From positions 2,392-66,391 of the forward strand of contig CAYVLZ010000002.1 in the NCBI GenBank assembly GCA_964452525.1: 64,000 nucleotides of DNA, in the 5' to 3' direction. The notes below the pieces were generated by a model. That model saw only the letters and a list, made by a program, of their open reading frames with translations, was not told where the DNA came from and did not search any database. Positions within the stretch are counted from its first letter, which is position 1; each line of letters opens with the position of its first letter. The DNA is from Candidatus Woesearchaeota archaeon (GTDB taxonomy: Archaea > Nanobdellota > Nanobdellia > SCGC-AAA011-G17 > CAYFGV01). Positions 1 through 64,000 of this stretch are shown here, piece by piece. The position numbers were made by a program, and so were the translations under genes.

Positions 1-1323
1 TTTGGAGCACCACAAACCTACTCTATGAGCGCGAGGGCAGGAATAGTTCCCACACCAAATCCGGAGTGGGGAGCTCTAGCTTTTGCAACCAATAGATATT
101 GTAGATCAGAGATAGAAGATACAACCAATTGCGATCAACTAAGAGTTGATGGTATTAATTGGCCAGAAGCTAAAGCATTCTATGTTTCTGAGTTTTTAAT
201 GAAAGCAGAATACGAAGATACCTATCTAAATGACGGCGTTCTTCTTGATGCAGATTCCCAAGGAATAACCCCGAAAGGATTCAAATTTAGGAGAAAAATA
301 GATGAGAATTTGGACGGAATAATAGATAACGAAGAATGGATGAACGATCAAATACCTCACACCTATATAGAATTCTATAACATAATTAAAAGTGAAGCCG
401 AAGCCTATGGAAGAGAAGATGGAACTGATGATGAATTTTTAATTGTAAATAACGGATACCTCAACCCCGACGTGGATAATAGACCTTTAAACGGTGTTCA
501 ATATGAAGATTTTAATGGAGGAATACAAGGGACTTATAATGAAGAATTAGCACAATACGTACGCAGCTATACTGACCCCAATTTTCTTGACGAACCAATC
601 AGTTCTTGGATCAGGGAAAGAGACAGACGCTATTACCCCGGAGGTGAATATTTTGACCCAGATTCTGAATTAGGAATTAATCAAAATAATTTTGATGCTC
701 ACAGGGATATTATGGCCATGACTTTAATTATGGGAAATGCTTCATATGGGCACACCTATTCTCATTCAACCGGGATTCCAATATGTGATAGACATTATAG
801 AGATGACTGGTTTGATGAATTTTCTGTAGATGAGAACGGAGTTTCTTCTAAACATGAAGACTATGATGCACCTTTAATATGTTTTGATTTTGGAGAAGGA
901 GAGCAATGTGTTAAGAACAGATTCTATCACATTGGTTGGTTGGGGGGAGCTTTAGGTACGGGATATGAAATGCAAGGATATCCAAATGTATACAGGAGAG
1001 ATTTTGATAATGGAATTGCACTTTTAAGTTTAGATTCTAATGAAATTACTATAACATTAGAAAGATACTATAAAAAGATATTAGGAGTTGACCCAGACAA
1101 TAATGGAATTCTCTTTAATGATGGATCTACACTTAACCAAGTTACCCTGAACAACAGAGAAGGGATAATTCTAATAACTCTTAATTGTGAGGGCGGAGAT
1201 ATAAATGGAGATGGCATAGTAGAGAATGACGAATTAGTAGACTCTATCAATTCCTGGTTCCTTGGAGAAATAGAGATGTTAGATATAATTGCTATAATAG
1301 ATAACTGGCTTCTGGGTTGTTAG
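1..1323 (+). CDS. Secreted glycoside-hydrolase-like protein (5' end cut by window edge) with C-terminal single-EF-hand dockerin-like module
   Basis: The frame is open from nt 1, with no stop upstream of the Met at 25. The C-terminus DINGDGIVENDELVDSINSWFLGEIEMLDIIAIIDNWL matches a module shared with four other secreted ORFs in the window. The catalytic family cannot be assigned by eye. Confidence 0.5.
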   Translation, partial: FGAPQTYSMSARAGIVPTPNPEWGALAFATNRYCRSEIEDTTNCDQLRVDGINWPEAKAFYVSEFLMKAEYEDTYLNDGVLLDADSQGITPKGFKFRRKIDENLDGIIDNEEWMNDQIPHTYIEFYNIIKSEAEAYGREDGTDDEFLIVNNGYLNPDVDNRPLNGVQYEDFNGGIQGTYNEELAQYVRSYTDPNFLDEPISSWIRERDRRYYPGGEYFDPDSELGINQNNFDAHRDIMAMTLIMGNASYGHTYSHSTGIPICDRHYRDDWFDEFSVDENGVSSKHEDYDAPLICFDFGEGEQCVKNRFYHIGWLGGALGTGYEMQGYPNVYRRDFDNGIALLSLDSNEITITLERYYKKILGVDPDNNGILFNDGSTLNQVTLNNREGIILITLNCEGGDINGDGIVENDELVDSINSWFLGEIEMLDIIAIIDNWLLGC

Positions 1324-1357
1324 AAAGTTTTAATAATGCACTTTTTTCTCTATTTTT

Positions 1358-2092
1358 ATGACCTTATACCTTATAGGCCTTGGATTAAACGATAAAGAAG
1401 ACTTAACAATAAAAGGTTTCAAAATTATAAAAAAATGTGACTTGATCTATTTAGAGAATTATACATCTCTTATGCAAAATTCAGTTAAAGAATTAGAAAA
1501 ACAATATAATAAAAAAATAATTAAGTTGGAAAGGACAGACGTAGAATCTGACAAGTTAATTAAGGAAGCTAAGAAGAAAGAAGTTGCTTTATTAGTTATA
1601 GGAGATCCGCTAATAGCAACAACTCACATTTCACTATTAATGGAAGCTAAAAAAGCAAAAGTAAAAACACATATAATCCACAACTCATCCATACTAACCG
1701 TAATATCTGAGACAGGTTTAAGCCTTTATAAGCTTGGAGCTATTGCTTCTATCCCTTTTGATAATAAGAACATAAAAACCCCAATAGAAATAATAAAAAA
1801 TAACCTAAAAATGAATCTACATACCTTGGTTCTACTGGATTTAAATCCCCAAGAGAATAGATATCTAACGATAAAGGAAGCCATAAATTACTTGATGAAT
1901 AATGGTTTGAATAAAAATCAGCTATGTGTAGGATGTGCAAGGCTTGGAGGAAAATCAAAGATAAAGTCTGGAAAAGCATTAACATTATTAAAAGAAGATT
2001 TTGGAAAGCCCCCTTATTGTTTAATAATTCCTAGCAAATTAAACTTTGTAGAGGAGGAGGCATTAAAAATATTTACAGATTTTAACTCATGA
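1358..2092 (+). CDS. dph5: Diphthine synthase
   Basis: N-terminus MTLYLIGLGLNDKEDLTIKGFKIIKKCDLIYLENYTS and the tetrapyrrole-methylase-like layout are typical of archaeal diphthine synthase. Confidence 0.85.
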   Translation: MTLYLIGLGLNDKEDLTIKGFKIIKKCDLIYLENYTSLMQNSVKELEKQYNKKIIKLERTDVESDKLIKEAKKKEVALLVIGDPLIATTHISLLMEAKKAKVKTHIIHNSSILTVISETGLSLYKLGAIASIPFDNKNIKTPIEIIKNNLKMNLHTLVLLDLNPQENRYLTIKEAINYLMNNGLNKNQLCVGCARLGGKSKIKSGKALTLLKEDFGKPPYCLIIPSKLNFVEEEALKIFTDFNS

Positions 2093-2131
2093 AATAAATA
2101 GTTTTATATACGATATTATACAAACATAATC

Positions 2132-2944
2132 ATGCCTAAGCATAGAAAAAAGAAGGGGTGGTCTAAAAGAGAAAGATACCTACTTTTAATAATAATTCTC
2201 TTAGTCTTCATATTCTTCTTAAATTTCTTAATTCCTTATCTAATAACAAAACCACTTTTAGCACCATTGCCATCTACAGTAACCAGATCTTTCTCCAATC
2301 CCACCCCAGAACCAGGTTCAACAATAACAGTAAGCCTAATAGTTAATGAGGAAAATCAAGAAGAATATTATTTGATAGATGAATCTGCTCCCACAGGGTG
2401 GAATATTGATAGCGTAGAAGGTTATGTTCAAGAAAACAATATAAAATTCATAGTTATAAACGGGATTATGGATGGAATAGTAGAAGATACAACTTGGCAA
2501 TACACCATGACTATTCCTACGGATGCCTTAGGAACTTATACTTTTACAGGACTATATCAATTTCAAGGAATGTCCGACCCATTAACAATAGAAGGAAGCG
2601 ATGAAGTAACTATAACTTCTGGAAGCGAAGGAGAATCAGAAGCTGAAGCTGAAGCAGAATCCGAAAGCGAAGGAGAAGGTGGAGGAGGAGGAGAAGGAGA
2701 ATCAGAAGCTGAAGCTGAGAGTGAAGCTGAGAGTGAATCTGAGTCAGAATCAGAGTCTGAAAGTGAGGGGGAAGACACATTAAATGAAACTTCTAACGAA
2801 GAAGAGCAACCAACACATGAAGAAGAACAAACATCAAGGGTAAAAGATTATGTTACTTACACTGTGATTATTTTAATGATAATTGCAATAATCTTAATTT
2901 TTAAATTCCAACTTCTAGATAAGTTTAAAGAAGACAAGCCTTAA
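2132..2944 (+). CDS. Surface protein with N- and C-terminal TM segments, beta-sandwich domain and Ser/Glu/Ala/Gly acidic low-complexity stalk
   Basis: Basic N-terminus followed by a TM segment. The domain PLLAPLPSTVTRSFSNPTPEPGSTITVSLIV...GTYTFTGLYQF is paralogous to ORF 3557..4624. A SEAEAE/GGGGG stalk and a C-terminal TM segment (VIILMIIAIILIF) follow. Confidence 0.6.
   Translation: MPKHRKKKGWSKRERYLLLIIILLVFIFFLNFLIPYLITKPLLAPLPSTVTRSFSNPTPEPGSTITVSLIVNEENQEEYYLIDESAPTGWNIDSVEGYVQENNIKFIVINGIMDGIVEDTTWQYTMTIPTDALGTYTFTGLYQFQGMSDPLTIEGSDEVTITSGSEGESEAEAEAESESEGEGGGGGEGESEAEAESEAESESESESESESEGEDTLNETSNEEEQPTHEEEQTSRVKDYVTYTVIILMIIAIILIFKFQLLDKFKEDKP
2618..2776 (+). repeat. Low-complexity GAA/GCT/TCA coding repeat (SEAEAE...GGGGG...SESESE) containing a 25-nt direct duplication
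   Basis: aaggagaatcagaagctgaagctga occurs at both 2628..2652 and 2694..2718, flanking a ggaggaggagga run. Confidence 0.85.
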
Positions 2945-3000
2945 TAACCATCTTAAACATAAAAGATAGATTTATATATTAATTTTATAGATTTTAGTGT

Positions 3001-3555
3001 ATGGAAAAGAGGCTGACAACATTCATAATACTACTTATAATAGTAATAAGCTTCAAAGTTAGTTCTCAAATAACCTCTACACAACAAACATCATCTCATG
3101 ATAAAATTGCCCCAAAGATAATAAATCTTAAAGTAGAACCTTCTTCAACATCGGCTATCATTATTTGGCAGACAGACGAGCCATCAACAAGCCAGATTAT
3201 CTATTCTTTAGATTATAAAAACTATACAATTGAAACAGAAATAAATTTAACTCTTGTAACTAATCATTCCGTCAATATCACTAATTTAAATCCTAATAAA
3301 ACTTATTTTTATAAAATAATTAGCAACGACACAAACAATAATCAGGCAATGGAAAATAGTACATTTTCAACAGCATACTGCATAAACAGATCATTAATAG
3401 ATCCTAATAAAAACGATATAATCGATACTAAAGAGATAATTTATATAACAAACCACTGGAAGAATAGTTCAATAGAAGATTTAGATATGATACAAACTGC
3501 AACAGCGTGGTTGTCCAATCAACCAATAGATAACTATTTTGAAGAAATCTGTTAA
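3001..3555 (+). CDS. Small secreted protein: signal peptide, FN3/purple-acid-phosphatase-N-like domain, dockerin-like EF-hand module
   Basis: Hydrophobic N-terminus. FN3-like hallmarks are IIIWQTDEPSTSQIIYS...NHSVNITNLNPNKTYFYKIIS. The module IDPNKNDIIDTKEIIYITNHWKNSSIEDLDMIQTATAWL lies at 3397..3513. Confidence 0.6.
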   Translation: MEKRLTTFIILLIIVISFKVSSQITSTQQTSSHDKIAPKIINLKVEPSSTSAIIIWQTDEPSTSQIIYSLDYKNYTIETEINLTLVTNHSVNITNLNPNKTYFYKIISNDTNNNQAMENSTFSTAYCINRSLIDPNKNDIIDTKEIIYITNHWKNSSIEDLDMIQTATAWLSNQPIDNYFEEIC

Positions 3556-3556
3556 G

Positions 3557-4624
3557 ATGGAACTAACAAAAAACACCAAATTATTAATATTAATAGCAAT
3601 TTTATTCAGTTACATCTTTACTATTAATTACATTGTACCCAATGCAATGATTAAACCTTTACTAAGTCCAGAAAACCCCACAGCAGTAAGATCCATCTCA
3701 GAGATGTATACAGAACCTGGATCTACTATAACAATTAGTTTAATTGTTTCTCCAACTGACGAAGATACCATTTATTTAATAGAAGATACTGTTCCAGAAG
3801 AGTTGACAATCACAAACACAGAAGCTTCCATTGTAGATCAAAATGTTAGAATTCTTTTAGCAGAGAATCTTATCCCCCCTGGAGCCGATATAGAAAATAC
3901 AGTGTGGACTTACGATGTTATAATCCCTCAAGATGCTTCAGGGACCTATACTTTCACAGGAATTTATTGGTTTGATACTTTAGAAGAAGAAACCACTATT
4001 TTAGGAGATTCTCAGATCATAATAGGGGAACCTGTTCACTATGAATGTATAAACAATGCCTGTACAGAAGTTCCAGGTATGGGAGATAACATATGTTCTA
4101 CAGACCAAGACTGTATCGGAGTTAATTGTAATGATAATGATCAAGATAATTATTTTGAAAACACAGAGACATGTCCGGGAACAGATTGTGATGACGACGA
4201 TCCGTTAATAAATCCTAGTGCTGAAGAGTATTGTGAAAATTCCGTTGACGATGATTGTGATTCTTTTATAGATTTAGAAGATGATGATTGCGTTGAAACA
4301 ATTTTGGGAGATATCGAAACAGGACAAGATAATGAAGGTACTGAAACACAATTAACCCAAATGATAAGTAATAACTGGATAATCCTTTTAGTCGTAATGA
4401 TAGTTCTAGTATCCACAGCAGTAATAATCTTTTTGTATTTACATTTCCACAAAAAACATATAGTACATTCAAAACCAGATACGCATGAATCAATATCAAA
4501 ATTGAAAGAATATATACAAAAAGCTATGGATAAGGGACAAACAGAAGAACAAATTAAAAATACTTTAAAAACAATTGGTTGGAAGGAAGAACAAATAGAT
4601 AAGGCATTAAAACTGATTAAATAA
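3557..4624 (+). CDS. Surface protein paralogous to 2132..2944, with MopE-like Cys/Asp-rich motif, C-terminal TM and short cytoplasmic helical tail
   Basis: The ATG at 3557 is preferred over the TTG at 3539. Shared domain: KPLLSPENPTAVRSISEMYTEPGSTITISLIV...GTYTFTGIYWF. DCDDDDPLINPSAEEYCENSVDDDCDSFID resembles the MopE-type putative metal-binding repeat. A TM segment (WIILLVVMIVLVSTAVIIFLYL) is followed by the tail ...EEQIKNTLKTIGWKEEQIDKAL. Confidence 0.6.
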   Translation: MELTKNTKLLILIAILFSYIFTINYIVPNAMIKPLLSPENPTAVRSISEMYTEPGSTITISLIVSPTDEDTIYLIEDTVPEELTITNTEASIVDQNVRILLAENLIPPGADIENTVWTYDVIIPQDASGTYTFTGIYWFDTLEEETTILGDSQIIIGEPVHYECINNACTEVPGMGDNICSTDQDCIGVNCNDNDQDNYFENTETCPGTDCDDDDPLINPSAEEYCENSVDDDCDSFIDLEDDDCVETILGDIETGQDNEGTETQLTQMISNNWIILLVVMIVLVSTAVIIFLYLHFHKKHIVHSKPDTHESISKLKEYIQKAMDKGQTEEQIKNTLKTIGWKEEQIDKALKLIK

Positions 4625-4625
4625 A

Positions 4626-5105
4626 TTATTTCTTAAAACTCAGAATAGGAGCAATATTCTCATGAATAATCTCTCCAGATTCAGCGTCAATTTTAACATT
4701 TAAAACATTAAAACTGTTCATCACATAAATAATATTCCACATCTGTTTATCCAGATGCTGTAATATAACTATCCTTTTATTAACCTTCTCTCCTTTATAC
4801 TTCTCTTCTATTAGTTTTTCAATAATAGACTCTACTCTTTTCAAATCTATTTTAATTTTCTCTAAATTTAATTCATTTATCTTATCCTTATTTTTCCTAA
4901 AAACAGAATCTTCCTCAAAGACAACTTTATCTTCAAACCTAAAAGTACTCATCTTATCAGAATCAGGGTCATAAAAATCAATTCTCCATTCGTTCTTGTC
5001 AAGAAAAGCGCTACAAAAATAAGCATCTTTGTGTTTGTTTTTCCATTCTTTATAATCTTCGCTTTCTTTAATTTTTTCCAATGAATCTCTCAATTTATTC
5101 AACAT
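4626..5105 (-). CDS. Hypothetical cytoplasmic protein
   Basis: Clean 159-aa ORF, divergent from 5187. No family recognised with confidence. Confidence 0.5.
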   Translation of the reverse strand: MLNKLRDSLEKIKESEDYKEWKNKHKDAYFCSAFLDKNEWRIDFYDPDSDKMSTFRFEDKVVFEEDSVFRKNKDKINELNLEKIKIDLKRVESIIEKLIEEKYKGEKVNKRIVILQHLDKQMWNIIYVMNSFNVLNVKIDAESGEIIHENIAPILSFKK

Positions 5106-5156
5106 TTTATAAGTCCGGTAACTTTACAATTATATATAAATATAGCGATAAAAACC

Positions 5157-5164
5157 TTTATATA
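5157..5164 (+). promoter_or_regulatory. TATA box (aaaaccTTTATATA) for 5187 CDS
   Basis: The first T is 30 nt upstream of the ATG at 5187. The same spacing recurs across the window. Confidence 0.5.
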
Positions 5165-5186
5165 TCAGTCCTATTACAATAACACT

Positions 5187-6851
5187 ATGAAACAGAGGTA
5201 TCTACTATTAATGTTCTTATTATTAATACCTTTAGTTAATGCCCAAGACTACACTGGAGTATTTGAAATAGATAAAAATCAAGTACAGCTAGGAGATCAG
5301 TTCACCATTACAGGAACAATATCCCATAACGGAGAAAGATTAGATTCAGGCGCTGTTGTTGTAAAACTAATAAATGGAGAAACAATAGCTCCATTCCCAG
5401 CAACTTTAGAAAACGGTGATATTGTATCTACAGGAGTTCTTACTTTTGATTCTAATAATAATCCAATGCCGTCTGGAAATTACCAAGTTGACATAACTCT
5501 ATTCAGCATACATGGAGATCACGTATTTGAGAATATGGCTACTCTAATCGTAAATAACCAACTTGTAACACAGATAGATTTAGATAAAACAGAAATAGAG
5601 CCTGGCCAATCAATATCCGTAACAGGAAAAGCTGAAAAATCAGATAACAGAAAAGTTAATGGAAACATAAGAATAACCCTTGGAACAAAAGATTACGATT
5701 ATTCTTTCGAAGACGGAACTTTCCAATACAGAATCAAGACATCAGATACAATAAAATCTCATGAACATTCAATAGATATTCTAGTTCAAGACGAATTTGG
5801 AAACCATAAACAAACAACTTTAATTTTCAATATAATCCCGATACCGACAACTTTGGAATTCTCAATGGAATCCAGAGAATTTATCCCAGAAGAAACATTA
5901 TCCTTAATACCCGTTCTCTACGATCAAGCCGGAGACGTAATGCCTGGTAAGGAAATAGAGATCCGAATCGCAAATCCAGAAAATGAGATTATAGAAGAAA
6001 AAGCAAAAAGCGCTGAATCTTTTATATACAATATACCACAATTTGCAATTCCAGGAAAGTGGAAAATAAAAGCTTCCCATTTAGACGTTTCAAATGAAGA
6101 AGAATTCACAGTTAAGGAAGTTAAAGATATAGAGATAAGTCTTGTAGCACAGACTTTGATAGTTAAAAACATAGGTAATATGGAATACGAAGACCATTTA
6201 ATAATAGAAGCTATTGGGGACAAGATGCATACACTTGAAAAAAGAACATACATACAACCAGGAGAAACAATAAGAATAGATCTCTACAAGTATCTTCCAG
6301 AAGGTTCTTATCAAATAAATGTTCATGGAGAAAAGTTTGATGTTGATATAACTGATGAGAGGGGCATAGGAGAAAAAGCATCAGACTTCTTTAAAGACAT
6401 CACAGGAAATGTAGTAGTAACTCCTGGAAGTTCAGCTTCAAAAACTTCTTTTTATGTGTTCTTATTAATTGTTGGCTCAATCATAATCTTCTTAGCAAGA
6501 TCAAAATTAGAACATTCTAAGATCTCTAAAAAAGCCAGAGAAAGAGAATTCGAAAGAGCTAAGAAAAGAAAAGAAGGTCTTTTACAACTAAAAGACAAGG
6601 TAGGAATCAAACCAAGGAGATTATTTGGGAAAGCTACAGAATCAGACATCAAAGATATGAAGCAAAGGATTCTAAGGGACATTGAGAGAGATAAAGAAAG
6701 AAGACAACCCTACAACAATACCTACACTTCAACATCAAGGCCAGTTAAAAAAGAGTTCGATCAACCAATCAAGAAGAAGGATTATATAGATTTGACTGAA
6801 AAGAAGGAAGATTCGGATGATAATAAAGGCTTTTTCAATATGTTCGATTAA
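5187..6851 (+). CDS. Secreted Ig-like repeat surface protein with C-terminal TM and Lys/Arg/Glu-rich cytoplasmic tail
   Basis: Signal peptide MKQRYLLLMFLLLIPLVNA. Repeated beta-rich segments. TM segment FYVFLLIVGSIIIFL, then a charged tail. Confidence 0.55.
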   Translation: MKQRYLLLMFLLLIPLVNAQDYTGVFEIDKNQVQLGDQFTITGTISHNGERLDSGAVVVKLINGETIAPFPATLENGDIVSTGVLTFDSNNNPMPSGNYQVDITLFSIHGDHVFENMATLIVNNQLVTQIDLDKTEIEPGQSISVTGKAEKSDNRKVNGNIRITLGTKDYDYSFEDGTFQYRIKTSDTIKSHEHSIDILVQDEFGNHKQTTLIFNIIPIPTTLEFSMESREFIPEETLSLIPVLYDQAGDVMPGKEIEIRIANPENEIIEEKAKSAESFIYNIPQFAIPGKWKIKASHLDVSNEEEFTVKEVKDIEISLVAQTLIVKNIGNMEYEDHLIIEAIGDKMHTLEKRTYIQPGETIRIDLYKYLPEGSYQINVHGEKFDVDITDERGIGEKASDFFKDITGNVVVTPGSSASKTSFYVFLLIVGSIIIFLARSKLEHSKISKKAREREFERAKKRKEGLLQLKDKVGIKPRRLFGKATESDIKDMKQRILRDIERDKERRQPYNNTYTSTSRPVKKEFDQPIKKKDYIDLTEKKEDSDDNKGFFNMFD

Positions 6852-6913
6852 ATAGCAAGTTTTATATATGCCTTTAACCAAATCTTACTTATTATAATCA
6901 AAGAGGTGTTAAA

Positions 6914-8038
6914 ATGAAAAGAGGTATTAGTCCTTTAATTGCTACAGTTCTCATAATTGGCTTTACTATCGTATTAGCAGCGGTTGTAATGAGGTGGGGA
7001 GGAGAATTCGTAAAAACTACAACAGAAGAAACCGGAGAAACTACTGAAGCAACTTTAAGCTGCATAGATGATGTGGATTTAAATGTCAATGATGTTTGTG
7101 TCTTGGGAAAAAAACTAAGAGTTTCCTTAGAGAATAAAGGTACTAAAGATGTAAATTCTTTAATTCTTAAAGTTCATAACAACAATCTTGTTGATTCTAC
7201 TCTAACCGACACAGGGGTCAATTCATTTAGCGCAGATTCCTTTAACATGAATTATTCTAGTATTCCACAATCAGTAACAAAATTAGAAGTGATCCCAAGA
7301 ATATTAGAATCAGAGGGTAGGGAAATAACTTGTCCGGCAATGGAACACATTGTTAACAGCTTATCAATATGTGATCTTAATAACGCAGTAGCCGTCTACC
7401 ACTTCCAAGATAATTATTTAGACGGTATAAGTGGTGATACTGGAGTTTCAGACGGAGACCCAGAGTTCATAGAAGATGGGGTAATAGGTAAAGCTCTTTA
7501 TCTAGATGGAGACGATTCCGTAGAAGTAACTTCCATAACAAATAACATTCCACGTGATAAAGGAACTATAGAAGCTTGGGTCAAAATAAGTACCCCTCCA
7601 GCCGAAGGTAACAGAAAAGCGATATTCTGGGCAGGAGCCACAGGTTTGCCTTGTGGAGGGGGGCCAAATAGAGATGAATACTGCATCAGTTTCCCCAATG
7701 ATATGGGTAGTGTTGAAGGCGCTACTGGATTTGATTTTATTATGAGTGGTCCACAGGATCTTAAAGATTGGGCATATACCGAATTTGAGATTGGAGATAT
7801 GTCTACAACAGATTGGTATCACATAGCGGTAACTTGGGACACCTCACAAGATAAACAATATCTGTATGTAGATGGAGAAAAATACGAAAGAGAAGATAGT
7901 TCTTCACAGACATTTGGAGGAACATGGAACAATGTACGTATTGGAAGAGCAGATGACTCCGGTAACCCTAGATACTTTGATGGTTACATAGACGAACTAG
8001 TAATATTTGATACCTTCAGGGACAAATATGACCAATAA
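6914..8038 (+). CDS. Archaeal type IV pilin-like protein (class III signal peptide) fused to LamG/concanavalin-like lectin domain
   Basis: MKRGISPLIATVLIIGFTIVLAAVV is a DUF361-type prepilin N-terminus. LamG hallmarks: GKALYLDGDDSVEV, IEAWVK, WYHIAVTWD, YLYVDGE, VRIGR, FDGYIDELVIFD. The SD agaggtg lies at 6902..6908. Confidence 0.75.
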   Translation: MKRGISPLIATVLIIGFTIVLAAVVMRWGGEFVKTTTEETGETTEATLSCIDDVDLNVNDVCVLGKKLRVSLENKGTKDVNSLILKVHNNNLVDSTLTDTGVNSFSADSFNMNYSSIPQSVTKLEVIPRILESEGREITCPAMEHIVNSLSICDLNNAVAVYHFQDNYLDGISGDTGVSDGDPEFIEDGVIGKALYLDGDDSVEVTSITNNIPRDKGTIEAWVKISTPPAEGNRKAIFWAGATGLPCGGGPNRDEYCISFPNDMGSVEGATGFDFIMSGPQDLKDWAYTEFEIGDMSTTDWYHIAVTWDTSQDKQYLYVDGEKYEREDSSSQTFGGTWNNVRIGRADDSGNPRYFDGYIDELVIFDTFRDKYDQ

Positions 8039-8483
8039 AAATTATATCTTTTTCTTCTTTTATTTCTTTAACATCAAAATTTTTCTTAACTAATTCTTTA
8101 ATTTTATCAAAGTCCTTAGCCTTCTTTAAAACAGAAATAGCTATTTTCTTTTTACAAACCCTTTTCATCTCTTTAATAGCTTTCTCAATATCGGAAAAAT
8201 TATGTACGGCAGTAACACAAATAATTACATCAAAACTTTTATCTTTAAATGGTAAATTTTCAGCTTCTCCATAAACACAATTTTTTTTATATTTAATCAT
8301 TTTTCTACTATTGTCTAACCCAGTATAATTTTTAATCATATAATCATAAAAAGCAGTTCCACATCCAACATCTAAAACACTTTCATCTTTCAACTTAAGC
8401 TCTTCCAGAATTATCTTTACTTTCTTAAGTTGTTCTTCTTTATACAATTCATCATAACCTTTTGCTATAGAATCATAATACAT
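8016..8483 (-). CDS. Class I SAM-dependent methyltransferase
   Basis: Motif I VLDVGCGTAFY and a Methyltransf_11-like layout. Its 3' end overlaps the pilin gene by 23 nt, convergently. Confidence 0.75.
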   Translation of the reverse strand: MYYDSIAKGYDELYKEEQLKKVKIILEELKLKDESVLDVGCGTAFYDYMIKNYTGLDNSRKMIKYKKNCVYGEAENLPFKDKSFDVIICVTAVHNFSDIEKAIKEMKRVCKKKIAISVLKKAKDFDKIKELVKKNFDVKEIKEEKDIIFIGHICP

Positions 8484-8496
8484 AAAGATGGCAACC

Positions 8497-8504
8497 TTTA
8501 AATA
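8497..8504 (+). promoter_or_regulatory. TATA box (aaccTTTAAATA) for tRNA-Gly
   Basis: Lies 33 nt upstream of the tRNA 5' end at 8530. Confidence 0.45.
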
Positions 8505-8529
8505 TTTAAAATATTTTTCCTTTGCTTAT

Positions 8530-8601
8530 GCGCCAGTAGTATAGTGGTTATTATGGGGCGTTGCCAACGCCTTGACCCGAGTTCGAATCTCGGCTGGCGC
8601 A
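8530..8601 (+). tRNA. tRNA-Gly (GCC), no intron
   Basis: Manual cloverleaf: acceptor gcgccag/ctggcgc, anticodon arm gggcg-ttGCCaa-cgcct, T arm ccgag-ttcgaat-ctcgg, discriminator a. Confidence 0.9.
8589..8601 (+). repeat. attL candidate (tRNA-Gly 3' end)
   Basis: ctcggctggcgca, identical to 12703..12715. Confidence 0.65.
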
Positions 8602-8666
8602 TGAACACCTACTTTCTCGAGTGTTAGTGCTCTAAAGCATATAAATTAGTTGGAGGTACTAATAAT

Positions 8667-9905
8667 ATGGCAGAAGAAGATATTTATGGAAACAAGAGAA
8701 AGTATGAAAATTTCGTTAATAATTTAGATAGAGTGTTGAAGAAATCAAAATATGGGAAGTATCATTGTAAGAATAAAGAGAACTTAAAGTACTTTAAAAA
8801 ACTGGTGAGGAGATTTGAGGTTGATGATATAAGCTACATTAGAAGGAATGTCTTGTTAGCAAGAATGAAGTTCTTGACTTATCTTGTTGACTGTGATTTG
8901 AAGGACATCAATGGTGTTGAGAAAGAAGATGTAGTAATACAGATGAGAAAAAACTACTCTCCAAGCGATTTAAGAAGAGTGGCTGTTGATATCAGAAAAA
9001 TTGGAAAATCAATCTTTGAAGAAGATGAGATGCCTGATTTCTTCAAGAGTTTGAAGATGATGGTGGACAGGTCAAGACAGAAGGCAAAAAAAGACAAACT
9101 GACTTATGAAGAGTTTGATAGTATAATGAAATATTTCTCTGTGGTGAATAATAGCAATATTGTCATGAAAGCATACTTGTCATTGGCTTTTGAAAGCTTA
9201 GCAAGACCACAGGAGTTATGTTATACTAAGATTGAGGATGTAGAGTTGCATGATAACTATGCTATTGTGAATGTAAGTGAGCATGGAAAAGAAGGGATCA
9301 AGCAATTATTGTGCATTGATTCTTTCCCTTATCTAATGCAGATGTACAACCAGCATCCTTACAGAGAAAACAAACAAGCATTTCTGTTCTTGAATACATA
9401 CAACAATCAGCTAACACCCTATGCTATAAACAAGAAACTGAAAGTGTGTTGTGAGAAATTAGGAATCGACAAACCAATAACTTGTTACAGCATTAAGAGA
9501 TTCGGAGTTACATTTCGAAGATTAAAAGGAGATGATGATGTAACCATTCAGAAGATTGCTGGATGGAGCTCTACAAAGCAAATAAGAACCTATGACCAAT
9601 CAGACCAAAAAGACATCTTTGTTGCAGAGTTAGCTAAAAGAGGGCTAATCAAAAATAAGAAACTAATACAGAGATATGCACCAAAGACCAAACCTTGCGA
9701 GTATTGTGGTGAATTAGTTGGCTTTGCAGAATCTATCTGTCCGAAGTGTAGCAACCTTATGGATAAAAGCATAATCAAGGAAAGGGCTAAGAAAGATGAT
9801 GAGATGATGAGAGAAGATATGAATGTATTGATGGCATTACTAAATATTCTTAATGGTAATTTTCTTCATTTCATTTTTCTAATAAACAAATTCTATTTTA
9901 TTTAA
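8667..9905 (+). CDS. Tyrosine recombinase / phage-type integrase with C-terminal zinc ribbon
   Basis: SLAFESLARPQEL (catalytic Arg box), ...YSIKRFGVTFRRL..., IAGWSSTKQIRTYDQ (W...Y). CEYCGELVGFAESICPKC is a zinc ribbon. The SD ggaggt lies upstream. Confidence 0.8.
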   Translation: MAEEDIYGNKRKYENFVNNLDRVLKKSKYGKYHCKNKENLKYFKKLVRRFEVDDISYIRRNVLLARMKFLTYLVDCDLKDINGVEKEDVVIQMRKNYSPSDLRRVAVDIRKIGKSIFEEDEMPDFFKSLKMMVDRSRQKAKKDKLTYEEFDSIMKYFSVVNNSNIVMKAYLSLAFESLARPQELCYTKIEDVELHDNYAIVNVSEHGKEGIKQLLCIDSFPYLMQMYNQHPYRENKQAFLFLNTYNNQLTPYAINKKLKVCCEKLGIDKPITCYSIKRFGVTFRRLKGDDDVTIQKIAGWSSTKQIRTYDQSDQKDIFVAELAKRGLIKNKKLIQRYAPKTKPCEYCGELVGFAESICPKCSNLMDKSIIKERAKKDDEMMREDMNVLMALLNILNGNFLHFIFLINKFYFI

Positions 9906-9955
9906 TAATTTCCGCTTTTAATAACTTTTAAATATTGTAAAATAAAAATTTTTTT

Positions 9956-10354
9956 ATGAAAAAGAGGTGTGTTGTCTGTGGAAAGCCTATAAGGACTGGT
10001 TGGAAGTATTGTTACAAACACAGGCATGCTAGGGAAAGAAAACTTCAGATAGATGCAAGGCATTTAAGAAAATTTATACCACCCAGTATTATGCCCCTTG
10101 TTTTATTAGTTGTTGGTGTTTCTTTATTATTTTCTGAAGTATTAAGGATTGTTGGAGTGCTTCTTATTCTTGGTATATTGATACTATTTTTTGTTAGGTA
10201 TAATAAAAAACCAGCCAGTGAAATAATGAAGCATAGAACGGATTTAACAAGAGAACAAAAAAAGAAAGAACTAATAAAACTCAAATTAATATTACTTCTT
10301 ATTGGAGTAATTGGTTTTATAATTTTATATCTTATATCGAAAGTTACTTCATAA
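9956..10354 (+). CDS. Zinc-ribbon N-terminus plus multi-TM membrane protein (element-borne)
   Basis: CVVCGKPIRTGWKYCYKH, followed by 2-3 hydrophobic segments. Confidence 0.5.
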   Translation: MKKRCVVCGKPIRTGWKYCYKHRHARERKLQIDARHLRKFIPPSIMPLVLLVVGVSLLFSEVLRIVGVLLILGILILFFVRYNKKPASEIMKHRTDLTREQKKKELIKLKLILLLIGVIGFIILYLISKVTS

Positions 10355-10496
10355 ATAATCTGTATTTTTTAATCCTAATTTGAAGTATCAAAATAATATT
10401 AAATTTTCCAAAATAACCTAAGCTTTTATTGAAACAATAGTCATGATTATTATTGCTTACGCGTTTTTTTCTACAGTCCCTACCTAGCTTCATTTT

Positions 10497-10919
10497 CTAA
10501 AACTTTATTCTCGGAATTCCAACAAAAGGACCATAATTTTTTCTTGTCTTCTTCTTACTTTTAGCTTTTTTCTTTCTTTTTCTTTTGATATCAGCCCTTT
10601 TCTGTATAGTTTCGTACCTTACAAATCCTAATCTATCAGTTCTTCTTCTTTTAGTCACAACTGTTACTTCCCTATGACAGTTTGGGCATAAAACCCAACA
10701 ATTGTGTAAGCCATTATTCGAAGGACTTTCTCTATGATCAAATTCAACAACATAACCAAGTTTTTTGTGAATAGTCTTTCTTAGTTTGTCTCCACACTTT
10801 TCACATTTATATCTAGCTCTTCGTAACGCTTGTCTTTTCGTAGAAATCTTGAAAGCTTTTCTTTTGCTTATCTTTCTACCATACATGTCGTGTGTCGGTT
10901 TTGGGAATAATGGTCTCAT
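10497..10919 (-). CDS. HNH endonuclease with Lys/Arg-rich C-terminus
   Basis: CEKCGDKL...EFDHRESPSNNGLHNCWVLCPNCH is an HNH/CxxC...CxxCH signature. Confidence 0.75.
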   Translation of the reverse strand: MRPLFPKPTHDMYGRKISKRKAFKISTKRQALRRARYKCEKCGDKLRKTIHKKLGYVVEFDHRESPSNNGLHNCWVLCPNCHREVTVVTKRRRTDRLGFVRYETIQKRADIKRKRKKKAKSKKKTRKNYGPFVGIPRIKF

Positions 10920-11368
10920 TTTTCAATTTTCTTCTTTCTTATATGCTTTAATATTTTATCTGAACCAATTCTCCATTCCCTTTCTATCTTCTCTTTTGTC
11001 GGTGTAAAATCATTAAATTCGAATAATCCATATTCTTCCTTAATCATGTTTATGCCTCTAACGAGTTTCTTTATGTCTTTTTCATAATCTTTTTGTTCAG
11101 CTTCATCTGATCGACTTCCAGACCATAGCATCCCAATACCATGTATTTCGTGTAATATCTCTTTATAATTGGGATATGTGCGTCTTACAATCATGTCGAT
11201 TAATTGGTAAAGCTCATTATATCTTTCTCTACCTTCATCGTAACGCAGATTTAATAGATGGTTTAATTCTCCTTCAATCTCGTTCAGTCTTTGCATTATC
11301 TTTTCATAATCTTGCTTTTTCCTCATTTTAAGCGAACAAGAAACTGGAGAGACTTTTTGAAAAGTCAC
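10916..11368 (-). CDS. Hypothetical protein (element-borne)
   Basis: Its stop overlaps the HNH start by 4 nt. The true start may be the internal Met (MRKKQDYEK...). No family recognised. Confidence 0.5.
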   Translation of the reverse strand: MTFQKVSPVSCSLKMRKKQDYEKIMQRLNEIEGELNHLLNLRYDEGRERYNELYQLIDMIVRRTYPNYKEILHEIHGIGMLWSGSRSDEAEQKDYEKDIKKLVRGINMIKEEYGLFEFNDFTPTKEKIEREWRIGSDKILKHIRKKKIEK

Positions 11369-11401
11369 TCAGGATTTATTTAAGGTTTCTTTGTTCTTTA
11401 C

Positions 11402-12067
11402 TCATTCTTTTATGAAATCTTCTCGTGTTTTTCCAGCCTTTTTTAATTCTCTGTCTATTATTCTATTAACACTATTTAACCATTTAACATTAAATGATCC
11501 TACTTTTTCCTTTTCAAGTCTTGAAACCATATCAAAAACATTTTCTACAAAAAACTTTTCTTCTAATTGCATATCTCTAATTGCTTCTTTAATCCGATCT
11601 TCCATTAAATATTGCATAAAAAACAAACCTTCAAATCTTGTAGTAATAGGCCTACCTTTTTTATCAAACCCCATTTCATTTAGAGATACCCCTGGAGTTT
11701 CTTCAAATTCAACTATTGCAGTCCCAGCTTTTTGATCCAATTGAGACCTAATCGGATGAGATTTTGGCGTCTTTAAACTGATTCCTAGTTCTCTACGGAG
11801 TTCCCTTTCAATCTTATAAATGAATGGACAATTAGAAAGGAATTCTTTTGAAGAATATTTTGGAAAAGATACTAAATTCTCATATACCCCATCACTTATT
11901 TTTTTAACTTTAATTTTAAAATCTAGTTGTGCAATCTTATTAAGTATTTGTTTAAGGAAAACCGATAACCATTTTGGTTTATCTTTAATCTTTTTTAAGA
12001 TAGGATTTTCGCTATCAAAATTATATTCAATTTTATACCATCCCTTTATCCAACGTTTATCTTTCAT
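11402..12067 (-). CDS. Hypothetical protein (element-borne)
   Basis: 221-aa ORF whose start overlaps the stop of the upstream AbrB-like ORF (ATGA). No family recognised. Confidence 0.55.
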   Translation of the reverse strand: MKDKRWIKGWYKIEYNFDSENPILKKIKDKPKWLSVFLKQILNKIAQLDFKIKVKKISDGVYENLVSFPKYSSKEFLSNCPFIYKIERELRRELGISLKTPKSHPIRSQLDQKAGTAIVEFEETPGVSLNEMGFDKKGRPITTRFEGLFFMQYLMEDRIKEAIRDMQLEEKFFVENVFDMVSRLEKEKVGSFNVKWLNSVNRIIDRELKKAGKTREDFIKE

Positions 12068-12204
12068 TTCTTCCTCAGCACCAGATTCCCCTTAGCATCT
12101 ATTTCAATATCAATCACATCTCCTTTCTTCCACTGCTTTGCATTAATTATCTGCAAAGGCATGTTCAAGAAGTATTGTCCATTCTTTTGCCTTTGAAGTT
12201 TCAT
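12064..12204 (-). CDS. AbrB/SpoVT-type (looped-hinge helix) DNA-binding protein, 46 aa, absent from ORF track
   Basis: Manual translation: MKLQRQKNGQYFLNMPLQIINAKQWKKGDVIDIEIDAKGNLVLRKK. It shows the typical AbrB/MazE pattern (..h.lP..h.....hk.GD.v.h.....g.lvL.k). ATGA overlaps occur at both ends (12201-12204 and 12064-12067). Confidence 0.6.
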   Translation of the reverse strand: MKLQRQKNGQYFLNMPLQIINAKQWKKGDVIDIEIDAKGNLVLRKK

Positions 12205-12626
12205 TTTCTTTTTGCTAAATCTCTTTTAATCACAAAACGAATTACCAATGTAAGTATTAAAAACCAAATCAAATATGAAAGACTATAACTAAAAAGTGCA
12301 ATCATTATTCCAATTATAATAACATTTATCAAGAACAGACTCTCCCATCCCTTTCTATATTTCTTCTCCTTTATTTTAATAACAAGATTTATGAATAAGA
12401 ACGGAAAGATTATCCAAAATACAATTCCTGTTATCCAAAGAGTAGGGTTGATAAAAAATAGGTGGCTCTCGGGTTCTGAACTTATAAGGAATTTAAGATA
12501 TCTCGATAAAGCATAGATTACTACAATACCATAGATTACTCCTACCTTACTCCCCCAATGTTTAAAACTAAAAAATTTACTTTCACCATCAAACCCAAAA
12601 GTTAAGAAATCAAAGACTTTCCCCAT
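12201..12626 (-). CDS. Multi-TM membrane protein (element-borne)
   Basis: ATG at 12626 (MGKVFDFL...). The track start at 12716 is a GTG that would read through the att repeat. Four or more hydrophobic segments. Confidence 0.5.
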   Translation of the reverse strand: MGKVFDFLTFGFDGESKFFSFKHWGSKVGVIYGIVVIYALSRYLKFLISSEPESHLFFINPTLWITGIVFWIIFPFLFINLVIKIKEKKYRKGWESLFLINVIIIGIMIALFSYSLSYLIWFLILTLVIRFVIKRDLAKRK

Positions 12627-12702
12627 AATAGTGGAGAGAATAGTAATATTTATATAGTTTAGGGTACTACTAATTATAGCACCAGAGAAAGTAAGAATTC
12701 TG

Positions 12703-12715
12703 CTCGGCTGGCGCA
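12703..12715 (+). repeat. attR candidate
   Basis: ctcggctggcgca, identical to the tRNA-Gly 3' end. The upstream gtaagaat resembles the T-loop gttcgaat. Confidence 0.65.
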
Positions 12716-12723
12716 CTTATCAA

Positions 12724-12945
12724 ATGAAAACCTTAAATATAAAAGTAATCCCGAACTCAAAGAAAAGTTCTATTTCTAGAGAAAACAACGAATTAAAGAT
12801 ACACCTAACAGCTCCGGCAGTAGAGGGCAAAGCAAACAAAGCTTTAATTGAATTTTTAGCAAATCATTTTAAAACTAAAAAATCAAAAATTAGAATAATA
12901 AAGGGAGAAAAATCTAGAAATAAAGTCATCCAAATTTCTTCTTAA
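12724..12945 (+). CDS. DUF167 (YggU) family protein
   Basis: IKVIPNSKKSSI...LKIHLTAPAVEGKANKALIEFLANHF...IRIIKGEKSRNKVIQI fits the YggU pattern. Confidence 0.75.
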   Translation: MKTLNIKVIPNSKKSSISRENNELKIHLTAPAVEGKANKALIEFLANHFKTKKSKIRIIKGEKSRNKVIQISS

Positions 12946-13522
12946 GCCAAAAACCAACACCCAACAAAACAGCACTTTCTAAAAATATTACTAAAAATAT
13001 CTTTTTAGCTATATTCAAAAAGAAACTGAAAGGAAACATCTGTATCAGTAAAGAATTTTCATCTAGAAGCCAATTGTCTCCCCTGAAGAAAATCTTATGG
13101 AAGTTTAAAAACAAAACATCAAAATTAACTAAGGTAAATATAAACAATATTAAAGATAAGACTAAAGTCAAAAAAGACCCATAAATTATAGCTTTCCCTA
13201 TATCTTGCTTAGACCCATAACTAAGTATAAATAAAGAACATATCAATAACATCAAAGAAACCAACATGGCTCCAGCAGAATTAGACACTAAAACTCTAAC
13301 TTCTTCAAGATGAATAACTTCTTTTTCACTAAAACTATCTAAATCCTCACCACCATTAAAGAAGTTATCTAACTCCTCATAATTCTTAATCTCATTAAAG
13401 AATGCAAAATTAAAACTAGAAGTAAATATAAATATTGGAAGTAAAATAATGATAATAAAAACAAATACCTTATAATTTCTTAGCAATTTCTTCTCCGAAT
13501 TGTCTAGCAGCTTTAGGACCAT
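12926..13522 (-). CDS. Integral membrane protein, DUF1461/TIGR01906-like
   Basis: NFHKIFFRGDNWLLDENSLLIQMFPFSFF plus four TM segments. The start is uncertain because the ORF overlaps the DJ-1 gene by 53 nt. Confidence 0.5.
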   Translation of the reverse strand: MVLKLLDNSEKKLLRNYKVFVFIIIILLPIFIFTSSFNFAFFNEIKNYEELDNFFNGGEDLDSFSEKEVIHLEEVRVLVSNSAGAMLVSLMLLICSLFILSYGSKQDIGKAIIYGSFLTLVLSLILFIFTLVNFDVLFLNFHKIFFRGDNWLLDENSLLIQMFPFSFFLNIAKKIFLVIFLESAVLLGVGFWLKKKFG

Positions 13523-13979
13523 TTGCAGTTATTATATTTCCATCTACAGTTACATCTTCTCCGGTATATTTAGCTCCCCTACTTTCCAAATTACCTCTCT
13601 CACTAGGAAATGAAGTCACATTCTTTCCAGAAAGCAAACCAGCATTTGCCAAAGTAGAAGGGGCAATACATATTGCAGCAACTATCTTTCCCCCATTATT
13701 AAAATTTTTAGCCAATTCATGAGCTTTACCATTATTAAAATAAATACTACTTCCCACACCACCAACAAAAATTACAGCGTCATACTCTCCTTTAACATCA
13801 TCTAATAAAACATCTATTTTTTGTCTTTTCCCAGAAGAACTTATAGCCTCGTCATTTAAGCTACAAGTAGTAATCTTAGCATCATAACCTTCTAAAATAT
13901 CTTTAGGTTCATAATACTCTTCATCCCTAAATTGACTAGGTGCTATTACCATTAAAATTTTCTTACCTGACAAATCCAT
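13470..13979 (-). CDS. DJ-1/PfpI family protein
   Basis: KILMVIAP..FRDEEY...AVIFVGG...VAAICIAPSTLANAGLL, including the nucleophile-elbow Cys. Confidence 0.85.
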   Translation of the reverse strand: MDLSGKKILMVIAPSQFRDEEYYEPKDILEGYDAKITTCSLNDEAISSSGKRQKIDVLLDDVKGEYDAVIFVGGVGSSIYFNNGKAHELAKNFNNGGKIVAAICIAPSTLANAGLLSGKNVTSFPSERGNLESRGAKYTGEDVTVDGNIITANGPKAARQFGEEIAKKL

Positions 13980-13988
13980 TTTAATTAT

Positions 13989-14105
13989 CTAAAATAAATA
14001 TAAAACAACTAATATCATCACTAAAAGAGCAATTACGATCATTAAATATTCATGCTCACAGATGTCTTTTTTCTTACATTTTTTAATTCCACATAACTTT
14101 GCCAT
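13989..14105 (-). CDS. Candidate 38-aa Cys/His-rich tail-anchored microprotein
   Basis: Manual translation: MAKLCGIKKCKKKDICEHEYLMIVIALLVMILVVLYLF. It starts 1 nt after the stop of the ZIP-like gene and ends 9 nt before the DJ-1 start. It falls below the ORF-track cutoff. Confidence 0.3.
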   Translation of the reverse strand: MAKLCGIKKCKKKDICEHEYLMIVIALLVMILVVLYLF

Positions 14106-14106
14106 T

Positions 14107-14787
14107 TTAAACACTCATTAACAAAGGTATCAATCCAATCAACACCCCGATAAGGAAAAATGTTGTTTTTTCATGTTTTTCTTCTATAGGAATTATATCT
14201 TTTACTACTATATAAAATAATATGCCAACCGCATAACTAAGGCCCCCGTAGTAATGGGCCATATTTATTTTTATTGAAGAAGCTACTAAAGCTCCTATAA
14301 GTGTAGAAAATGCTAATACTGTCTTTAAAATCTTTGATCTAGCTACAGTATCTATTACCTCTAGAGATATAGAAGACGAAATAGTCAATAACAAGAAAGG
14401 TAGGAAAAGAATCAAACCTTCTAAAAGATTAGTAGTTAATAAAACTAAACTAAAACCCAAAACAAAGTGTTCAAGAAAGAAACCAAAATAATGTAGTCTA
14501 GTTATCTCTCTAAAAAGTTTAGCTTTGTTCTCTATATGCTGATAAGCGTATTTTTCAACTAGATGGAAAGAGATGAATCCAAGCAAAACAATCAAATATA
14601 ATCTATCACTAAAAATCCTTACACCGTCGTTTAATCGGGGAATCAATTCAGTAATAATCAAGGTTATTAATATGCCGGCGCTTAAACTTAATACATACTT
14701 AGAATAGTGTTTTGTAAATCTTGAAAAACGATTATTAAACAAATGCAATATACTCAATATCAATGCTAGTAATATTGGCAGTATCAT
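14107..14787 (-). CDS. ZIP-family-like metal transporter
   Basis: About 7 TM segments. FFLEHFVLGFSL and VVKDIIPIEE resemble the ZIP HxxxEG / LPE segments. The match is weak. Confidence 0.45.
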   Translation of the reverse strand: MILPILLALILSILHLFNNRFSRFTKHYSKYVLSLSAGILITLIITELIPRLNDGVRIFSDRLYLIVLLGFISFHLVEKYAYQHIENKAKLFREITRLHYFGFFLEHFVLGFSLVLLTTNLLEGLILFLPFLLLTISSSISLEVIDTVARSKILKTVLAFSTLIGALVASSIKINMAHYYGGLSYAVGILFYIVVKDIIPIEEKHEKTTFFLIGVLIGLIPLLMSV

Positions 14788-15221
14788 TTTATAAACATTT
14801 TAACAAAAAAACCGATTATTCTGTACCACAAACTGGGCTCTTCAACTAACTCTACCTCAAGAGCATTTTCAACAACATTCAAAAACACATGTCCCTTAAA
14901 AGAATCGGATTTCACTTCAACATCTTTAAACAAATCCACCATATCAGTGCTATTTGTTAAACCCCTAAAAACTTCTTCTTCTGCTCTAATCTCGACATCA
15001 TAATCATAAGACTCTACTATGTATCTCCCTTCGTCAGTTATTTCTAAGGTAAAATTTTCTCCTGTATCAGTAACTAAAACATGTATAGCAAAAGGCAGAG
15101 CTCTATTAATCTCTTCAGGAACTTCTATTCGATCTTTATATTTCTCAGCATCTTCTCTTACACCGGCCTCAACTAAATTAAACGTCAATAAGAATATTAG
15201 TAAAAACACCAATTTTTTCAT
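14784..15221 (-). CDS. Secreted hypothetical protein
   Basis: Signal peptide MKKLVFLLIFLLTFNLVEA. 4-nt overlap with the downstream ZIP-like gene. Confidence 0.5.
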   Translation of the reverse strand: MKKLVFLLIFLLTFNLVEAGVREDAEKYKDRIEVPEEINRALPFAIHVLVTDTGENFTLEITDEGRYIVESYDYDVEIRAEEEVFRGLTNSTDMVDLFKDVEVKSDSFKGHVFLNVVENALEVELVEEPSLWYRIIGFFVKMFIK

Positions 15222-15299
15222 AATAGCTATCTTTTAATTCCTATTTTATAAGTTTTTCTCTAATAAGAGTATTACCTTCCAATAGTTAAAATAAAAACC

Positions 15300-15307
15300 T
15301 TTATAAA
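15300..15307 (+). promoter_or_regulatory. TATA box (aaaaccTTTATAAA) for 15332 CDS
   Basis: Lies 32 nt upstream of the ATG. Confidence 0.45.
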
Positions 15308-15331
15308 CCACCAAAAATCGACTAAAATAAA

Positions 15332-15529
15332 ATGAATTCAGAATCTTTTGAAGATGGGATAATAAGGGAACTTAGCTTTCTTTCAGATGGAGAAATAAAT
15401 GGAAAACCCGTTCTAGACGATGAAACCGTTTCATATGTTTTAGAAGCAGAATACTTATGCGGTAGATTAGATAGAAAAAGGTACGGGATTATATTAGACT
15501 CTATAATTAAAAAAGAGGAATTTATTTAA
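15332..15529 (+). CDS. Hypothetical small protein
   Basis: 65-aa ORF with a correctly spaced TATA box. No family recognised. Confidence 0.4.
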   Translation: MNSESFEDGIIRELSFLSDGEINGKPVLDDETVSYVLEAEYLCGRLDRKRYGIILDSIIKKEEFI

Positions 15530-15917
15530 TTTGGATTACAATTTTTCTCTTTCTTGGCCCATCCAGATCAATTAAACATATACTTTGCCAGGTACCTAGT
15601 TGCATCTCTCCTTTTTGGATAGGAATCATCTCACTTGGTCCTAAGATGGCTGCCTTAATGTGGGCAGCACCATTATTATCTACTTTATCGTGCAACCATT
15701 TACCTTCTGGTATCAAATTATTTAAAGCATCTATTATATCTTTCCCTATGTTGGGATCATAATTTTCATTTATTATTATAGCTGCAGTAGCATGCATAAC
15801 ATAAATTATAACAGAACCTTCTTTAATCTTAGATTCTTTAATTACTTCTCTCACTTTATCAGTGATATCTATAACTTGATATTTGTTATCATTATTTACA
15901 ACCACTTCTTTAATCAT
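15522..15917 (-). CDS. YjbQ/UPF0047 family (secondary thiamine-phosphate synthase-like)
   Basis: DITDKV...GSVIIYVMHATAAIIINENYDPN...NGAAHIKAAILGPS..IPI..G.MQLGTWQSI.LIDLDGPRKRKI. Confidence 0.85.
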   Translation of the reverse strand: MIKEVVVNNDNKYQVIDITDKVREVIKESKIKEGSVIIYVMHATAAIIINENYDPNIGKDIIDALNNLIPEGKWLHDKVDNNGAAHIKAAILGPSEMIPIQKGEMQLGTWQSICLIDLDGPRKRKIVIQIK

Positions 15918-15995
15918 ATTTTAGAGATTTAAAACTAATTTATAATGGTTTTGGATTACCATAAAACTTAAATATAGATATTCTTAAAAAACCAT

Positions 15996-16283
15996 GTGGA
16001 AATTGATAAAAAATTGGAAGCACATTTCAAAATAACACAAGAAGCGCTAAAAGAAGTCAAAATAAAAATACCCAAAAAGGTTAATCTAAAAGAGGTGGCA
16101 ACGGATCTTCTAGATTTAGCCAAAAGGTATTACAAAGACGCTAAATACTTTAAGGAAAAAGGAAAAATTGTTGAAGCTTTCACGGCTCTTAACTACAGTC
16201 ACGCTTTCCTTGATGTCGGAGCAAGATTAAAAATCTTCGATGTCCACGATTCAAGATTATTCATGGTAGATGAAGATGAATAA
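15996..16283 (+). CDS. DUF357 family protein
   Basis: YYKDAKYFKEKGKIVEAFTALNYSHAFLDVGARLKIFDV fits the archaeal DUF357 pattern. GTG start. Confidence 0.6.
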   Translation: MEIDKKLEAHFKITQEALKEVKIKIPKKVNLKEVATDLLDLAKRYYKDAKYFKEKGKIVEAFTALNYSHAFLDVGARLKIFDVHDSRLFMVDEDE

Positions 16284-18582
16284 AAAACTATTAATTTTCA
16301 TAATCTTCTTAATAAGCATACAAATAACATACTCTGAAGACGATCTTGGAGCTTTTTATATGAATGATGGTGGTTGGGATATTCTAGATTATCCTGGGAC
16401 TTATTACAGACAGGCTCTTCACTGGAATCAGGTTCAGCCACAAGAGGGAAATCCCGATTACTTCGATTTCAATTCAGGGAACATGATAAGAATAAAAAGA
16501 ATTCTTAACGCTGGTAAAAGTGCAGTGCCATCAATAATGGCCGATGTGCACTGGGCGACCCAAGATCCACCATATCCAGAGTGTTCAGGATCTACCCCAC
16601 CAATAGACATGCAATCAGAGTTTGATCCGCAGTTCGGTCACAGCGAGTTGTATTATAATTTTGTCTATGAGGCAGCTAATTACTTTGAGCAGAACTATCC
16701 TGGACAGATAGATATCTATGTTATTGAAAACGAGCAGACTGCTAGAAAATTCTGGTGTGCTTCAATGGAAGAATATGTCTGGCTTGTAGCAACTGCAGAA
16801 AAAGCTATTCATGATGCTGCTCCAAACGCCAGAATTGCTGATGGAGGAATGGCTTCAAACTCATGGGGATATCCCCTAGTTCAGCATGTCTTAGAAACAG
16901 AAGGCGTTGATGCAGCAATAGAATTTTATAATAATTATTATAACGCCTCTTTCCTTAACAACACACCAATACACACTGAACAGCAACTAATGAACAAACT
17001 TAATAATAACCAACAAACCATTGACAATACAAATTACCTTATGACAAATCTTCCTCCTTATCTAGATATTTTCAATATGCATTTCTATGAACCGCCTGAA
17101 ATGATGGAGTATCAAATTAATTTTGTTAGAGAAATGACAGGCATGTATGCTGTAATGAACAACGAATTAGGACCAAGAGTAAGGCCAGAATGGGATCAAT
17201 GGGGCGATAGAGAACTATTAACCGCCCAGATACTTGTTGAAAAAATGATCATTGCACAAAAAATGGAGATGGAAGCAGTTATGTGGTTTGGAGTCGAAAA
17301 TTGGGACCATTTCATAATAGGGTTTGTAAATGAAAATAATGGTCAGTTAAGAGAACAAATCGTAGAGGCTTATGCTACAGCAATGGAACTTTTAGATAGA
17401 GAAATGTCTGAATATCAAGATCTTTCAGATTCAAGTATCTATAGACACAGACTAATATTCTCAGACAACATGGTTGATGCAATTTGGTCACACCAACAAG
17501 GGAATTCTATTGATGTTCCAAATGATTGTACTGCTTATGATATCTTAGGAGATGAGATTACTTCTCCAAGCATAACATTAACCCGTTATACAACTTATTT
17601 AGTATGTCCAATAGAACAATCCGAGCCTCCAGTAATAGATGAAAACTCAATAACAGTATCCCAAATAACAGAAACAACAGCTACAATAGAATGGGATACT
17701 AACATAGAATCCACCTCCATAGTATTCTATGACTATGAAAGTCATCCTTTACCCGATCAATATCTATATTCACAAACAGGACATTCAGGAATCCATCACA
17801 CAGTACAATTAACTAATCTTAATCCTGATACAACATATCATTTCAGAGTTGTAAGCGAAGCCAACGGAGACGTTGATTACAGTAGTGATTATAGCTTCAC
17901 AACAATAGCAGAATCTGAACTATGTAATCAATACAATAATCTAAGAATAATAGACCAAAACAATAACCACCACATAGAATCAGCAGAATTATTATCTTCA
18001 ATATCCTATTGGCTAAAAGGCGATATTTCAACTCCGACATTCACATCAACTCTAGGATCGTACTTCTACGGAGACGACTTAGGATTATTAGTAAACCCTC
18101 CAGTAGAATGTACATATACAGTTGGAAAGTTATCTGGATTAGAAATATCAAATCTTATACCAGATTATTACGAGATTTCAAAAATACAAGAAGGTGATAA
18201 CTATTACATAGATCAACCTTATTTCGTATACGATGTCCCAGACCAATTAGAAGGTCTAGACTTTGATTGGATAAAAACAGCTAATAAAAACAAAACAATA
18301 TTTGATAATCCTTGGGTAGAATTCGATGTAAATAAAGAGTCAACTGTTTATGTAGCTATAGATTCTAGGGGTTTAGGGGACCCTCAATCATGGCTAATGG
18401 ACGAGGGATGGACAGAATCAGATGTTAATATTACAGTCTCTGTTGCAGGAGATAGATTGGTGAACAATACAATATTTTATAAAAGATTCGATAAAGGACA
18501 TGTTACTCTTGGAGGTAATGAAGATAAATACAATATGTATTTCTTGATACTAAAAACAGGAACCCCGCCACCATTATCATAA
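16270..18582 (+). CDS. Secreted clan GH-A-like glycoside hydrolase, FN3-like domain, dockerin-like module, conserved C-terminal module
   Basis: Signal peptide. HWNQVQPQEGNPDYFDF and YVIENEQT are (beta/alpha)8 GH-A-type motifs. The FN3-like domain spans 17630-17900. IDQNNNHHIESAELLSSISYWLKGDI lies at about 17941-18072. The C-terminal YYIDQPY...WIKTANKNK...VYVAIDSRG...GGNEDKYNMYFLILK spans 18201..18564. Confidence 0.6.
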   Translation: MKMNKKLLIFIIFLISIQITYSEDDLGAFYMNDGGWDILDYPGTYYRQALHWNQVQPQEGNPDYFDFNSGNMIRIKRILNAGKSAVPSIMADVHWATQDPPYPECSGSTPPIDMQSEFDPQFGHSELYYNFVYEAANYFEQNYPGQIDIYVIENEQTARKFWCASMEEYVWLVATAEKAIHDAAPNARIADGGMASNSWGYPLVQHVLETEGVDAAIEFYNNYYNASFLNNTPIHTEQQLMNKLNNNQQTIDNTNYLMTNLPPYLDIFNMHFYEPPEMMEYQINFVREMTGMYAVMNNELGPRVRPEWDQWGDRELLTAQILVEKMIIAQKMEMEAVMWFGVENWDHFIIGFVNENNGQLREQIVEAYATAMELLDREMSEYQDLSDSSIYRHRLIFSDNMVDAIWSHQQGNSIDVPNDCTAYDILGDEITSPSITLTRYTTYLVCPIEQSEPPVIDENSITVSQITETTATIEWDTNIESTSIVFYDYESHPLPDQYLYSQTGHSGIHHTVQLTNLNPDTTYHFRVVSEANGDVDYSSDYSFTTIAESELCNQYNNLRIIDQNNNHHIESAELLSSISYWLKGDISTPTFTSTLGSYFYGDDLGLLVNPPVECTYTVGKLSGLEISNLIPDYYEISKIQEGDNYYIDQPYFVYDVPDQLEGLDFDWIKTANKNKTIFDNPWVEFDVNKESTVYVAIDSRGLGDPQSWLMDEGWTESDVNITVSVAGDRLVNNTIFYKRFDKGHVTLGGNEDKYNMYFLILKTGTPPPLS
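17636..17884 (+). repeat. 249-bp exact repeat, copy 1 (FN3-like module)
   Basis: Identical base-for-base to 24093..24341, checked line by line. Confidence 0.95.
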
Positions 18583-18594
18583 TTTTTAACAAAA

Positions 18595-18602
18595 TTTATA
18601 TA
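18595..18602 (+). promoter_or_regulatory. TATA box (aaaaTTTATATA) for pyrH
   Basis: Lies 29 nt upstream of the ATG at 18624. Confidence 0.5.
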
Positions 18603-18623
18603 TTAAAGCTTCTCGATTAACAT

Positions 18624-19301
18624 ATGAAAAAAGTAGTGATAAGTCTTGGTGGGAGCGTTATAGTTCCAGACAAAGTTGATTATAAATTATTAAAAGATTT
18701 TAAAACTCTAATTAAAAAATTCTCTAAGAAAAATAAAGTCGTTATAGTGACAGGGGGAGGAAGTACGTGTAGAAAATATCTAGACCCCTTGGAGAAAGGC
18801 AAGTATAGTGAAAAAATATATTCCTTGATAGGAATCGCTTCTACAAAGTTAAATGCTAGATTAGTTGATGGAATATTTGGGAAAACAGATAAAATACCCG
18901 AATCTCTAAACGAAGTTAAGAATGCATTAAAAAGAAGGAATGTGGTAATATGTGGTGCCCTTGGTCTTCAACCAGAAACAACTTCTGATGGAAATGCAGC
19001 AGAAGTAGCAGAAATGATAAAAGCAGATTTCTTCATTAACATAACTAATGTTAAAGGACTTTACAATAAACACCCAAAATCAAAAAATGCTAAATTCATT
19101 CCAGAAATAACTTTTAATGATTTTTGGAAGAGGGTTAAGAAAATTAAATTTAAAGCAGGCCAACACTTTGTTCTAGATAAGACAGCGTCGAAAATCATTA
19201 AGAGATCAAAGATTAAAACATATATAGTCAACAATAATATTAAAAATTTAAGGAACCTTCTATACGGAAAAAGATTTATAGGAACAACAATACATTCTTA
19301 A
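18624..19301 (+). CDS. pyrH: UMP kinase (archaeal type)
   Basis: MKKVVISLGGSVIVP...VVIVTGGGSTCRKY... shows an amino-acid-kinase fold. The 225-aa length is typical of archaeal PyrH. Confidence 0.75.
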   Translation: MKKVVISLGGSVIVPDKVDYKLLKDFKTLIKKFSKKNKVVIVTGGGSTCRKYLDPLEKGKYSEKIYSLIGIASTKLNARLVDGIFGKTDKIPESLNEVKNALKRRNVVICGALGLQPETTSDGNAAEVAEMIKADFFINITNVKGLYNKHPKSKNAKFIPEITFNDFWKRVKKIKFKAGQHFVLDKTASKIIKRSKIKTYIVNNNIKNLRNLLYGKRFIGTTIHS

Positions 19302-19302
19302 A

Positions 19303-19782
19303 ATGATAATGGCTATATCTGGAACTCCTGGAACAGGAAAGAGTGAACTAGCAAAAAAACTGTCTAAAAAACTAAACTACAAAATAATCAATATAGGCAA
19401 AATAGTCAAAAAGAACAATATTTCAGAATCTTATGATAAAGAACTAAAATCTTATGTAGTAGATACAAAAAAAATTTCTAAATTTATAATAAATCTAATC
19501 AAAAATAAAGATAATATAATCCTAGAAGGTCATCTAAGTCACTATATTCCGAAGAAGTATGTTGATCTATGCATAATGTGTAAATGTGATTTAAAAATTT
19601 TACAAAAGAGATTAGAAAAGAGAAAATATTCAAAAAAGAAGATAAGAGAAAACTTAGATGCAGAAATACTTGACATTTGTCTAAACGAAGCTCTTGAAGC
19701 TAAACATAACATTTTAGTAATAGACACCTCTAAGAAAATAAATATTAAATATATCATTGAGTATCTTTCTAGCGTTAGCTAA
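19303..19782 (+). CDS. Adenylate kinase-like NTPase (AK6/Fap7 homologue)
   Basis: P-loop ISGTPGTGKSELAKKL. About 160 aa, typical of archaeal Fap7-like kinases. Confidence 0.65.
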   Translation: MIMAISGTPGTGKSELAKKLSKKLNYKIINIGKIVKKNNISESYDKELKSYVVDTKKISKFIINLIKNKDNIILEGHLSHYIPKKYVDLCIMCKCDLKILQKRLEKRKYSKKKIRENLDAEILDICLNEALEAKHNILVIDTSKKINIKYIIEYLSSVS

Positions 19783-20054
19783 TACAACATTTTAGGGTCC
19801 GTTGTTATTACAAGTCTAGAATAAGCTAAACCTTTGTTCAAATTCATTCTACTGTACTGTAACCAAGATTTACTTTTAAAGGGTTTCCCTAAGATGGGCT
19901 CTAAAATTTCATTTATTTCATCCAAACCAGAACTTTCTTCTTTATCTTCAAAAGCCACAACAAGCTCCCCAAGACTGTCATAAACCTCGACTACGTCAAC
20001 CCAGGAGAGATTCTCAAGTTTTTCTAATGCAATTTCATACAACCTAGTCGTCAT
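19779..20054 (-). CDS. Hypothetical protein
   Basis: 91-aa ORF. No family recognised. Confidence 0.4.
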   Translation of the reverse strand: MTTRLYEIALEKLENLSWVDVVEVYDSLGELVVAFEDKEESSGLDEINEILEPILGKPFKSKSWLQYSRMNLNKGLAYSRLVITTDPKMLY

Positions 20055-20084
20055 AAGAACAGTAATAAAAAAGATTATTTAAAT

Positions 20085-20804
20085 CTATCTGCCAAATCTT
20101 CTTTCCCTCTTGATGTAAGAATTTACAGCTTCCAATAAATCTTCTTTTTTAAATTCTGGCCAGAATTTTTTACAAAAGAAGAATTCAGCATAACTTCCCT
20201 GCCACAACAAGAAGCCAGAAGTTCTTTTCTCCCCAGAAGTTCTAATTATTAGATCAGGATCCGAATTCAAATAAAGGTTATTTGCAAATACTTCTTCATT
20301 AATCTTATTCACACTCAATTTACCTTCCTCTACCTGCTTAGCAATTTTTTTTGTAGCATCGATAATCTCTGCTCTGCCTCCATAAGCAAGAGCAAAATTA
20401 AGAAAGTATTTATCATGATTTTTAGTTTTCTCCATTATCTCATTAAACAGTTTCTGCATATCCTTTGGAAACATACCCAGCCTTCCAATAATTCTTATAC
20501 AAATTTTATTTTCATAAATTGATTTGTCATTTAACAATCTCATAAATTCTTTTCTAAAAATATCCATTAGATGGTTAAATTCATTTCTTGGACGATTTTC
20601 AAAATTCTCAATAGAAAAAGCATACAAAGTTACTTCTTTAACCCCAAGTTCTTTGCACCAATCTAAAACTTCCTCTACTTTTTTGGCTCCCCATTCATGA
20701 CCTTTCCAGGGCTTAATCATTAATCTCTTAGCAAACCTCCTATTTCCATCTAAAATAAATCCAATATGCCTCGGAACTTTATTGTCACTAGCATCCAATT
20801 TCAT
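20085..20804 (-). CDS. uppS: cis-Prenyltransferase (undecaprenyl-diphosphate synthase family)
   Basis: PRHIGFILDGNRRFAK, YAFSIENFENRP, IRTSGEKRTSGFLLWQ. Confidence 0.9.
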   Translation of the reverse strand: MKLDASDNKVPRHIGFILDGNRRFAKRLMIKPWKGHEWGAKKVEEVLDWCKELGVKEVTLYAFSIENFENRPRNEFNHLMDIFRKEFMRLLNDKSIYENKICIRIIGRLGMFPKDMQKLFNEIMEKTKNHDKYFLNFALAYGGRAEIIDATKKIAKQVEEGKLSVNKINEEVFANNLYLNSDPDLIIRTSGEKRTSGFLLWQGSYAEFFFCKKFWPEFKKEDLLEAVNSYIKRERRFGR

Positions 20805-20885
20805 ATTGAAAATAGTTTATGGATATTATTTAAAAATCTTTCTAATATACACAAGATTTAAAAATATAATAATTAAAAAATCAAC

Positions 20886-21407
20886 ATGAAAGATCTGACA
20901 TTTGTGAAGGACAGAGAAATCAGCAAAAAGCTTAAAACAGAAACACTCAAAGTTAAAATAATTGAAGAAAGCTCCTTCTCCAAACTAAAGGATTCAATAA
21001 AGAAAACTGATTATCCAGTAATAGTTCTGGGTGGAAAATTTAATAGAGAAATTTTAGAAGATAGAAAAGTAGATATCTTATTGAGCCCAGAAATAGAAGC
21101 TAGAAGGGACCATACCCATTATAGAAATTCTGGATTAAACCAAGTTCTTTGTAAACTAGCCAAGAAAAATAACATAGCAATAGGATTTAATTTTAATAAC
21201 ATATTACACTCTAAAGGAAAACAAAGATCAGAGATCCTTGGAAGAATGCAACAAAATGTAAGATTATGTAAAAAATATAAAGTTAAAATGATAGTTGCAA
21301 GTTTCGCTAAAAATAAATACGAATTAAGAAGCATAGATTCTCTAAAAGCTTTCGCAAGAGTTCTTGGAATTCCTCAAAGGGAAATTAAAAAATCTTTCTG
21401 GAAATAA
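20886..21407 (+). CDS. rnp3: RNase P protein component 3 (Rpp30)
   Basis: VDILLSPE...NSGLNQVLCKLAKKNNIAIGFNFNNIL...RMQQNVRLCKKYKVKMIVASFAKNKYELRS fits the Rpp30 TIM-barrel pattern. Confidence 0.75.
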   Translation: MKDLTFVKDREISKKLKTETLKVKIIEESSFSKLKDSIKKTDYPVIVLGGKFNREILEDRKVDILLSPEIEARRDHTHYRNSGLNQVLCKLAKKNNIAIGFNFNNILHSKGKQRSEILGRMQQNVRLCKKYKVKMIVASFAKNKYELRSIDSLKAFARVLGIPQREIKKSFWK

Positions 21408-21414
21408 AAAAAGG

Positions 21415-21422
21415 TTTATATA
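21415..21422 (+). promoter_or_regulatory. TATA box (aaaggTTTATATA) for 21446 CDS
   Basis: Lies 31 nt upstream of the ATG. Confidence 0.5.
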
Positions 21423-21445
21423 CTAGTAATATACCATTTTATATA

Positions 21446-24400
21446 ATGAAAAAGAGGATATTAATAACTTTTCTAGCGATGGTAATCCTTTCGCTACCAG
21501 TTCTAGCTCAAACAGGAAGAGTAGAAGTCCTTAATGACCACCATCTCCAATATGAAAGTAACCCCGTTCTATTGTGGGGTTCCAGCGACTGGGATCTAAT
21601 TGGTGAGCTCGCTTATACCGAAGAAGAATATAAAGACTATATTGATTGGCATTCAGAATATGGTGGAAATTTTATGAGACTCACCACGATGCCTTTGTTT
21701 CACAGAATAGATGAAGAAGGTGGATTAATATACCCTTGGACCAGGAGTTCTGAGTGTTGTACATATAATGGAGAGGATAAATTTGATCTAGATTCTTTTA
21801 ACGAAGAATACTGGCAAAGATTAGATGATATAATAAGTTATGCAGAAAGTAAAGATGTAATCATTCTCCTCCAATTTTTCGATGAAGTTCTAATAGAGTA
21901 TTCTAATAGCCACCCCGATGCAGATAGATATTCACTATATCCTTTTAATCCACACAATAACGTAAATTATGGAGGACAGGATAACTGTGGAAGTATTGGA
22001 ATACCAGAAATAAACCCTCCAAGTCCATCAGAGGATGCATCAATACAACATTGTTCCGGAGAAGGTAATGAAAGAGACGACTATGATTGGAATTTCTATG
22101 ATATTTACAATACAGAGCTGATTGAATACCAAGATGATTATGTGGACAAATTAGTAGATACTTTACATGATAATGGCAATATTATTTATGAAATAGCAAA
22201 TGAATATGCCGGAGAAAATCTTCCCCAAGTACCCCCCCCAGAACATTATGACTGGGTTCAACATTGGGTAGACAAATTTCAAGATTATGAAACACAATAT
22301 GGGGTTAATCTTCTTCTAACTAACATGCCCATGCAGGAGGGTTATGATCAAGAAGATTATTTCCAAGATCCCGGGATAGCATTGACAGACTTTTATAAAC
22401 AATTATCCACAAATGATTTACAAGAAATAAATGATGTAATAAGTGAATCTTTCTATTTTCAAAATAATCCAGATTATTACAAACCGATTTTGATGGGAAG
22501 GGTTAAGGCAAAACCAGACCAATACCCAAACCAACTTAGAGATGGACGCCAACAATTTTGGACAGCTTTTGTAAGCGGAGGTCAAGGATCGACATTTAAA
22601 GAAGCATTTGATGTAGCTCCTTCTGATTGTGACGTCGGAGTTCCATACTATCAATGTAACCATGATACAGAAAACATAATAAGGGGTCTTAGGGGTTTCG
22701 CTTACTCTACAGAATTTTGGAAATTAGAACCAGGAGATGATATAATAGATTCTGTTCCAACAGGAACTACCGCATATGCATTAAAAAACGAGATTAGTGG
22801 AGAAGAGGAATATGTAATCTATTTATACGGATCAACATCAGCTTCTACTTTAACCATTGATATAGCTTTAGGAGACTTTCTGGTTGAAGTCTATAATCCA
22901 GAGACAAACAGCTTCTCGTTAGACTATTCTACACAAATAACTGGAGGAAGTAACATCCAAATAAATCTTCCATTATTTTCAGAGGACCTAACGGTACATA
23001 TATTTAAGAATAATCTGAGAAAAGGAAATCTCATAACACAAACGCCCGAACAGTTAAGTACAAATAGTAATGGACATGTGCCAAAAATAGTTATTGATTC
23101 TAATGGAAACCCCCATGTTACTTTTTTAACTGGCCCTCATGATGGACAAGTAAAATATACCAAATACGAAGATGGGGGGTGGATAACTCCAATTACAATA
23201 GAGTCAAATATTATGAACGATAAATTAGGACCAGAAATAGCGGTTGGAGAAGATGGGACTGTACATTTAGTCTATGGTAACATGGATGAACAAAAATCTT
23301 ATTATAGAACTTATACAGAAAGTGGAGGCATTTCTGAAAGAGAAACAATATTTAACTCAGATCCTGTAAATCATAGGGATACATCAGTACAAGTCAACTC
23401 TGAAGGAGAGGTATTTGTAATCTTTAGAAGTTATCATGAAACTGACGATGGACATATATATTATATGAAAAGAAGTGGAGGAACTTGGGAAGGGCCAATA
23501 AAAATATCTTCTAACTCTCCTAGCGTTTCTAGAAAGAGACCGAATTCCGCTATAGGTCAGGATGATACTCTACATGTGGTATGGAGACAAAGAGCGGTTA
23601 GCGGAGAAAATTATAGAACATTTTACAGAAAATGTGAACATCCATGCAATAGTGCGGGTGATTGGGGATCCATAGAATATTCACTTGATGAAAATAGACG
23701 TACCGGTGAAGATCCACACGTAATAGTAGATAACAGCAATATAGTCCATTTTTCATGGGGAGGAGGTATTGATGGGTCTGAAGATATTATTTATTCAAAT
23801 GAAAATGAAGATCCTTGGTACGGACAATTACTTGGAAATGCTTATTATGCCCAAGGACACTTAACAGATCCCGTACTGTCTTTAGATAGTTATAATAATA
23901 AATACATCTTCTACAACCATAGAATATCTTATAATGACGGCACAGGGTGGAGTGAGATGCCATATATATACGATGTTAGTGCAGATCAACCTTGGACAGC
24001 GAATGATAATGAAATAGTACATCTAGTTTATAGAAAAAATAATAATGTTTATTATTCAACTTTTTCAATAGAAACGCAAGAAGAAGTCATAGTAGATGAA
24101 AACTCAATAACAGTATCCCAAATAACAGAAACAACAGCTACAATAGAATGGGATACTAACATAGAATCCACCTCCATAGTATTCTATGACTATGAAAGTC
24201 ATCCTTTACCCGATCAATATCTATATTCACAAACAGGACATTCAGGAATCCATCACACAGTACAATTAACTAATCTTAATCCTGATACAACATATCATTT
24301 CAGAGTTGTAAGCGAAGCCAACGGAGACGTTGATTACAGTAATAATCAGCTCTTTACAACATTACAAGAATCTGAACAAGGTTGCATAAATCAAGAACTT

Positions 24401-25549
24401 TTAACCATAATAGATGAAAATCAAGATTATGTAATCCAAACCATAGAAATGATATCAAGCGTAAATAAATGGTTTAAAGGAAACATAAACGCAATAGATT
24501 TAATTTCAATAATAAGAGCCTATTCTTCAGGAAGTGCAATCCCTTGTTTAATGGGTCCAGGTGAATTGCCAGAAATCCACTGGTTAGAATTAGAATATCC
24601 CAAAACAATGGAAGACCCCATGAACGTATATTCAGATAGGGAGTTTGGAGAAGCTTCAAATGGAAGATATATAGCAACCTATGGAGATTCAGGTTCAGCC
24701 ACATTAGAGGTAGATATTAAAAAAGCAGGAACATATTACTTCTGGATTAGAAGTATGTGGACCGACGGAGGTTCTAACTCTTTCAACTTAATAGTAGATG
24801 ATAATTCTCCTATAGTAGTTGGAAATGTTAATGACAACTACAATATTTGGCAATGGATAAATTACAGAGACGGAGACCCAAATACTGTAGTCTCCTTAGA
24901 GTTATCAGCAGGAAAACATACGATAACTCTGGAGGGAAGGGAAGGTGCAGAAGAAGAAGATCGAAAAGCTAGGGGTGATAAAATATTATTAACAGAAAAT
25001 GAGAATTATCAGCCATCTGGAATGGGTAACCTTGCTGAAAACATAGTTCTAGTCTTCAATCTTGATACTCTTTCAACCCAAGAATATGAAATAGCTGAAA
25101 ACCTAGATATCGGAGATATATGTTATGTTGACAGAGATTACGATATAATATATCTACCAGAAGAGCTTGAAAGCATCGATTTAACTTGGATAAAAACAGC
25201 CAACGATGACAAAGTCCAACCACAAACTAATGATTGGATAACCTTTAATATTGGACAAGACTCCACTATTTACGTAGCAGTTGATGAAAGAAATGTAGAA
25301 GGAGACAATCCTGCAGGATTACCATCTTGGATGCAAGAAGGATGGACACAAACAAATGGCAGAATCGGAATACAAGCAGTCAATGGACAAAGATATTATA
25401 TAGCTTATTACAAATACTTTTCAGAAGGAGAAGTCTCGTTGGGAGCTAATGAGGATAAGAATAACATGTACCTTTTAATTATTAAAGAAGGGACCCCTGC
25501 TCTTCTTGCATCATCATTCAAAGAACCTTTACCCCAACAAGAATACTAG
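21446..25549 (+). CDS. Giant secreted multidomain protein: GH-A-like domain, sialidase/BNR-like propeller repeats, FN3-like, dockerin-like, CBM-like, conserved C-terminal module
   Basis: Signal peptide. YEIANEYAGE is a GH-A-type NE motif. Repeated blades (VTFLTG..VKYTKYEDGGW; VHLVYG..; IYYMKRSGGTW; HVVWRQ...) span about 23070-24060. The FN3-like domain spans 24090-24360. IDENQDYVIQTIEMISSVNKWFKGNI lies at about 24398-24532. A beta-sandwich region GSATLEVDIKKAGTYYFWIRS...GKHTITLEGRE follows. The C-terminal module spans 25121..25495. Confidence 0.6.
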   Translation: MKKRILITFLAMVILSLPVLAQTGRVEVLNDHHLQYESNPVLLWGSSDWDLIGELAYTEEEYKDYIDWHSEYGGNFMRLTTMPLFHRIDEEGGLIYPWTRSSECCTYNGEDKFDLDSFNEEYWQRLDDIISYAESKDVIILLQFFDEVLIEYSNSHPDADRYSLYPFNPHNNVNYGGQDNCGSIGIPEINPPSPSEDASIQHCSGEGNERDDYDWNFYDIYNTELIEYQDDYVDKLVDTLHDNGNIIYEIANEYAGENLPQVPPPEHYDWVQHWVDKFQDYETQYGVNLLLTNMPMQEGYDQEDYFQDPGIALTDFYKQLSTNDLQEINDVISESFYFQNNPDYYKPILMGRVKAKPDQYPNQLRDGRQQFWTAFVSGGQGSTFKEAFDVAPSDCDVGVPYYQCNHDTENIIRGLRGFAYSTEFWKLEPGDDIIDSVPTGTTAYALKNEISGEEEYVIYLYGSTSASTLTIDIALGDFLVEVYNPETNSFSLDYSTQITGGSNIQINLPLFSEDLTVHIFKNNLRKGNLITQTPEQLSTNSNGHVPKIVIDSNGNPHVTFLTGPHDGQVKYTKYEDGGWITPITIESNIMNDKLGPEIAVGEDGTVHLVYGNMDEQKSYYRTYTESGGISERETIFNSDPVNHRDTSVQVNSEGEVFVIFRSYHETDDGHIYYMKRSGGTWEGPIKISSNSPSVSRKRPNSAIGQDDTLHVVWRQRAVSGENYRTFYRKCEHPCNSAGDWGSIEYSLDENRRTGEDPHVIVDNSNIVHFSWGGGIDGSEDIIYSNENEDPWYGQLLGNAYYAQGHLTDPVLSLDSYNNKYIFYNHRISYNDGTGWSEMPYIYDVSADQPWTANDNEIVHLVYRKNNNVYYSTFSIETQEEVIVDENSITVSQITETTATIEWDTNIESTSIVFYDYESHPLPDQYLYSQTGHSGIHHTVQLTNLNPDTTYHFRVVSEANGDVDYSNNQLFTTLQESEQGCINQELLTIIDENQDYVIQTIEMISSVNKWFKGNINAIDLISIIRAYSSGSAIPCLMGPGELPEIHWLELEYPKTMEDPMNVYSDREFGEASNGRYIATYGDSGSATLEVDIKKAGTYYFWIRSMWTDGGSNSFNLIVDDNSPIVVGNVNDNYNIWQWINYRDGDPNTVVSLELSAGKHTITLEGREGAEEEDRKARGDKILLTENENYQPSGMGNLAENIVLVFNLDTLSTQEYEIAENLDIGDICYVDRDYDIIYLPEELESIDLTWIKTANDDKVQPQTNDWITFNIGQDSTIYVAVDERNVEGDNPAGLPSWMQEGWTQTNGRIGIQAVNGQRYYIAYYKYFSEGEVSLGANEDKNNMYLLIIKEGTPALLASSFKEPLPQQEY
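24093..24341 (+). repeat. 249-bp exact repeat, copy 2 (FN3-like module)
   Basis: Identical to 17636..17884. Confidence 0.95.
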
Positions 25550-27309
25550 TAATAATTATCCAATAAAGAATTTAAATGATTCTGACAAACAGGATCAAAT
25601 ACATTATCATTCTCTTGTATCGTGAACATAATACAACTATCAAAAGTAGGCCTCCAACCAGAATAACCATCACACTGCCAATAACAACCAGTTCCCTCTT
25701 GACATTCAGTTCCAACACTTTCTAGATAATACTTACCTACACAACTTGTACCAAAATAAGGATCTGGAACATCTAACCACATACATCCCCAATCATCTTC
25801 ACAAGTATCCATATCTAAGATATAATTACATTCATTGAATATAGTTTCAGGTTCTACAGGTTCACCACTACACCAATCTGAACATGCATCTGTTGTATTA
25901 GCAGGTTCACAGTTTGGCAACCAGGTCTTTGATTCATGTGCAGTATTTACATACTCATCTGATAATCCACCAAAGCTATGCCCAAATTCATGTACTGTAA
26001 CCCCCGGAGCAGGACCGAATCTTGAATAAGCACGAGATACTGCAAAATGACCATTTAGATAAGCCCAACCCCGAGCATTATCCGAATTTACCAAAACAAT
26101 GACCTCATCATAACCACCGCACTGTTCTGCCAAATTACGAGCAACATTGGATTTACAAGTCGTTGAACTATCACAATCAAGATCTCTATAATCATCTATG
26201 AAATAAAAATTAAACTTTTCAGCATTAGATTGGAAAGGCTCTATAGATAAAATACCTTCATATTCATCATTAACATCGATATGCTCTGTAACAACATTTC
26301 TAAATTCTTGTTTTCTTTCACTAGATAAAGATTCAACAAAAACAACATACATATTTCCTTTCCCTTCATTACCATCTATACCAACATAACCAGATTCAAA
26401 ATCTTTATAATATACGTTATGTTGAACACGTCCATTAAGAGCTTCTATAATAACATAGTTATCATTATCTATCCATCCTTCTTCTTGAACCCAAGAAGGA
26501 AGTCCTTCTCTAGTATCTAAAGCAACATAAACCCTAGATTCTTCGTTCAATATAAAATTTAAAAAATCTTCTCCAATTTCATCCTTATCATCATTAGCAG
26601 TTCTTATCCATGTTAAATATTTATAACCATAATGTACAGGTATGCTTACAATATGATAACCCCTATCAACATAATAAATATCTGAATAACCCATATCTTG
26701 CTCAATTATATAATTTTCAGGATTTAAATCGCTTATTTCTGTATACCTGCTAAAATTATCAGAAACAAACACAACATCAATCTTATTCTCTTGATCACCA
26801 TTCTTAATTAAGGTCTTACATACATTATCAAGTTCTTTTATAGAAACAGCAACCCTACTTTTTTGAGCAATCTCTATATCTAGACCCCTAGTATTTTTAT
26901 CTAAAACCTTAGTATTCCCAGAATCCCTAATCTCCATCTTTTCCACACCTTTAACATAAGGTACTCTTATAGTAAAATCAAATTCTTCCCTTACAAGTTC
27001 CTCTCCAGATAATCCATTTTCATCAAGGTTATCTATACTAATTTTCCTAGGAACATCAAATTTAAAGGAATAAATTTCTTTGTTTTTTCTCATTAAAGAG
27101 AGAGTATAAGCCTCTTCAGAGAATATTGCATAATCCGGTGCCATACCCTTTCTAACTTCATATCCATTTACACTAATCTTACCATTATCATAATGTAAAT
27201 CCATATCTACAACATATTTGTCAGTATGAGATTCCGTAGTCTTAAAACTGAATACAACACTAATTAAGAACAGACTCAATATTATGGCTAAAATTTTGCT
27301 TTTCATCAT
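25546..27309 (-). CDS. Secreted M64-like (IgA-peptidase family) zinc metalloprotease carrying the window-specific conserved module
   Basis: Signal peptide. VTVHEFGHSFGGLSDEY (HExxH...DEY, M64-type) lies near 25950-26003. An internal YYVDRGY...WIRTANDDK...VYVALDTREGLPSW...GNEGKGNMYVVFV spans 26335..26676. The C-terminus is Cys-rich. Confidence 0.65.
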   Translation of the reverse strand: MMKSKILAIILSLFLISVVFSFKTTESHTDKYVVDMDLHYDNGKISVNGYEVRKGMAPDYAIFSEEAYTLSLMRKNKEIYSFKFDVPRKISIDNLDENGLSGEELVREEFDFTIRVPYVKGVEKMEIRDSGNTKVLDKNTRGLDIEIAQKSRVAVSIKELDNVCKTLIKNGDQENKIDVVFVSDNFSRYTEISDLNPENYIIEQDMGYSDIYYVDRGYHIVSIPVHYGYKYLTWIRTANDDKDEIGEDFLNFILNEESRVYVALDTREGLPSWVQEEGWIDNDNYVIIEALNGRVQHNVYYKDFESGYVGIDGNEGKGNMYVVFVESLSSERKQEFRNVVTEHIDVNDEYEGILSIEPFQSNAEKFNFYFIDDYRDLDCDSSTTCKSNVARNLAEQCGGYDEVIVLVNSDNARGWAYLNGHFAVSRAYSRFGPAPGVTVHEFGHSFGGLSDEYVNTAHESKTWLPNCEPANTTDACSDWCSGEPVEPETIFNECNYILDMDTCEDDWGCMWLDVPDPYFGTSCVGKYYLESVGTECQEGTGCYWQCDGYSGWRPTFDSCIMFTIQENDNVFDPVCQNHLNSLLDNYY

Positions 27310-27536
27310 GCTATTCTTATGGGAAAGCTCCTTTATATAGTTTTCTATTTTTGTCCCTTTATGGTAACTACAAATATTATACCTTAAAGTACTCCTAACA
27401 CAAAGATCTATACATTTTTATATATTATCTATATATTCCAACTAAAATATACCATTTTTTTACCGAAAGCTTTATAAATAACCTCTGACTATAATACTAT
27501 AATAGCCGTTAAAGGCCATTTCTTAAGAACGCTAAA

Positions 27537-27881
27537 ATGAATGAAGATCCAGCAAAGATACCGTTTTCGAAGCCAATGTTAGTTCTAAAAGTTAAAGACT
27601 CTTACAAAGCTCCCTATCATAAAAATAAATACCTGGAAGTAAAGAAAAAACACCTTAAAAATAAGAGGCATTTCCAGAAACACGTACAGGGAGTCTCTAA
27701 TAAATGGAGTAATGGTACTTATGAGCTCCAGTACATGATATCTCAATCAGGATACAACGGTCTATATTCCACCTTTGTAAGATTTGACGTAAGAAACGGC
27801 AGGGTCTCAAAGATATGGAAGAGCTCTCCATTCACCAAAAAAGAGTACTGTTGCTGGCAATTCTTTAAAAAAACCAAATAA
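27537..27881 (+). CDS. Hypothetical basic protein
   Basis: 114-aa ORF. The TATA box at 27471 lies about 66 nt upstream. No family recognised. Confidence 0.4.
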   Translation: MNEDPAKIPFSKPMLVLKVKDSYKAPYHKNKYLEVKKKHLKNKRHFQKHVQGVSNKWSNGTYELQYMISQSGYNGLYSTFVRFDVRNGRVSKIWKSSPFTKKEYCCWQFFKKTK

Positions 27882-27959
27882 ATAGAAAACTTTATAAAAT
27901 CCTTTCTTTTATTGTTTGTGTCGAGAGAAGAAAGTGAGCTAACTTTCTTAAGGTTTAAA

Positions 27960-28295
27960 ATGAAACCTATATTACCTGTATTAAAAGAAAAAAAACGTTA
28001 CATTACTTTTGAAATTGTAACTAATGGGAATTTAAATAAACAAAAGACTAAAGAAGAAATAGAGAAGGCTTGTTTAAAATTCCTTGGTGAACTTGGAGTT
28101 GCTAAAGCTGGATTGATGTTCATAAGCTTTAATAAGGTAAAAGGAATATTAAAAGTTAATAACAAATACGTTGATGAAGTTAAAACAGCACTTTCCTTAA
28201 TTAAAGAAGTAGATAATAAAAACGTAATTGTTAATTGCATCGGCGTATCAGGTATTTTAAAAAAAACAAAACAAAAATATTTGGAGGTGGTCTAA
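27960..28295 (+). CDS. rnp2: RNase P protein component 2 (Pop5)
   Basis: MKPILPVLKEKKRYITFEIV... fits the Pop5 pattern (R/K-x-K-x-RY-I-x-F-E). The ATG at 27960 is preferred over the TTG at 27912. Its position upstream of psmA matches the archaeal exosome superoperon. Confidence 0.7.
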   Translation: MKPILPVLKEKKRYITFEIVTNGNLNKQKTKEEIEKACLKFLGELGVAKAGLMFISFNKVKGILKVNNKYVDEVKTALSLIKEVDNKNVIVNCIGVSGILKKTKQKYLEVV

Positions 28296-28472
28296 TTGGA
28301 AAAATGGGAGATACTCGGCTATGTTGCAGCAATATTTAATCCATTACCGACTGGAATGGCAGCAGGATATTTTCTTTATACAGATAAAAAATATAAAAAG
28401 ACAGGGAGGAATGTACTACTAGTTTCTGTATTACTTTTAGCAATACTTTTAGTACTTACCTTTGGAGGTTAA
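28296..28472 (+). CDS. Candidate 58-aa two-TM membrane protein (TTG start), absent from ORF track
   Basis: (M)EKWEILGYVAAIFNPLPTGMAAGYFLYTDKKYKKTGRNVLLVSVLLLAILLVLTFGG. The SD ggaggtg (28282-28288) lies 7 nt upstream of the TTG. The ORF fills the gap between Pop5 and psmA exactly. Confidence 0.4.
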   Translation: MEKWEILGYVAAIFNPLPTGMAAGYFLYTDKKYKKTGRNVLLVSVLLLAILLVLTFGG

Positions 28473-28473
28473 G

Positions 28474-29187
28474 ATGCAACCAAACATTTCACACCAAATG
28501 ATGGGATACGACAGGACATCGACCATGTTCAGTCCAGAAGGAAGATTATTGCAGGCAGAATATGCTAAGAAAACAATAAAGCATGGAACTTCTGCTCTTG
28601 GAATAGTTTATAGAGACGGAGTTCTATTATTGGCAGATAAGAGAGTTGTAGATAAATTAATATTAACCGAATCAGTTGAAAAAGTATTTCAAGTAGACGA
28701 CCATATAGGGGCCGCTGCATCTGGAATTCTAAGTGACGGGAGAATCTTAATAGAAAAAGCACAAATTATATCTCAACAACACAGAGTTACATATGACGAA
28801 ACAATAGACACCCATACCCTAGTCAAAGAGATATGCGATACTAAACAATGGTTCACTCAAATGGGAGGTGTAAGACCTTTTGGTGTTGCTCTATTAATCG
28901 CAGGAGTAAATACAAAACCAAGTCTATTTGTAACAGATCCTACAGGATTATATTTTGAGTATAAAGCAACAGCAATAGGAGAAGGAGAAGATGAAATAAA
29001 AGAAATATTAAACAAAAGATATAAAGAAAACATGTCTCTTAACGATGCTGTTAAACTAGGAATGTTTGCACTCAGATCTGCTCTTAAGAAACAATTCAGC
29101 TTAGATAGAATTGATGGTGCTTACATTGACCTAAAAGAAAAACAATATCATAAAATAAACAAAGATTTCATTAGAAAAATTAAATAA
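28474..29187 (+). CDS. psmA: Proteasome subunit alpha
   Basis: YDRTSTMFSPEGRLLQAEYA signature. SD ggaggt lies upstream. The ATG at 28474 is preferred over the TTG at 28462. Confidence 0.95.
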   Translation: MQPNISHQMMGYDRTSTMFSPEGRLLQAEYAKKTIKHGTSALGIVYRDGVLLLADKRVVDKLILTESVEKVFQVDDHIGAAASGILSDGRILIEKAQIISQQHRVTYDETIDTHTLVKEICDTKQWFTQMGGVRPFGVALLIAGVNTKPSLFVTDPTGLYFEYKATAIGEGEDEIKEILNKRYKENMSLNDAVKLGMFALRSALKKQFSLDRIDGAYIDLKEKQYHKINKDFIRKIK

Positions 29188-29191
29188 CAAA

Positions 29192-29890
29192 ATGGTAGAT
29201 ATAGATAAAGCAGTAATTGCAAGACTCAAAATTCAAGGAAACACTTTTGAGATTCTAGTAGATTGTGACAAAGCACTTCTTTTTAAGAAAGGTAAATCTA
29301 CTTTAGAAGAAGCTCTAGCCACCAACGACATATATAAGGATGTCAAAAAAGGTGAGCATGCTTCCGAAACAGATATTAAGAATATATTCGGAACAGAAGA
29401 CAAAAAGAAAGTGGCAGAAGCTATAATCAAGAAAGGTGAGATACAGTTAACAGCAGAATACAAAAATAAACTAAGAGAAGAAAAAAGAAATAGAATAGTA
29501 GAGTTAATACATAGAAATGCAGTAGACCCCAAAACCAACTTGCCCCATCCACCACAAAGGATCAGAAATGCTTTAGATGAAGCAAAAGTTCATATTGACG
29601 AATTCAAAAATGCAGAAGAGCAAGTAGATGAGATAGTAACCAAATTAAGAATAATATTGCCGATAAACTATGAAATTAGACAATTATCTATAATCGTTCC
29701 TGCTGAATTTGTTGGAAAGTGCCATTCTATATTAAACCAGTATAGTAAAGTTATTAAAGAAGACTGGAGAAACGATGGAAGTTTAAACGCTACTGTAGAA
29801 GTGGCAGCAGGAATGCAGTCAACTTTATTTGAGCACTTAAACAAAGTTGCTCACGGAAAGATAGAATCAAAAGTTATAGGAACAAAATAA
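29192..29890 (+). CDS. sdo1: SBDS-family ribosome maturation protein
   Basis: ARLKIQGNTFEILVD N-terminal FYSH domain. The position after psmA is conserved. Confidence 0.9.
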   Translation: MVDIDKAVIARLKIQGNTFEILVDCDKALLFKKGKSTLEEALATNDIYKDVKKGEHASETDIKNIFGTEDKKKVAEAIIKKGEIQLTAEYKNKLREEKRNRIVELIHRNAVDPKTNLPHPPQRIRNALDEAKVHIDEFKNAEEQVDEIVTKLRIILPINYEIRQLSIIVPAEFVGKCHSILNQYSKVIKEDWRNDGSLNATVEVAAGMQSTLFEHLNKVAHGKIESKVIGTK

Positions 29891-29891
29891 A

Positions 29892-30587
29892 ATGACAAAA
29901 TTATTAATAGAAAATAAAACTGTTGTAACGCCTGGAGAGGTTCTAGCAGAAGGCATGGATTTTCTACCAAGCGAAGGCGCATTTAGGGAAGAAGATAAGA
30001 TTATATCTTCGAGATTAGGATTAGTAAGTGCTGAAGGCCGTTTAGTTAAGGTAATCCCTTTGACAGGACGCTATATCCCAAAGAAAGGAGACCAAGTTAT
30101 TGGAGAGATATCAGACATTACCTTTGGAGGATGGCGTGTTGACATAGGTTGGGCCTTTGATGCCAATATATCCATGAAAGATGGTTCTCGTGATTATATA
30201 GAAAGAGGAGCAGATCTTAGTCAATACTTTAGTTACGGAGACATTGTTTTTGGAAAGATAACACAAGTAGCCGGATCTAAGATAATAGATATAACTATGA
30301 ATGGAATTAATCTTAGGAAGCTCAAAGGTGGAAGGATAATTGAATGTAGTCCAAACAAAGTACCAAGAATAATTGGAAAGAAAGGAAGCATGATAACAAT
30401 GATAAAAGAAAAGACTAATTCAAATATAATTGTTGGTCAAAATGGTAAAATATGGATAAATGCTCCAGACAGAAAGATGGAAATTATCGCTGTTAGGGCA
30501 ATAAGACTGATAGAAGAAAAATCACATTTATCAGGATTGACAGAGGAGGTCAATAAATTTCTAGAAGAAAATGTACAAAAGAAGTAA
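29892..30587 (+). CDS. rrp4: Exosome complex RNA-binding subunit Rrp4 (S1 + KH)
   Basis: VTPGEVLAEG..., GDQVIGEISDITFGGWRVDIG (S1), RIIGKKGSMITMIKEKTN (KH). Confidence 0.9.
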   Translation: MTKLLIENKTVVTPGEVLAEGMDFLPSEGAFREEDKIISSRLGLVSAEGRLVKVIPLTGRYIPKKGDQVIGEISDITFGGWRVDIGWAFDANISMKDGSRDYIERGADLSQYFSYGDIVFGKITQVAGSKIIDITMNGINLRKLKGGRIIECSPNKVPRIIGKKGSMITMIKEKTNSNIIVGQNGKIWINAPDRKMEIIAVRAIRLIEEKSHLSGLTEEVNKFLEENVQKK

Positions 30588-31269
30588 AAGGAAAAATGAT
30601 GAATTAAGACCAATAGAAACCAAGGTCGGAGTCGTAAAAAGAGCTGATGGCTCTGCAATGTTTAAGATAGGGGACACAATAGCTATAGCAGCTGTCTATG
30701 GTCCTAGAGAATTATATCCCGCCTTCCAACAAAATGTTAAAAAAGGTGTTCTAAGATGCAGTTACGATTTAATGTCTTTCTCTGTTACCGAAAGAAAAAG
30801 ACCCGGTCCAAGCAGAAGAAGCACTGAAATATCCATGGTAACAGAAAACGCTTTATCTACTGTAGTTGATCTTGATGATTTTCCCAATACTGTAGTAGAT
30901 GTTTTCATAGACATAGTACAAGCAGACGCAAGTACAAGGTGTGCAGGAATTTGTGCTGCTGCAATGGCTCTTGCTGACGCAGGCATTCCAATGAAAGATC
31001 TTGTATCAGCAGTTTCAGTTGGAAAAGTTGACAAAGAAATATTATTAGATATCGATAAAGAAGAAGAAGATGTTGATCCTTGTACGGACATCCCAGTTTC
31101 TATAATACCAAGGACTGGAAAAATAAATTTGTTACAATTAGATGGAAATGTTACTAAAGAAGATCTTAAAAAAGCCATTGAGATGGCTAAGAAAGGTTGC
31201 GAAAAAATCTACAAAATACAAAAAGAAGCATTAAAGGAGAGATACAAAAATATAGAAAATGGAAAATAA
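30571..31269 (+). CDS. rrp41: Exosome complex exonuclease Rrp41 (RNase PH-like)
   Basis: DELRPIETKVGVVKRADGSAMFKIGDT..., GPSRRSTEIS, DASTRCAGICAAAMALADAGIPM. Confidence 0.9.
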   Translation: MYKRSKRKNDELRPIETKVGVVKRADGSAMFKIGDTIAIAAVYGPRELYPAFQQNVKKGVLRCSYDLMSFSVTERKRPGPSRRSTEISMVTENALSTVVDLDDFPNTVVDVFIDIVQADASTRCAGICAAAMALADAGIPMKDLVSAVSVGKVDKEILLDIDKEEEDVDPCTDIPVSIIPRTGKINLLQLDGNVTKEDLKKAIEMAKKGCEKIYKIQKEALKERYKNIENGK

Positions 31270-31999
31270 CCTTAGATTAGATGGAAGAAAACCCTTGGAT
31301 TGGAGGAAGCCAATAAAAATAGAACTTAATATTTCTAAAAAAGCAGAGGGCTCTGCTAAAGTAACTATTGGAGAAACCGAAGTAATGGCTGGTGTTAAAA
31401 TGGACGTCGGTGAACCATATACAGACAGTCCAGATAAAGGTGTTTTAATAACCGGAGCCGAGTTACTTCCCTTATCATCTCCAGAGTTTGATCCTGGTCC
31501 TCCAGATAAACAATCAATAGAACTTGCAAGAGTCATAGATAGAGGAATTAGAGAGTCCGGAATGATTGACGTTAAAAAACTATGTATAAGAAAAGGTGAA
31601 CTGGTATGGATAGTTTTCTTAGATATATATACGATAAATGATGCTGGAAATCTAATAGACGCAGCTACTTTAGCAGCAGTAGCAGCCCTTAAAAATGCAG
31701 TATTACCTAAACTAGAAAAAGATAAAATTAAATATGGAGATTTTACAAAGACTAAACTGCCGTTAACTAAAACTCCAATAACTTGCACCATAAATAAAGT
31801 AAAAGAACAATTTTTAGTCGACGTTAATTCAGAAGAAGAAAAGATGACAGAAGCAAGATTAAGCATAGCTATAGGAGAAAAAGATGAAATAAATGCTATG
31901 CAACTTGGTTGTACAGAACCTTTAACACAAGAAGAAATATTAAAGATGGTCGATATTGCAATAGATAAAACAAAAGAATTAAGGAAGTTATTAAAATGA
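31259..31999 (+). CDS. rrp42: Exosome complex subunit Rrp42
   Basis: [60 protein letters not shown]. Confidence 0.9.
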
Positions 32000-32196
32000 A
32001 ATACACCAAGTACGAAATAGCAAGAATCATCGGTGCAAGAGCTCTGCAATTATCAATGGGAGCCCCAATCTTATTAAAATTCACAAAAAAAGATCTAGAA
32101 AAGATTAACTATAATCCTTTAGAAATTTCTAAAATGGAATTTGATAAAGATCTGCTTCCAATAACAATAAGAAGACCTCTACCAGAAAAGAGATAA
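31996..32196 (+). CDS. rpoK: DNA-directed RNA polymerase subunit K (Rpb6)
   Basis: [23 protein letters not shown]. Confidence 0.9.
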
Positions 32197-32237
32197 GAAA
32201 GGAAAAAATTATAAATATAAAAATTTAATTTTAATTT

Positions 32238-34349
32238 ATGAGAAGATATGTATTATTCCTATTCTTAATATCAATCATAAGTTTTTACATTATTCCCAAT
32301 ACTTATGCTACAACAGAAACAACCCTTCTCTGGTATCCTTATGCGGAATGGAGCTTTGATAATCCTGAATGGTCAGAGGAGAACCCATTTGACCTGCAGG
32401 CTCAGGCGATTTTCACTGATTCTCGCGGAAGCTCCCCTTACTTGTTCTATGACGGATCTGACACCTGGAAGCTGAGATATATGTGTACAGAGGTAGGTAC
32501 ATTTGAATTTGTCACATCCTCCACAGACCCCGACCTTGACGGGTTGACAGGAGAGGTAATCTGCCAGAACAATCCAGATGGTATGGGACCGCTTGTCTCT
32601 GCAGGTAGTGATGGCAAGAAGTTTTATGTGCAGGGATGGGAAAAAGCCATCATCCCCGCATGGGTCATGATGCCCGGTCCTGACAGATACGATACTTATC
32701 CGGACATAATTGACCAATGGATAGAGAACAACATCCGGAAATCTGGATTTATCGGAGCCCACAACGGCCCAACAGGCAATGAATGGTATGAATGGGGGTG
32801 CGATGGTTCAATAGCAGACTGTGATGGGGAGAATCCAGATCCAGATACTTTTGCAGCTTATGAAGAAATGCTTGATATGATGTATCAAAACGGAGCTTTC
32901 GTACATTTGTGGGCATTCGGAGACTACCAAAGCGGAACATTAGACAAGTTTCACCCAAAGAATGAGAATCCTCAGGGAGGGGGTGAATACGAGGAGCAAA
33001 GAACAAGGCTTAGACACTACATAGCCGACAGACTGGGAGCAATACCCAACTGGATGATGGGAGAAGGCTATGACAACCACGAGGATGATGATGATCCCAG
33101 ATGGGCGACTTATCCAGAAGATTGGTATAATGACATAAACAACAGGTTAGAATGGCACCATTTCTTGGGAATGAGGGTCAGGAAGAATACATATGACATC
33201 ATATGTGATAATTGTAACTATGATTCCTGGGCTACTGTAGATGATCCCAAAGGCAATGTTAACTATAACAGCTTTTCAGAATCATATGATCAAGCTGATG
33301 GGAAACCTGCTTTTGAAGAAGACAGGTACAGATACAGAATGTTCTATGGAGAAAAAGACCTAGATTCTGTTGATGATCAACGCCATTTCATGTGGTGGCA
33401 AGCTATGAGCGGTGGTGTCGGAGCCATATACGGATATCTTTTCGATGGCACAGAAGATATAGGATATTCTATTCCAGAGGGTTATCCTGATGAATGGCAT
33501 ACCCAAATAAAAGCATGGCATGATTTCTGGTATGAAACAGAAAGTGACCCCCATAGATTTTTCCCATCTATGGAAAGATGTAATGACATAACCAATAATC
33601 ATGGCCTTTGTGAAGTTGGAAAATACTACATCTTCCAAGATGAAGATGTTGAAACATTAACATTTGATATATCCAATTTAATTGGTAGTGTACATGCTGT
33701 AGCAATGGATACAAAAACGGGAGATGTAATTGATTTAGGAGAGGTAGACTCATCATACAATGAGTTCACTGCTCCCCACAATTCAGATTGGGTTGTTGCT
33801 ATAGGTAATTTTGAAGAACAATCTGAACCCCCAATAATATCTAATCTTAGATGTACCACATCTGGTGGTAGAAGGGTTAAATTTGAATGGGAAACAATTA
33901 TGCCTTCTACATCTCGAGTAGGATTTGGAACATATTCGAATGATATTTTCTATCCTGGTTATCAAAACTATATATCTGAAGATGATTCTGGACAAGAATA
34001 TGTAACATACCATTCAATTAGCTATTTGACTAATGTAATATATCCTCCTGGGACGAAGTTTTATTATAGAGTTCAAAGTGAAAATGAAGATGGAGATATT
34101 TCAACCTTCCCACCAATTTATACAGATGACTGTGAATGTCGAATAAGCCCCCAACCAACGATGGTAATAGGAATACCGTCTTATGTAGATGAAAATAAAA
34201 ACAATAAGATAGATGTTTCAGAAGTAATAAATTCTTTCTTTGCTTGGTTCAGAGGAGAAATGACTAAAGATGAATTATTAATGGTTGTACAATCCTGGAA
34301 TAAAAAAACAATACCAATGCAAGGCTCGGTACAAGAATGCAACCCTTAG
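32238..34349 (+). CDS. Secreted DUF5060-like + GH-A-like glycoside hydrolase, FN3-like domain, dockerin-like module
   Basis: Signal peptide. N-terminal beta-sandwich (WYPYAEWSFDNPEW...NPFDLQAQAIF...WKLRYMCTEVGTFEF). A TIM-barrel-like middle region. FN3-like region VKFEWETIMPSTSRVGFG...TKFYYRVQSENEDGD. VDENKNNKIDVSEVINSFFAWFRGEM lies at 34186..34307. Confidence 0.55.
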   Translation: MRRYVLFLFLISIISFYIIPNTYATTETTLLWYPYAEWSFDNPEWSEENPFDLQAQAIFTDSRGSSPYLFYDGSDTWKLRYMCTEVGTFEFVTSSTDPDLDGLTGEVICQNNPDGMGPLVSAGSDGKKFYVQGWEKAIIPAWVMMPGPDRYDTYPDIIDQWIENNIRKSGFIGAHNGPTGNEWYEWGCDGSIADCDGENPDPDTFAAYEEMLDMMYQNGAFVHLWAFGDYQSGTLDKFHPKNENPQGGGEYEEQRTRLRHYIADRLGAIPNWMMGEGYDNHEDDDDPRWATYPEDWYNDINNRLEWHHFLGMRVRKNTYDIICDNCNYDSWATVDDPKGNVNYNSFSESYDQADGKPAFEEDRYRYRMFYGEKDLDSVDDQRHFMWWQAMSGGVGAIYGYLFDGTEDIGYSIPEGYPDEWHTQIKAWHDFWYETESDPHRFFPSMERCNDITNNHGLCEVGKYYIFQDEDVETLTFDISNLIGSVHAVAMDTKTGDVIDLGEVDSSYNEFTAPHNSDWVVAIGNFEEQSEPPIISNLRCTTSGGRRVKFEWETIMPSTSRVGFGTYSNDIFYPGYQNYISEDDSGQEYVTYHSISYLTNVIYPPGTKFYYRVQSENEDGDISTFPPIYTDDCECRISPQPTMVIGIPSYVDENKNNKIDVSEVINSFFAWFRGEMTKDELLMVVQSWNKKTIPMQGSVQECNP

Positions 34350-34371
34350 ATGAACTTCTTATTTCAAAATC

Positions 34372-34379
34372 TTTATATA
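34372..34379 (+). promoter_or_regulatory. TATA box (aaatcTTTATATA) for eno
   Basis: Lies 29 nt upstream of the ATG at 34401. Confidence 0.5.
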
Positions 34380-34400
34380 TTCTCTTAACAACACTTATTT

Positions 34401-35585
34401 ATGATTATTAAAGAAATAAAGGCTAGAAAAATAAATAATTATAGGAATCAACCCACGATAGAAGTAACAGTTAAAACAGACAAAAAGGAAACAAAAGCAT
34501 CTACGCCTAGTGGAGCATCAAAAAGTAGATTTGAAGTAAACGAATTCTCTAAGAAGGGTATAAAAGATTCAATAAAGTTCTTAAATGATCTTAAAGATAT
34601 AAAGAAATTAAAGTTAAACAATTTCGATGATGTTAAAAGGGCAGAAAGAATTTTAAGAAAATACGACAAAACAAAATCTCTAACAAAAGTCGGAGGAAAT
34701 ACAATTCTTGCCTTAGAGTATGCTTTACTTAAACAACTAGGTCCAGTATGGAAAACAATAGATAAAAACTCATCTAAATTACCTTATCCTATTGGAAATT
34801 GCATAGGTGGAGGAAAACATTCCAAAGGTCCAAGACCAGATTTCCAAGAATTTTTATTATTACCCTTAAAGGTAAAGAGTTTCAACGAAGCTATAAAACT
34901 AAACGAACAAGTCTATAAAGAAGCTGCAAAACAGCTTAAGAAAAAGGACAAATTATTCAAATATCAAAGAACCGATGAAGGAGCTTGGTACACTAGTCTA
35001 AGCAATCTAGAAGTAATAGAACTATTAAGTAATATAACAAGAAAAACAAAAAAAGTATTTCTTGGATTAGATGTTGCTGCTAATTCATTTTACAACAAAA
35101 AATATCATTATCTTAATTTCTCAAAAGAAGATAAATTTAGAAGTTTAACAAAAGAGCAACAAATCAACTTCATAGCCTATTTAATAAAAACTTACAATCT
35201 TGTTTATGTAGAAGATCCTTTACATGAAAACGATTTTAAGGGTTTTGAACAATTAAAGAAGAAAGTTAAAAAGTGTTTCATAGTTGGAGATGATTTAATC
35301 TCTACTAATAAAGACAGATTAAAAAAAGCTAAGAAATCTATCAATGCTGCTATCTTAAAACCAAACCAAGTAGGCTCTTTAATAGAAACCGAAAAATTTG
35401 TAAAATTAGCAGATAAAAATAAAATCAATTTAATAGCCTCTCATAGATCAGGAGAGACTTTAGATGCAACCATTTCTGATTTAGCAGTAGGTTTCAAAAC
35501 ATTAATGATAAAATGCGGGATATATGGAAAAGAAAGAATAGCAAAAATAAACAGACTTAAACACATTTCTAAAGAATTTAATTAA
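34401..35585 (+). CDS. eno: Enolase (short, divergent)
   Basis: ASTPSGASKSRFE, GLDVAAN, VEDPLHENDF, IVGDDL, ILKPNQVGS, SHRSGETLDATISDLAVG. Confidence 0.85.
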   Translation: MIIKEIKARKINNYRNQPTIEVTVKTDKKETKASTPSGASKSRFEVNEFSKKGIKDSIKFLNDLKDIKKLKLNNFDDVKRAERILRKYDKTKSLTKVGGNTILALEYALLKQLGPVWKTIDKNSSKLPYPIGNCIGGGKHSKGPRPDFQEFLLLPLKVKSFNEAIKLNEQVYKEAAKQLKKKDKLFKYQRTDEGAWYTSLSNLEVIELLSNITRKTKKVFLGLDVAANSFYNKKYHYLNFSKEDKFRSLTKEQQINFIAYLIKTYNLVYVEDPLHENDFKGFEQLKKKVKKCFIVGDDLISTNKDRLKKAKKSINAAILKPNQVGSLIETEKFVKLADKNKINLIASHRSGETLDATISDLAVGFKTLMIKCGIYGKERIAKINRLKHISKEFN

Positions 35586-35677
35586 ATTAATTACTCTAAA
35601 GTGGATTTATTTAACCGAAAGTTATATATAGTCTTATAACGAATTTCTAGTTATAATTATCTAATTAGGAAAAGGAG

Positions 35678-36346
35678 GTGGATAAAATAGTAACAACAGG
35701 CAATATATTACTTGACCCACTATATAGATTATGGGAGAGCACAAGTGATTTAGTACCAGGACTAGTTGCAGCGATTATACTTCTGATTATTGGTTACTTT
35801 ATTGGACTAATAATTGGACATGCAGTAAGAATAGTTTTGGAAAAACTTAAACTTGATGCAAGAGTAAAAAAAGCAAGACTAGTGAAATCAGTTGGACATA
35901 CACATTTACCAGCATTGTTCGGAGAATTAACTAAGTGGTTTATTTTCATAATCTTCTTGCAACAAGCAGTAGCATTGTTAAGGCTTGGTTCTCTTAGTGA
36001 CTTGTTAAATGCCTTTGTACTGTGGCTACCAAATGTAATTGCAGCAATAGTGATAATACTATTCAGTCTTGGTCTAGCACACTTTGTAGAGATGAAGATG
36101 CTAGAACATAGTAAGATGAAAGGGATGGTATTTTTCAGTGGATTGATTAAAGTAGTAATAGTAATAATGTCAGCGATAATAGCTCTAGATCAAATCGGTG
36201 TTAAAATTTCAATTTTAGAAAACACCTTCTTATTGGTCGTTGGAGCATTTGCACTTGGTATTGCTCTAGCATTAGGAATTGGCATGGGTCTTGGTTTAAA
36301 AGATCAAGCAAGTCAATGGATAAAAAAATGGAGTAAAAGATTTTAA
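35678..36346 (+). CDS. Membrane protein with conserved TM-helix repeats (mechanosensitive-channel-associated TM_helix type)
   Basis: LVPGLVAAIILLIIGYFIGLIIGHAVRIVLEKLKLD is repeated twice in similar form. GTG start directly abuts aaggag, so the start is uncertain. Confidence 0.5.
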   Translation: MDKIVTTGNILLDPLYRLWESTSDLVPGLVAAIILLIIGYFIGLIIGHAVRIVLEKLKLDARVKKARLVKSVGHTHLPALFGELTKWFIFIIFLQQAVALLRLGSLSDLLNAFVLWLPNVIAAIVIILFSLGLAHFVEMKMLEHSKMKGMVFFSGLIKVVIVIMSAIIALDQIGVKISILENTFLLVVGAFALGIALALGIGMGLGLKDQASQWIKKWSKRF

Positions 36347-36431
36347 TTTTCTTTATTTTTTTATTTTTAATTCTAAAACCCTAAAAGAAAGATTTAAATA
36401 CATGTTTTAATAAAACTTAACTGTAAAAAGG

Positions 36432-38624
36432 GTGTTAATAATCAAGAAAATATTTTTACTTACAATAGTAATGTTATTCACTTTTGCTTATTCTGTAAAT
36501 GCTTATTGCAATTGGTTTACAGATCCAGATTGCGCAGATCCAACAGGCCCTTGTATATTACACAGATATGATGCAATAAATCATTGTTACGGAAATCCAG
36601 ATGAATGCTATCAAGGAGATTCAATAGAAACTGTTTTAACTGTAAGCGGTGGTTGTGTAGAAGCTACAACAGCATATGCAGAACTATGGGATCTTTATGA
36701 TAATAATCCTTTTGAGTGTTGGGTATTTAATTTAGATCTTACAGAGTGGTGGGGGGCTAATGAAGAAAGCCAGTTATTAGATGGAACATTTAATAACGGA
36801 GATTTAGTTTTTGAACCTGGAGATCCGGATGAAGATACATATACTATTCATGCAACCTGGGATATTCCAGAAGCACGCTCTGATTTATTTGATACTTGTG
36901 AAGGATCCACTTTAGCATTAGACTATGGATATGGTTGGGGAGATTGGATATACTTATTTGATGTTAATGGAGAAGGAGTAATAGATGATTATAATCTAGA
37001 TATAGATGGTACAGACAGCCTCATAAGTTTTACATATGTCTGTTATAGTACAGAAACTGGACAATGTTCAGACGGAATAGATAATGATTGCGATGGCCAA
37101 ACCGATTCTAATGATCCTGATTGCGGGAGTACAGAAGGATGTTTAATACAATCAATGAGCATCTCTCCTAGTTGTGCTGGAGGATCTTCTCCAGATTGTG
37201 AACAAGGAGAAACAATAGATATGCAAGGAACCATAATCGGGAATCCATCAATATGTACCTATATAAATTTCTTACAAATAGATGCAAATCAACAGAGTGA
37301 TCTTAACCACGGATATTGTACTGTAGGAATAGGAGATAATCATGATATGCAAGGTATCTTCGCAACAAATCCCGACATAACTTTCAATTCAGCTAACGGA
37401 TACACTAGTTATACTATAAGTGGTTCATGGCCCATTCCACAGATTCCTTCACAATGTGAAGGTAAAAACATGAACGCTGGAATTGCTAGAATATATTACA
37501 ATGGTTTAAGAGATGATTTTGCAGGAACAACTGGGAGTTTTTCTTTCTATGACGGAACCCCTCCCCAAACAACACAATGCAATGATAATGTAGATAATGA
37601 TGGAGATGGGAATATAGATTGGGATGGTGGTGGAGAAGGCCTACCAGATACTGGTTGTACAGACGAATTTGATGATGATGAAACAGACTGTGGAGACGGT
37701 GTTTGTGAGCTAGAAGAAATACTTACCTGTCCGGCCGATTGTGGAGATCCTATAGAAGAATGTGTCTTAGGTAACTTGTATTGGTCTGTTCCAAAAGAGG
37801 GTTATGGTAAAGGAGAATACTCTGAAAGCGATTTTCTTGGAATTCACATTAACGATGCTACTTGGCTAAACCTAAAAGGAAATCAACAATGTAGTGGTTT
37901 AGAAGCTACCTTTAAAATTTATGAATGTGATGAGATTACAGCAGATCATGGATGTAGGAACAGAGAACTTATTCCAGAAGGAACTTTCACTACAACTTTT
38001 GACGATGATGATTTATTATTTGCCAAGTGGTGGTTAGCAGAATATCATGACGAAGGAGATGGAGATGCAGAATATAGAATTCAAGCAACCGTTGGAGATA
38101 CAACAACAGGATGGTCTCTTAATTATCTAGAAGTAATTAATCAAGAAGCAGAAGATTGCAGACAAACAGGATGTACTGGACAAGAAAAATGTTGTGCAAC
38201 TACAGGGTATACATGTGAATTACCTGAAAACTGTCCACAAGAAGGCTACTGTGATAATATAGGAGGAACTTGCTGTGATCCAGATCCTCTAGTAGAAGGT
38301 TGTTATGGTAACTGGATAGGTGGGAGTCAAGATTGTCCAACAAGTTGTTGTGATAATATTTGTACTGAAATAACTGGACCTAATGAAGACCAATGGTATA
38401 GTTATGGAGAATGTGAGGATCCTGATGGAGATGGATTTGGAAAACAACAGAGATATAAACATATAAGAGATACAGAAACAGGACAAGTAACCACGACAGG
38501 AGATGGAGAAGTAGACTGTGTGGTAATAGGAACTTCTGTACCAATATTCACAGCATTTAATGCAATCATAGCATTATTATTGATAACAGGTTACTATATT
38601 TACACTAGAAGATTCAAAAAATAA
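36432..38624 (+). CDS. Secreted Cys/Asp-rich surface protein with MopE-like metal-binding motifs and C-terminal TM anchor
   Basis: Signal peptide. CSDGIDNDCDGQTDSNDPDC and CNDNVDNDGDGNIDWDGG. Many paired Cys residues. C-terminal TM segment FTAFNAIIALLLITGYYIY followed by RRFKK. Confidence 0.55.
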   Translation: MLIIKKIFLLTIVMLFTFAYSVNAYCNWFTDPDCADPTGPCILHRYDAINHCYGNPDECYQGDSIETVLTVSGGCVEATTAYAELWDLYDNNPFECWVFNLDLTEWWGANEESQLLDGTFNNGDLVFEPGDPDEDTYTIHATWDIPEARSDLFDTCEGSTLALDYGYGWGDWIYLFDVNGEGVIDDYNLDIDGTDSLISFTYVCYSTETGQCSDGIDNDCDGQTDSNDPDCGSTEGCLIQSMSISPSCAGGSSPDCEQGETIDMQGTIIGNPSICTYINFLQIDANQQSDLNHGYCTVGIGDNHDMQGIFATNPDITFNSANGYTSYTISGSWPIPQIPSQCEGKNMNAGIARIYYNGLRDDFAGTTGSFSFYDGTPPQTTQCNDNVDNDGDGNIDWDGGGEGLPDTGCTDEFDDDETDCGDGVCELEEILTCPADCGDPIEECVLGNLYWSVPKEGYGKGEYSESDFLGIHINDATWLNLKGNQQCSGLEATFKIYECDEITADHGCRNRELIPEGTFTTTFDDDDLLFAKWWLAEYHDEGDGDAEYRIQATVGDTTTGWSLNYLEVINQEAEDCRQTGCTGQEKCCATTGYTCELPENCPQEGYCDNIGGTCCDPDPLVEGCYGNWIGGSQDCPTSCCDNICTEITGPNEDQWYSYGECEDPDGDGFGKQQRYKHIRDTETGQVTTTGDGEVDCVVIGTSVPIFTAFNAIIALLLITGYYIYTRRFKK

Positions 38625-38634
38625 TTCTTAAATA

Positions 38635-39535
38635 GGGTGCGTTCAAAATCTTTATTAAATAGTAACCCCTAGCAGAAGCTAGGGGGGAAACACGTAGGAG
38701 GTGTTTCCAATGAAAAATAAGACAAAACTAATAAATAAAGTTAAGCGTTTGCTTAAACGCTTGGGATTTCCAAGATTTCTACATAGATATGGGCCAAAAA
38801 CATATGAATTATTTTGTCATGTACAAGCATATCTTGTTAAGCAAGAATGTAAACTTGGTTACAGAAGAGTAACCAAGTTGCTAAGAGGACTAGGAATTAA
38901 ATGTCCTTGTGCATCTGCTTTATGCACAAGTTTTAACAAATTGCCTCTTAAATCATGGAAAATCATTCTTGCTGCTAGTGCAAATATTAAGGTTAATTTA
39001 GCAGCTATAGATGGTAGTGGCTTATCAAGACCCTTGCCGAGTCCTCATTATTATAAAAGGATTGATAAGCCATATCCTATAGATATTCCCCTAAAACAGT
39101 CTATAGCTGTTGATACTAAAAGTAAGAGGATATTAGCTCTTAGACTTAGGTCTAAGAAAGCGCATGATATTAGAGATGCTAAGTATCTTATTAGGAATCT
39201 GCCAAGAAAGCCTAATAAGATAATTGCTGATAAAGCATATGATGCAAATTGGCTTCATAGATATTGTCTTAATATTCTTATTAAGACATGTATTCCTATT
39301 AGGAGCTTTAATGGCAAGCACTGTAGGAATACTCTTAGGAAGAGATTAGCTAAAAGTATTACTAAGAAAACTTATGGTAGGAGGAATATTGTTGAGTCTG
39401 TATTTAAAGCATTAAATACTAAGTTTGGATCTAGTGTAAGCTCTGTTAAGTTCTCTGCTCAAAGAGCAGAGATATACTGTAGAGCTATTACTCATAACAT
39501 GTTTTTGTTATTTACTGAGTCTTTGAACGCAACCC
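38635..39535 (+). mobile_element. IS4/IS5-family insertion sequence (~0.9 kb)
   Basis: Imperfect terminal inverted repeats: gggtgcgttcaaa (38635..38647) and tttgaacgcaaccc (39522..39535), matching 13/14. A single DDE transposase ORF lies between them. The element sits between a surface-protein gene and rps2. Confidence 0.75.
38666..38708 (+). promoter_or_regulatory. Two tandem perfect 8-bp hairpins upstream of the transposase start; the second occludes the SD
   Basis: cccctagc-agaa-gctagggg (38666..38685) and ggaaacac-gtaggag-gtgtttcc (38686..38708). The SD ggaggtg spans the loop and 3' arm. The ATG is at 38710. Confidence 0.6.
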
Positions 39536-39540
39536 AGTAA
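38710..39540 (+). CDS. DDE transposase, IS4/IS5 family
   Basis: LAAIDGSGL (D), IIADKAYDANWL (D), RNIVESVFKALNTKFG (E) fit the DDE_Tnp_1 layout. Confidence 0.8.
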   Translation: MKNKTKLINKVKRLLKRLGFPRFLHRYGPKTYELFCHVQAYLVKQECKLGYRRVTKLLRGLGIKCPCASALCTSFNKLPLKSWKIILAASANIKVNLAAIDGSGLSRPLPSPHYYKRIDKPYPIDIPLKQSIAVDTKSKRILALRLRSKKAHDIRDAKYLIRNLPRKPNKIIADKAYDANWLHRYCLNILIKTCIPIRSFNGKHCRNTLRKRLAKSITKKTYGRRNIVESVFKALNTKFGSSVSSVKFSAQRAEIYCRAITHNMFLLFTESLNATQ

Positions 39541-39580
39541 ATAACAACATTTAAATACTAAATATTTTTATCAAAAAATA

Positions 39581-40177
39581 ATGGCAGAAGAATTTTTAGT
39601 ACCTTTAGACGATTATCTTAAGGTAGGGATTCATATAGGTACTAAACTCAAAACAAAACATATGGCTCCTTTTATTTATAAAATCAGACCAGACGGTCTT
39701 CCAGTTCTAAATGTTCAAGAAATAGACAAGAGACTAAGAATGGCAGCTGATTTTCTCAGTAGATATGACATAAAAGAGATCATTGTTGTATGCAGAAGAG
39801 AAAACGGATGGAAACCCGTACAAAAATTTGCAGAAGCTACAGGAACAAAAATAATCATAAAGAGATATCCTCCAGGAATATTAACAAATCCCGACCTAGA
39901 AAATTTTACAGAAGCTAAAGTCTTACTAGTAACAGACCCATGGCCGGATAGAAATGCTGTAAAAGATGCATCAAGAATAGGCATTCCAGTAGTTGCATTA
40001 TGCGATACAAACAACGAGCCTTCAGATATTGACTTAGTAGTTCCTTGTAATAATAAAGGTAAGAAAAGTCTTGGATTAATCTTCTGGATTCTAGCAAGAG
40101 AACTTCTTAAAAATAAGAATTTGATAAAAACAGAAAAAGATATGAAATTCAGTATAGAAGACTTTACAGCTGAATAA
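39581..40177 (+). CDS. rps2: 30S ribosomal protein uS2
   Basis: LDDYLKVGIHIGTK..., LLVTDPWPDRNAVKDASRIGIPVVALCDTNN. Confidence 0.95.
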   Translation: MAEEFLVPLDDYLKVGIHIGTKLKTKHMAPFIYKIRPDGLPVLNVQEIDKRLRMAADFLSRYDIKEIIVVCRRENGWKPVQKFAEATGTKIIIKRYPPGILTNPDLENFTEAKVLLVTDPWPDRNAVKDASRIGIPVVALCDTNNEPSDIDLVVPCNNKGKKSLGLIFWILARELLKNKNLIKTEKDMKFSIEDFTAE

Positions 40178-40179
40178 TT

Positions 40180-40308
40180 TTACTCTTCTTCTTCCATGTC
40201 CTCGTTATAACCGTTCATAAAAGCTTCTTCTTCTGGAGATATTTCGTCGTCCCTAATAGCTTCTTCAGCCCCTTCCTCAAAATAAATATCTTGTTCAAAT
40301 TCTTCCAT
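40180..40308 (-). CDS. Candidate 42-aa highly acidic microprotein
   Basis: Manual translation: MEEFEQDIYFEEGAEEAIRDDEISPEEEAFMNGYNEDMEEEE. A TATA-like tttatatt (rc of 40329..40336) lies 28 nt upstream. No SD. Below the ORF-track cutoff. Confidence 0.3.
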   Translation of the reverse strand: MEEFEQDIYFEEGAEEAIRDDEISPEEEAFMNGYNEDMEEEE

Positions 40309-40376
40309 ATTTCAAAAAGAATTTCTCGAATATAAATAGTTTTACTATATATTTTATATATAAAAGAATAACAATC

Positions 40377-40384
40377 TTTATAAA
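40377..40384 (+). promoter_or_regulatory. TATA box (caatcTTTATAAA) for corA
   Basis: Lies 30 nt upstream of the ATG at 40407. Confidence 0.5.
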
Positions 40385-40406
40385 TCTAATAAACCTAAAA
40401 TCATTG

Positions 40407-41339
40407 ATGATTAAGGCCATAAAATACTCCAAAGGAAACGTAAAAAAAACTGAGTTCAAAAGCCTTAATTTCTTACGTGAATTATCATGGATAGACTGTT
40501 ATAATCCAACTGAAGAAGAATTAAAACTTTTATATGACAAAACAGGGATTACTGTTACAGATCTAAAAGACGCTCTAGATTTTAGAGAGCTTCCAAGAAT
40601 ACAAAATAAACTTAAGTATTCCAAAATAATCTTCAGAATACCAAGTTCCAATTACACGATACCTTTGGGGATATTCGTAACTAAAAAATTCATTGTAACA
40701 ATCCATAAAGAAAATATAGAATTCTTAGAGAAATTAATGAAAAATCTAATATCTGATACAGGACAGCTAATATTCAAGAATGGAACAAGTTTTTTAGTTT
40801 ATAGAATAATGCTTGATTCTATAAGAGAGTTCACAAGAAGCTTAGACAAAATAGGAGAAGCCTTAGAAGATATAGAAGAAGATATCTTCAAAAATGCTTC
40901 CGAACACAATTCACAAAAAATATTCTCCTCAAAGAGAAGATTGCTCTACTTTAAAAGATCATTAAACGGAAACAAAAATGTAATAGAAAACATAACAAAG
41001 ACCAAATTTATAGCTCCTAATTCATATGATAGTTTCTCTAATCTCCATATTGAATTATCCCAAGTAATAAGTGTAGAAGAAACTTATAGAGAGAGATTAA
41101 CAGAAAGCATGGAGATGCATATGACAAGTGTTTCCAATAAATTAAATGAAGTTATGAGAAGCTTTACAGTTATAGCATCTTTGCTATTACTACCGGTGTT
41201 AATAGCAGGAATTTGGGGAATGAATTTTGGTAACATACCTCTCTTCGCTCATAACAATGGTTTTTATGTAGCAATCCTAATAATGGTAGTAAGTATGTTA
41301 ATCATGTTTTTATTCTTTAAGAAAAAGAAATGGGTATAA
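40407..41339 (+). CDS. corA: CorA-family magnesium transporter
   Basis: GIWGMNF (GMN motif) plus two C-terminal TM segments. Confidence 0.9.
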   Translation: MIKAIKYSKGNVKKTEFKSLNFLRELSWIDCYNPTEEELKLLYDKTGITVTDLKDALDFRELPRIQNKLKYSKIIFRIPSSNYTIPLGIFVTKKFIVTIHKENIEFLEKLMKNLISDTGQLIFKNGTSFLVYRIMLDSIREFTRSLDKIGEALEDIEEDIFKNASEHNSQKIFSSKRRLLYFKRSLNGNKNVIENITKTKFIAPNSYDSFSNLHIELSQVISVEETYRERLTESMEMHMTSVSNKLNEVMRSFTVIASLLLLPVLIAGIWGMNFGNIPLFAHNNGFYVAILIMVVSMLIMFLFFKKKKWV

Positions 41340-42157
41340 TGCGAAAAGCAAAATATTCTGGATTATTCTATGAAAAAGAATTTAATGCTTTAAATAAGCA
41401 AATTGAAGATTCTTTTACATCTCAAAGAGGCCCCGGAGATTTACCATTAAAAAGAACAGATAAAAAAATTTATGCAGTGATTTCCCCGCATGCCGGATAT
41501 CCTTATTGTGGAGAAGCTATGGCATGGTCCTATAAGGAAATAGCAGAATCACAATTCCCAGATTTTTATTTAATTATTGGAACAGATCATAACGGTTTAG
41601 GAAATTCTGTTTTCATAGAGGATTTCGAAACTCCCTTTGGATTAGTTAAAACCGACATCGAATATACAAAAAAGTTAGTTGAAGAAGGATTTAAAGAAAC
41701 CAAAAACACAACTGAACATTCTATAGAAGTCCAATTACCCTTCTTGCAATTCGTTTCTAAAGACAAATTAAAAGATTTAAAGATAGTTGCGATTACTGTA
41801 AATGAAAAAATAAGACTTCCTAAAACAGACAAGAGTTTTATAATAATATCAAGCTCTGACTTCACTCATTATGGTCCTAATTATGGGTATGTACCTTTCA
41901 TATATAATAAAAAAGAAAATTTGTATAAACTAGACAAGGACGCAATTAAATTTATACAAGAATTAAATACTGAAGGTTTCTTAAAATATGTAAAGGAAAA
42001 AGAAGCTACCATATGCGGTTACAATAGTATTGGAACTTTAATAGAAAATTGTAAAGAAAAATGTGAAAGAGGAATTCTACTTCAATATTATACTTCTGGA
42101 GATGTAATAAACAACTATAACAATGCAGTTGGTTATGCAGCAATGGTTTTTAAGTAA
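41330..42157 (+). CDS. MEMO1 / AmmeMemoRadiSam system protein B family
   Basis: AVISPHAGYPYCGEAMAWSY, IIGTDHNG, EHSIEVQLPFLQ, SSSDFTHYGP. Confidence 0.85.
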   Translation: MGIMRKAKYSGLFYEKEFNALNKQIEDSFTSQRGPGDLPLKRTDKKIYAVISPHAGYPYCGEAMAWSYKEIAESQFPDFYLIIGTDHNGLGNSVFIEDFETPFGLVKTDIEYTKKLVEEGFKETKNTTEHSIEVQLPFLQFVSKDKLKDLKIVAITVNEKIRLPKTDKSFIIISSSDFTHYGPNYGYVPFIYNKKENLYKLDKDAIKFIQELNTEGFLKYVKEKEATICGYNSIGTLIENCKEKCERGILLQYYTSGDVINNYNNAVGYAAMVFK

Positions 42158-42216
42158 AAAACCAACATTTAAATATTTTATTTAACTACCCCTTAAAACC
42201 GTATGGGGGTGGGATA

Positions 42217-45200
42217 TTGGATTTTAATATAAAAATAATATTATCTATGATTTTTGCTACATTTGTTATTTCTACAGCTGTTTCAGCTACAGTTAATATT
42301 GATATCGATTTACCTCAAAATACTTTCTATGACGAGGATCAACTAAAATTTGATTATACTTTAACATCAACACAAGAAGAGAATATTACATTTACTCCAT
42401 ATATGCTATGCCCCAACAACCAGATACCTTTACTAGAGGAGATAAATATCTTATTAGAAGAAGATGTTCCTTACTCTGCTGAATACAAAGATTTTATTGT
42501 AGATGAGCAATATTCTAATTCTGCCACGTGCTCAGCAGGAATTAAGATTACTGATCCTTTTGAACAAGAAAGCCACGAAACTTTCAACATAGATGTATTA
42601 CCAAAGATGGCAACAAGACTTAGTTTTAACTCCCAATTATGTGAGATCCCCCAAGTGTTCTTCACCTCAGACGAAACCGTAACAGCCAATATAAGAGCTG
42701 AAAATCAAATGTCCCCAGGAACGCCATTAGAAACACAAAACACTGGATTTTATGTTAATCCTGAAGGAGAAAACGTTGAGATAGATTTCTCAGGAGACCA
42801 AGCCAATATTCCTTTTGATGGATATGGAAATTATTACGTCGAAATTACCTCTTCTCTGGGAGGTTACATGGATAAGACAGAAAACAAATATTTTTCATAT
42901 CTAGAAGAGCATATCCCTATTATTTTAGAAACAAATTGCAATTCTAATTCAATATGCGAAAACAATGAAAATTATCAAAACTGTCCAATGGATTGTTATG
43001 GTATTCCTGGAGATAGAATTTTAAGAAATGAACCACAATATGACGAAAACATGGTCTTCTTAGCAACAGATAACGACTGGAGAAATATTCTAAGATTAGT
43101 TCCTGTTGTAAGCTGGAACATTGGAATGACTCACAAGAACTACCCAATGTTGATATTACATAATGAAGGCTTAACATTGCAAGAAGAAAACTATGCTCTT
43201 GCAAGAAACGGAGCAACCATTACAGCAAACAATTACCATGAAGAACAGAATTCCCCAGACGCAGCAATAGACGGCGAATTATCTTCAAGATGGAACTCCG
43301 GAACAAGCGAAGAATCCTGGCTAGAAGTAGATATGGGCTCCTCAAAAATAATAGATCAAATAAAACTATACCATTTCGGTAGTGTTGATTACTATGCTAA
43401 TATTGAAGTAAAGGAGACTCCAGAAGACGAATGGCAATTGGTTGAAGAAAACATAGAGCTTCTGGGACATTGGCTTCCTATCGTTGTCGACTTTGACCCT
43501 GTAACAGCAAGATATGTAAGAATAACAATGGATACTCTCGGAAGTCCAGATTGGAAAACCCTTAATGAAATAGAAATATTCAACACACAACAAGATCCTT
43601 GTTTAAAAGAAGCCTTTGATCCAGATTCAATAATAACCTTCTTACAACAATATGAGCCAAGCAGAGTATTTATCTTCGGAGACACCCCACAAGAATTCGA
43701 CGATTTATTAACAGCAGATGAACCTTTTGGAGCAGGCCTTGATGAAACACAATTAAGAAGACAGACCCCTTATGATGTATTTTCATATTGGAACGAATTT
43801 GACAAAGTAGTAATAGTTGATTATGATGACTATAAAGCAGCTCTGTTGGGAAGCACAATAGCATCTAAACTTAACAGTCCAATACTATTCATAGACCGAT
43901 TGAATATAGATTTACATCAATATGTAATAAACGGAAGAGAAGCCATAGTCGTTGGTGACGTAGATTCTGAAACAAGAAATGGAATAGATGATTGGGCTTC
44001 ACAAAGAACTTATTTAACAATAGAGCAAGCACAAAATCACTATAAGAACTTAATGAATCCAGACAAGATTTTGATGGTTAATCCTCATGATTGGAACTAT
44101 GCATTTGTTCCAGAGAATAAATTCCTACCAGAAAAAACAGATAACAAACTTCTTTACACATTCACAAAAGATTCTGTAACAGCACCCTTCTTAGCTGCTG
44201 CTAAAAATGAATTATTAATGTTTAATGAGATCCCAAAAAGTCCATTAAATAACGAATGCAGTAGTAATTATTATGTTACAGAAAATATTCAAACAACAGA
44301 TCAGAACATGGTAGATTTTGTTAACAGATTCCAGGATAATGATTTTGAATACCTCACCATAATATCCAATCATTATTCGATACCAGAATCACAATTCTCT
44401 TATTGTTATAATGATGACACTGAAGGGGGAAAATATCAGGTAAGAATTCAACAGGATAAGAAATATGCTAGACATCCGAATAACGAACCAATAATAACAC
44501 AACCTGTCATAGATAGGGACTCTCAGAATAACATATATGCTGTCTGGCATCAAGCTTCTGAAATATTCTACAAAAAAACAGATCAAGATATGAACACCTT
44601 AATTGAAGATACCCAATTAACAGATGATGATAATCATGCTTCATTCTCTCCAGATACTGCAATAGATTCCTATGACCATCTAAACGTAGTTTGGTCAGAC
44701 TTAAGAGATGTTGCTACCCTCGAAATATATTTTAATAAGATAGACCAAAACGGTTACAAAGTATTTGCACAAGATAAAAAAATATCACCCGATAATTCTA
44801 TCGACAAATATGAACCAAAGATAATAAGCGATGAAAACTATCTATACGTTTTCTGGAGAGTAATGTTACCAGGGAATCAATTCTACAAGATGCAAAAACT
44901 AAATTACGACGGATCTAAAGTTGGCGAGGTCATGGAGATAGGAGAATCATTTAACGTAGTCGGTGATTACGATCTAGCGATAGATGATAACTATATTTAT
45001 TTAATATCTTCAAAAAGCATCTCTGAGAATGGAAAACAGATAGTATTCTTGAAATTGGATAAGGAAGGTAATCTCATCAAAGAAGAGATAATTGAAGAGA
45101 CAGATTATCAATCTCTTGATCCGCAGGTAGTAATGGATTCTGACGAGAATCTACATATAATATGGAGAGACTATGTAGGAGATTCAAAATCCGAATTATT

Positions 45201-46383
45201 CTATAAAAAAATAGACAAGAGTAACAACGAATTAATTGCTAAAAAAGAAATAGAAACAACAAATAAGATAAAACAATTGCACCATCTCTCTTTAGCAATA
45301 AATTCACAAGATAAATTATTCTTAACATTAAGAGAAGTAATAAATGCTCTTGATGACGTTACAATAATAAAATTAGATAAATATGGAAATGAAATAAAGA
45401 GGATGCATGTAAACTCTCAAGCAGGCTCAATAAAAGATACAGATATTTTAATAGACGATTCAGAAGATGTTTACGTAGTATGGCAGTGGTTCCAAGGAAA
45501 TGAAAGAATAAATTTCATAAAACTAGATAGTAACCTGCAACAAGTTATTGAGAACTCAAGACTTAATCAATATGCCGAAAATTTCCACTTATCTGTAGGG
45601 AGGGTTTATGGAATAACCCCGACAGACACATCAACAGTAGTTGCAAGATCTATAATGTACGATAAAATGACCGATAAGCTTTACAATGAAAATGAATACA
45701 ATACTCTATGGATTACAAGATCATTCTCTCACCATGCAATAAAAGCAAGTACAGATTCTGCCATAATGGACAAAAGCAAAGTAAATGCAGTATGCTCAAC
45801 AGACGAATATTATGGTTGTGAACATATAGACGATCATGGAAAAATTCCAGACGAGTATTTAGAGGATAAACAAATAATATTATTAACAGACCACGGAGGA
45901 ATAAGTAACTTTGGAGCGGGGTCAATATTAACACATACAATGCCTTATGTACAGAATCCTTTTGTCTTTGGCTATGCATGCTCAACGAATAATGTATGGC
46001 AAGGTTATCATCCAGAAGGATATCTTGCAGACCCTGGGATAAATACTTTTGGTTTGCATTTCTTAAGAAATGGAGCTGTTTCTTACATAGGATCAGCAGG
46101 TCTTACTTTTGATTCTCGTAAAAGCTCAGACCAGTTCATCAAACTCATGACACAAGGAAACCAAAGAACAATTGGAGATGCTAATGAGATAGCAGATACA
46201 GACCTTTACTATAGACAACATTTCGTACTAATTGGAGACCCTACTCTAAGTATTAAATCTAAAAGAGTGAACTGGGAAAAGAACGTAATCCTTCCTTTAG
46301 AACCGAAGAAGAAAGTCTGGGAACTAGATGATCCCTGGCCACCACAAGATGATAAAGTTAAGAAAGCCGTGAGAATCAATTAA
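42217..46383 (+). CDS. Giant secreted protein: F5/8 type C (discoidin) domain, beta-propeller-like repeats, C-terminal clan-CD (C25/gingipain-like) cysteine peptidase-like domain
   Basis: TTG start with the SD-like gggggtg. The discoidin domain spans 43177..43585 (AIDGELSSRWNSG...WLEVDMG...ARYVRITM...LNEIEIF). At least 6 repeats of type hhhVW.D.....E(I/L)(Y/F)(F/Y)KK(I/L)D..G span about 44497-45550. A His/Cys dyad context IILLTDHGG ... FVFGYACSTNN lies at about 45874-45993. Confidence 0.55.
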   Translation: MDFNIKIILSMIFATFVISTAVSATVNIDIDLPQNTFYDEDQLKFDYTLTSTQEENITFTPYMLCPNNQIPLLEEINILLEEDVPYSAEYKDFIVDEQYSNSATCSAGIKITDPFEQESHETFNIDVLPKMATRLSFNSQLCEIPQVFFTSDETVTANIRAENQMSPGTPLETQNTGFYVNPEGENVEIDFSGDQANIPFDGYGNYYVEITSSLGGYMDKTENKYFSYLEEHIPIILETNCNSNSICENNENYQNCPMDCYGIPGDRILRNEPQYDENMVFLATDNDWRNILRLVPVVSWNIGMTHKNYPMLILHNEGLTLQEENYALARNGATITANNYHEEQNSPDAAIDGELSSRWNSGTSEESWLEVDMGSSKIIDQIKLYHFGSVDYYANIEVKETPEDEWQLVEENIELLGHWLPIVVDFDPVTARYVRITMDTLGSPDWKTLNEIEIFNTQQDPCLKEAFDPDSIITFLQQYEPSRVFIFGDTPQEFDDLLTADEPFGAGLDETQLRRQTPYDVFSYWNEFDKVVIVDYDDYKAALLGSTIASKLNSPILFIDRLNIDLHQYVINGREAIVVGDVDSETRNGIDDWASQRTYLTIEQAQNHYKNLMNPDKILMVNPHDWNYAFVPENKFLPEKTDNKLLYTFTKDSVTAPFLAAAKNELLMFNEIPKSPLNNECSSNYYVTENIQTTDQNMVDFVNRFQDNDFEYLTIISNHYSIPESQFSYCYNDDTEGGKYQVRIQQDKKYARHPNNEPIITQPVIDRDSQNNIYAVWHQASEIFYKKTDQDMNTLIEDTQLTDDDNHASFSPDTAIDSYDHLNVVWSDLRDVATLEIYFNKIDQNGYKVFAQDKKISPDNSIDKYEPKIISDENYLYVFWRVMLPGNQFYKMQKLNYDGSKVGEVMEIGESFNVVGDYDLAIDDNYIYLISSKSISENGKQIVFLKLDKEGNLIKEEIIEETDYQSLDPQVVMDSDENLHIIWRDYVGDSKSELFYKKIDKSNNELIAKKEIETTNKIKQLHHLSLAINSQDKLFLTLREVINALDDVTIIKLDKYGNEIKRMHVNSQAGSIKDTDILIDDSEDVYVVWQWFQGNERINFIKLDSNLQQVIENSRLNQYAENFHLSVGRVYGITPTDTSTVVARSIMYDKMTDKLYNENEYNTLWITRSFSHHAIKASTDSAIMDKSKVNAVCSTDEYYGCEHIDDHGKIPDEYLEDKQIILLTDHGGISNFGAGSILTHTMPYVQNPFVFGYACSTNNVWQGYHPEGYLADPGINTFGLHFLRNGAVSYIGSAGLTFDSRKSSDQFIKLMTQGNQRTIGDANEIADTDLYYRQHFVLIGDPTLSIKSKRVNWEKNVILPLEPKKKVWELDDPWPPQDDKVKKAVRIN

Positions 46384-46447
46384 TTATCTTATAGTGGTGA
46401 AGAAGGAAAGCTTTTTAAATTTTTATTTATTCTTAAATAAACTTAAA

Positions 46448-47986
46448 ATGAAGATCTTTAGAATCGCTTCAGTATTAGCGACACTTTATACATTGTCTGG
46501 ATTATCTGGAGAAGTTAAAAGCCAGTCCGTTAGTGACACTACTAATACAATTGTAGAAAATGCTGAATTCAATACAGACTTAGAATATCCACATTTACTT
46601 CAATTTTATACTACTCAAAATTATGTTGGAGAGCCTTTTATTTCATTGGCAGCTGTTAATGAACCTTCAGATAATGTTACAGCAGAGCTTAAAGGAAATC
46701 TTGGAATAGATCTTGATATAGAATTGATTAAAAAACAAGGAAGGATTGCCTATTATAAGATATCTAGTCAAGAGAATTTACCAGATTTTATTGAAGATTT
46801 TGTCTTTGATTTAAACCTAAAAAATAATGATAATGACTTTGAAGGCGAAACAAGATACTACTTTTTACAGCCAAATTATTATGAAAATTACTTAACAGTA
46901 TTCTCTAATAGCAACCAAGATTCTCTTATTGGAATAACAAGAATGGATGATGTTGCTGTACAAAATATCTTAGTTGAAGCACTTGGAGAAGATTATTTTC
47001 CATCTGGACAAGTAGAGCCTTTTTCAGGAACTATAGATTTATCTACAGATCCACCCGCAACCATATCTCTTTTAGAAAGATTTGAAGCTGCTGAATACGG
47101 AGATCTAGGAGAGTTTGTTCAAAGAACTTTAGAAGGTATGGAACAAAATTCTCTTTATTCTAAAGAAGTAAGAAATAGAATTTTATATGCAGCAGAATAC
47201 AACCCATACTTAATAAGTTTCCAAGTAGATATTTCTCAAAGGAATTCTAATTCAATAAATCAAAAAAGAGAAGACCTAGAACAAAAAATAGGCTCTTTCT
47301 ATGTTTTATCTCAACAACATTCAACAGAAAATCAAAGAAAATATCCTGATTTAGAAGACACTATAAGGCTAATGCAAGGTTTTAATGATCTGACTTATCT
47401 TGGATCAAATATGAGTCCTGAAAAGCTTCCACAAAATAATGGTGCACATAAAATGACCGTTCCTGTTGTTATTGAGGTATCTGACACAGAGTTAGACACC
47501 TTAAGAGTCGAAACCTTTTCTGAAGATGAAAATATAATCTTAAACGAAGGTAGAGAAAGGAAAATTGAACAAATCCAAGATGGTTACAGGGTAACTTTCT
47601 ATTTTGATTTCAATACAGGAGAAGATACAGAAGCACCATCCGGTTTCAAAATATTCTATGGAGAAACAGGAATAGAAGACAATCATAATTCTTCTGAACT
47701 GCCAAAAACAATAATCTTATATCAAAATTATCCTAACCCATTTAATCCTAGTACTACATTAAACTATGATGTTGTCGGAGAAGAATGCAAACATGTTGAT
47801 TTAGATATCTATAATATAAGAGGGAAACATGTTAAAACTCTAGTGGATGAAGAAAGATGTCCAGGTACACACCGGGTAATTTGGGACGGAAAAGATAAAT
47901 ACGGAATCAAAAACTCAGGAATTTATTTCTCTACATTAAAAATAGATGATGAAACTAGAACAAATAAAATGATATTATCTAAGTAG
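46448..47986 (+). CDS. Secreted protein ending in a T9SS-type (Por secretion tail / FlgD-Ig-like) C-terminal sorting domain
   Basis: Signal peptide MKIFRIASVLATLYTLSGLSGEVKSQ (ATG at 46448). The C-terminus LYQNYPNPFNPSTTLNYDV...VDLDIYNIRGKHVKTLVDE...GTHRVIWDGKDKYGIKNSGIYFSTLKIDDETRTNKMILSK (47705..47983) closely matches the TIGR04183-type consensus. Confidence 0.8.
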   Translation: MKIFRIASVLATLYTLSGLSGEVKSQSVSDTTNTIVENAEFNTDLEYPHLLQFYTTQNYVGEPFISLAAVNEPSDNVTAELKGNLGIDLDIELIKKQGRIAYYKISSQENLPDFIEDFVFDLNLKNNDNDFEGETRYYFLQPNYYENYLTVFSNSNQDSLIGITRMDDVAVQNILVEALGEDYFPSGQVEPFSGTIDLSTDPPATISLLERFEAAEYGDLGEFVQRTLEGMEQNSLYSKEVRNRILYAAEYNPYLISFQVDISQRNSNSINQKREDLEQKIGSFYVLSQQHSTENQRKYPDLEDTIRLMQGFNDLTYLGSNMSPEKLPQNNGAHKMTVPVVIEVSDTELDTLRVETFSEDENIILNEGRERKIEQIQDGYRVTFYFDFNTGEDTEAPSGFKIFYGETGIEDNHNSSELPKTIILYQNYPNPFNPSTTLNYDVVGEECKHVDLDIYNIRGKHVKTLVDEERCPGTHRVIWDGKDKYGIKNSGIYFSTLKIDDETRTNKMILSK

Positions 47987-47996
47987 TTTCAATTTA

Positions 47997-48485
47997 TTAT
48001 AATAGCTCTTTTTCGGATATAGATTCCCCGAACAATCTATCTTTCTTCCAATCGCGAATATCAGTTACATGTCTCCTCAATCTGCTTAATGATTCAGGTA
48101 TCTCGCAACCTTTTTCAGGTTCAGGACAAAATTGTATTAGCATACTTTCTATCACACCGTTAACACCAAACTGTATAAGCCATTCTAAGTCTTGTTTAGA
48201 ATACTCAAAAGGGATAATATCATGAACACTGTACCAAAAAGATTCATAATCATTCTTTAATAGATCTACTGGATTAACTCTTGTTATAAATTCTCTATAG
48301 GCTTCTCCATCACCCTCTAAGAGACGTTCACTTGCATCATACTCTATGCCAACTATATTAACTAAATAACTTACTCCAATTTCTCTCTTTTGATCATAAT
48401 TTAAAGAATTGCTTTGTCTGTTCCATCTCTTTAAGAAATACTGAACTTTTTCTCTAATGCTCCGGTTTACAAGGCCGGTCTCCAC
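47997..48485 (-). CDS. Hypothetical protein (GTG start, probably leaderless)
   Basis: The track ORF extends to 48620, but that would overlap the divergent DUF192 gene. The GTG at 48485 has a TATA box (rc of 48507..48514) 29 nt upstream. No family recognised. Confidence 0.45.
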   Translation of the reverse strand: METGLVNRSIREKVQYFLKRWNRQSNSLNYDQKREIGVSYLVNIVGIEYDASERLLEGDGEAYREFITRVNPVDLLKNDYESFWYSVHDIIPFEYSKQDLEWLIQFGVNGVIESMLIQFCPEPEKGCEIPESLSRLRRHVTDIRDWKKDRLFGESISEKELL

Positions 48486-48506
48486 AATTTTACTACTACT
48501 TTTTAT

Positions 48507-48514
48507 TATATAAA
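48507..48514 (-). promoter_or_regulatory. TATA box (minus strand, cttTTATATAat) for 47997..48485
   Basis: Lies 29 nt upstream of the GTG at 48485. Confidence 0.4.
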
Positions 48515-48542
48515 AGTATTGATAAACTACAACACAACAAAG

Positions 48543-48550
48543 TTTAAAAA
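48543..48550 (+). promoter_or_regulatory. TATA box (aaagTTTAAAAA) for DUF192 gene
   Basis: Lies 29 nt upstream of the ATG at 48572. Confidence 0.4.
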
Positions 48551-48571
48551 GGGTTATATTGCCGTTTATAT

Positions 48572-48934
48572 ATGAATTATGAGATTCATAACCAGAATAT
48601 AGTTCTAGCTGATAATGCAAAACACCATAAAGATTTTTTCTTCAAAGCTCGTGGATTAATGTTCAGAAAGCCTTTAAGAAAAGGTCAAGCAATGATCTTG
48701 GAATCAACAAATGAAGGCATTTTAGATACAACGATACACATGTTATTTGTCTTTTATCCAATAGACGTAATTTGGTTAAATTCTAATAAAGAAGTAGTAG
48801 ATATTAAGAAAAGTGTTATCCCTTTTATTCCATGGTTATCTCCTAAAGCTGCTGCAAAATACGTAATAGAATTAAGAAAAGGCACAGCTAAACACGTAAA
48901 CATCGGAGATATCTTAAAATTCATTAGAAAATAA
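48572..48934 (+). CDS. DUF192 (COG1430) family protein
   Basis: ARGLMFRKPL..GQAMILE....IHMLFVFYPIDVIWLNSNKEVVDIKK...AKYVIELRKGTA. Confidence 0.75.
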   Translation: MNYEIHNQNIVLADNAKHHKDFFFKARGLMFRKPLRKGQAMILESTNEGILDTTIHMLFVFYPIDVIWLNSNKEVVDIKKSVIPFIPWLSPKAAAKYVIELRKGTAKHVNIGDILKFIRK

Positions 48935-48971
48935 GGAAAAAATTTATATACATTCCTTACTTAATTTAAAT

Positions 48972-49115
48972 ATGCAAATGTTAAAAAAATGCTCTATCTG
49001 TAAAAAGAATATAGCAAGATTTAATTGCATTGCTTGCGGAAAACATGTTTGTGCAGCTTGTTATAGTAACGGTTTGTGTGCCGCATGTAGAGAAGGAAAA
49101 TCCGTTTTAAAATGA
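48972..49115 (+). CDS. 47-aa double zinc-finger (B-box/HIT-like) microprotein, absent from ORF track
   Basis: Manual translation: MQMLKKCSICKKNIARFNCIACGKHVCAACYSNGLCAACREGKSVLK. It has eight Cys residues in four CxxC pairs plus one His. Its stop overlaps the next start (ATGA at 49112..49115). Confidence 0.6.
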   Translation: MQMLKKCSICKKNIARFNCIACGKHVCAACYSNGLCAACREGKSVLK

Positions 49116-49438
49116 TAAACTACGTCGGCATAGAAAAATTAAAACCCTTAGAAATTAAAAGAGTTCATGAATTATCACAAAGGTATTTTTCTAAATTCAA
49201 AAGAGATTTTAAAGACTCTAATTTAACAGTTACAATAAAGAAATACGATTCTAATGGTAAATCCAAATTTTCAGTACATGCAAGACTAGAAACTCCTGAT
49301 AGTCACAACATCTTACTAGCTAAACAAGCCGACTGGGATCTTTCAAGAGCCTTACATAAAACTTTCAGAAATCTAGAAAACGCTATCAATCACATATTTA
49401 AAAGAGAGGTAACAAAAAGAAGAAAACTAAAGTTTTAG
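49112..49438 (+). CDS. HPF/RaiA (Ribosomal_S30AE)-like protein
   Basis: Length and beta-alpha-beta-beta-beta-alpha pattern align by eye with bacterial HPF: INYVGIE.L...IKRVHELSQRYFSKFKR..., LTVTIKK, FSVHARLE, ILLAKQADWDLSRALHKTFRNLENAINHIFKR, and a basic tail. Confidence 0.5.
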   Translation: MINYVGIEKLKPLEIKRVHELSQRYFSKFKRDFKDSNLTVTIKKYDSNGKSKFSVHARLETPDSHNILLAKQADWDLSRALHKTFRNLENAINHIFKREVTKRRKLKF

Positions 49439-49443
49439 TAACC

Positions 49444-49451
49444 TTTATAAA
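49444..49451 (+). promoter_or_regulatory. TATA box (aaccTTTATAAA) for RNase J
   Basis: Lies 29 nt upstream of the ATG at 49473. Confidence 0.5.
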
Positions 49452-49472
49452 TAAAATCCTTTAAATTCTTTT

Positions 49473-50807
49473 ATGGATATTAAACTATGCGGTGTTGGCG
49501 GTTATAACGAAGTAGGAAAAAATATGACCGCCTTGAAGATAGGTGACGAAGTAGTAATTCTTGATATGGGTTTTTTTCTTCCAAAATTAATAAGTTTTGA
49601 AGAAGAAGGAGGACAAAGAAAAAACTTAACCCCAAAAGGATTAATGGAATTGGGAGCAATACCTAATGATTCTGTAATATCTTCCTGGAAAAACAAAGTA
49701 AAAGCTATTGCATTTAGCCATTGTCATCTTGACCATGTGGGTGCTTCACTATATCTAGCAAATAAATACAAAGCTCCATTACTAGGTACAAGATTTACTT
49801 TAGAAGTTCTAAAATCCATGGCAAAAGACGAAAAAATAAATCTAAAAAACGATTTAAACGTATTAAATGCAAACTCCAGCCACAAAGTAAGTAAAAATAT
49901 CAAAATAGAATTCATAAACATGACTCATTCTACTCCTCAGACAGTAATGATAGCCGTACACACTCCAGAAGGCGTTATTCTATATGCTAATGACTTCAAA
50001 TTTGACAATTATCCAGTACTAGGGAAGAAACCCAATTATGAGAAATTAAAAGCATTAAAAGGAAATGTAAAAGCCTTAATCGTAGACAGCTTATACGCAG
50101 ATGCTGAAAGAAAAACTCCAAGTGAGAAGGTAGCTAGAGAAATGTTAAAAGATGTAATGCTTGGAACAGACAACAAAGGACATGCTATTATAGTTACTTG
50201 TTTTGCTAGCCATCTTGCTAGATTAAAAAGCATAATAGACTTTGGAAAAGCTCTTAACAGAAAAATAGTATTTATGGGAAGAAGCATGGCTAAATATACT
50301 TTAGCAGCAGAAAAAGCAGAGCTTGTTAAATATTCAAAAGACGTTGAAATCTTAAGTTACTCAAGACAGATGGAGAAAAAACTTAAAAAAATAGAAAAAA
50401 ACCGAGACCAATATTTAATAGCATGTACAGGTAACCAAGGAGAACCTGGAAGCGTATTAACAAGACTAGCTTCTGGTCAATTACCATTTAAATTCTATCC
50501 AGAAGATCATGTTATCTTTTCATGTAAAACCATTCCGGTTGATATTAATATTGCTAATAGAGCTTTACTAGAAAGAAAACTAAAACAGAAAAAAACAAGA
50601 ATATTTACAGACATCCATGTTTCAGGTCATGCAGGAAGAGAAGATCTTAGAGATCTAGTAGATATGGTACAACCCAAACACATTTTTCCCGTACATGGAA
50701 ATCCAATGCAAGACCTTGCCATGGCAGAATTAGCAACTGAAATGGGATATAAAAAAGGTAAAAACGTTCATTTAATAAATGATGGTGACATATTAGATTT
50801 AAAATGA
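49473..50807 (+). CDS. rnj: Archaeal ribonuclease J (metallo-beta-lactamase / beta-CASP)
   Basis: GVGGYNEVGKNMTALKIGDEVVILDMGF, HCHLDHVGA (HxHxDH), beta-CASP motifs, HVSGHAGREDL. About 444 aa. Confidence 0.8.
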   Translation: MDIKLCGVGGYNEVGKNMTALKIGDEVVILDMGFFLPKLISFEEEGGQRKNLTPKGLMELGAIPNDSVISSWKNKVKAIAFSHCHLDHVGASLYLANKYKAPLLGTRFTLEVLKSMAKDEKINLKNDLNVLNANSSHKVSKNIKIEFINMTHSTPQTVMIAVHTPEGVILYANDFKFDNYPVLGKKPNYEKLKALKGNVKALIVDSLYADAERKTPSEKVAREMLKDVMLGTDNKGHAIIVTCFASHLARLKSIIDFGKALNRKIVFMGRSMAKYTLAAEKAELVKYSKDVEILSYSRQMEKKLKKIEKNRDQYLIACTGNQGEPGSVLTRLASGQLPFKFYPEDHVIFSCKTIPVDINIANRALLERKLKQKKTRIFTDIHVSGHAGREDLRDLVDMVQPKHIFPVHGNPMQDLAMAELATEMGYKKGKNVHLINDGDILDLK

Positions 50808-51265
50808 AAAAGAGGAAAAAGAAGGTCAATTATATGCCTTATGTACTCCCAATGATTACTTTTATTGCTATCGCTATATTTGCTATTGCTAATCCAAACA
50901 TTACTGGTTTGGCTGTCCAAGATCAAGTTCAAATCAGCTCTCAAATACAATTAAAAATGGATCCTGAAGTAGTAATGCCTCCTAGTGCTTTAGTTAAAGT
51001 AACCTTAGATGGTAAGTCTTCTTCAATGACTATTGAAGACTTCATTGAAAAAACAGGACAAGATTATAGCTATGAACAAGGAACTTTTCCACAGATAAAC
51101 TACAAAGGACAAGGTTATACTGGTGATTATACTTACACTTTAGATTTATCAGAATTTAATCTCGGATTAGTCCCAAGAAAGGATCAATATCTATTAGAAA
51201 TTGACATTATCTTTAATAACGAACTTCTTTCCCATAGTGAGGAGATCGTAACTGTAGAAGAATGA
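50804..51265 (+). CDS. Membrane-anchored hypothetical protein
   Basis: Basic N-terminus followed by a TM segment (VLPMITFIAIAIFAIA). ATGA overlap with rnj. Confidence 0.45.
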   Translation: MKKRKKKVNYMPYVLPMITFIAIAIFAIANPNITGLAVQDQVQISSQIQLKMDPEVVMPPSALVKVTLDGKSSSMTIEDFIEKTGQDYSYEQGTFPQINYKGQGYTGDYTYTLDLSEFNLGLVPRKDQYLLEIDIIFNNELLSHSEEIVTVEE

Positions 51266-51483
51266 GCGTTCCAGCCTACGGTAAAAAGAAGATAAAAGTA
51301 AATACTTACATTCACGAGAAAGGCAAAAGTCTCGCAAGGACTACTCATATTGATCTTGAAGGTGATATTTCTAAAATAATCAAACCAGGAGAAATAACTT
51401 TCATAAAAGGAAAAAAAGGTGGAGTTTTCATAGCTCTTAAAAAAGAGATGATAAAGAGAGCTGAGAGATTGATTAAGAAATAA
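51262..51483 (+). CDS. Small basic hypothetical protein
   Basis: 73 aa. 4-nt overlap with the upstream gene. No family recognised. Confidence 0.4.
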   Translation: MSVPAYGKKKIKVNTYIHEKGKSLARTTHIDLEGDISKIIKPGEITFIKGKKGGVFIALKKEMIKRAERLIKK

Positions 51484-51522
51484 CCCATCACATTTATAAA
51501 TACTAAGTTCTTCCCCCAAAAT

Positions 51523-52140
51523 ATGAAATACGTAATTCTAGATATAGAAACAGTGCCTTTTGAAATTAAGCATGAAGATGTCAAATTATATCTAATGGAT
51601 AAAAAGATAAGCAAAGAAAGAAGAAGTATGGATCCAAATTATGCTAAAATCATATCTATAGGTATTAAAATCTCAGATTCTGAAACTAAAATATTCTCTG
51701 GGGATAAGGAAAAACAAATATTAGAAGAATTCTGGACTTTCCTAAAAGAAAATATCCAAGATCATATTTTCATAACCCATAACGGCTATAAATTCGATAT
51801 TCCATTTTTATTGATAAGGTCTGTAATCAATAAAATACCAATCCCAATCTCAATTAATTTAAACAGATGGAGAATGGAAGATTCTAATCATTTTGATACA
51901 ATGTTGTTCTTTTCTCAGTATGAAGCCTTTACTAATCCCAATTTAGTAATTCTAGCGAAGATGCATGGTATCGACTCCATTGACACTGTAACAGGCTCAG
52001 ATATAGAAAGATTGTACAAAGAAAAAAACTGGGAAAGAATAAAAGAACACTGTAAACATGACATCAATACTTTAGAACAAATATTTACTAAATTCTGCTT
52101 AGATTATTTAAAATCAAGACAACAGAACAATAAAGCTTAA
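51523..52140 (+). CDS. RNase H-fold 3'-5' exonuclease (PolB-exonuclease-like, DEDD type)
   Basis: VILDIETVP (Exo I), ITHNGYKFDIPFL (Exo II), HCKHDINTLEQIF (Exo III). Confidence 0.7.
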   Translation: MKYVILDIETVPFEIKHEDVKLYLMDKKISKERRSMDPNYAKIISIGIKISDSETKIFSGDKEKQILEEFWTFLKENIQDHIFITHNGYKFDIPFLLIRSVINKIPIPISINLNRWRMEDSNHFDTMLFFSQYEAFTNPNLVILAKMHGIDSIDTVTGSDIERLYKEKNWERIKEHCKHDINTLEQIFTKFCLDYLKSRQQNNKA

Positions 52141-52164
52141 TAGCAACTTTATCTTCCCAAAAAT

Positions 52165-53361
52165 ATGAAATTCGCTCATCTAGCAGATTGCCATTTGGGA
52201 GGTTGGAGAGAACCTCAACTTAGAGATCTCGGATTAAAAGCTTTTGATAAAGCAATGGATATTTGTATAGAAGAAAATACAGCCTTTGTCCTTATAGCTG
52301 GAGATCTATTCAATAATGCACTTCCACCAATAGACCTATTAAAAGAAGTAACCAACAGCTTAAGAAAACTAAAAGACAATGACATAAGCTGTTACATAAT
52401 CCCAGGAAGTCATGATTTCTCTATAAGCGGTAAAACCATGCTAGATGTCTTGGAAAAAGCTGGCTTAGTAGAAAATGTTGCTAAACTAGAAGATAATAAA
52501 TTAAAATTCACAATAGATAAAACCAACACAAAAATAACAGGTTTATTTGGCCTTAAAGGTGGCTTAGATAAAAACTACTATGAAAATATAGATAAAGAAA
52601 GTCTAGAAAAAGAAACCGGATTCAAAATCTTCATGTTCCACACTACTTTAACAGAATTCAAACCAAAAGATATGGAAAATGTAAAAAGTGAAAGTGTAAA
52701 CATAATACCAAAAAACTTCAACTACTATGCTGGTGGCCATCCGCATTATGTTTTCCATAAAGATTATCCCGGCTACGGAATGATAAGCTTTCCAGGTCCA
52801 TTATTCCCAAATAATTTCTCAGAACTAGAAAAACTTCAGCATGGAAGCTTCTACATAATAACCGCAAATGAAAAGCTTGACATTAAACAAATTCCATTAA
52901 AATTCCATGATGTTATTTCTTTTAATATAGATGTAAATAATAAAACAGCTACAGAAGCAGAAAAAATAATCTTAGACAACTTAAATCAGGATGTTACAAA
53001 CAAAATAGTAACTTTAAGAATTCATGGAACATTAACAAGTGGAAAAATAAACGACATCAACTTCAATGAAATTCTTTCTAAATTAGAATCTGCTTATGTA
53101 GTATTAAAAAATACTAATGCCTTAACAACAAAAGAATTTGAAGCAATAAAAATGGGGGGTAATGTAGAAGATATAGAAAAAGCCCTAATTAAAGAGCATA
53201 TAAAAGACACCAACATAAAAGAAGAACCAATTTTAAATTTAATGGAATCCTTAAGCTCATCTAAAGAAGAAGGAGAAACGACTTCAGATTTTGAAAACAG
53301 ATTGCTAAAAGACACCCTAAAATCTCTTAATTTAGAAGAAACATGGAAAAATGCTGCTTAA
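52165..53361 (+). CDS. mre11: DNA double-strand-break repair nuclease Mre11
   Basis: MKFAHLADCHLGGW, IAGDLFN, IPGSHD, MFHT, GGHPH phosphoesterase motifs. Confidence 0.85.
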   Translation: MKFAHLADCHLGGWREPQLRDLGLKAFDKAMDICIEENTAFVLIAGDLFNNALPPIDLLKEVTNSLRKLKDNDISCYIIPGSHDFSISGKTMLDVLEKAGLVENVAKLEDNKLKFTIDKTNTKITGLFGLKGGLDKNYYENIDKESLEKETGFKIFMFHTTLTEFKPKDMENVKSESVNIIPKNFNYYAGGHPHYVFHKDYPGYGMISFPGPLFPNNFSELEKLQHGSFYIITANEKLDIKQIPLKFHDVISFNIDVNNKTATEAEKIILDNLNQDVTNKIVTLRIHGTLTSGKINDINFNEILSKLESAYVVLKNTNALTTKEFEAIKMGGNVEDIEKALIKEHIKDTNIKEEPILNLMESLSSSKEEGETTSDFENRLLKDTLKSLNLEETWKNAA

Positions 53362-55402
53362 AAAGGTAAAACTACAAAATATCAGAAGCTATAAAAATCA
53401 AGAAATAAGCTTTCCAGAAGGATCCATACTACTAAGTGGAGATATAGGCTCAGGTAAAAGTACAATCTTATTAGCAATAGACTTCGCTTTATTTGGCTTA
53501 AGAAGAGGAATATTGTCAGGTTCTTCTTTACTAAGAAACGGCACAGACAGAGGCGGTGTAGAATTACATTTCAATATTTCCAATAAAGACGTTGTAATAA
53601 AGAGAACTCTAAAAAGAGAAAAAAGTGTAACTCAAGATTCTGGTTTTGTGATGATTAATGAGAATAAAAAGGAAGGTACCGCAACAGAAATCAAACAGCT
53701 AGCTCTTAATTTATTAAATTATCCTAAAGATCTACTAACTAAAAATAAAGATTTAATCTACTCCTACACTGTCTACACCCCGCAAGAAGAAATGAAACAC
53801 ATACTATTAACAGATAAAGAAACTAGATTAGACATCCTAAGAAAAATCTTTGGAATAGATAAATACAAAAGAATCAATGATAATTCCAAAATATTCTTAA
53901 CAAAAGTAAGAGAAAAGAAAAAAGAATTCTCAGGAATGATCTCAGACTTAGAAAATAAGAAACAAGAAAAACAAGAAAAGCAATCAAAAATAGAAGATCT
54001 AAACAAAAAACTACTTTCCTTAAAAGAAAGCCTAGAAAATCTAGATAAGAAAATCTCAGATAAAACTTCGTTATTTGAAAGAACAGAATCAGAAATATCT
54101 AAACTAAATGAGTTAAAAAAACAGTTAGAATTAACTACTCTAGATTTAAAACATAAGAAAGATTCTTTACAAAGAAACCAGCCAGAGATGGAAAATCTAA
54201 GATCTTCTATAAACATATTAAAAGAAGAAGTTAAAGATGTCCCTGAAGAGAATATCAAAGAAGAGATCTCAAATAAAGAATCTAAATTAAGAGAAGCTGA
54301 AAAAGAGCTTGAGGAAATAACAAAAAAAGTCCAGGAATATGAAATTATTAAAAACCAATCAGAAGATCTAAAAGACAAAATATCCAAACTAGATATCTGT
54401 CCGGTATGTAAACAAACAGTAACTCAAGAACACAAACATTCTATTAACTATGAAGAAGATAAAAAACTACAAGAAATATCCAAAAACTCAATGCTATCAA
54501 AACAAAAACAATTAAAATCCGGAGAAGAAGTCACTAAATTAAGAGAAAAACTGGATTCTCTAAGAAAACAAGAACAACAGATTTCTCTATTCAAGATTAA
54601 ACAAGAAAACCTAAAAGAAAAAACAGAAAAATTAGATTCTTTATTAAAACAACAAGCAACACTCGGAGAGGAAATAGAAGACTTAGATTCCAAAAAAACC
54701 GAAATATCAAGTAACTTAGACAAATATAAGGATACAGAATCCATACACAACACTATAAAAGAAGAACTCGAAAATCTACAAAAACAGAAAAAAGATCTAG
54801 AAATAGAAGCAGCAACATTCAACAGAGAATTAAAAGATACTAAAGACTTCCTAGAAACAATAGATAAAGAAATTCAAAAAAAATTAGACATAAAAAATAA
54901 AATAGAAAAGCTAGATTCAACTCAAAACTTGATTCAAGAAATTTTTAACAATTTAATGACAAACATGGAAAAACAGATTATGCTTAAAGTCCACAGTGAT
55001 TTTGATTCTCTATTTCAAAAATGGTTCGGGATTTTGGTGGAAACTGAAGCATTAAAGATAAGATTAGATCACGATTTCACCCCCCTAATAGAGCAGAATG
55101 GTTATGATATCGATTATCTGCATTTGAGCGGCGGAGAGAAAACAGCAGCAGCTCTTGCTTATAGACTAGCCCTAAATCAAGTAATTAATAACTTAATGAG
55201 TACAATAGAGACTAAAGATTTATTGATATTAGATGAGCCCACAGATGGTTTCTCAGACGAGCAAATAGACAGAATCAAATTAGTTCTAGACGAATTAAAG
55301 ATTCAGCAGGTAGTCATAGTTAGTCATGAAAGTAAGATAGAAAGCTTCGTAGACAGCATAATCAAAATAAATAAAAACAACCATATCAGTGCAGTATCAT
55401 GA
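53351..55402 (+). CDS. rad50: DNA double-strand-break repair ATPase Rad50 (short coiled coil, 683 aa)
   Basis: Walker A GDIGSGKST. Long K/E coiled coil. Zinc hook CPVC (54398..54409). Signature LSGGEKTAAALAYRLAL. Walker B LLILDEPT. VIVSHE. Confidence 0.9.
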   Translation: MLLKKVKLQNIRSYKNQEISFPEGSILLSGDIGSGKSTILLAIDFALFGLRRGILSGSSLLRNGTDRGGVELHFNISNKDVVIKRTLKREKSVTQDSGFVMINENKKEGTATEIKQLALNLLNYPKDLLTKNKDLIYSYTVYTPQEEMKHILLTDKETRLDILRKIFGIDKYKRINDNSKIFLTKVREKKKEFSGMISDLENKKQEKQEKQSKIEDLNKKLLSLKESLENLDKKISDKTSLFERTESEISKLNELKKQLELTTLDLKHKKDSLQRNQPEMENLRSSINILKEEVKDVPEENIKEEISNKESKLREAEKELEEITKKVQEYEIIKNQSEDLKDKISKLDICPVCKQTVTQEHKHSINYEEDKKLQEISKNSMLSKQKQLKSGEEVTKLREKLDSLRKQEQQISLFKIKQENLKEKTEKLDSLLKQQATLGEEIEDLDSKKTEISSNLDKYKDTESIHNTIKEELENLQKQKKDLEIEAATFNRELKDTKDFLETIDKEIQKKLDIKNKIEKLDSTQNLIQEIFNNLMTNMEKQIMLKVHSDFDSLFQKWFGILVETEALKIRLDHDFTPLIEQNGYDIDYLHLSGGEKTAAALAYRLALNQVINNLMSTIETKDLLILDEPTDGFSDEQIDRIKLVLDELKIQQVVIVSHESKIESFVDSIIKINKNNHISAVS

Positions 55403-55944
55403 CAAAACATATAAAGTTCAAAAACCTCAGAAAAACAATAACTAAAAAAATTAAATCCGGTTCTATATTCATTTACCCTACAGACACAATTTATGGCTTA
55501 GGTTGTAATGCTTTAAACTCAGAAAGTGTCTCTAAGATAAGAGCAATTAAAAGAACTACTAAACCTTTTAGTGTAATAGCTCCAAGTAAACAATGGATAT
55601 ACAGAAATTTTAAAGTAAAGAATAAAAATTATATTAGGAAATTACCAGGTTCTTTTACTTTTGTTCTTGAATCTAAAAAGAGAAATATTGTAAGCAAAGA
55701 AACAAACCTAAATCTTAAGACTCTAGGAATAAGAATCCCAAAACACGATTTTACTAAGTTCATCAAAGTACCTTTCATTACTACTTCCGTAAATCTCACA
55801 GGAAACAAACCAATTATAAGTGTTAAAAAAGTTCCTAAAAAAATTCTTAAAGAAGTAGATATTGTAATTGATGATGGAATCTTAGACAACAAACCTTCTA
55901 CAGTAATAGATCTAACAGAAAAAATACCAAAGATTCTCAGATAG
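55399..55944 (+). CDS. tsaC: L-threonylcarbamoyladenylate synthase, YrdC-domain only
   Basis: IFIYPTDTIYGLGCNA, KRTTKPFSVI, TTSVNLTG. Confidence 0.8.
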   Translation: MTKHIKFKNLRKTITKKIKSGSIFIYPTDTIYGLGCNALNSESVSKIRAIKRTTKPFSVIAPSKQWIYRNFKVKNKNYIRKLPGSFTFVLESKKRNIVSKETNLNLKTLGIRIPKHDFTKFIKVPFITTSVNLTGNKPIISVKKVPKKILKEVDIVIDDGILDNKPSTVIDLTEKIPKILR

Positions 55945-56016
55945 GGGTTATAGGGTAACTTGGTATCCTTCAGCCATGGGGTGGCTGCGATCTGGGTTCA
56001 AATCCCAGTAACCCCC
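55944..56016 (+). tRNA. tRNA-Pro (GGG), no intron
   Basis: Acceptor ggggtta/taacccc, anticodon arm cagcc-atGGGgt-ggctg with G37, T arm ctggg-ttcaaat-cccag. Two nt lie between the D and anticodon stems. The first base overlaps the tsaC stop codon. Confidence 0.75.
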
Positions 56017-56033
56017 TAAAATTAGAATTAATC

Positions 56034-56050
56034 TAAAAAAAGAAAAAACA
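56034..56050 (-). terminator. Oligo-T tract (minus strand) downstream of the micro-ORF pair
   Basis: The reverse complement reads ttgttttttcttttttt. Confidence 0.35.
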
Positions 56051-56079
56051 AAGTTAGAATCAGATATTAAAAATATCAA

Positions 56080-56133
56080 TTATCTCCTTCTTCTTTTTGC
56101 AGTAGTTTTTTTAGCTTTTCTTCTTGCCGCCAA
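56080..56133 (-). CDS. Candidate 17-aa Lys/Arg-rich micropeptide (TTG start)
   Basis: (M)AARRKAKKTTAKRRRR. The SD aaggagg lies 8 nt upstream of the TTG. Confidence 0.25.
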   Translation of the reverse strand: MAARRKAKKTTAKRRRR

Positions 56134-56160
56134 ACTAATCGCCTCCTTTTTTAATCAACA

Positions 56161-56235
56161 TCACCATTCCACGTCGTCTTCATCAAAGTCGCTATAGTCT
56201 TCTTCTTCAAGACTGAACTTTTTCCATTCGTCCAT
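56161..56235 (-). CDS. Candidate 24-aa acidic micropeptide
   Basis: MDEWKKFSLEEEDYSDFDEDDVEW. The SD taggaggt lies 6 nt upstream of the ATG. A TATA-like tttttata (rc of 56288..56295) sits about 55 nt upstream. Confidence 0.3.
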   Translation of the reverse strand: MDEWKKFSLEEEDYSDFDEDDVEW

Positions 56236-56371
56236 TTTTCGACCTCCTATGAAAACCTAGACTGGTTAAGATATCAGGTTATTGAACTATAAAAACCTTT
56301 TGATTTAATATACATTGTTTTCTACCATGACATATATCACGATACTATGCATGTTTTAGTATAAAGATAAA

Positions 56372-56379
56372 TTTAAATA
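56372..56379 (+). promoter_or_regulatory. TATA box (aaaTTTAAATA) for tRNA-Tyr
   Basis: Lies 31 nt upstream of the tRNA 5' end at 56403. Confidence 0.5.
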
Positions 56380-56402
56380 TGAATAATTATCACATTAGTT
56401 AA

Positions 56403-56553
56403 CCCACCATAGCTCAAATCAATCTTCCGAAACGGAGGTGAGAGCAGCGGCAGAGTGTTCGGCTGTAGATACTATTCGACAAAGCAAATTGCTATGGATG
56501 AAAAATAGTCAGCTGATCCCGAAAGGTTCCCGGTTCAAATCCGGGTGGTGGGA
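56403..56553 (+). tRNA. tRNA-Tyr (GUA) with two introns (about 29 nt in the D-loop; 49 nt at or next to the canonical anticodon-loop site)
   Basis: Acceptor cccacca/tggtggg with the C1-G72 pair typical of archaeal tRNA-Tyr. D stem gctc(56412-15)/gagt(56453-56). Anticodon stem ttcgg(56458-62)/ccgaa(56519-23). Loop ctGTAga. T arm cccgg-ttcaaat-ccggg. Total 151 nt, 73 nt after removing 78 nt. Confidence 0.75.
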
Positions 56554-56939
56554 TTCTTTTCTTCAATGGTACAACCAATATCTTCTCTACTTAGCTTATC
56601 AATGAACCCTCTACAAATTCTAGCAAGATCTGAGATAGAATCACCTACCACCTCCTCAATCAGATCTTCGCCTTTAGAAGTCAAGAACATATATATTTCA
56701 TGAGGCAAATTTAAAACAACTCCAGACCCAGATTCAGAAATATAACCTATATCAAATTTCTTATTTCCTGCAATAGCCTGTATACAAAAATATCCATTTT
56801 CTATACTATCCGGACGATAATCAAGATGTTCTTCGTCATAAACAATCCTATGAATTCTATCAAGATTAGTAACCTCGGTTATGTAAGATTCAATAACCCT
56901 ATCAAATCCGGCAAGAAGTTCATCAACATCCATCTTCAT
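56535..56939 (-). CDS. Hypothetical protein
   Basis: ATG at 56939 or 56933 with a palindromic TATA box (56958..56965) upstream. Its 3' end overlaps the tRNA-Tyr 3' end by 19 nt on the opposite strand. No family recognised. Confidence 0.45.
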   Translation of the reverse strand: MKMDVDELLAGFDRVIESYITEVTNLDRIHRIVYDEEHLDYRPDSIENGYFCIQAIAGNKKFDIGYISESGSGVVLNLPHEIYMFLTSKGEDLIEEVVGDSISDLARICRGFIDKLSREDIGCTIEEKNPTTRI

Positions 56940-56985
56940 ACAAACAGATACCAAAAATTTATAAAGTTTTCATATAAAACAAATG

Positions 56986-56993
56986 TTTATAAA
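56986..56993 (+). promoter_or_regulatory. TATA box (aatgTTTATAAA) for tRNA-Asp
   Basis: Lies 31 nt upstream of the tRNA 5' end at 57017. Confidence 0.5.
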
Positions 56994-57016
56994 TTGAAAT
57001 AAATTTTAATTCACAT

Positions 57017-57134
57017 GCCCCAGTAGTGTAGTGGTTATATTAGATTGCTTAAAAGCGTCTGAGATCAACATTCGGCCCTGTCGTATTTTCAATGCAGCAA
57101 GGCCGCGACCCGAGTTCAACTCTCGGCTGGGGCG
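57017..57134 (+). tRNA. tRNA-Asp (GUC) with two introns (about 29 nt at the D-loop/D-stem junction, approx 57039..57067; 16 nt at canonical 37/38, 57084..57099)
   Basis: Acceptor gccccag/ctggggc, discriminator g. D stem gtgt(57026-29)/acat(57068-71). Anticodon stem cggcc(57073-77)/ggccg(57101-05). Loop ctGTCg...a. 4-nt variable loop cgac. T arm ccgag-ttcaact-ctcgg. Total 118 nt, about 73 nt mature. Confidence 0.75.
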
Positions 57135-57165
57135 TATTACCTTTCTGTACATTAAACGCATAACC

Positions 57166-57173
57166 TTTAAATA
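57166..57173 (+). promoter_or_regulatory. TATA box (aaccTTTAAATA) for 57199 CDS
   Basis: Lies 33 nt upstream of the GTG at 57199. Confidence 0.4.
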
Positions 57174-57198
57174 GTTCTATTCCAAGAAGATTAAGAAA

Positions 57199-57486
57199 GT
57201 GAACGATCTTTTAACATTAATATTACTTGTAATCTTAAATTTGATAAATTATGTTACAATGTTTTATTATATTAAGGATAACAAACCAAGATTATATAAG
57301 GAGATCTTTAATGAAATTAAAACTCCCTTTGGTCTACAAAGATTACAACGCACCCATGTTAAAAGAGCTGCATGGTGTTTTATAAATTGGTTTTTAACAA
57401 TCCATAAAGAAGATGATTTAAGAACAGTAGTACAAAAATATCTATATGTAATCCTTTTAGTCGCAAGTTTAATTTTAATATTCTAA
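57199..57486 (+). CDS. Hypothetical two-TM membrane protein (GTG start)
   Basis: 95 aa with hydrophobic N- and C-terminal segments. A TATA box lies at the leaderless spacing. Confidence 0.4.
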   Translation: MNDLLTLILLVILNLINYVTMFYYIKDNKPRLYKEIFNEIKTPFGLQRLQRTHVKRAAWCFINWFLTIHKEDDLRTVVQKYLYVILLVASLILIF

Positions 57487-57624
57487 TATTCTATAAAAAC
57501 ATAATAGAGTCTTAAAACAAAAGCTTTATATATAACTTGTCTTGGTAGTAAAAACATGCGTCTCTGGGTATCATCTATTAAATTTTTATAATACTAAGAG
57601 ATAGCTCTATAATGTTCCAAAAAT

Positions 57625-57783
57625 GGGCCGATAGCTCAGCTTGGTAGAGCACTTGAAATTCAAGTAATAAGTCATAAATGATATTGTAAGAACAATGTTC
57701 TTATTGGTGAAGCTTTTAACCAAGTGGTCGCGGGTTCAAAATGTTTAAGGAAGCTCCTTGACTTGATATTCCCGTTCGGCCCA
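57625..57783 (+). tRNA. tRNA-Lys (UUU) with two non-canonical introns (56 nt in the anticodon stem at 30/31, 57656..57711; 29 nt in the T-loop at about 59/60, 57741..57769)
   Basis: Acceptor gggccga/tcggccc. D arm gctc-agcttggta-gagc. Anticodon stem cttg+g / ccaag. Loop ctTTTaa. T stem gcggg/cccgt. T loop ttcaaa+t. Total 159 nt, exactly 74 nt after removing 85 nt. Confidence 0.75.
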
Positions 57784-57797
57784 TTCAATCAAAGAAA

Positions 57798-58040
57798 ATG
57801 GCAGAAGAATTTGATATTTTAAAACACAGTCTCGTCCCAAAACACATAAAATTGAGTGAAGAGGAAAAGAAAAAATTTCTTGAAGAACTTAACATAAATT
57901 TAACACAATTACCAAAAATACGAAAAAAAGATCCAGCTATAAAAAACCTAGAGTCAAAAACTGGGGACGTAATTAAAATAATTAGAAATAGTCCAACAAA
58001 TGTAGAGAGTATATTCTACAGGGTAGTCGTACATGGTTAA
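57798..58040 (+). CDS. rpoH: DNA-directed RNA polymerase subunit H (Rpb5)
   Basis: HSLVPKHIKLSEEEKKKFLEELNI...LPKI...DPAIK...GDVIKIIRNSPT...IFYRVV. Confidence 0.9.
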   Translation: MAEEFDILKHSLVPKHIKLSEEEKKKFLEELNINLTQLPKIRKKDPAIKNLESKTGDVIKIIRNSPTNVESIFYRVVVHG

Positions 58041-59523
58041 AAGTTATAAAGAATTAATAGGAAATTATTTTGAAGAGCATTCTTTCGTAGAGTCCAATAT
58101 AAGAAGTTTCAACAACTTTATAGAAAAAGGAATGCAAAAAATAGTTAATGAAACTGGAGACATTATTCCAACAGTCATACCCCAGGAAGTAGAGAACTTC
58201 AAAATAAAGATGGGCAAGGTTAAAATAGACAAGCCCCAAATCGTAGAAGCAGATGGAAGTAAAAGAGATATTTACCCGATAGAAGCTAGATTAAGGCAAT
58301 TAACTTATTCTTCTCCAATACACCTAGAATTCTCAACCTACATAGACAATGTTCACAGAGAAAACTTCATCACCCCCGTAGGCAAGTTACCTATAATGGT
58401 TAAAAGTAAGTACTGTCATTTGCATGGATTGAAGAAAGATGCTTTAATCTCCCGTGGAGAAGATCCAGAAGACCACGGAGGTTATTTTGTTCTTAATGGA
58501 AATGAAAGAGCACTTGTTATAATAGAAGACTTAGCTTCTAATAAATTATTCATAGAAAAAAATGCTACAGGTCCAAGCAAATATAGTGCAAAGGTATTCT
58601 CTGAAAGAGGTAGTTATAGAATCCCACATTTATTAGAACAAATGCGTGACGGAATTATTTACGCTAGTTTTACAAGATTCAGAAGAGTTCCTATAATCCC
58701 GATAATAAAAGCTCTTGGAATAGTAAAAGATCAAGATATTATGAATTTCATTAACCCAGATAAACAATATGATGATGTATTTGTAAATCTATACAATTTT
58801 GTAGATATAAAAACAGAAAAAGATGCTCTTGAATTCTTATCAAGAAAAATTGGAATCACACAGCCAAAAGACCAAAAATTACAAAGGACAAGAGAACAAC
58901 TAGATCGTTATTTATTACCCCATCTTGGAGTAGAGCCAAAAGATAGAGTACTAAAAGCTTATAATTTATGTAAGATAATTAAAAGATTCTTAATGGTAAC
59001 GAGAGACGGACTTACACAAATGCCAAAAGATCACTACATGAACAAAAGACTCAAACTTAGCGGAGATTTATTAGAAGATTTATTCAGAATAACTTTAAGA
59101 AGTCTTGTACAGGATATGCTTTACAACTTCCAAAGATTAGTTAAAAGAGGAAAATTCCAATCTATTAAGATCATTATAAGAGATCAACTAGTTACATCAA
59201 AAATTAAAAGTGCAATGGCAACGGGGACCTGGATAGGGGGAAGAAAAGGTATAAGCCAAAACTTACAAAGAACTAACTCTTTAGATACAACATCCCATTT
59301 ACAAAGGGTAGTTAGTTTATTAACCTCCACACAAGAAAACTTTGAAGCCAGAGCTTTACATCCAACAATGTGGGGGAAACTATGTCCTATAGAAACTCCA
59401 GAGGGTACTCCAATAGGGCTTAGAAAAAATCTTGCTTTACTCTGTAATATTACTCAGACTGAGCCTTCAGAAGACAAGGTAAAAAAAGTATTAGAAAGCA
59501 ATGGGTTAAAGATAATGGACTAA
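58033..59523 (+). CDS. rpoB2: DNA-directed RNA polymerase subunit B'' (N-terminal half of split B)
   Basis: Rpb2 N-terminal motifs: ARLRQLTYSSPI, GGYFVLNGNERALV, HPTMWGKLCPIETPEGTPIGLRKNLA. Confidence 0.95.
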   Translation: MVKSYKELIGNYFEEHSFVESNIRSFNNFIEKGMQKIVNETGDIIPTVIPQEVENFKIKMGKVKIDKPQIVEADGSKRDIYPIEARLRQLTYSSPIHLEFSTYIDNVHRENFITPVGKLPIMVKSKYCHLHGLKKDALISRGEDPEDHGGYFVLNGNERALVIIEDLASNKLFIEKNATGPSKYSAKVFSERGSYRIPHLLEQMRDGIIYASFTRFRRVPIIPIIKALGIVKDQDIMNFINPDKQYDDVFVNLYNFVDIKTEKDALEFLSRKIGITQPKDQKLQRTREQLDRYLLPHLGVEPKDRVLKAYNLCKIIKRFLMVTRDGLTQMPKDHYMNKRLKLSGDLLEDLFRITLRSLVQDMLYNFQRLVKRGKFQSIKIIIRDQLVTSKIKSAMATGTWIGGRKGISQNLQRTNSLDTTSHLQRVVSLLTSTQENFEARALHPTMWGKLCPIETPEGTPIGLRKNLALLCNITQTEPSEDKVKKVLESNGLKIMD

Positions 59524-59524
59524 A

Positions 59525-61327
59525 ATGGGGGATGTTTATTTAAATGAAAAATTCATTGGAACTGTAGAAGATGCAAAGAAATTTGTAGATAAGCTTAGAT
59601 CTGAGAGAAGAAAAGGAGACGTTACCCCTTTAATTAATGTCTTCTACGACGAAGAATTTAATGAAATCTATTTAGAGTCTACAAAAGGAAGAGCCAGAAG
59701 ACCCTTAATAATTGTAGAGGACGGAAAAAGTAAATTAACAGAAGATATCCAGGAAAGATTAAAGAAGAAAGAACTAACATGGGAAGACCTATCTAAACAA
59801 GGAATAATAGAATATCTAGATTCTTCTGAAGAAGAAAATGCTTTAGTTGCTTTAAATGAAGAAGATATCACCAAAGAACATACACATTTAGAAATAAGTC
59901 CAGTTCTAATTCTCGGTTTATGTACTAGCTTAATACCTTACAGTAATCATGGTAGCAGCTCAAGGTTAATTAGAGGTAGTAAAATCCAGAAGCAAGCTCT
60001 AGGATTGTATGCAGCTAATTTCTTAACGAGAATAGATACAGAATCAAGTATATTACATTATCCTCATAAACCAATTGTTAATACGTTTATGCACGATGTC
60101 TATGGTTACGATAAAAATCCTTCTGGACAAAACGTTGTCATTGCTTTGTTAAGTTATGAAGGTTATAACATGCAGGACGCAATTGTAATTAATAAAGCCA
60201 GTGTAGAAAGGGGCTTTGGAAGAAGTACTTTCTTCCGTCCTTATGTTGCAGAGGAATTGAGATACAGCGGAGGATTAATGGATGAAATTTCAGTACCTGC
60301 AAAAGATGTTAAAGGTTATAAGTCTGAAAGAGATTATAGACACCTAGAAAAAGATGGAATAGTCTACTCAGAAGCGAAAGTATCCACTGATGATGTTTTA
60401 ATAGGAAAAACAAGTCCTCCTCGTTTTCTAGGAGACTTGGAAGAGATGAGTATTGCAGCAAATGTTAGAAGAGAGTCTTCAACAATAGTAAAGCACGGAG
60501 AAGAAGGTATCGTTGACACGACTTTTGTAACTGAAAATGAAGAGGGAAACAAATTAGTTCAAGTAAGATTAAGAACTCCAAGAATACCTGAAATAGGCGA
60601 TAAATTTGCTTCTAGACATGGACAGAAGGGAGTCATTGGGTTAATAGTCCCTCAAGAAAATATGCCTTTTTCTGTCTCCGGAATTGTTCCGGATTTAATA
60701 TTCTCTCCACACGGTATCCCAAGTAGAATGACGATTTCTCATCTAATTGAAATCATAGCTGGGAAAGTTGGATGCCTATCCGGAAAAAATATAGACGGCA
60801 CTACATTTGATTCAGTTCCAGAGCAAGAAATAAGAAAACAACTAACTGAACTAGGATTCAGAGAAGATGGAACAGAAACATTATACAACGGGATAACTGG
60901 AGAAAAATTCAAAGCCAGAATATTCATAGGAAATATGTTTTATTTAAAACTAAAACACATGGTAGCAAATAAATTACATGCTAGAGCCAGTGGTAGAATT
61001 CAATTATTAACAAGACAACCAATAGAAGGAAGAGCAAAAGGCGGTGGCCTAAGATTAGGAGAGATGGAAAAAGATTGTCTAGTAGCTCATGGTACAAGTA
61101 TGTTATTGAAGGAAAGGTTTGATTCAGATAAAACTGTCGTTCACGTCTGTGAAAGCTGTGGATTGATAACAGGATATGATTATTTCAAAAATAAACCTAC
61201 TTGTTTAAGATGCGGATCTAGTGCAGAAATATCCGGAATAGAAATAAGTTACGCTTTTAAATTATTATTAGACGAGGTAAAAAGCCTGGGAATATATCCC
61301 AAATTATTATTAAAAGGTAAATACTAA
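59525..61327 (+). CDS. rpoB1: DNA-directed RNA polymerase subunit B' (C-terminal half of split B)
   Basis: GYNMQDAIVINKASVERGF, GDKFASRHGQKGV, PDLIFSPHGIPSRMT, GGLRLGEMEKDCLVAHG, C-terminal zinc ribbon CESCG...CLRCG. Confidence 0.95.
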   Translation: MGDVYLNEKFIGTVEDAKKFVDKLRSERRKGDVTPLINVFYDEEFNEIYLESTKGRARRPLIIVEDGKSKLTEDIQERLKKKELTWEDLSKQGIIEYLDSSEEENALVALNEEDITKEHTHLEISPVLILGLCTSLIPYSNHGSSSRLIRGSKIQKQALGLYAANFLTRIDTESSILHYPHKPIVNTFMHDVYGYDKNPSGQNVVIALLSYEGYNMQDAIVINKASVERGFGRSTFFRPYVAEELRYSGGLMDEISVPAKDVKGYKSERDYRHLEKDGIVYSEAKVSTDDVLIGKTSPPRFLGDLEEMSIAANVRRESSTIVKHGEEGIVDTTFVTENEEGNKLVQVRLRTPRIPEIGDKFASRHGQKGVIGLIVPQENMPFSVSGIVPDLIFSPHGIPSRMTISHLIEIIAGKVGCLSGKNIDGTTFDSVPEQEIRKQLTELGFREDGTETLYNGITGEKFKARIFIGNMFYLKLKHMVANKLHARASGRIQLLTRQPIEGRAKGGGLRLGEMEKDCLVAHGTSMLLKERFDSDKTVVHVCESCGLITGYDYFKNKPTCLRCGSSAEISGIEISYAFKLLLDEVKSLGIYPKLLLKGKY

Positions 61328-61328
61328 A

Positions 61329-63926
61329 ATGGAAGATTTTGTATCAAAAAAGATAGACTCAATCATTTTCGGAGTTTTATCCCCAAAGATGATTAAGAAA
61401 ATGGCTTCTGCAAAAATAGTAACTTACGAACTATATGATAAAGAAGGCTATCCTGTAGACGGAGGCTTAATGGACGTAAGATTGGGAGTCATAGATCCAG
61501 GACTAAGATGTAAAACATGTGGCGGAAAACTAAAGAAATGCATAGGCCACTTTGGTTACATAGAATTAGCACGTCCTGTTGTTCATGTTAAATACGTAAA
61601 AGTAGTCCAAGATTTCTTAAGAAGCACCTGTAAAGAATGCGGAAGAGTTTTAGCAACAGATGAAAAAGTATCAGAATATTTAAAAGCCCTAGAGAAGATA
61701 GAAAAGCAATTCGGAGCAGAAGCAAAAAGAAAGAAAGTAAGAGAATTCATTAACCAGCTTAAGACAATTAAAAAATGTCCACATTGCAAATCTAAACAAG
61801 GGAACATAAAGATCGAAAAACCAACAACAATTCTAGAAGATGATAGAAGGATTAATCCTATAGAAATAAGAACAAGGCTTGAGAAGATAAGCGATTCAGA
61901 CGTAATGATCCTTGGCTTAAATCCAGAGTACGCGAGACCCGAATGGATGGTTATAACTCTATTAGCCATTCCTCCAGTAACAATGCGCCCAAGTATAACT
62001 CTAGATACAGGAGAAAGAAGTGAAGACGATTTAACGCATAAACTTGGAGACATAGTAAGAATAAACCAAAGATTATTTGAAAATATAAATGCCGGAGCAC
62101 CAGAAGTAATTATAGAAGACTTATGGGATCTACTTCATTACCATGTTACAACATTTTTTGACAACAACATGGCCTCAGTACCCCCAAGTCGACATAGAAG
62201 CGGGCAACCATTAAAAACATTAACAGAAAGAATAAAAAGTAAAGAAGGACGTTTCAGATACAACTTAGCTGGAAAAAGAGTTAACTACAGTGGAAGAACT
62301 GTAATAAGTCCGGATTCTAAAATTAAATTCAATGAAGTGGGTGTTCCAGAGGTAGTAGCAATGGAACTTACAATTCCAGAAGTAGTCACAGAATGGAACA
62401 TCGATTGGCTAAAAGATTTTATTAAAAGAGGACCAAAAAAGTATCCAGGTGCTAATTATGTAGTAAGACCGGATGGAAAAAAGAAATCCATAACAGACGA
62501 AACAAGAGAGCAATTACTAGAAGAATTACAACCCGGTTATATCGTTGAAAGACATCTTATGGAAGGTGACATATCAATCTTCAATAGACAACCAAGCCTG
62601 CACAGGATGAGCGTAATGTGCCATAGAATAAAAGTTCTTCCAGGAAAAAGCTTTAGATTAAATCCAGCTACATGTACTCCATATAACGCAGATTTTGACG
62701 GAGATGAAATGAATTTACACATTCCTCAGACAGAAGAAGCAAGAGCTGAAGCAGAACTATTAATGGGGGTAGAAAGTCATATCATAAGTCCTAAAAATGG
62801 TTCAAATATAATTGGCTGTATTCATGATTCTATAGCAGGAAATTATCTTTTAACTAAAGAATTAAGCTTCCCCAAAGAAGATGCCATTGAAATTCTTACA
62901 TCTATTGGTGTTGAAGATAATTCTAAATTTAAAAAATTCGATAAAACTGTATCAGGTAAACAAATTTTTAGTGCATTACTTCCAGAAAACTTAGACTTCA
63001 TTGGTTATAGCAGAATCTATAAAGAAGACCACAACCATCCAGAAGCTGTTGTTAAGATAATTAAAGGAGAATTGATAAAAGGAGTTATAGACAAAGCCAC
63101 AATAGGGGAGGAAGATGGAACTTTAATAAGAACCATATATGCAAACTACAACCAAAGAGAAGCTATAGATATCTTGAGTAAGATGTTTAGATTAGGTATA
63201 GAAGTTCTATTAAGAATCGGTTTCACTACTGGAATTAGCGATACAGATCTTCCTAATAAAGTAAAAGAACAATACGACATAATATTACAAGAAGCAAGAG
63301 CTAAAGTAGATAAATTAATTAAGAAATACCATGATAAGAGATTAGAAGCCCTTCCTTCTTTATCTATTGAAGAAACTTTAGAAATAAAAATACTAGAGGT
63401 ATTAAGTAAGGTTAGAAATAAAATCGGAGAGGTAATTGCAAAAATATCAAAGGAAGATAACCCAACAATAATTATGGCAAAATCTGGCTCGCAAGGTAGT
63501 ACATTAAACCTAGCACAAATGGCTGCTTGCGTCGGACAGCAATCTCTAACAGGAAAGAGGATAGAGACCGGTTATAAAAACAGAACATTATCTATATTCA
63601 AGAAGAAAAGTCTTGGACCCGAACAAAAAGGTTTCATTAAAAACGGATTTAAAAGTGGATTAAATCCTTTTGAATATTTCTATGGTGCAATAACTGGTAG
63701 AGATTCTCTTATGGATACTGCATTGAGAACACCAAAATCCGGTTATTTATACAGAAGGTTAGCAAACGCATTACAAGATATAAGGATAGAGTATGACAAC
63801 ACTGTAAGGGATGCAACAAGAACAATAGTTCAATTTAAATATGGAGAAGATGGTATAGACGTCTCAAAAAGTGAAGGTGGAACTATAAACGTTAAAAAGT
63901 TCGTAGACTTAGTTAAAGAAAAATGA
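61329..63926 (+). CDS. rpoA1: DNA-directed RNA polymerase subunit A'
   Basis: Zn motifs CKTCGG..C.GHFGYIEL. NRQPSLHRMSVMCHRIKVLPG. Catalytic NADFDGDEMNLH. Confidence 0.95.
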   Translation: MEDFVSKKIDSIIFGVLSPKMIKKMASAKIVTYELYDKEGYPVDGGLMDVRLGVIDPGLRCKTCGGKLKKCIGHFGYIELARPVVHVKYVKVVQDFLRSTCKECGRVLATDEKVSEYLKALEKIEKQFGAEAKRKKVREFINQLKTIKKCPHCKSKQGNIKIEKPTTILEDDRRINPIEIRTRLEKISDSDVMILGLNPEYARPEWMVITLLAIPPVTMRPSITLDTGERSEDDLTHKLGDIVRINQRLFENINAGAPEVIIEDLWDLLHYHVTTFFDNNMASVPPSRHRSGQPLKTLTERIKSKEGRFRYNLAGKRVNYSGRTVISPDSKIKFNEVGVPEVVAMELTIPEVVTEWNIDWLKDFIKRGPKKYPGANYVVRPDGKKKSITDETREQLLEELQPGYIVERHLMEGDISIFNRQPSLHRMSVMCHRIKVLPGKSFRLNPATCTPYNADFDGDEMNLHIPQTEEARAEAELLMGVESHIISPKNGSNIIGCIHDSIAGNYLLTKELSFPKEDAIEILTSIGVEDNSKFKKFDKTVSGKQIFSALLPENLDFIGYSRIYKEDHNHPEAVVKIIKGELIKGVIDKATIGEEDGTLIRTIYANYNQREAIDILSKMFRLGIEVLLRIGFTTGISDTDLPNKVKEQYDIILQEARAKVDKLIKKYHDKRLEALPSLSIEETLEIKILEVLSKVRNKIGEVIAKISKEDNPTIIMAKSGSQGSTLNLAQMAACVGQQSLTGKRIETGYKNRTLSIFKKKSLGPEQKGFIKNGFKSGLNPFEYFYGAITGRDSLMDTALRTPKSGYLYRRLANALQDIRIEYDNTVRDATRTIVQFKYGEDGIDVSKSEGGTINVKKFVDLVKEK

Positions 63927-64000
63927 AAATATTCGATAAATACAAAAACACATTGCCTGTAAAAATACTTAAAAAAGTAGAAGAAGAGTGCAAGGCAAAT
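63923..64000 (+). CDS. rpoA2: DNA-directed RNA polymerase subunit A'' (3' end cut by window edge)
   Basis: The ATG overlaps the rpoA1 stop (ATGA at 63923..63926). MKIFDKYKNTLPVKILKKVEEECKAN continues to the window end. Its operon position is conserved. Confidence 0.7.
   Translation, partial: MKIFDKYKNTLPVKILKKVEEECKAN

Follow-up and report, generated by a model that had tools for sequence, protein, structure and literature searches.

A bacterial-type T9SS type A C-terminal domain on a predicted secreted protein encoded in an accessory region of a DPANN archaeal chromosome

In the window, that is, the whole 64-kb stretch of DNA that was analysed, an insertion separates the Memo gene (41330-42157) from the DUF192 gene (48572-48934). 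The insertion contains a C25-like peptidase gene, a gene for a predicted secreted protein (hereafter the target gene), and a hypothetical ORF. The features of the locus are as follows.

42158..48571, no strand: lineage-specific insertion of about 6.4 kb between Memo and DUF192
42217..46383, plus strand: upstream neighbour gene for a 1388-aa secreted protein with F5/8 type C and Peptidase_C25 (gingipain-family) domains
46413..46420, plus strand: TATA-like box TTTTAAAT, following a purine-rich stretch and lying 35 nt ahead of ATG 46448
46448..47986, plus strand: target gene for a secreted protein, 512 aa with stop (ORF listing), with ATG 46448 as the likely start
46448..46525, plus strand: predicted Sec signal peptide MKIFRIASVLATLYTLSGLSGEVKSQ, with a charged n-region and a hydrophobic core (by inspection)
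46520..47704, plus strand: orphan N-terminal/central region, 395 aa, without a family match
47699..47983, plus strand: FlgD-Ig-like / T9SS type A CTD-like domain of about 95 aa (TIGR04183, PF18962, tail HMM, AF2)
47997..48620, minus strand: convergent hypothetical ORF, 207 aa, the third gene of the insertion, with a doubtful start codon

The mechanical ORF of the target gene begins at GTG 46394 and runs intact to the stop codon at 47984-47986 on the plus strand. ATG 46448 was favoured over this GTG codon because it is followed by what looks like a Sec-type signal peptide and because the alignment with P0002, the only homologue found beyond the C-terminal domain, begins at residues 17-19. By inspection, the N-terminal sequence MKIFRIASVLATLYTLSGLSG resembles a Sec signal, and P0002 has an equivalent N-terminus in the alignment. 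The TATA-like box may be the archaeal promoter of the target gene; such boxes were found at positions -45 to -24 of 18 of the 54 window genes, while about 2 % would be expected. The orphan region has no match in Pfam, NCBIfam, or PHROG, and an exhaustive phmmer search with it against 1.84e9 representatives returned only itself and P0002. Since the AF2 model of the full-length protein had an alignment depth of 2 and a pLDDT of 37, this model was unusable and the orphan region is left without a usable structure model.

The C-terminal domain (hereafter the tail) is the part of the protein with many relatives. The codons from 47705 to 47983 are translated into KTIILYQNYPNPFNPSTTLNYDVVGEECKHVDLDIYNIRGKHVKTLVDEERCPGTHRVIWDGKDKYGIKNSGIYFSTLKIDDETRTNKMILSK, exactly the residues quoted in the initial annotation, in which a near-consensus bacterial T9SS-type sorting domain had been read from the sequence. 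The tail extends to the final residue of the protein. A tail HMM built from 56 tails matched residues 443-537 of the stop-to-stop ORF (E 1e-36), and with this HMM and the translations no other tail-bearing ORF was found in the window. When the target was used as a phmmer query, 2535 proteins were matched at E<=1e-3, and all except one were matched by the tail only (E 1e-16 to 2e-27). Thousands of FlgD-Ig/T9SS type A tails from FCB-group bacteria share 43-58 % identity with the archaeal tail. Its mean identity to bacterial tails is 49 %, which is equal to that of the bacterial tails among themselves. Of 28 columns conserved at 80 % or more in 54 bacterial tails, 26 are retained in it, among them NYPNPFNP, SG-Y, and the K-M-x-x-x-K that closes the protein. 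Judged from these comparisons, the likeness to FlgD-Ig and type A T9SS C-terminal domains (CTDs) goes far beyond chance and shows homology.

The curated family models gave borderline support. TIGR04183 scored 23.9 bits with the whole protein and 28.8 bits with the tail alone, marginally above its cutoff of 23. PF18962 was below its cutoff of 27 with the whole protein (20.3 bits) and just above it with the tail alone (27.7 bits), and PF13860 (FlgD_ig) stayed below its cutoff of 27 with both (18.4 and 21.7 bits). The family assignment in the initial annotation is upheld by TIGR04183 and, for the tail alone, by PF18962, but not by PF18962 with the whole protein or by PF13860. The domain sits at the border between FlgD_ig and Por_Secre_tail, and many of the phmmer matches bear both PF13860 and PF18962.

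An AF2 model of the tail (pLDDT 86, pTM 0.76) predicts an all-beta sandwich of six to seven strands. Foldseek searches with this model against PDB returned only generic Ig-like matches, none at E<1e-3, with FlgD (3osv; TM 0.57) among the best; thus, Foldseek cannot tell a CTD from FlgD or from other Ig domains. The single tail sequence had no phmmer match among the PDB sequences. The 56-sequence tail profile, on the other hand, matched FlgD at 1e-5 and the PorU CTD in 6za2 at 5.5e-5, as well as PorZ and the translocon-bound CTD 8glj_D.

The host of the gene is archaeal. The window encodes a split RpoB''/B', a proteasome alpha subunit, SBDS, Rad50/Mre11, and a protein with an archaeal pilin N-terminus, and RpoB' is 67-77 % identical to sequences of Nanoarchaeota/Woesearchaeota. 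All four gene junctions are crossed, at an even depth of 4-6x and with no mismatches, by independent per-run unitigs of two mat samples (41934-43737, 46289-46922, 47663-48345, 47818-48141, and 48119-48969). The GC3 of 0.18 is host-like, and the tetranucleotide signature correlates better with the rest of the window (r 0.96) than with FCB loci (r 0.74), although a host-like composition would also be expected after transfer from a low-GC donor. The target gene genuinely belongs to the chromosome of a DPANN archaeon of the Nanoarchaeota/Woesearchaeota type. The core claim of the initial annotation, that an archaeal genome encodes a secreted protein with a bacterial T9SS-type C-terminal domain, holds.

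The insertion interrupts a conserved backbone, enolase-S2-CorA-Memo-DUF192-RNase J-Mre11-Rad50, which is syntenic with a related locus (L056) and eight further loci. Homologues of the three inserted genes were found in none of the 80 related DPANN loci, and the hypothetical ORF also lacks a family match. A viral or mobile origin of the block was considered and set aside, as there were no PHROG matches and no direct or inverted flanking repeats beyond chance. The upstream neighbour scored 55.6 bits with PF00754 and, on the segment 45199-46380, 41.3 bits with PF01364 (cutoff 23), a match that was unreported on the full-length protein. By inspection it contains DHGG and GYACS motifs, which look like a His/Cys dyad. 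This C25-like protein is nearly an orphan, its only relatives being the distant P0242 and P0243; the contig of P0242 has no tail and is taxonomically uninformative. The C25-like gene has a promoter motif in common with the S2 gene of the backbone. PorU is the C25-family sortase of the T9SS. A PorU-like nature of the neighbour found no support: NF033707 was unmatched even at E<=10, and there was no PDB sequence match to 6za2.

The distribution of the tail is strongly one-sided. All 53 of the related species-representative loci matched by the tail belong to FCB bacteria and are matched by the tail only; these loci (749,632 bp) contain 114 tails, while the 80 related DPANN loci (903,869 bp) contain none. 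Homologous tails occur in Zixibacteria, Glassbacteria, Ignavibacteria, Bacteroidota, and other FCB lineages. A Glassbacteria protein (P0003, 57 % identity) is among the closest individual sequences, and the FlgD-Ig tails of Zixibacteria, Glassbacteria, and Ignavibacteria are in general the closest ones. Because the tails are too short and star-like, the donor was not assigned below the level of the FCB group. In this archaeal lineage the tail is rare and accessory.

P0002 also has a tail, and it is 36 % identical to the target overall and 33 % in the tail. The fusion of the tail to the N-terminal region predates the split of the two proteins. In the P0002 tail, 25 of the 28 conserved columns are kept but only 10 of the 67 other columns (Fisher p 7e-12), a pattern that shows the conserved residues to have been retained selectively. 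In solved CTDs these motif residues lie on the surface (PMC10202324), so their retention is not obviously due to folding alone. P0002, from JGI 3300038380 (Ga0434945_040015), lies on a 2-kb contig (L001) whose composition leans weakly to DPANN (r 0.74 vs 0.61), with a TATA-like box at about -33 and flanking partial ORFs that match nothing. If the host of P0002 were a T9SS-bearing bacterium, the argument for purifying selection would be partly weakened.

The archaeal tail resembles a type A T9SS CTD in several respects. It is about 95 aa long, it forms the very end of a protein whose N-terminus looks, on inspection, like a Sec signal, and its predicted fold agrees with the Ig-like beta-sandwich of about seven strands that characterizes type A CTDs. 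Type A CTDs have the conserved motifs A, B, D, and E, of which motif E contains C-terminal lysines (PMC10202324); all four are found in the target tail, including the lysines, and NYPNPFNP, G-x-x-V, W-D-G, SG-I-Y-F, and a terminal K-M-x-L-x-K are kept in it. The TIGR04183 score and the profile matches to the CTDs of PorU and PorZ and to the translocon-bound CTD point the same way. Type A CTDs are T9SS-dependent (PMC10202324): the CTD is needed for export and is cut off by the PorU sortase. Bacterial type A CTDs occur together with the T9SS machinery in diderm cells, while the host here is a DPANN archaeon, in which no outer membrane is expected, and Pfam/NCBIfam scanning of about 55 window ORFs and segments detected none of PorV, SprA, PorU, and GldK/L/M/N, as the initial annotation had also noted for the window. 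FCB genomes carry dozens of tails, while there is one in these 64 kb and none in 0.9 Mb of the relatives, and the full-length archaeal protein falls below the PF18962 cutoff. The tail differs from the FlgD Ig-like domain too, as it is below the PF13860 cutoff (18-22 vs 27 bits). True FlgD is the flagellar hook-cap protein, whose Ig-like domain is internal and not a C-terminal tail.

In the literature, no paper was found that links a T9SS CTD with DPANN; there is one weak precedent in a table on MBG-D. Transcribed extracellular C25 peptidases have been listed in archaeal MAGs, namely of sediment archaea such as Thermoprofundales/MBG-D (PMC6461988). These resemble the upstream neighbour, which is likewise a secreted C25-family protein, here with an F5/8 type C domain. 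In contrast, the C25-like protein described here is tailless and it is the next gene that has the tail, and the host belongs to DPANN and not to Thermoplasmatota. The listing may serve as a weak precedent in which T9SS-cargo-like genes are common to archaea and FCB bacteria; the annotation in it is a best-database-hit name, which is no proof of a tail on the MBG-D protein.

How did a bacterial-type tail come to an archaeal chromosome? Two of the possible answers, a joining artefact and common descent, are hardly credible. An assembly or binning chimera, in which an FCB fragment is joined to an archaeal contig, had been offered in the initial annotation, and the exclusively bacterial relatives of the tail, the low sequencing depth of about 5x, and the lack of archaeal homologues of the three inserted genes in the 80 related loci might seem to favour it. 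It was rejected on the basis of the independent unitigs from two samples, which cross the junctions at equal depth without a mismatch, the GC3 and tetranucleotide signature, closer to the host than to FCB loci, and the host-type TATA box at -35; the promoter motif common to the C25-like and S2 genes and the archaeal syntenic backbone on both sides also speak against a chimera. It is just as hard to believe that archaea have passed on an ancient FlgD-Ig-like fold by vertical descent and that its resemblance to T9SS tails is convergent or generically Ig-like. The generic Foldseek matches and the marginal Pfam scores would fit such a fold, but an identity of 43-58 % with an invariant NYPNPFNP and a C-terminal K-M-x-x-x-K is not generic. 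A tail that is widespread and vertically inherited in this lineage, as the initial annotation had also considered, is not borne out by its absence from all 80 related DPANN loci and by the position of the gene in a lineage-specific insertion.

The remaining answers accept a transfer and differ in what the tail does now. The tail could be a non-functional relic of a recently transferred T9SS cargo gene, drifting neutrally and not yet decayed. Both the near-consensus sequence (49 % mean identity) and the host-like GC without long residence would follow if the whole gene had come from a low-GC FCB donor. I consider this unlikely, as the fusion is older than the split from P0002 and the conserved columns were kept over that distance while others were lost; both the promoter and the tetranucleotide signature are of the host type, and the ORF runs unbroken to its end. 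A lower probability still is given to the idea that the tail is still a recognition tag. The C25-like peptidase might act like PorU, cleaving the tail and covalently anchoring the cargo on the archaeal surface, so that the two would form a T9SS-independent sortase-substrate module brought into a monoderm archaeon. Alternatively, the tail might dock on neighbouring FCB bacteria in a mat by binding PorV or other T9SS components. In favour of a tag, the gene directly upstream in the same block encodes a C25-like secreted protein whose His/Cys-looking dyad is intact, and the nearest relatives are FCB bacteria with many tails. Moreover, the family-defining residues, reported as surface-exposed and as contacts of PorV/PorM (PMC10202324), are kept in 26 and 25 of 28 positions in the target and P0002, while the rest have diverged. 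However, Gly, Pro, or aromatic residues, which could have a structural role, occupy many of the conserved positions, and the neighbour has no PorU-specific similarity. The pairing of tail and C25 is also not visibly conserved, since the last 31 aa encoded by the gene before P0002 are unlike the C-terminus of the C25 protein.

Thus, the probable explanation is that the tail came to the archaeon from bacteria and that purifying selection has preserved it as an Ig-like module of the surface, with no role as a T9SS signal. Transfer with the tail kept as a fold is also the best supported of the three explanations in the initial annotation, the others being a chimera and the recognition of a bacterial surface, considering the 53 FCB loci out of 53, the absence of tails from 0.9 Mb of DPANN DNA, and the 6.4-kb insertion. 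The tail or the whole gene would have been acquired from bacteria by horizontal transfer and would now reside in an accessory block, beside the C25 peptidase gene and inside a conserved housekeeping backbone. The protein would be exported by Sec. An archaeon of this kind has a single membrane with no outer membrane, and no T9SS is known in it; the tail would therefore be unable to act as a T9SS export signal and is most likely a plain folded surface module. As such a stably folded C-terminal module under purifying selection, it may have a stabilising, spacing, or adhesion role.

A type A CTD is taken to mark both type IX secretion cargo and FCB-group bacteria. Here a domain family that is already known turns up in a host where it was not expected, and the case is in that sense moderately interesting: a well-verified type A CTD on a DPANN chromosome, outside the T9SS context, whose family-defining residues seem to be still under selection. 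Annotation pipelines will give archaeal proteins of this sort the label "T9SS type A sorting domain-containing", which implies no secretion system. The locus is also a clean, synteny-anchored case in which parts of bacterial surface proteins appear to have been imported into the accessory regions of DPANN. It may serve as a natural experiment on the role of the conserved CTD residues in folding versus recognition where there is no T9SS, and the tail gene adjoining a gingipain-family peptidase gene offers a hypothesis that is cheap and testable.

The plus-strand ORF under study runs from a GTG at 46394 to a stop codon at 47984-47986 (530 aa). Since the alignment with P0002, its sole full-length homologue, begins at residues 17-19 and a Sec-like signal MKIFRIASVLATLYTLSGLSGEVKSQ was seen by inspection after the ATG at 46448, translation likely starts at this ATG, giving a protein of 512 aa. 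The residues in which the initial annotation had read a T9SS-type sorting domain are the exact translation of codons 47705-47983. The assignment to known families held narrowly for TIGR04183 (whole protein 23.9 bits, tail 28.8 bits; cutoff 23), held narrowly for PF18962 with the tail alone (27.7 bits; cutoff 27) and not with the whole protein (20.3 bits), and failed for FlgD_ig (18-22 bits; cutoff 27). A phmmer search with the ORF found 2535 proteins, all but one of which aligned solely by the C-terminal 18-26 %. These tail-only matches have 45-58 % identity (E 1e-16 to 2e-27), and most of the matches listed carry PF18962 and PF13860. A profile of 56 bacterial-type tails recognized the ORF with an E-value of 1e-36, while in the PDB it matched FlgD structures (1e-5) and the experimentally characterised T9SS CTDs of PorU 6za2 (5.5e-5, residues 1061-1153 of 1156), PorZ 5m11 and 8glj_D. 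The AlphaFold model of the tail alone (pLDDT 86, pTM 0.76) is a 6-7-strand beta-sandwich, for which Foldseek returned generic Ig-like folds only (FlgD TM 0.57). The tail retains 26 of the 28 columns that are at least 80 % conserved among 54 bacterial tails, including NYPNPFNP, SG-Y, and the terminal K-M-x-x-x-K, and these columns correspond to the motifs defining type A CTDs (PMC10202324). Two cysteines of the tail (codons 47792-47794, ..GEECKH.., and 47858-47860, ..EERCPG..) occur neither in P0002 nor in the bacterial consensus; in an extracellular archaeal protein, they may be linked by a disulfide.

The remainder of the protein (residues 43-437) has no Pfam, NCBIfam, or PHROG family match, and an exhaustive HMMER search over 1.84 billion representatives found only the protein itself and P0002. 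P0002 (521 aa, from a 2-kb JGI contig with a GC content of 0.39) is 36 % identical over the full length and has an identical domain layout including the tail. Thus, the fusion predates the split of the two proteins. Their tails are only 33 % identical. P0002 retains 25/28 of the columns conserved in bacteria versus 10/67 of the others (Fisher p 7e-12), and the two tails agree at 23/28 conserved columns versus 8/67 elsewhere. This bias indicates that, within this small family, purifying selection acts on the family-defining residues.

Is the host really an archaeon, and does the gene belong to it? The window encodes a split RpoB''/RpoB' followed by RpoA', as well as a protein with an archaeal pilin-type N-terminus, Mre11/Rad50, an RNase J of archaeal length, proteasome alpha, SBDS, enolase, and ribosomal protein S2. 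For RpoB', the best relative shares 77 % identity, and proteins named Nanoarchaeota, Nanoarchaeia, or Candidatus Woesearchaeota archaeon share 67-70 %. Judging from this gene set and these relatives, the host is a DPANN archaeon. The initial annotation had also offered an assembly chimera as an explanation. The locus is present in two microbial-mat metagenome runs, and the unitigs assembled separately for each run lie on the window with 0 mismatches and an even depth of 4-6x, spanning every junction of the block of three genes, which consists of a C25-like gene, the target gene, and a hypothetical ORF (hyp207):

Unitigs spanning the junctions of the block
41934-43737, junction of Memo and the C25-like gene
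46289-46922, junction of the C25-like gene and the target gene
47663-48345 and 47818-48141, junction of the target gene and hyp207
48119-48969, junction of hyp207 and DUF192

The composition is also host-like. The target gene has a GC content of 0.314 and a GC3 of 0.18 (0.19 in the tail; 0.21-0.25 in RpoB and RNase J). In tetranucleotide usage, the 45-49 kb region correlates with the window as a whole at 0.97-0.98, which exceeds the window mean of 0.951, and the target gene gives correlations of 0.96 against the remaining window and 0.74 against FCB loci. TATA-like boxes (TTTAWAWA-type) lie 24-45 nt upstream of the start codon in 18/54 window genes versus about 2 % expected, a position that suggests short or absent leaders. 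In the target gene, such a box, TTTTAAAT, lies at -35 and follows a purine-rich stretch. A 19-nt promoter-like motif AAAWAMCAACATTTAAATA (shared motif ACAACATTTAAATA) occurs upstream of both the S2 gene (39539-39557) and the C25-like gene (42157-42175). With unitigs, composition, promoter boxes, and the syntenic archaeal genes on either side of the block as four independent grounds against it, a chimera is extremely improbable.

The adjacent RNase J served as the anchor for retrieving 80 loci (903,869 bp) of related DPANN archaea from metagenomes (53-72 % identity). The closest locus, L056, has the order enolase-g35678-S2-CorA-Memo-(1.1 kb of small unrelated genes)-DUF192-RNase J-...-Mre11-Rad50-g55399, and eight further loci have this backbone in common. 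In the window, 6.4 kb lie between Memo (end 42157) and DUF192 (start 48572), comprising a gene for a 1388-aa protein, the target gene, and the 207-aa ORF on the opposite strand. Homologues of these three genes were found in 0/80 related loci, and no repeats, integrase, or viral genes were found at the block edges. At the same site, L056 (8366-9654) encodes a 128-aa membrane protein, a 149-aa lipoprotein-like protein, and an 80-aa zinc-ribbon protein. Since these are unrelated to the block genes, the Memo-DUF192 interval is a variable spot for surface genes. The hyp207 ORF (47997-48620, minus strand) has a TTG start, a 49-nt overlap with the start of the divergent DUF192 gene (48572-48934, plus strand), and no upstream TATA-like box; either its true start is further in, or it is no gene.

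The tail HMM, which recovered both positive controls (the window and the P0002 contig), found no tail-bearing ORF in the 0.9 Mb of the 80 DPANN loci and 114 in 53/53 FCB bacterial loci (749,632 bp). These 53 loci came from a non-exhaustive scan of 185,579 species-representative genomes with narrow peptide patterns; all are tail-only matches from the FCB group (Ignavibacteria, Zixibacteria, Calditrichia, Cloacimonadota, Marinimicrobia, Bacteroidota, and WOR-3). Among tails with a named source, the closest are those of Glassbacteria, Zixibacteria, and Bacteroidota.

The upstream neighbour (42217-46383) is a secreted 1388-aa protein with distant relatives only. It has an F5/8 type C domain (aa 335-440) and a Peptidase_C25 (gingipain-family) domain, which scored 41.3 bits (cutoff 23) when the C-terminal segment was scored alone and was undetected by Pfam in the full-length protein. 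An insertion of about 400 aa with beta-propeller-like repeats ('VW-D-R...IY-K-D-G') appears to split this domain, and the DHGG and GYACS motifs look intact. FCB C25 peptidases often bear the same tail (e.g., P0080 and P0092 among the phmmer matches). PorU, the sortase that removes CTDs, belongs to the C25 family.

The window has several other elements. An IS element (38625-39544) with a DDE_Tnp_1 transposase (38701-39540) and imperfect 23-nt inverted repeats (38625-38647 and 39522-39544) lies between the gene of a 730-aa acidic double-disulfide-repeat protein (36432-38624) and that of S2. None of the 80 related loci has either the transposase or the 730-aa protein. A tyrosine integrase (8667-9905, PHROG integrase matches) directly follows tRNA-Gly(GCC) (8529-8602) and is followed up to 15917 by small ORFs, mostly on the minus strand and without family matches, so that 8529-15917 could be an integrated element. 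A tRNA-Pro(GGG) predicted by ARAGORN (55944-56016) overlaps the final stop-codon base of the ORF at 55399-55944; the Rfam tRNA model at its gathering score did not report it. Large predicted secreted or surface proteins are unusually frequent (3001-3555, 6914-8038, 16270-18582, 21446-25549, 25546-27309 on the minus strand, and 32238-34349), with fn3/Pur_ac_phosph_N, DUF6298/apiosidase-like, Peptidase_M64, and DUF5060 domains, and one of them has a pilin-like N-terminus fused to Laminin_G_3. This wealth fits a surface-interaction lifestyle.

Judged by its sequence, the tail belongs to the type A CTD / FlgD-Ig tail family, of which it has the defining HMM match, terminal position, motifs, and fold. 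Unlike type A CTD proteins, it has no T9SS machinery beside it in the window, as the initial annotation had stated. The functional hallmark of such CTDs is that export depends on them and that they are cleaved off. T9SS, which is known in FCB bacteria only, requires a translocon in the outer membrane, SprA/PorV (PMC10202324, PMC12398890), so the tail would be unable to act as a T9SS signal here. A type A CTD-like / FlgD-Ig-like domain is present on a secreted protein encoded in a DPANN chromosome, within a lineage-specific block and with selective retention of its conserved residues. Because its relatives are found in FCB bacteria only, and are extremely abundant there, the tail or the whole gene would have come from FCB bacteria; the protein would be exported via Sec, and the tail would most likely persist as a C-terminal module with a stable Ig-like fold in a surface or extracellular protein. 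As a whole, this reading is somewhat favoured.

That the tail is a recent relic which has yet to decay is unlikely. It is rather less likely that the tail still serves as a tag, be it one read by the neighbouring C25-like peptidase, in which no PorU-specific similarity was found, or one that docks to T9SS components of bacteria. The probability of ancient vertical inheritance or of convergence is extremely low. The observation, its archaeal location, and the homology, taken jointly, can be held with high confidence.

Some proteins of archaeal MAGs already carry the label 'T9SS type A sorting domain-containing' in NCBI annotation. I found no literature on this domain in DPANN archaea; the precedent that comes closest is a table from a study on Thermoprofundales (PMC6461988), where the name was carried over from a database hit and not from a demonstration. 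On the sequence evidence, the tail should be called a 'type A CTD-like domain' and should not be labelled 'T9SS cargo'. Transfer of surface-protein parts from bacteria to DPANN archaea is unsurprising in itself, and the finding is rated as a new member of a known domain family in an unexpected host. It is real, cleanly documented, and a source of testable hypotheses.

Follow-up and report, generated by a model that had tools for sequence, protein, structure and literature searches.

The segment at positions 56403-57783 of the window (the whole stretch of 64,000 nucleotides of Candidatus Woesearchaeota archaeon DNA that was analysed) lies just upstream of RNA polymerase genes, and it raises the question of whether tRNA genes that are each broken by two insertions can still be working genes. 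The genes concerned are tRNA-Tyr(GTA), tRNA-Asp(GTC), and tRNA-Lys(TTT). It is highly probable that these are three functional tRNA genes of the Woesearchaeota-type DPANN archaea, for Tyr(GUA), Asp(GUC), and Lys(UUU), each with two introns of the bulge-helix-bulge (BHB) type that are spliced by protein. Their features are collected in Table 1.

Table 1. Positions in the window of the three tRNA genes, their exons and introns, and the putative promoter elements
Feature	Positions	Strand	Details
TATA-like box TTTAAATA	56372..56379	+	centred 27 nt upstream of tRNA-Tyr; putative promoter
tRNA-Tyr(GTA) gene	56403..56553	+	151 nt, two introns, mature 72 nt; ARAGORN on spliced form and orthologues
Tyr exon 1	56403..56417	+	tRNA positions 1-15
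Tyr intron 1	56418..56447	+	30 nt, D-loop 15/16, HBh'; BHB scan H=4, h=0, h'=3
Tyr exon 2	56448..56468	+	tRNA positions 16-37
Tyr intron 2	56469..56517	+	49 nt, canonical 37/38; relaxed BHB, one U.U mismatch
Tyr exon 3	56518..56553	+	tRNA positions 38-73; CCA not encoded
TATA-like box TTTATAAA	56986..56993	+	centred 27 nt upstream of tRNA-Asp; putative promoter
tRNA-Asp(GTC) gene	57017..57134	+	118 nt, two introns, mature 72 nt; Rfam tRNA model 39.3 bits, two insertions
Asp exon 1	57017..57038	+	tRNA positions 1-22
Asp intron 1	57039..57068	+	30 nt, at 22/23, strict hBHBh'; BHB scan and orthologue D-arms
Asp exon 2	57069..57083	+	tRNA positions 23-37
Asp intron 2	57084..57099	+	16 nt, canonical 37/38, strict hBHBh'; h=5, H=4, h'=3
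Asp exon 3	57100..57134	+	tRNA positions 38-73
tRNA-Lys(TTT) gene	57625..57783	+	159 nt, two introns, mature 74 nt; ends 14 nt before rpoH
Lys exon 1	57625..57655	+	tRNA positions 1-30
Lys intron 1	57656..57711	+	56 nt, anticodon stem 30/31, strict hBHBh'; BHB scan and relatives
Lys exon 2	57712..57740	+	tRNA positions 31-59
Lys intron 2	57741..57769	+	29 nt, T-loop 59/60, relaxed BHB; relatives at same site
Lys exon 3	57770..57783	+	tRNA positions 60-73

Default ARAGORN and Rfam at the gathering threshold gave no match in 56403-57783. With relaxed filters, the Rfam tRNA model matched the Asp gene, the two insertions in the match being large. When ARAGORN was run with its intron option at the default threshold, the Asp locus was its sole call, misread as tRNA-Leu(TAA) with a single 35-nt intron; at a lowered threshold it gave a false Ile at the Tyr locus, and the same mode miscalls the Lys gene of a relative as 'Leu'. 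Enumeration of every double excision (0.3-0.9 million candidates per gene) was replaced by targeted splicing and a splice-aware aligner. Once the insertions were excised, ARAGORN returned perfect cloverleaves for Tyr-GTA, Asp-GTC, and Lys-TTT, and all tRNA stems were intact in the three spliced products. The first-pass annotation had held that complete cloverleaves need two insertions removed from each gene, and both these calls and the orthologues agree with it. The identity features that it listed were also seen in the spliced products: tRNA-Tyr has C1-G72 (with A73), and tRNA-Asp has G73 and a variable loop of 4 nt.

The exons have a GC content of 57-64% and the introns 27-39%, that of the window being 32.7%. 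GC-rich islands elsewhere in the window were considered as hidden tRNAs and were placed inside protein-coding genes. Each of the Tyr, Asp, and Lys genes has two introns, with at least one away from 37/38. In all three the exons are collinear, on one strand and within 118-159 nt, which rules out split or permuted tRNA genes. Since the metagenome was assembled at low depth (about 5x), one might suspect that the locus is misassembled or chimeric. However, independent Logan DNA contigs from two samples matched the locus with 0 differences, and the same gene structures were found in many independently assembled MAGs; the probability of an artefact is negligible.

In the Tyr gene, intron 1 has the central helix GCUC/GAGC with bulges AA↓A and AG↓C, followed by UCA/UGA and then a hairpin, and the outer exon helix is absent. 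These helices were reproduced in the unconstrained MFE fold. The acceptor stem and T-arm of the gene are common to two orthologues, L030 and L031, whose D-arm reads GCTC-AACGG(T/C)A-GAGC and leaves a 30-nt gap against the window gene in a MAFFT alignment. Because of this D-arm and this gap, the intron was taken as 30 nt, giving a mature tRNA-Tyr of 72 nt; the alignment thus replaces the earlier values of 29 nt and 73 nt, while the 49 nt proposed at 37/38 were right. Since the 15/16 intron is absent from L030 and L031, it is a gain specific to the lineage of the window. For intron 2 the outer helix is the 5-bp anticodon stem, the bulges are AG↓A and AU↓C, and the central helix consists of C-G, U.U, G-C, and U.G. 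L030 and L031 have homologous 37/38 introns of 57 and 59 nt, with sequence z-values of 7.9 and 4.0, and the inner helix covaries (CTATT/AATAG, TTGTT/AACAA, CTGTT/AACAG). A perfect alternative helix, GCUG/CAGC, is kept in all three genomes; this register was dropped for the canonical one because an anticodon loop of 8 nt would result.

Intron 1 of the Asp gene was the top-scoring BHB in an unbiased scan of that gene. It has H = GGUU/GAUC, bulges AU↓A and AA↓C, an h of 3 bp and an h' of 6 bp, and its insertion point follows U22 of the conserved U13.U22 mismatch. The spliced D-arm agrees with the orthologue D-arms, GTGT...TCAY. An intron of 30 nt at 22/23 is demanded both by the strict BHB and by the D-arms of the orthologues, which makes the mature tRNA-Asp 72 nt long; a D-arm intron of 29 nt and a mature length of about 73 nt had been given before, together with the 16 nt at 37/38, which stand. 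It may be noted that 29-nt D-arm introns in Tyr and Asp also give cloverleaves acceptable to ARAGORN, yet they are rejected by the orthologues and by BHB geometry. In the arithmetic of the first-pass annotation, four intron lengths were therefore correct, and two intron lengths and two mature lengths were each off by 1 nt. The Asp 37/38 site also holds introns in three relatives (L007, L016, and L017). Transposition between the two 30-nt D-arm introns of Tyr and Asp was considered and rejected, their similarity not being significant.

The earlier values for the Lys gene (56 nt at 30/31, 29 nt at 59/60, and a mature length of 74 nt) are unchanged; the rpoH gene downstream was identified by Pfam. 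Intron 1 has H = CACU/GGUG and bulges UG↓A and AA↓G, and its outer helix of 4 bp pairs the 3' strand of the D-stem with the anticodon loop. The 30/31 site and a ...GRTGAA 3' end are common to nine relatives (L002, L004, L005, L006, L009, L011, L016, L017, and L018), where the intron measures 14-134 nt, and the central helix covaries with the exon, the third pair changing from C-G to U-A. In intron 2 the outer helix is the 5-bp T-stem, the bulges are AA↓A and AU↓U, the central helix consists of a U54.U mismatch, U55-A, C56-G, and A57-U, and an AAGGA/UCCUU hairpin lies inside the intron. The 59/60 site carries a strict BHB in L002, L014, L020, and L022 and an hBH in L005, L006, and L017; in L020 the A57-U pair of the central helix is G57-C. 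A perfect UCAA/UUGA register at this site (27 nt removed, 9-nt T-loop; HBh' at shift +1/-1) was rejected because the relatives use the T54-A57 register.

Comparison of 46 Asp and Lys genes, that is, the two of the window and 44 orthologues from related Woesearchaeota MAGs, showed 0-4 introns per gene at recurrent sites. The intron load had been said to fall on one cluster; with such orthologues throughout the clade, this concentration is not peculiar to the present genome. The spliced products were called as the right tRNA for 45 of the 46 genes, the window included, and the orthologues without introns are collinear with the spliced products of the window, thereby fixing the boundaries. Of the 59 aligner-predicted introns, 34% have a strict hBHBh' motif and 76% a BHB-like motif of whatever kind; among shifted controls the figures are 0.5% and 17%. 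Compensatory stem changes in the spliced exons, counted in interrupted genes alone, affect 8 of 21 pairs for Lys and 11 of 24 for Asp. Four of the six introns of the window are old and common to the clade, two in Lys (30/31 and 59/60) and one each in Asp and Tyr, both at 37/38.

These results bear on the suggestion that the loci are decaying tRNA pseudogenes, disabled by insertions while intact copies serve elsewhere in the genome. The loci are missed by standard detectors, and the view covers 64 kb of the genome, so that other copies are possible. Against decay, the stems are all intact after excision and interrupted orthologues preserve theirs through compensatory changes, the insertion sites recur with BHB geometry far above chance, and the syntenic copy upstream of rpoH is itself interrupted in most relatives. 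DPANN genomes are, moreover, small, and in them a single gene usually serves each isoacceptor. We consider pseudogenes very unlikely.

All six junctions gave a motif: strict at Asp 22/23, Asp 37/38, and Lys 30/31, and relaxed at the other three, with HBh' at Tyr 15/16 and one U.U mismatch in the 4-bp helix at each of Tyr 37/38 and Lys 59/60. In a BHB scan of the window that made no use of the alignment, the highest or nearly the highest ranks went to the true introns; in unconstrained MFE folds the BHB was exact only for Tyr intron 1 and approximate for Asp. The proposal of intron-bearing tRNA genes was borne out: there are two introns per gene, they lie in the D-arm, the anticodon stem, the T-loop, and at 37/38, and their junctions carry BHB or relaxed BHB motifs. 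By the classical rule, an alpha4 enzyme is not expected to cut the non-strict junctions, Tyr 15/16, Tyr 37/38, and Lys 59/60.

That three of the six junctions deviate from the strict BHB could mean that another RNase, or self-splicing, removes the insertions instead of the splicing endonuclease EndA acting at BHB motifs. The ribozyme core of group I and II self-splicing introns has hundreds of nucleotides, a size far beyond that of the present introns (16-56 nt); no intron family of Rfam was matched. Group I introns do exist in archaea, DPANN-related lineages included (PMC6125680). Nevertheless, the BHB enrichment and the covariation of the central helices indicate recognition by EndA, and the relatives encode an EndA with its catalytic Tyr/His/Lys intact, so that removal without EndA is also improbable to a high degree.

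Neither the EndA nor the ligase of this organism was found; within the 64-kb window, a validated probe detected no EndA. The ORF at 57175-57483 was rejected as EndA, its similarity being weak (E = 0.018, 8.8 bits) and without Pfam support. EndA was found in five MAGs that also contain orthologous tRNA loci, as a single-unit alpha-type protein of 188-227 aa, collinear with the M. jannaschii alpha4 EndA and with no internal insertion. This architecture excludes two forms for the EndA genes of the relatives, epsilon2 and fused alpha'2. An (alpha-beta)2 or epsilon2 enzyme had been thought to be required, which is not supported: the relatives with the most fragmented tRNAs, among them a MAG with three Asp introns and four Lys introns, encode a single alpha-type EndA, and a separate beta subunit would still be compatible with this. 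Such DPANN EndA was classed as alpha4 and linked to disrupted tRNAs by Kaneta et al. 2018 (PMC5829648).

A tentative idea, which we hold to be possible but rather unlikely, is that in Woesearchaeota a plain single-subunit alpha-type EndA, whose one distinction is its Lys-rich N-terminal tail and which has neither the crenarchaeal nor the ARMAN specificity loops, acts on relaxed BHB introns in the D-arm and T-loop (HBh' or a mismatched central helix), in genes with up to four introns. If so, the rule that alpha4 cuts only the strict canonical BHB would be broken, and the basic tail or an unrecognised partner would be a new route to broad specificity. Four introns per gene would also exceed the three cited as the archaeal maximum.

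In the RNA runs searched, no match to the window or to L017 was found. RNA-type contigs of a relative hold intron-containing Asp-Lys RNA, Lys introns 1 and 2 included, in unspliced form only; this is as expected for a precursor and is no demonstration of splicing. The presence of both Lys introns in these contigs might also be taken to mean that the insertions are never removed and that the mature products are unusual tRNAs, or tRNA-like RNAs, with expansion segments. From established tRNA structure, however, insertions in the D-stem, anticodon stem/loop, and T-loop would wreck the L-shape, the presentation of the anticodon, and the contacts between T-loop and D-loop. Orthologues have conserved exons, but their insertions differ freely in length and sequence, with 12-134 nt at a single site, and some orthologues lack the insertions wholly. 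Retention is thus less probable still than pseudogenes or removal without EndA, and the introns are predicted to be excised in this genome. C/D-box sRNAs within the introns were also considered; on inspection, box-like strings were not kept between orthologues.

The following scheme would account for these genes. Each gene would be transcribed, with a TATA box of its own as the probable promoter element; the Tyr and Asp genes have TATA-like boxes centred at -27, and TTTAWAWA occurs in the window at only 0.83 per kb per strand. In the precursor, every exon-intron junction pair would fold into a BHB or a relaxed version of it, with one strand borrowed from the mature tRNA; sequence complementarity and, at shared sites, covariation show this. 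The borrowed strand would be the 5' strand of the D-stem at Tyr 15/16, the D-loop GGUU at Asp 22/23, positions 25-28 plus the anticodon loop at Lys 30/31, positions 32-35 at both 37/38 introns (Tyr and Asp), and the T-stem plus T-loop 54-57 at Lys 59/60. EndA, a single alpha-type subunit in this clade, would cut within both 3-nt bulges. By analogy with established archaeal tRNA splicing, an RtcB-type ligase would then join the exons into RNAs of 72, 72, and 74 nt, to which CCA would be added.

Multiple introns at such sites had been attributed mainly to Thermoproteales and a few other archaea; this omits the increased tRNA disruption reported for DPANN, a Woesearchaeota genome included (PMC5829648). 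Like the multi-intron tRNAs of Thermoproteales (Sugahara et al. 2008; PMC4033280), the present genes have several short BHB-type introns each, at D-arm, anticodon-stem, and T-loop sites as well as 37/38, and their intron content turns over fast between relatives. Unlike them, they come from mesophilic DPANN/Woesearchaeota of 33% GC, nothing suggests that similar intron sequences have moved from gene to gene, as in the intron transposition of Thermoproteales, and the EndA of the relatives is a single alpha-type unit rather than an (alpha-beta)2 enzyme with a crenarchaeal loop. ARMAN-2 (Micrarchaeum; PMC3239211, PMC3488258) is likewise an ultrasmall DPANN archaeon with non-canonical tRNA intron positions that need broad-specificity cleavage, but its epsilon2 EndA comprises three units in about 395 aa (PDB 4fz2), whereas the Woesearchaeal proteins have one unit.

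There is also a likeness to the disrupted tRNAs of the same superphylum, where alpha4-type EndA goes with many non-canonical and multiple introns (PMC5829648). Such interruption is thus on record for DPANN archaea, and the twice-interrupted genes described here add one more case. Kaneta et al. 2018 gave genome-level counts, whereas we describe specific genes with exact junctions, site conservation, and covariation. The 'L3' loop of their alpha4-type EndA was not seen as an insertion in the Woesearchaeal sequences relative to M. jannaschii EndA. The same paper (PMC5829648) foresaw that undetected disrupted tRNAs were still to be found by manual curation, and the locus in the window is an example of these. 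The genes leave the current picture of archaeal tRNA splicing unchanged. Default tRNA finders miss or miscall such genes, and because of this DPANN genomes seem short of essential tRNAs unless curated by hand. The syntenic Asp-Lys pair upstream of rpoH forms a natural series from 0 to 4 introns at conserved sites, which suits the study of tRNA-intron gain and loss and allows one to test how an apparently simple alpha-type endonuclease handles relaxed motifs. As regards the canonical archaeal 37/38 hBHBh' introns, Asp intron 2 is a textbook case and Tyr intron 2 lies in the same register with one mismatch, unlike the other four, which are at 15/16, 22/23, 30/31, and 59/60.

When the window (GC content, 32.7%), which derives from a microbial-mat metagenome, was searched with default ARAGORN, only tRNA-Gly and tRNA-Pro were found, and Rfam at the gathering threshold returned tRNA-Gly only. 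Once the filters were relaxed, the Rfam tRNA model also matched 57017-57134; the match scored 39.3 bits, against a gathering score of 29, and contained a 32-nt insertion in the D-loop and a 19-nt one in the anticodon loop. The first-pass annotation had proposed two introns in each of three genes, and when its excisions were made, three perfect ARAGORN cloverleaves (Tyr-GTA, Asp-GTC and Lys-TTT) were obtained. The GC content was 57-64% for the exons against 27-39% for the introns, and TATA-like boxes were centred at -27 (Tyr), -27 (Asp) and about -37 (Lys). DNA contigs from two independent samples matched 56380-57800 with 0 differences; hence, the locus is not an assembly artefact.

Coordinates of features in the window and in loci of relatives (L-numbers, loci fetched from related Woesearchaeota MAGs)
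Feature	Position	Remarks
tRNA-Gly(GCC)	8529-8602	intron-less
tRNA-Gly 3' end, 13 nt (CTCGGCTGGCGCA)	8589-8601	exact second copy at 12703-12715
Tyrosine integrase	8667-9905	PF00589
Candidate element	8529-12715	~4.1 kb
DDE transposase gene	38701-39540	PF01609
Nuclease-like and Sua5/YrdC genes	49473-55944	5' of tRNA cluster
tRNA-Pro	55944-56016	
tRNA-Tyr(GUA)	56403-56553	two introns
Tyr D-arm intron	56418-56447	30 nt, at 15/16
Acidic ORF	56535-56954 (-)	134 aa from first ATG
tRNA-Asp(GUC)	57017-57134	two introns
Asp D-arm intron	57039-57068	30 nt, at 22/23
95-aa ORF	57199-57486 (+)	between tRNA genes
tRNA-Lys(UUU)	57625-57783	two introns
rpoH	57798-58040	Pfam Rpb5_C; downstream of tRNA cluster
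rpoB, split	58033-59523 + 59525-61327	archaeal RNA polymerase operon
rpoA'	61329-63926	archaeal RNA polymerase operon
L002 tRNA-Asp	5263-5434	three introns
L002 tRNA-Lys(TTT)	5442-5651	four introns
L016 Lys 30/31 intron	2567-2694	128 nt
L017 Lys 30/31 intron	5512-5645	134 nt
L021 tRNA-Lys	5570-5658	14-nt intron

Four of the six intron lengths stood as first proposed, and the Tyr and Asp D-arm introns, put at about 29 nt, were corrected. The orthologous Tyr D-arm reads GCTC-AACGG(T/C)A-GAGC and the MAFFT gap against it is exactly 30 nt, which fixes the Tyr intron and leaves a mature tRNA of 72 nt. The orthologous Asp D-arms read GTGT...TCAY, with the U13.U22 mismatch conserved, and a strict bulge-helix-bulge (BHB) in the Asp D-arm predicts a 30-nt intron; together these place it at 22/23, with a mature Asp of 72 nt. 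Both corrected products were accepted by ARAGORN.

Every cut pair in each gene was then scanned for BHB motifs, blind to the proposed sites. The two Asp introns were the two best motifs of that gene (H4/h3/h'6 and H4/h5/h'3, where h, H and h' are the outer, central and inner helices), and the 56-nt Lys intron ranked second (H4/h4/h'3). The motif is strict at Asp 22/23, Asp 37/38 and Lys 30/31, and relaxed at the other three. Tyr 15/16 takes the HBh' form, also given by the unconstrained MFE fold, in which a GCUC/GAGC helix is followed by the bulges AA|A and AG|C and then by UCA/UGA and a hairpin, without an outer helix. At Tyr 37/38 the register is canonical: the anticodon stem serves as the outer helix, and the central helix consists of C-G, U.U, G-C and U.G; this central helix is perfect in L031 and has U.C at the mismatch position in L030. 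At Lys 59/60, the outer helix is the T-stem and the central helix, formed by T54-A57, has one U.U mismatch; the register is perfect in L002, L014, L020 and L022. The central helix covaries with the exon at both Lys sites (third pair C-G to U-A at 30/31; A57-U to G57-C in L020 at 59/60).

A search with RpoB'' gave relatives from Woesearchaeota or 'Nanoarchaeia' MAGs (48-70% identity), and in the loci so retrieved tRNA-Asp and tRNA-Lys often lay directly upstream of rpoH. These were examined with a purpose-written splice-aware aligner (global in the template, local in the genome, with a fixed cost per intron jump), for which true matches scored at least 91 and noise 63-79; the boundaries it sets in relatives may be off by 1-3 nt wherever the sequence permits sliding. 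The aligner recovered 20 genes for Asp and 26 for Lys, totals that include the two in the window, each carrying between 0 and 4 introns, and 45 of the 46 spliced products were recognised by ARAGORN as the right tRNA. Uninterrupted Asp/Lys copies exist, e.g., in L010, L015 and L023.

Introns at the window's sites are also present in relatives, where their lengths vary widely. Lys 30/31 was aligned in L004 (14 nt), L018 (28), L016 and L017, and after a 1-nt slide in L002, L005, L006, L009 and L011; Lys 59/60 in L002 (55 nt), L005 and L006 (29), L014 (63), L016 (44), L017 (45), L020 (15) and L022 (27); and Asp 37/38 in L007, L016 and L017. The aligner placed the Lys introns of L003, L007, L008 and L012 at '57', which, on reading the junction sequences, is the 59/60 site slid over an AAA repeat. 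Two tRNA-Tyr orthologues (L030 and L031), found by an exact 25-nt pattern search, have no intron in the D-loop; at 37/38 they carry homologous introns, 57 and 59 nt long. A strict hBHBh' motif was present in 20/59 aligner-predicted introns (34%) against 0.5% of 2,092 shifted controls, and any BHB-like form in 45/59 (76%) against 17%.

The Lys 30/31 introns of L016 and L017 far exceed the others in length; that of L016 includes a box-C-like string, AUGAUGA, for which L017 has no conserved counterpart. In a second organism of the same mat (run X2, contig record 10, aligned to window 57624-57656), the tRNA-Asp 3' end is followed by tRNA-Lys, whose 5' exon leads, at 30/31, into a short insertion with GGTGAA as its last bases; synteny and intron site are the same as in the window.

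RNAalifold, run on the spliced products of interrupted genes only, recovered the acceptor, anticodon and T stems in both sets and the D stem in Asp only. Compensatory changes occurred at 8/21 pairs for Lys (17 sequences) and 11/24 for Asp (11 sequences). The Tyr anticodon stem covaries among three genomes (TTCGG/CCGAA, CACGG/CCGTG and TACGG/CCGTA).

The tRNA-Lys of L002 (MAG MEGAHIT-group-0.155) is interrupted by BHB-type introns at four sites: the D-loop (35 nt), 30/31 (34 nt), 37/38 (12 nt) and 59/60. Contigs of two RNA-type runs, one from sediment ('metagenomic RNA-Seq') and the other a soil metatranscriptome, represent a close relative of L002 and run without a break over L002 5397-5554, from the Asp 3' end across a 7-nt spacer into the Lys 5' half, introns 1 and 2 included. 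This suggests that Asp and Lys are co-transcribed as an unspliced precursor in that relative, with DNA carry-over possible; the contigs are silent on splicing. The X5 contig over this region has adapter sequence at both flanks. For the window itself, no RNA run was found.

The splicing endonuclease (EndA) was sought with an M. jannaschii EndA sequence, a valid probe since it matched PDB 1a79 at E = 8e-111. No EndA was detected among the ORFs of the 64-kb window. In the protein database, the probe retrieved single-unit proteins of 170-211 aa (PF02778 + PF01974), annotated as tRNA-intron lyase of Nanoarchaeota or Woesearchaeota; they align collinearly with M. jannaschii EndA and retain the catalytic Tyr/His/Lys. 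A genome scan with their alignment located EndA genes in five MAGs also holding tRNA loci: L068 (same MAG as L002), L057 (L009), L067 (L003), L088 (L004 and L031) and L044 (L025, whose Lys gene is intact). Each of the five genes encodes one alpha-type unit, 188-227 aa long, that has no internal insertion relative to M. jannaschii EndA; epsilon2 and fused alpha'2 types are therefore excluded for those genes, and a separate beta subunit may exist in addition. The requirement for a heterotetrameric or epsilon2 enzyme, as first proposed, is not supported. DPANN enzymes of such kind have been assigned to the alpha4 class, bear an 'L3' loop and have been tied to a marked rise in tRNA disruption (Kaneta et al. 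2018, PMC5829648). The 'L3' loop was not visible as an insertion in the alignments of Woesearchaeal EndA with M. jannaschii EndA. The five Woesearchaeal proteins have an N-terminal tail, rich in Lys and about 20-35 aa long, that is absent from M. jannaschii EndA; it is present in MAGs with fragmented and with unfragmented tRNAs alike.

The window locus is a further case of the already known BHB-type multiple-intron tRNA genes. It shows the tested defining features of BHB-type, multiple, non-canonical tRNA introns, which are documented in Thermoproteales (PMC4033280) and, at genome level, in DPANN including Woesearchaeota (PMC5829648). Three points go beyond the literature found: that these introns are conserved at the level of individual sites among Woesearchaeota; that relaxed motifs occur in a lineage whose EndA (five relatives' MAGs) is of the plain alpha type; and the four-intron tRNA-Lys, the archaeal maximum per tRNA gene being three introns in a 2014 review. 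For the window's organism, of whose genome 64 kb was covered, we infer splicing, promoter use and enzyme identity. In intron mode, ARAGORN took the two-intron Asp gene (57016-57135) for a tRNA-Leu(TAA) containing a single 35-nt intron, and default ARAGORN miscalled the L021 Lys gene as 'Leu'; such calls are an annotation trap for DPANN genomes.

Upstream of the cluster lie genes for RNase J-like beta-CASP nuclease, PolB-exonuclease-like, Mre11-like, Rad50-like and Sua5/YrdC (t6A pathway) proteins, the stop codon of the last adjoining tRNA-Pro. The acidic ORF, which lies on the opposite strand, overlaps the 3' end of tRNA-Tyr; it had no homologue but itself among 5.8 billion proteins searched; the 95-aa ORF is hydrophobic-looking and had no Pfam match. 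The Asp-Lys gap is 490 nt in the window against a few to ~250 nt (mostly <20 nt) in relatives. Around the transposase gene, large secreted/surface-type proteins with Laminin_G_3, F5/8 type C and fn3 domains are encoded. The tRNA-Gly is followed by the integrase and by five ORFs, none of which matched a Pfam family convincingly; with the repeated 13-nt tRNA 3' end, this region looks like an element integrated at tRNA-Gly. The element-bearing tRNA is the nearby intron-less one, an anecdotal observation.
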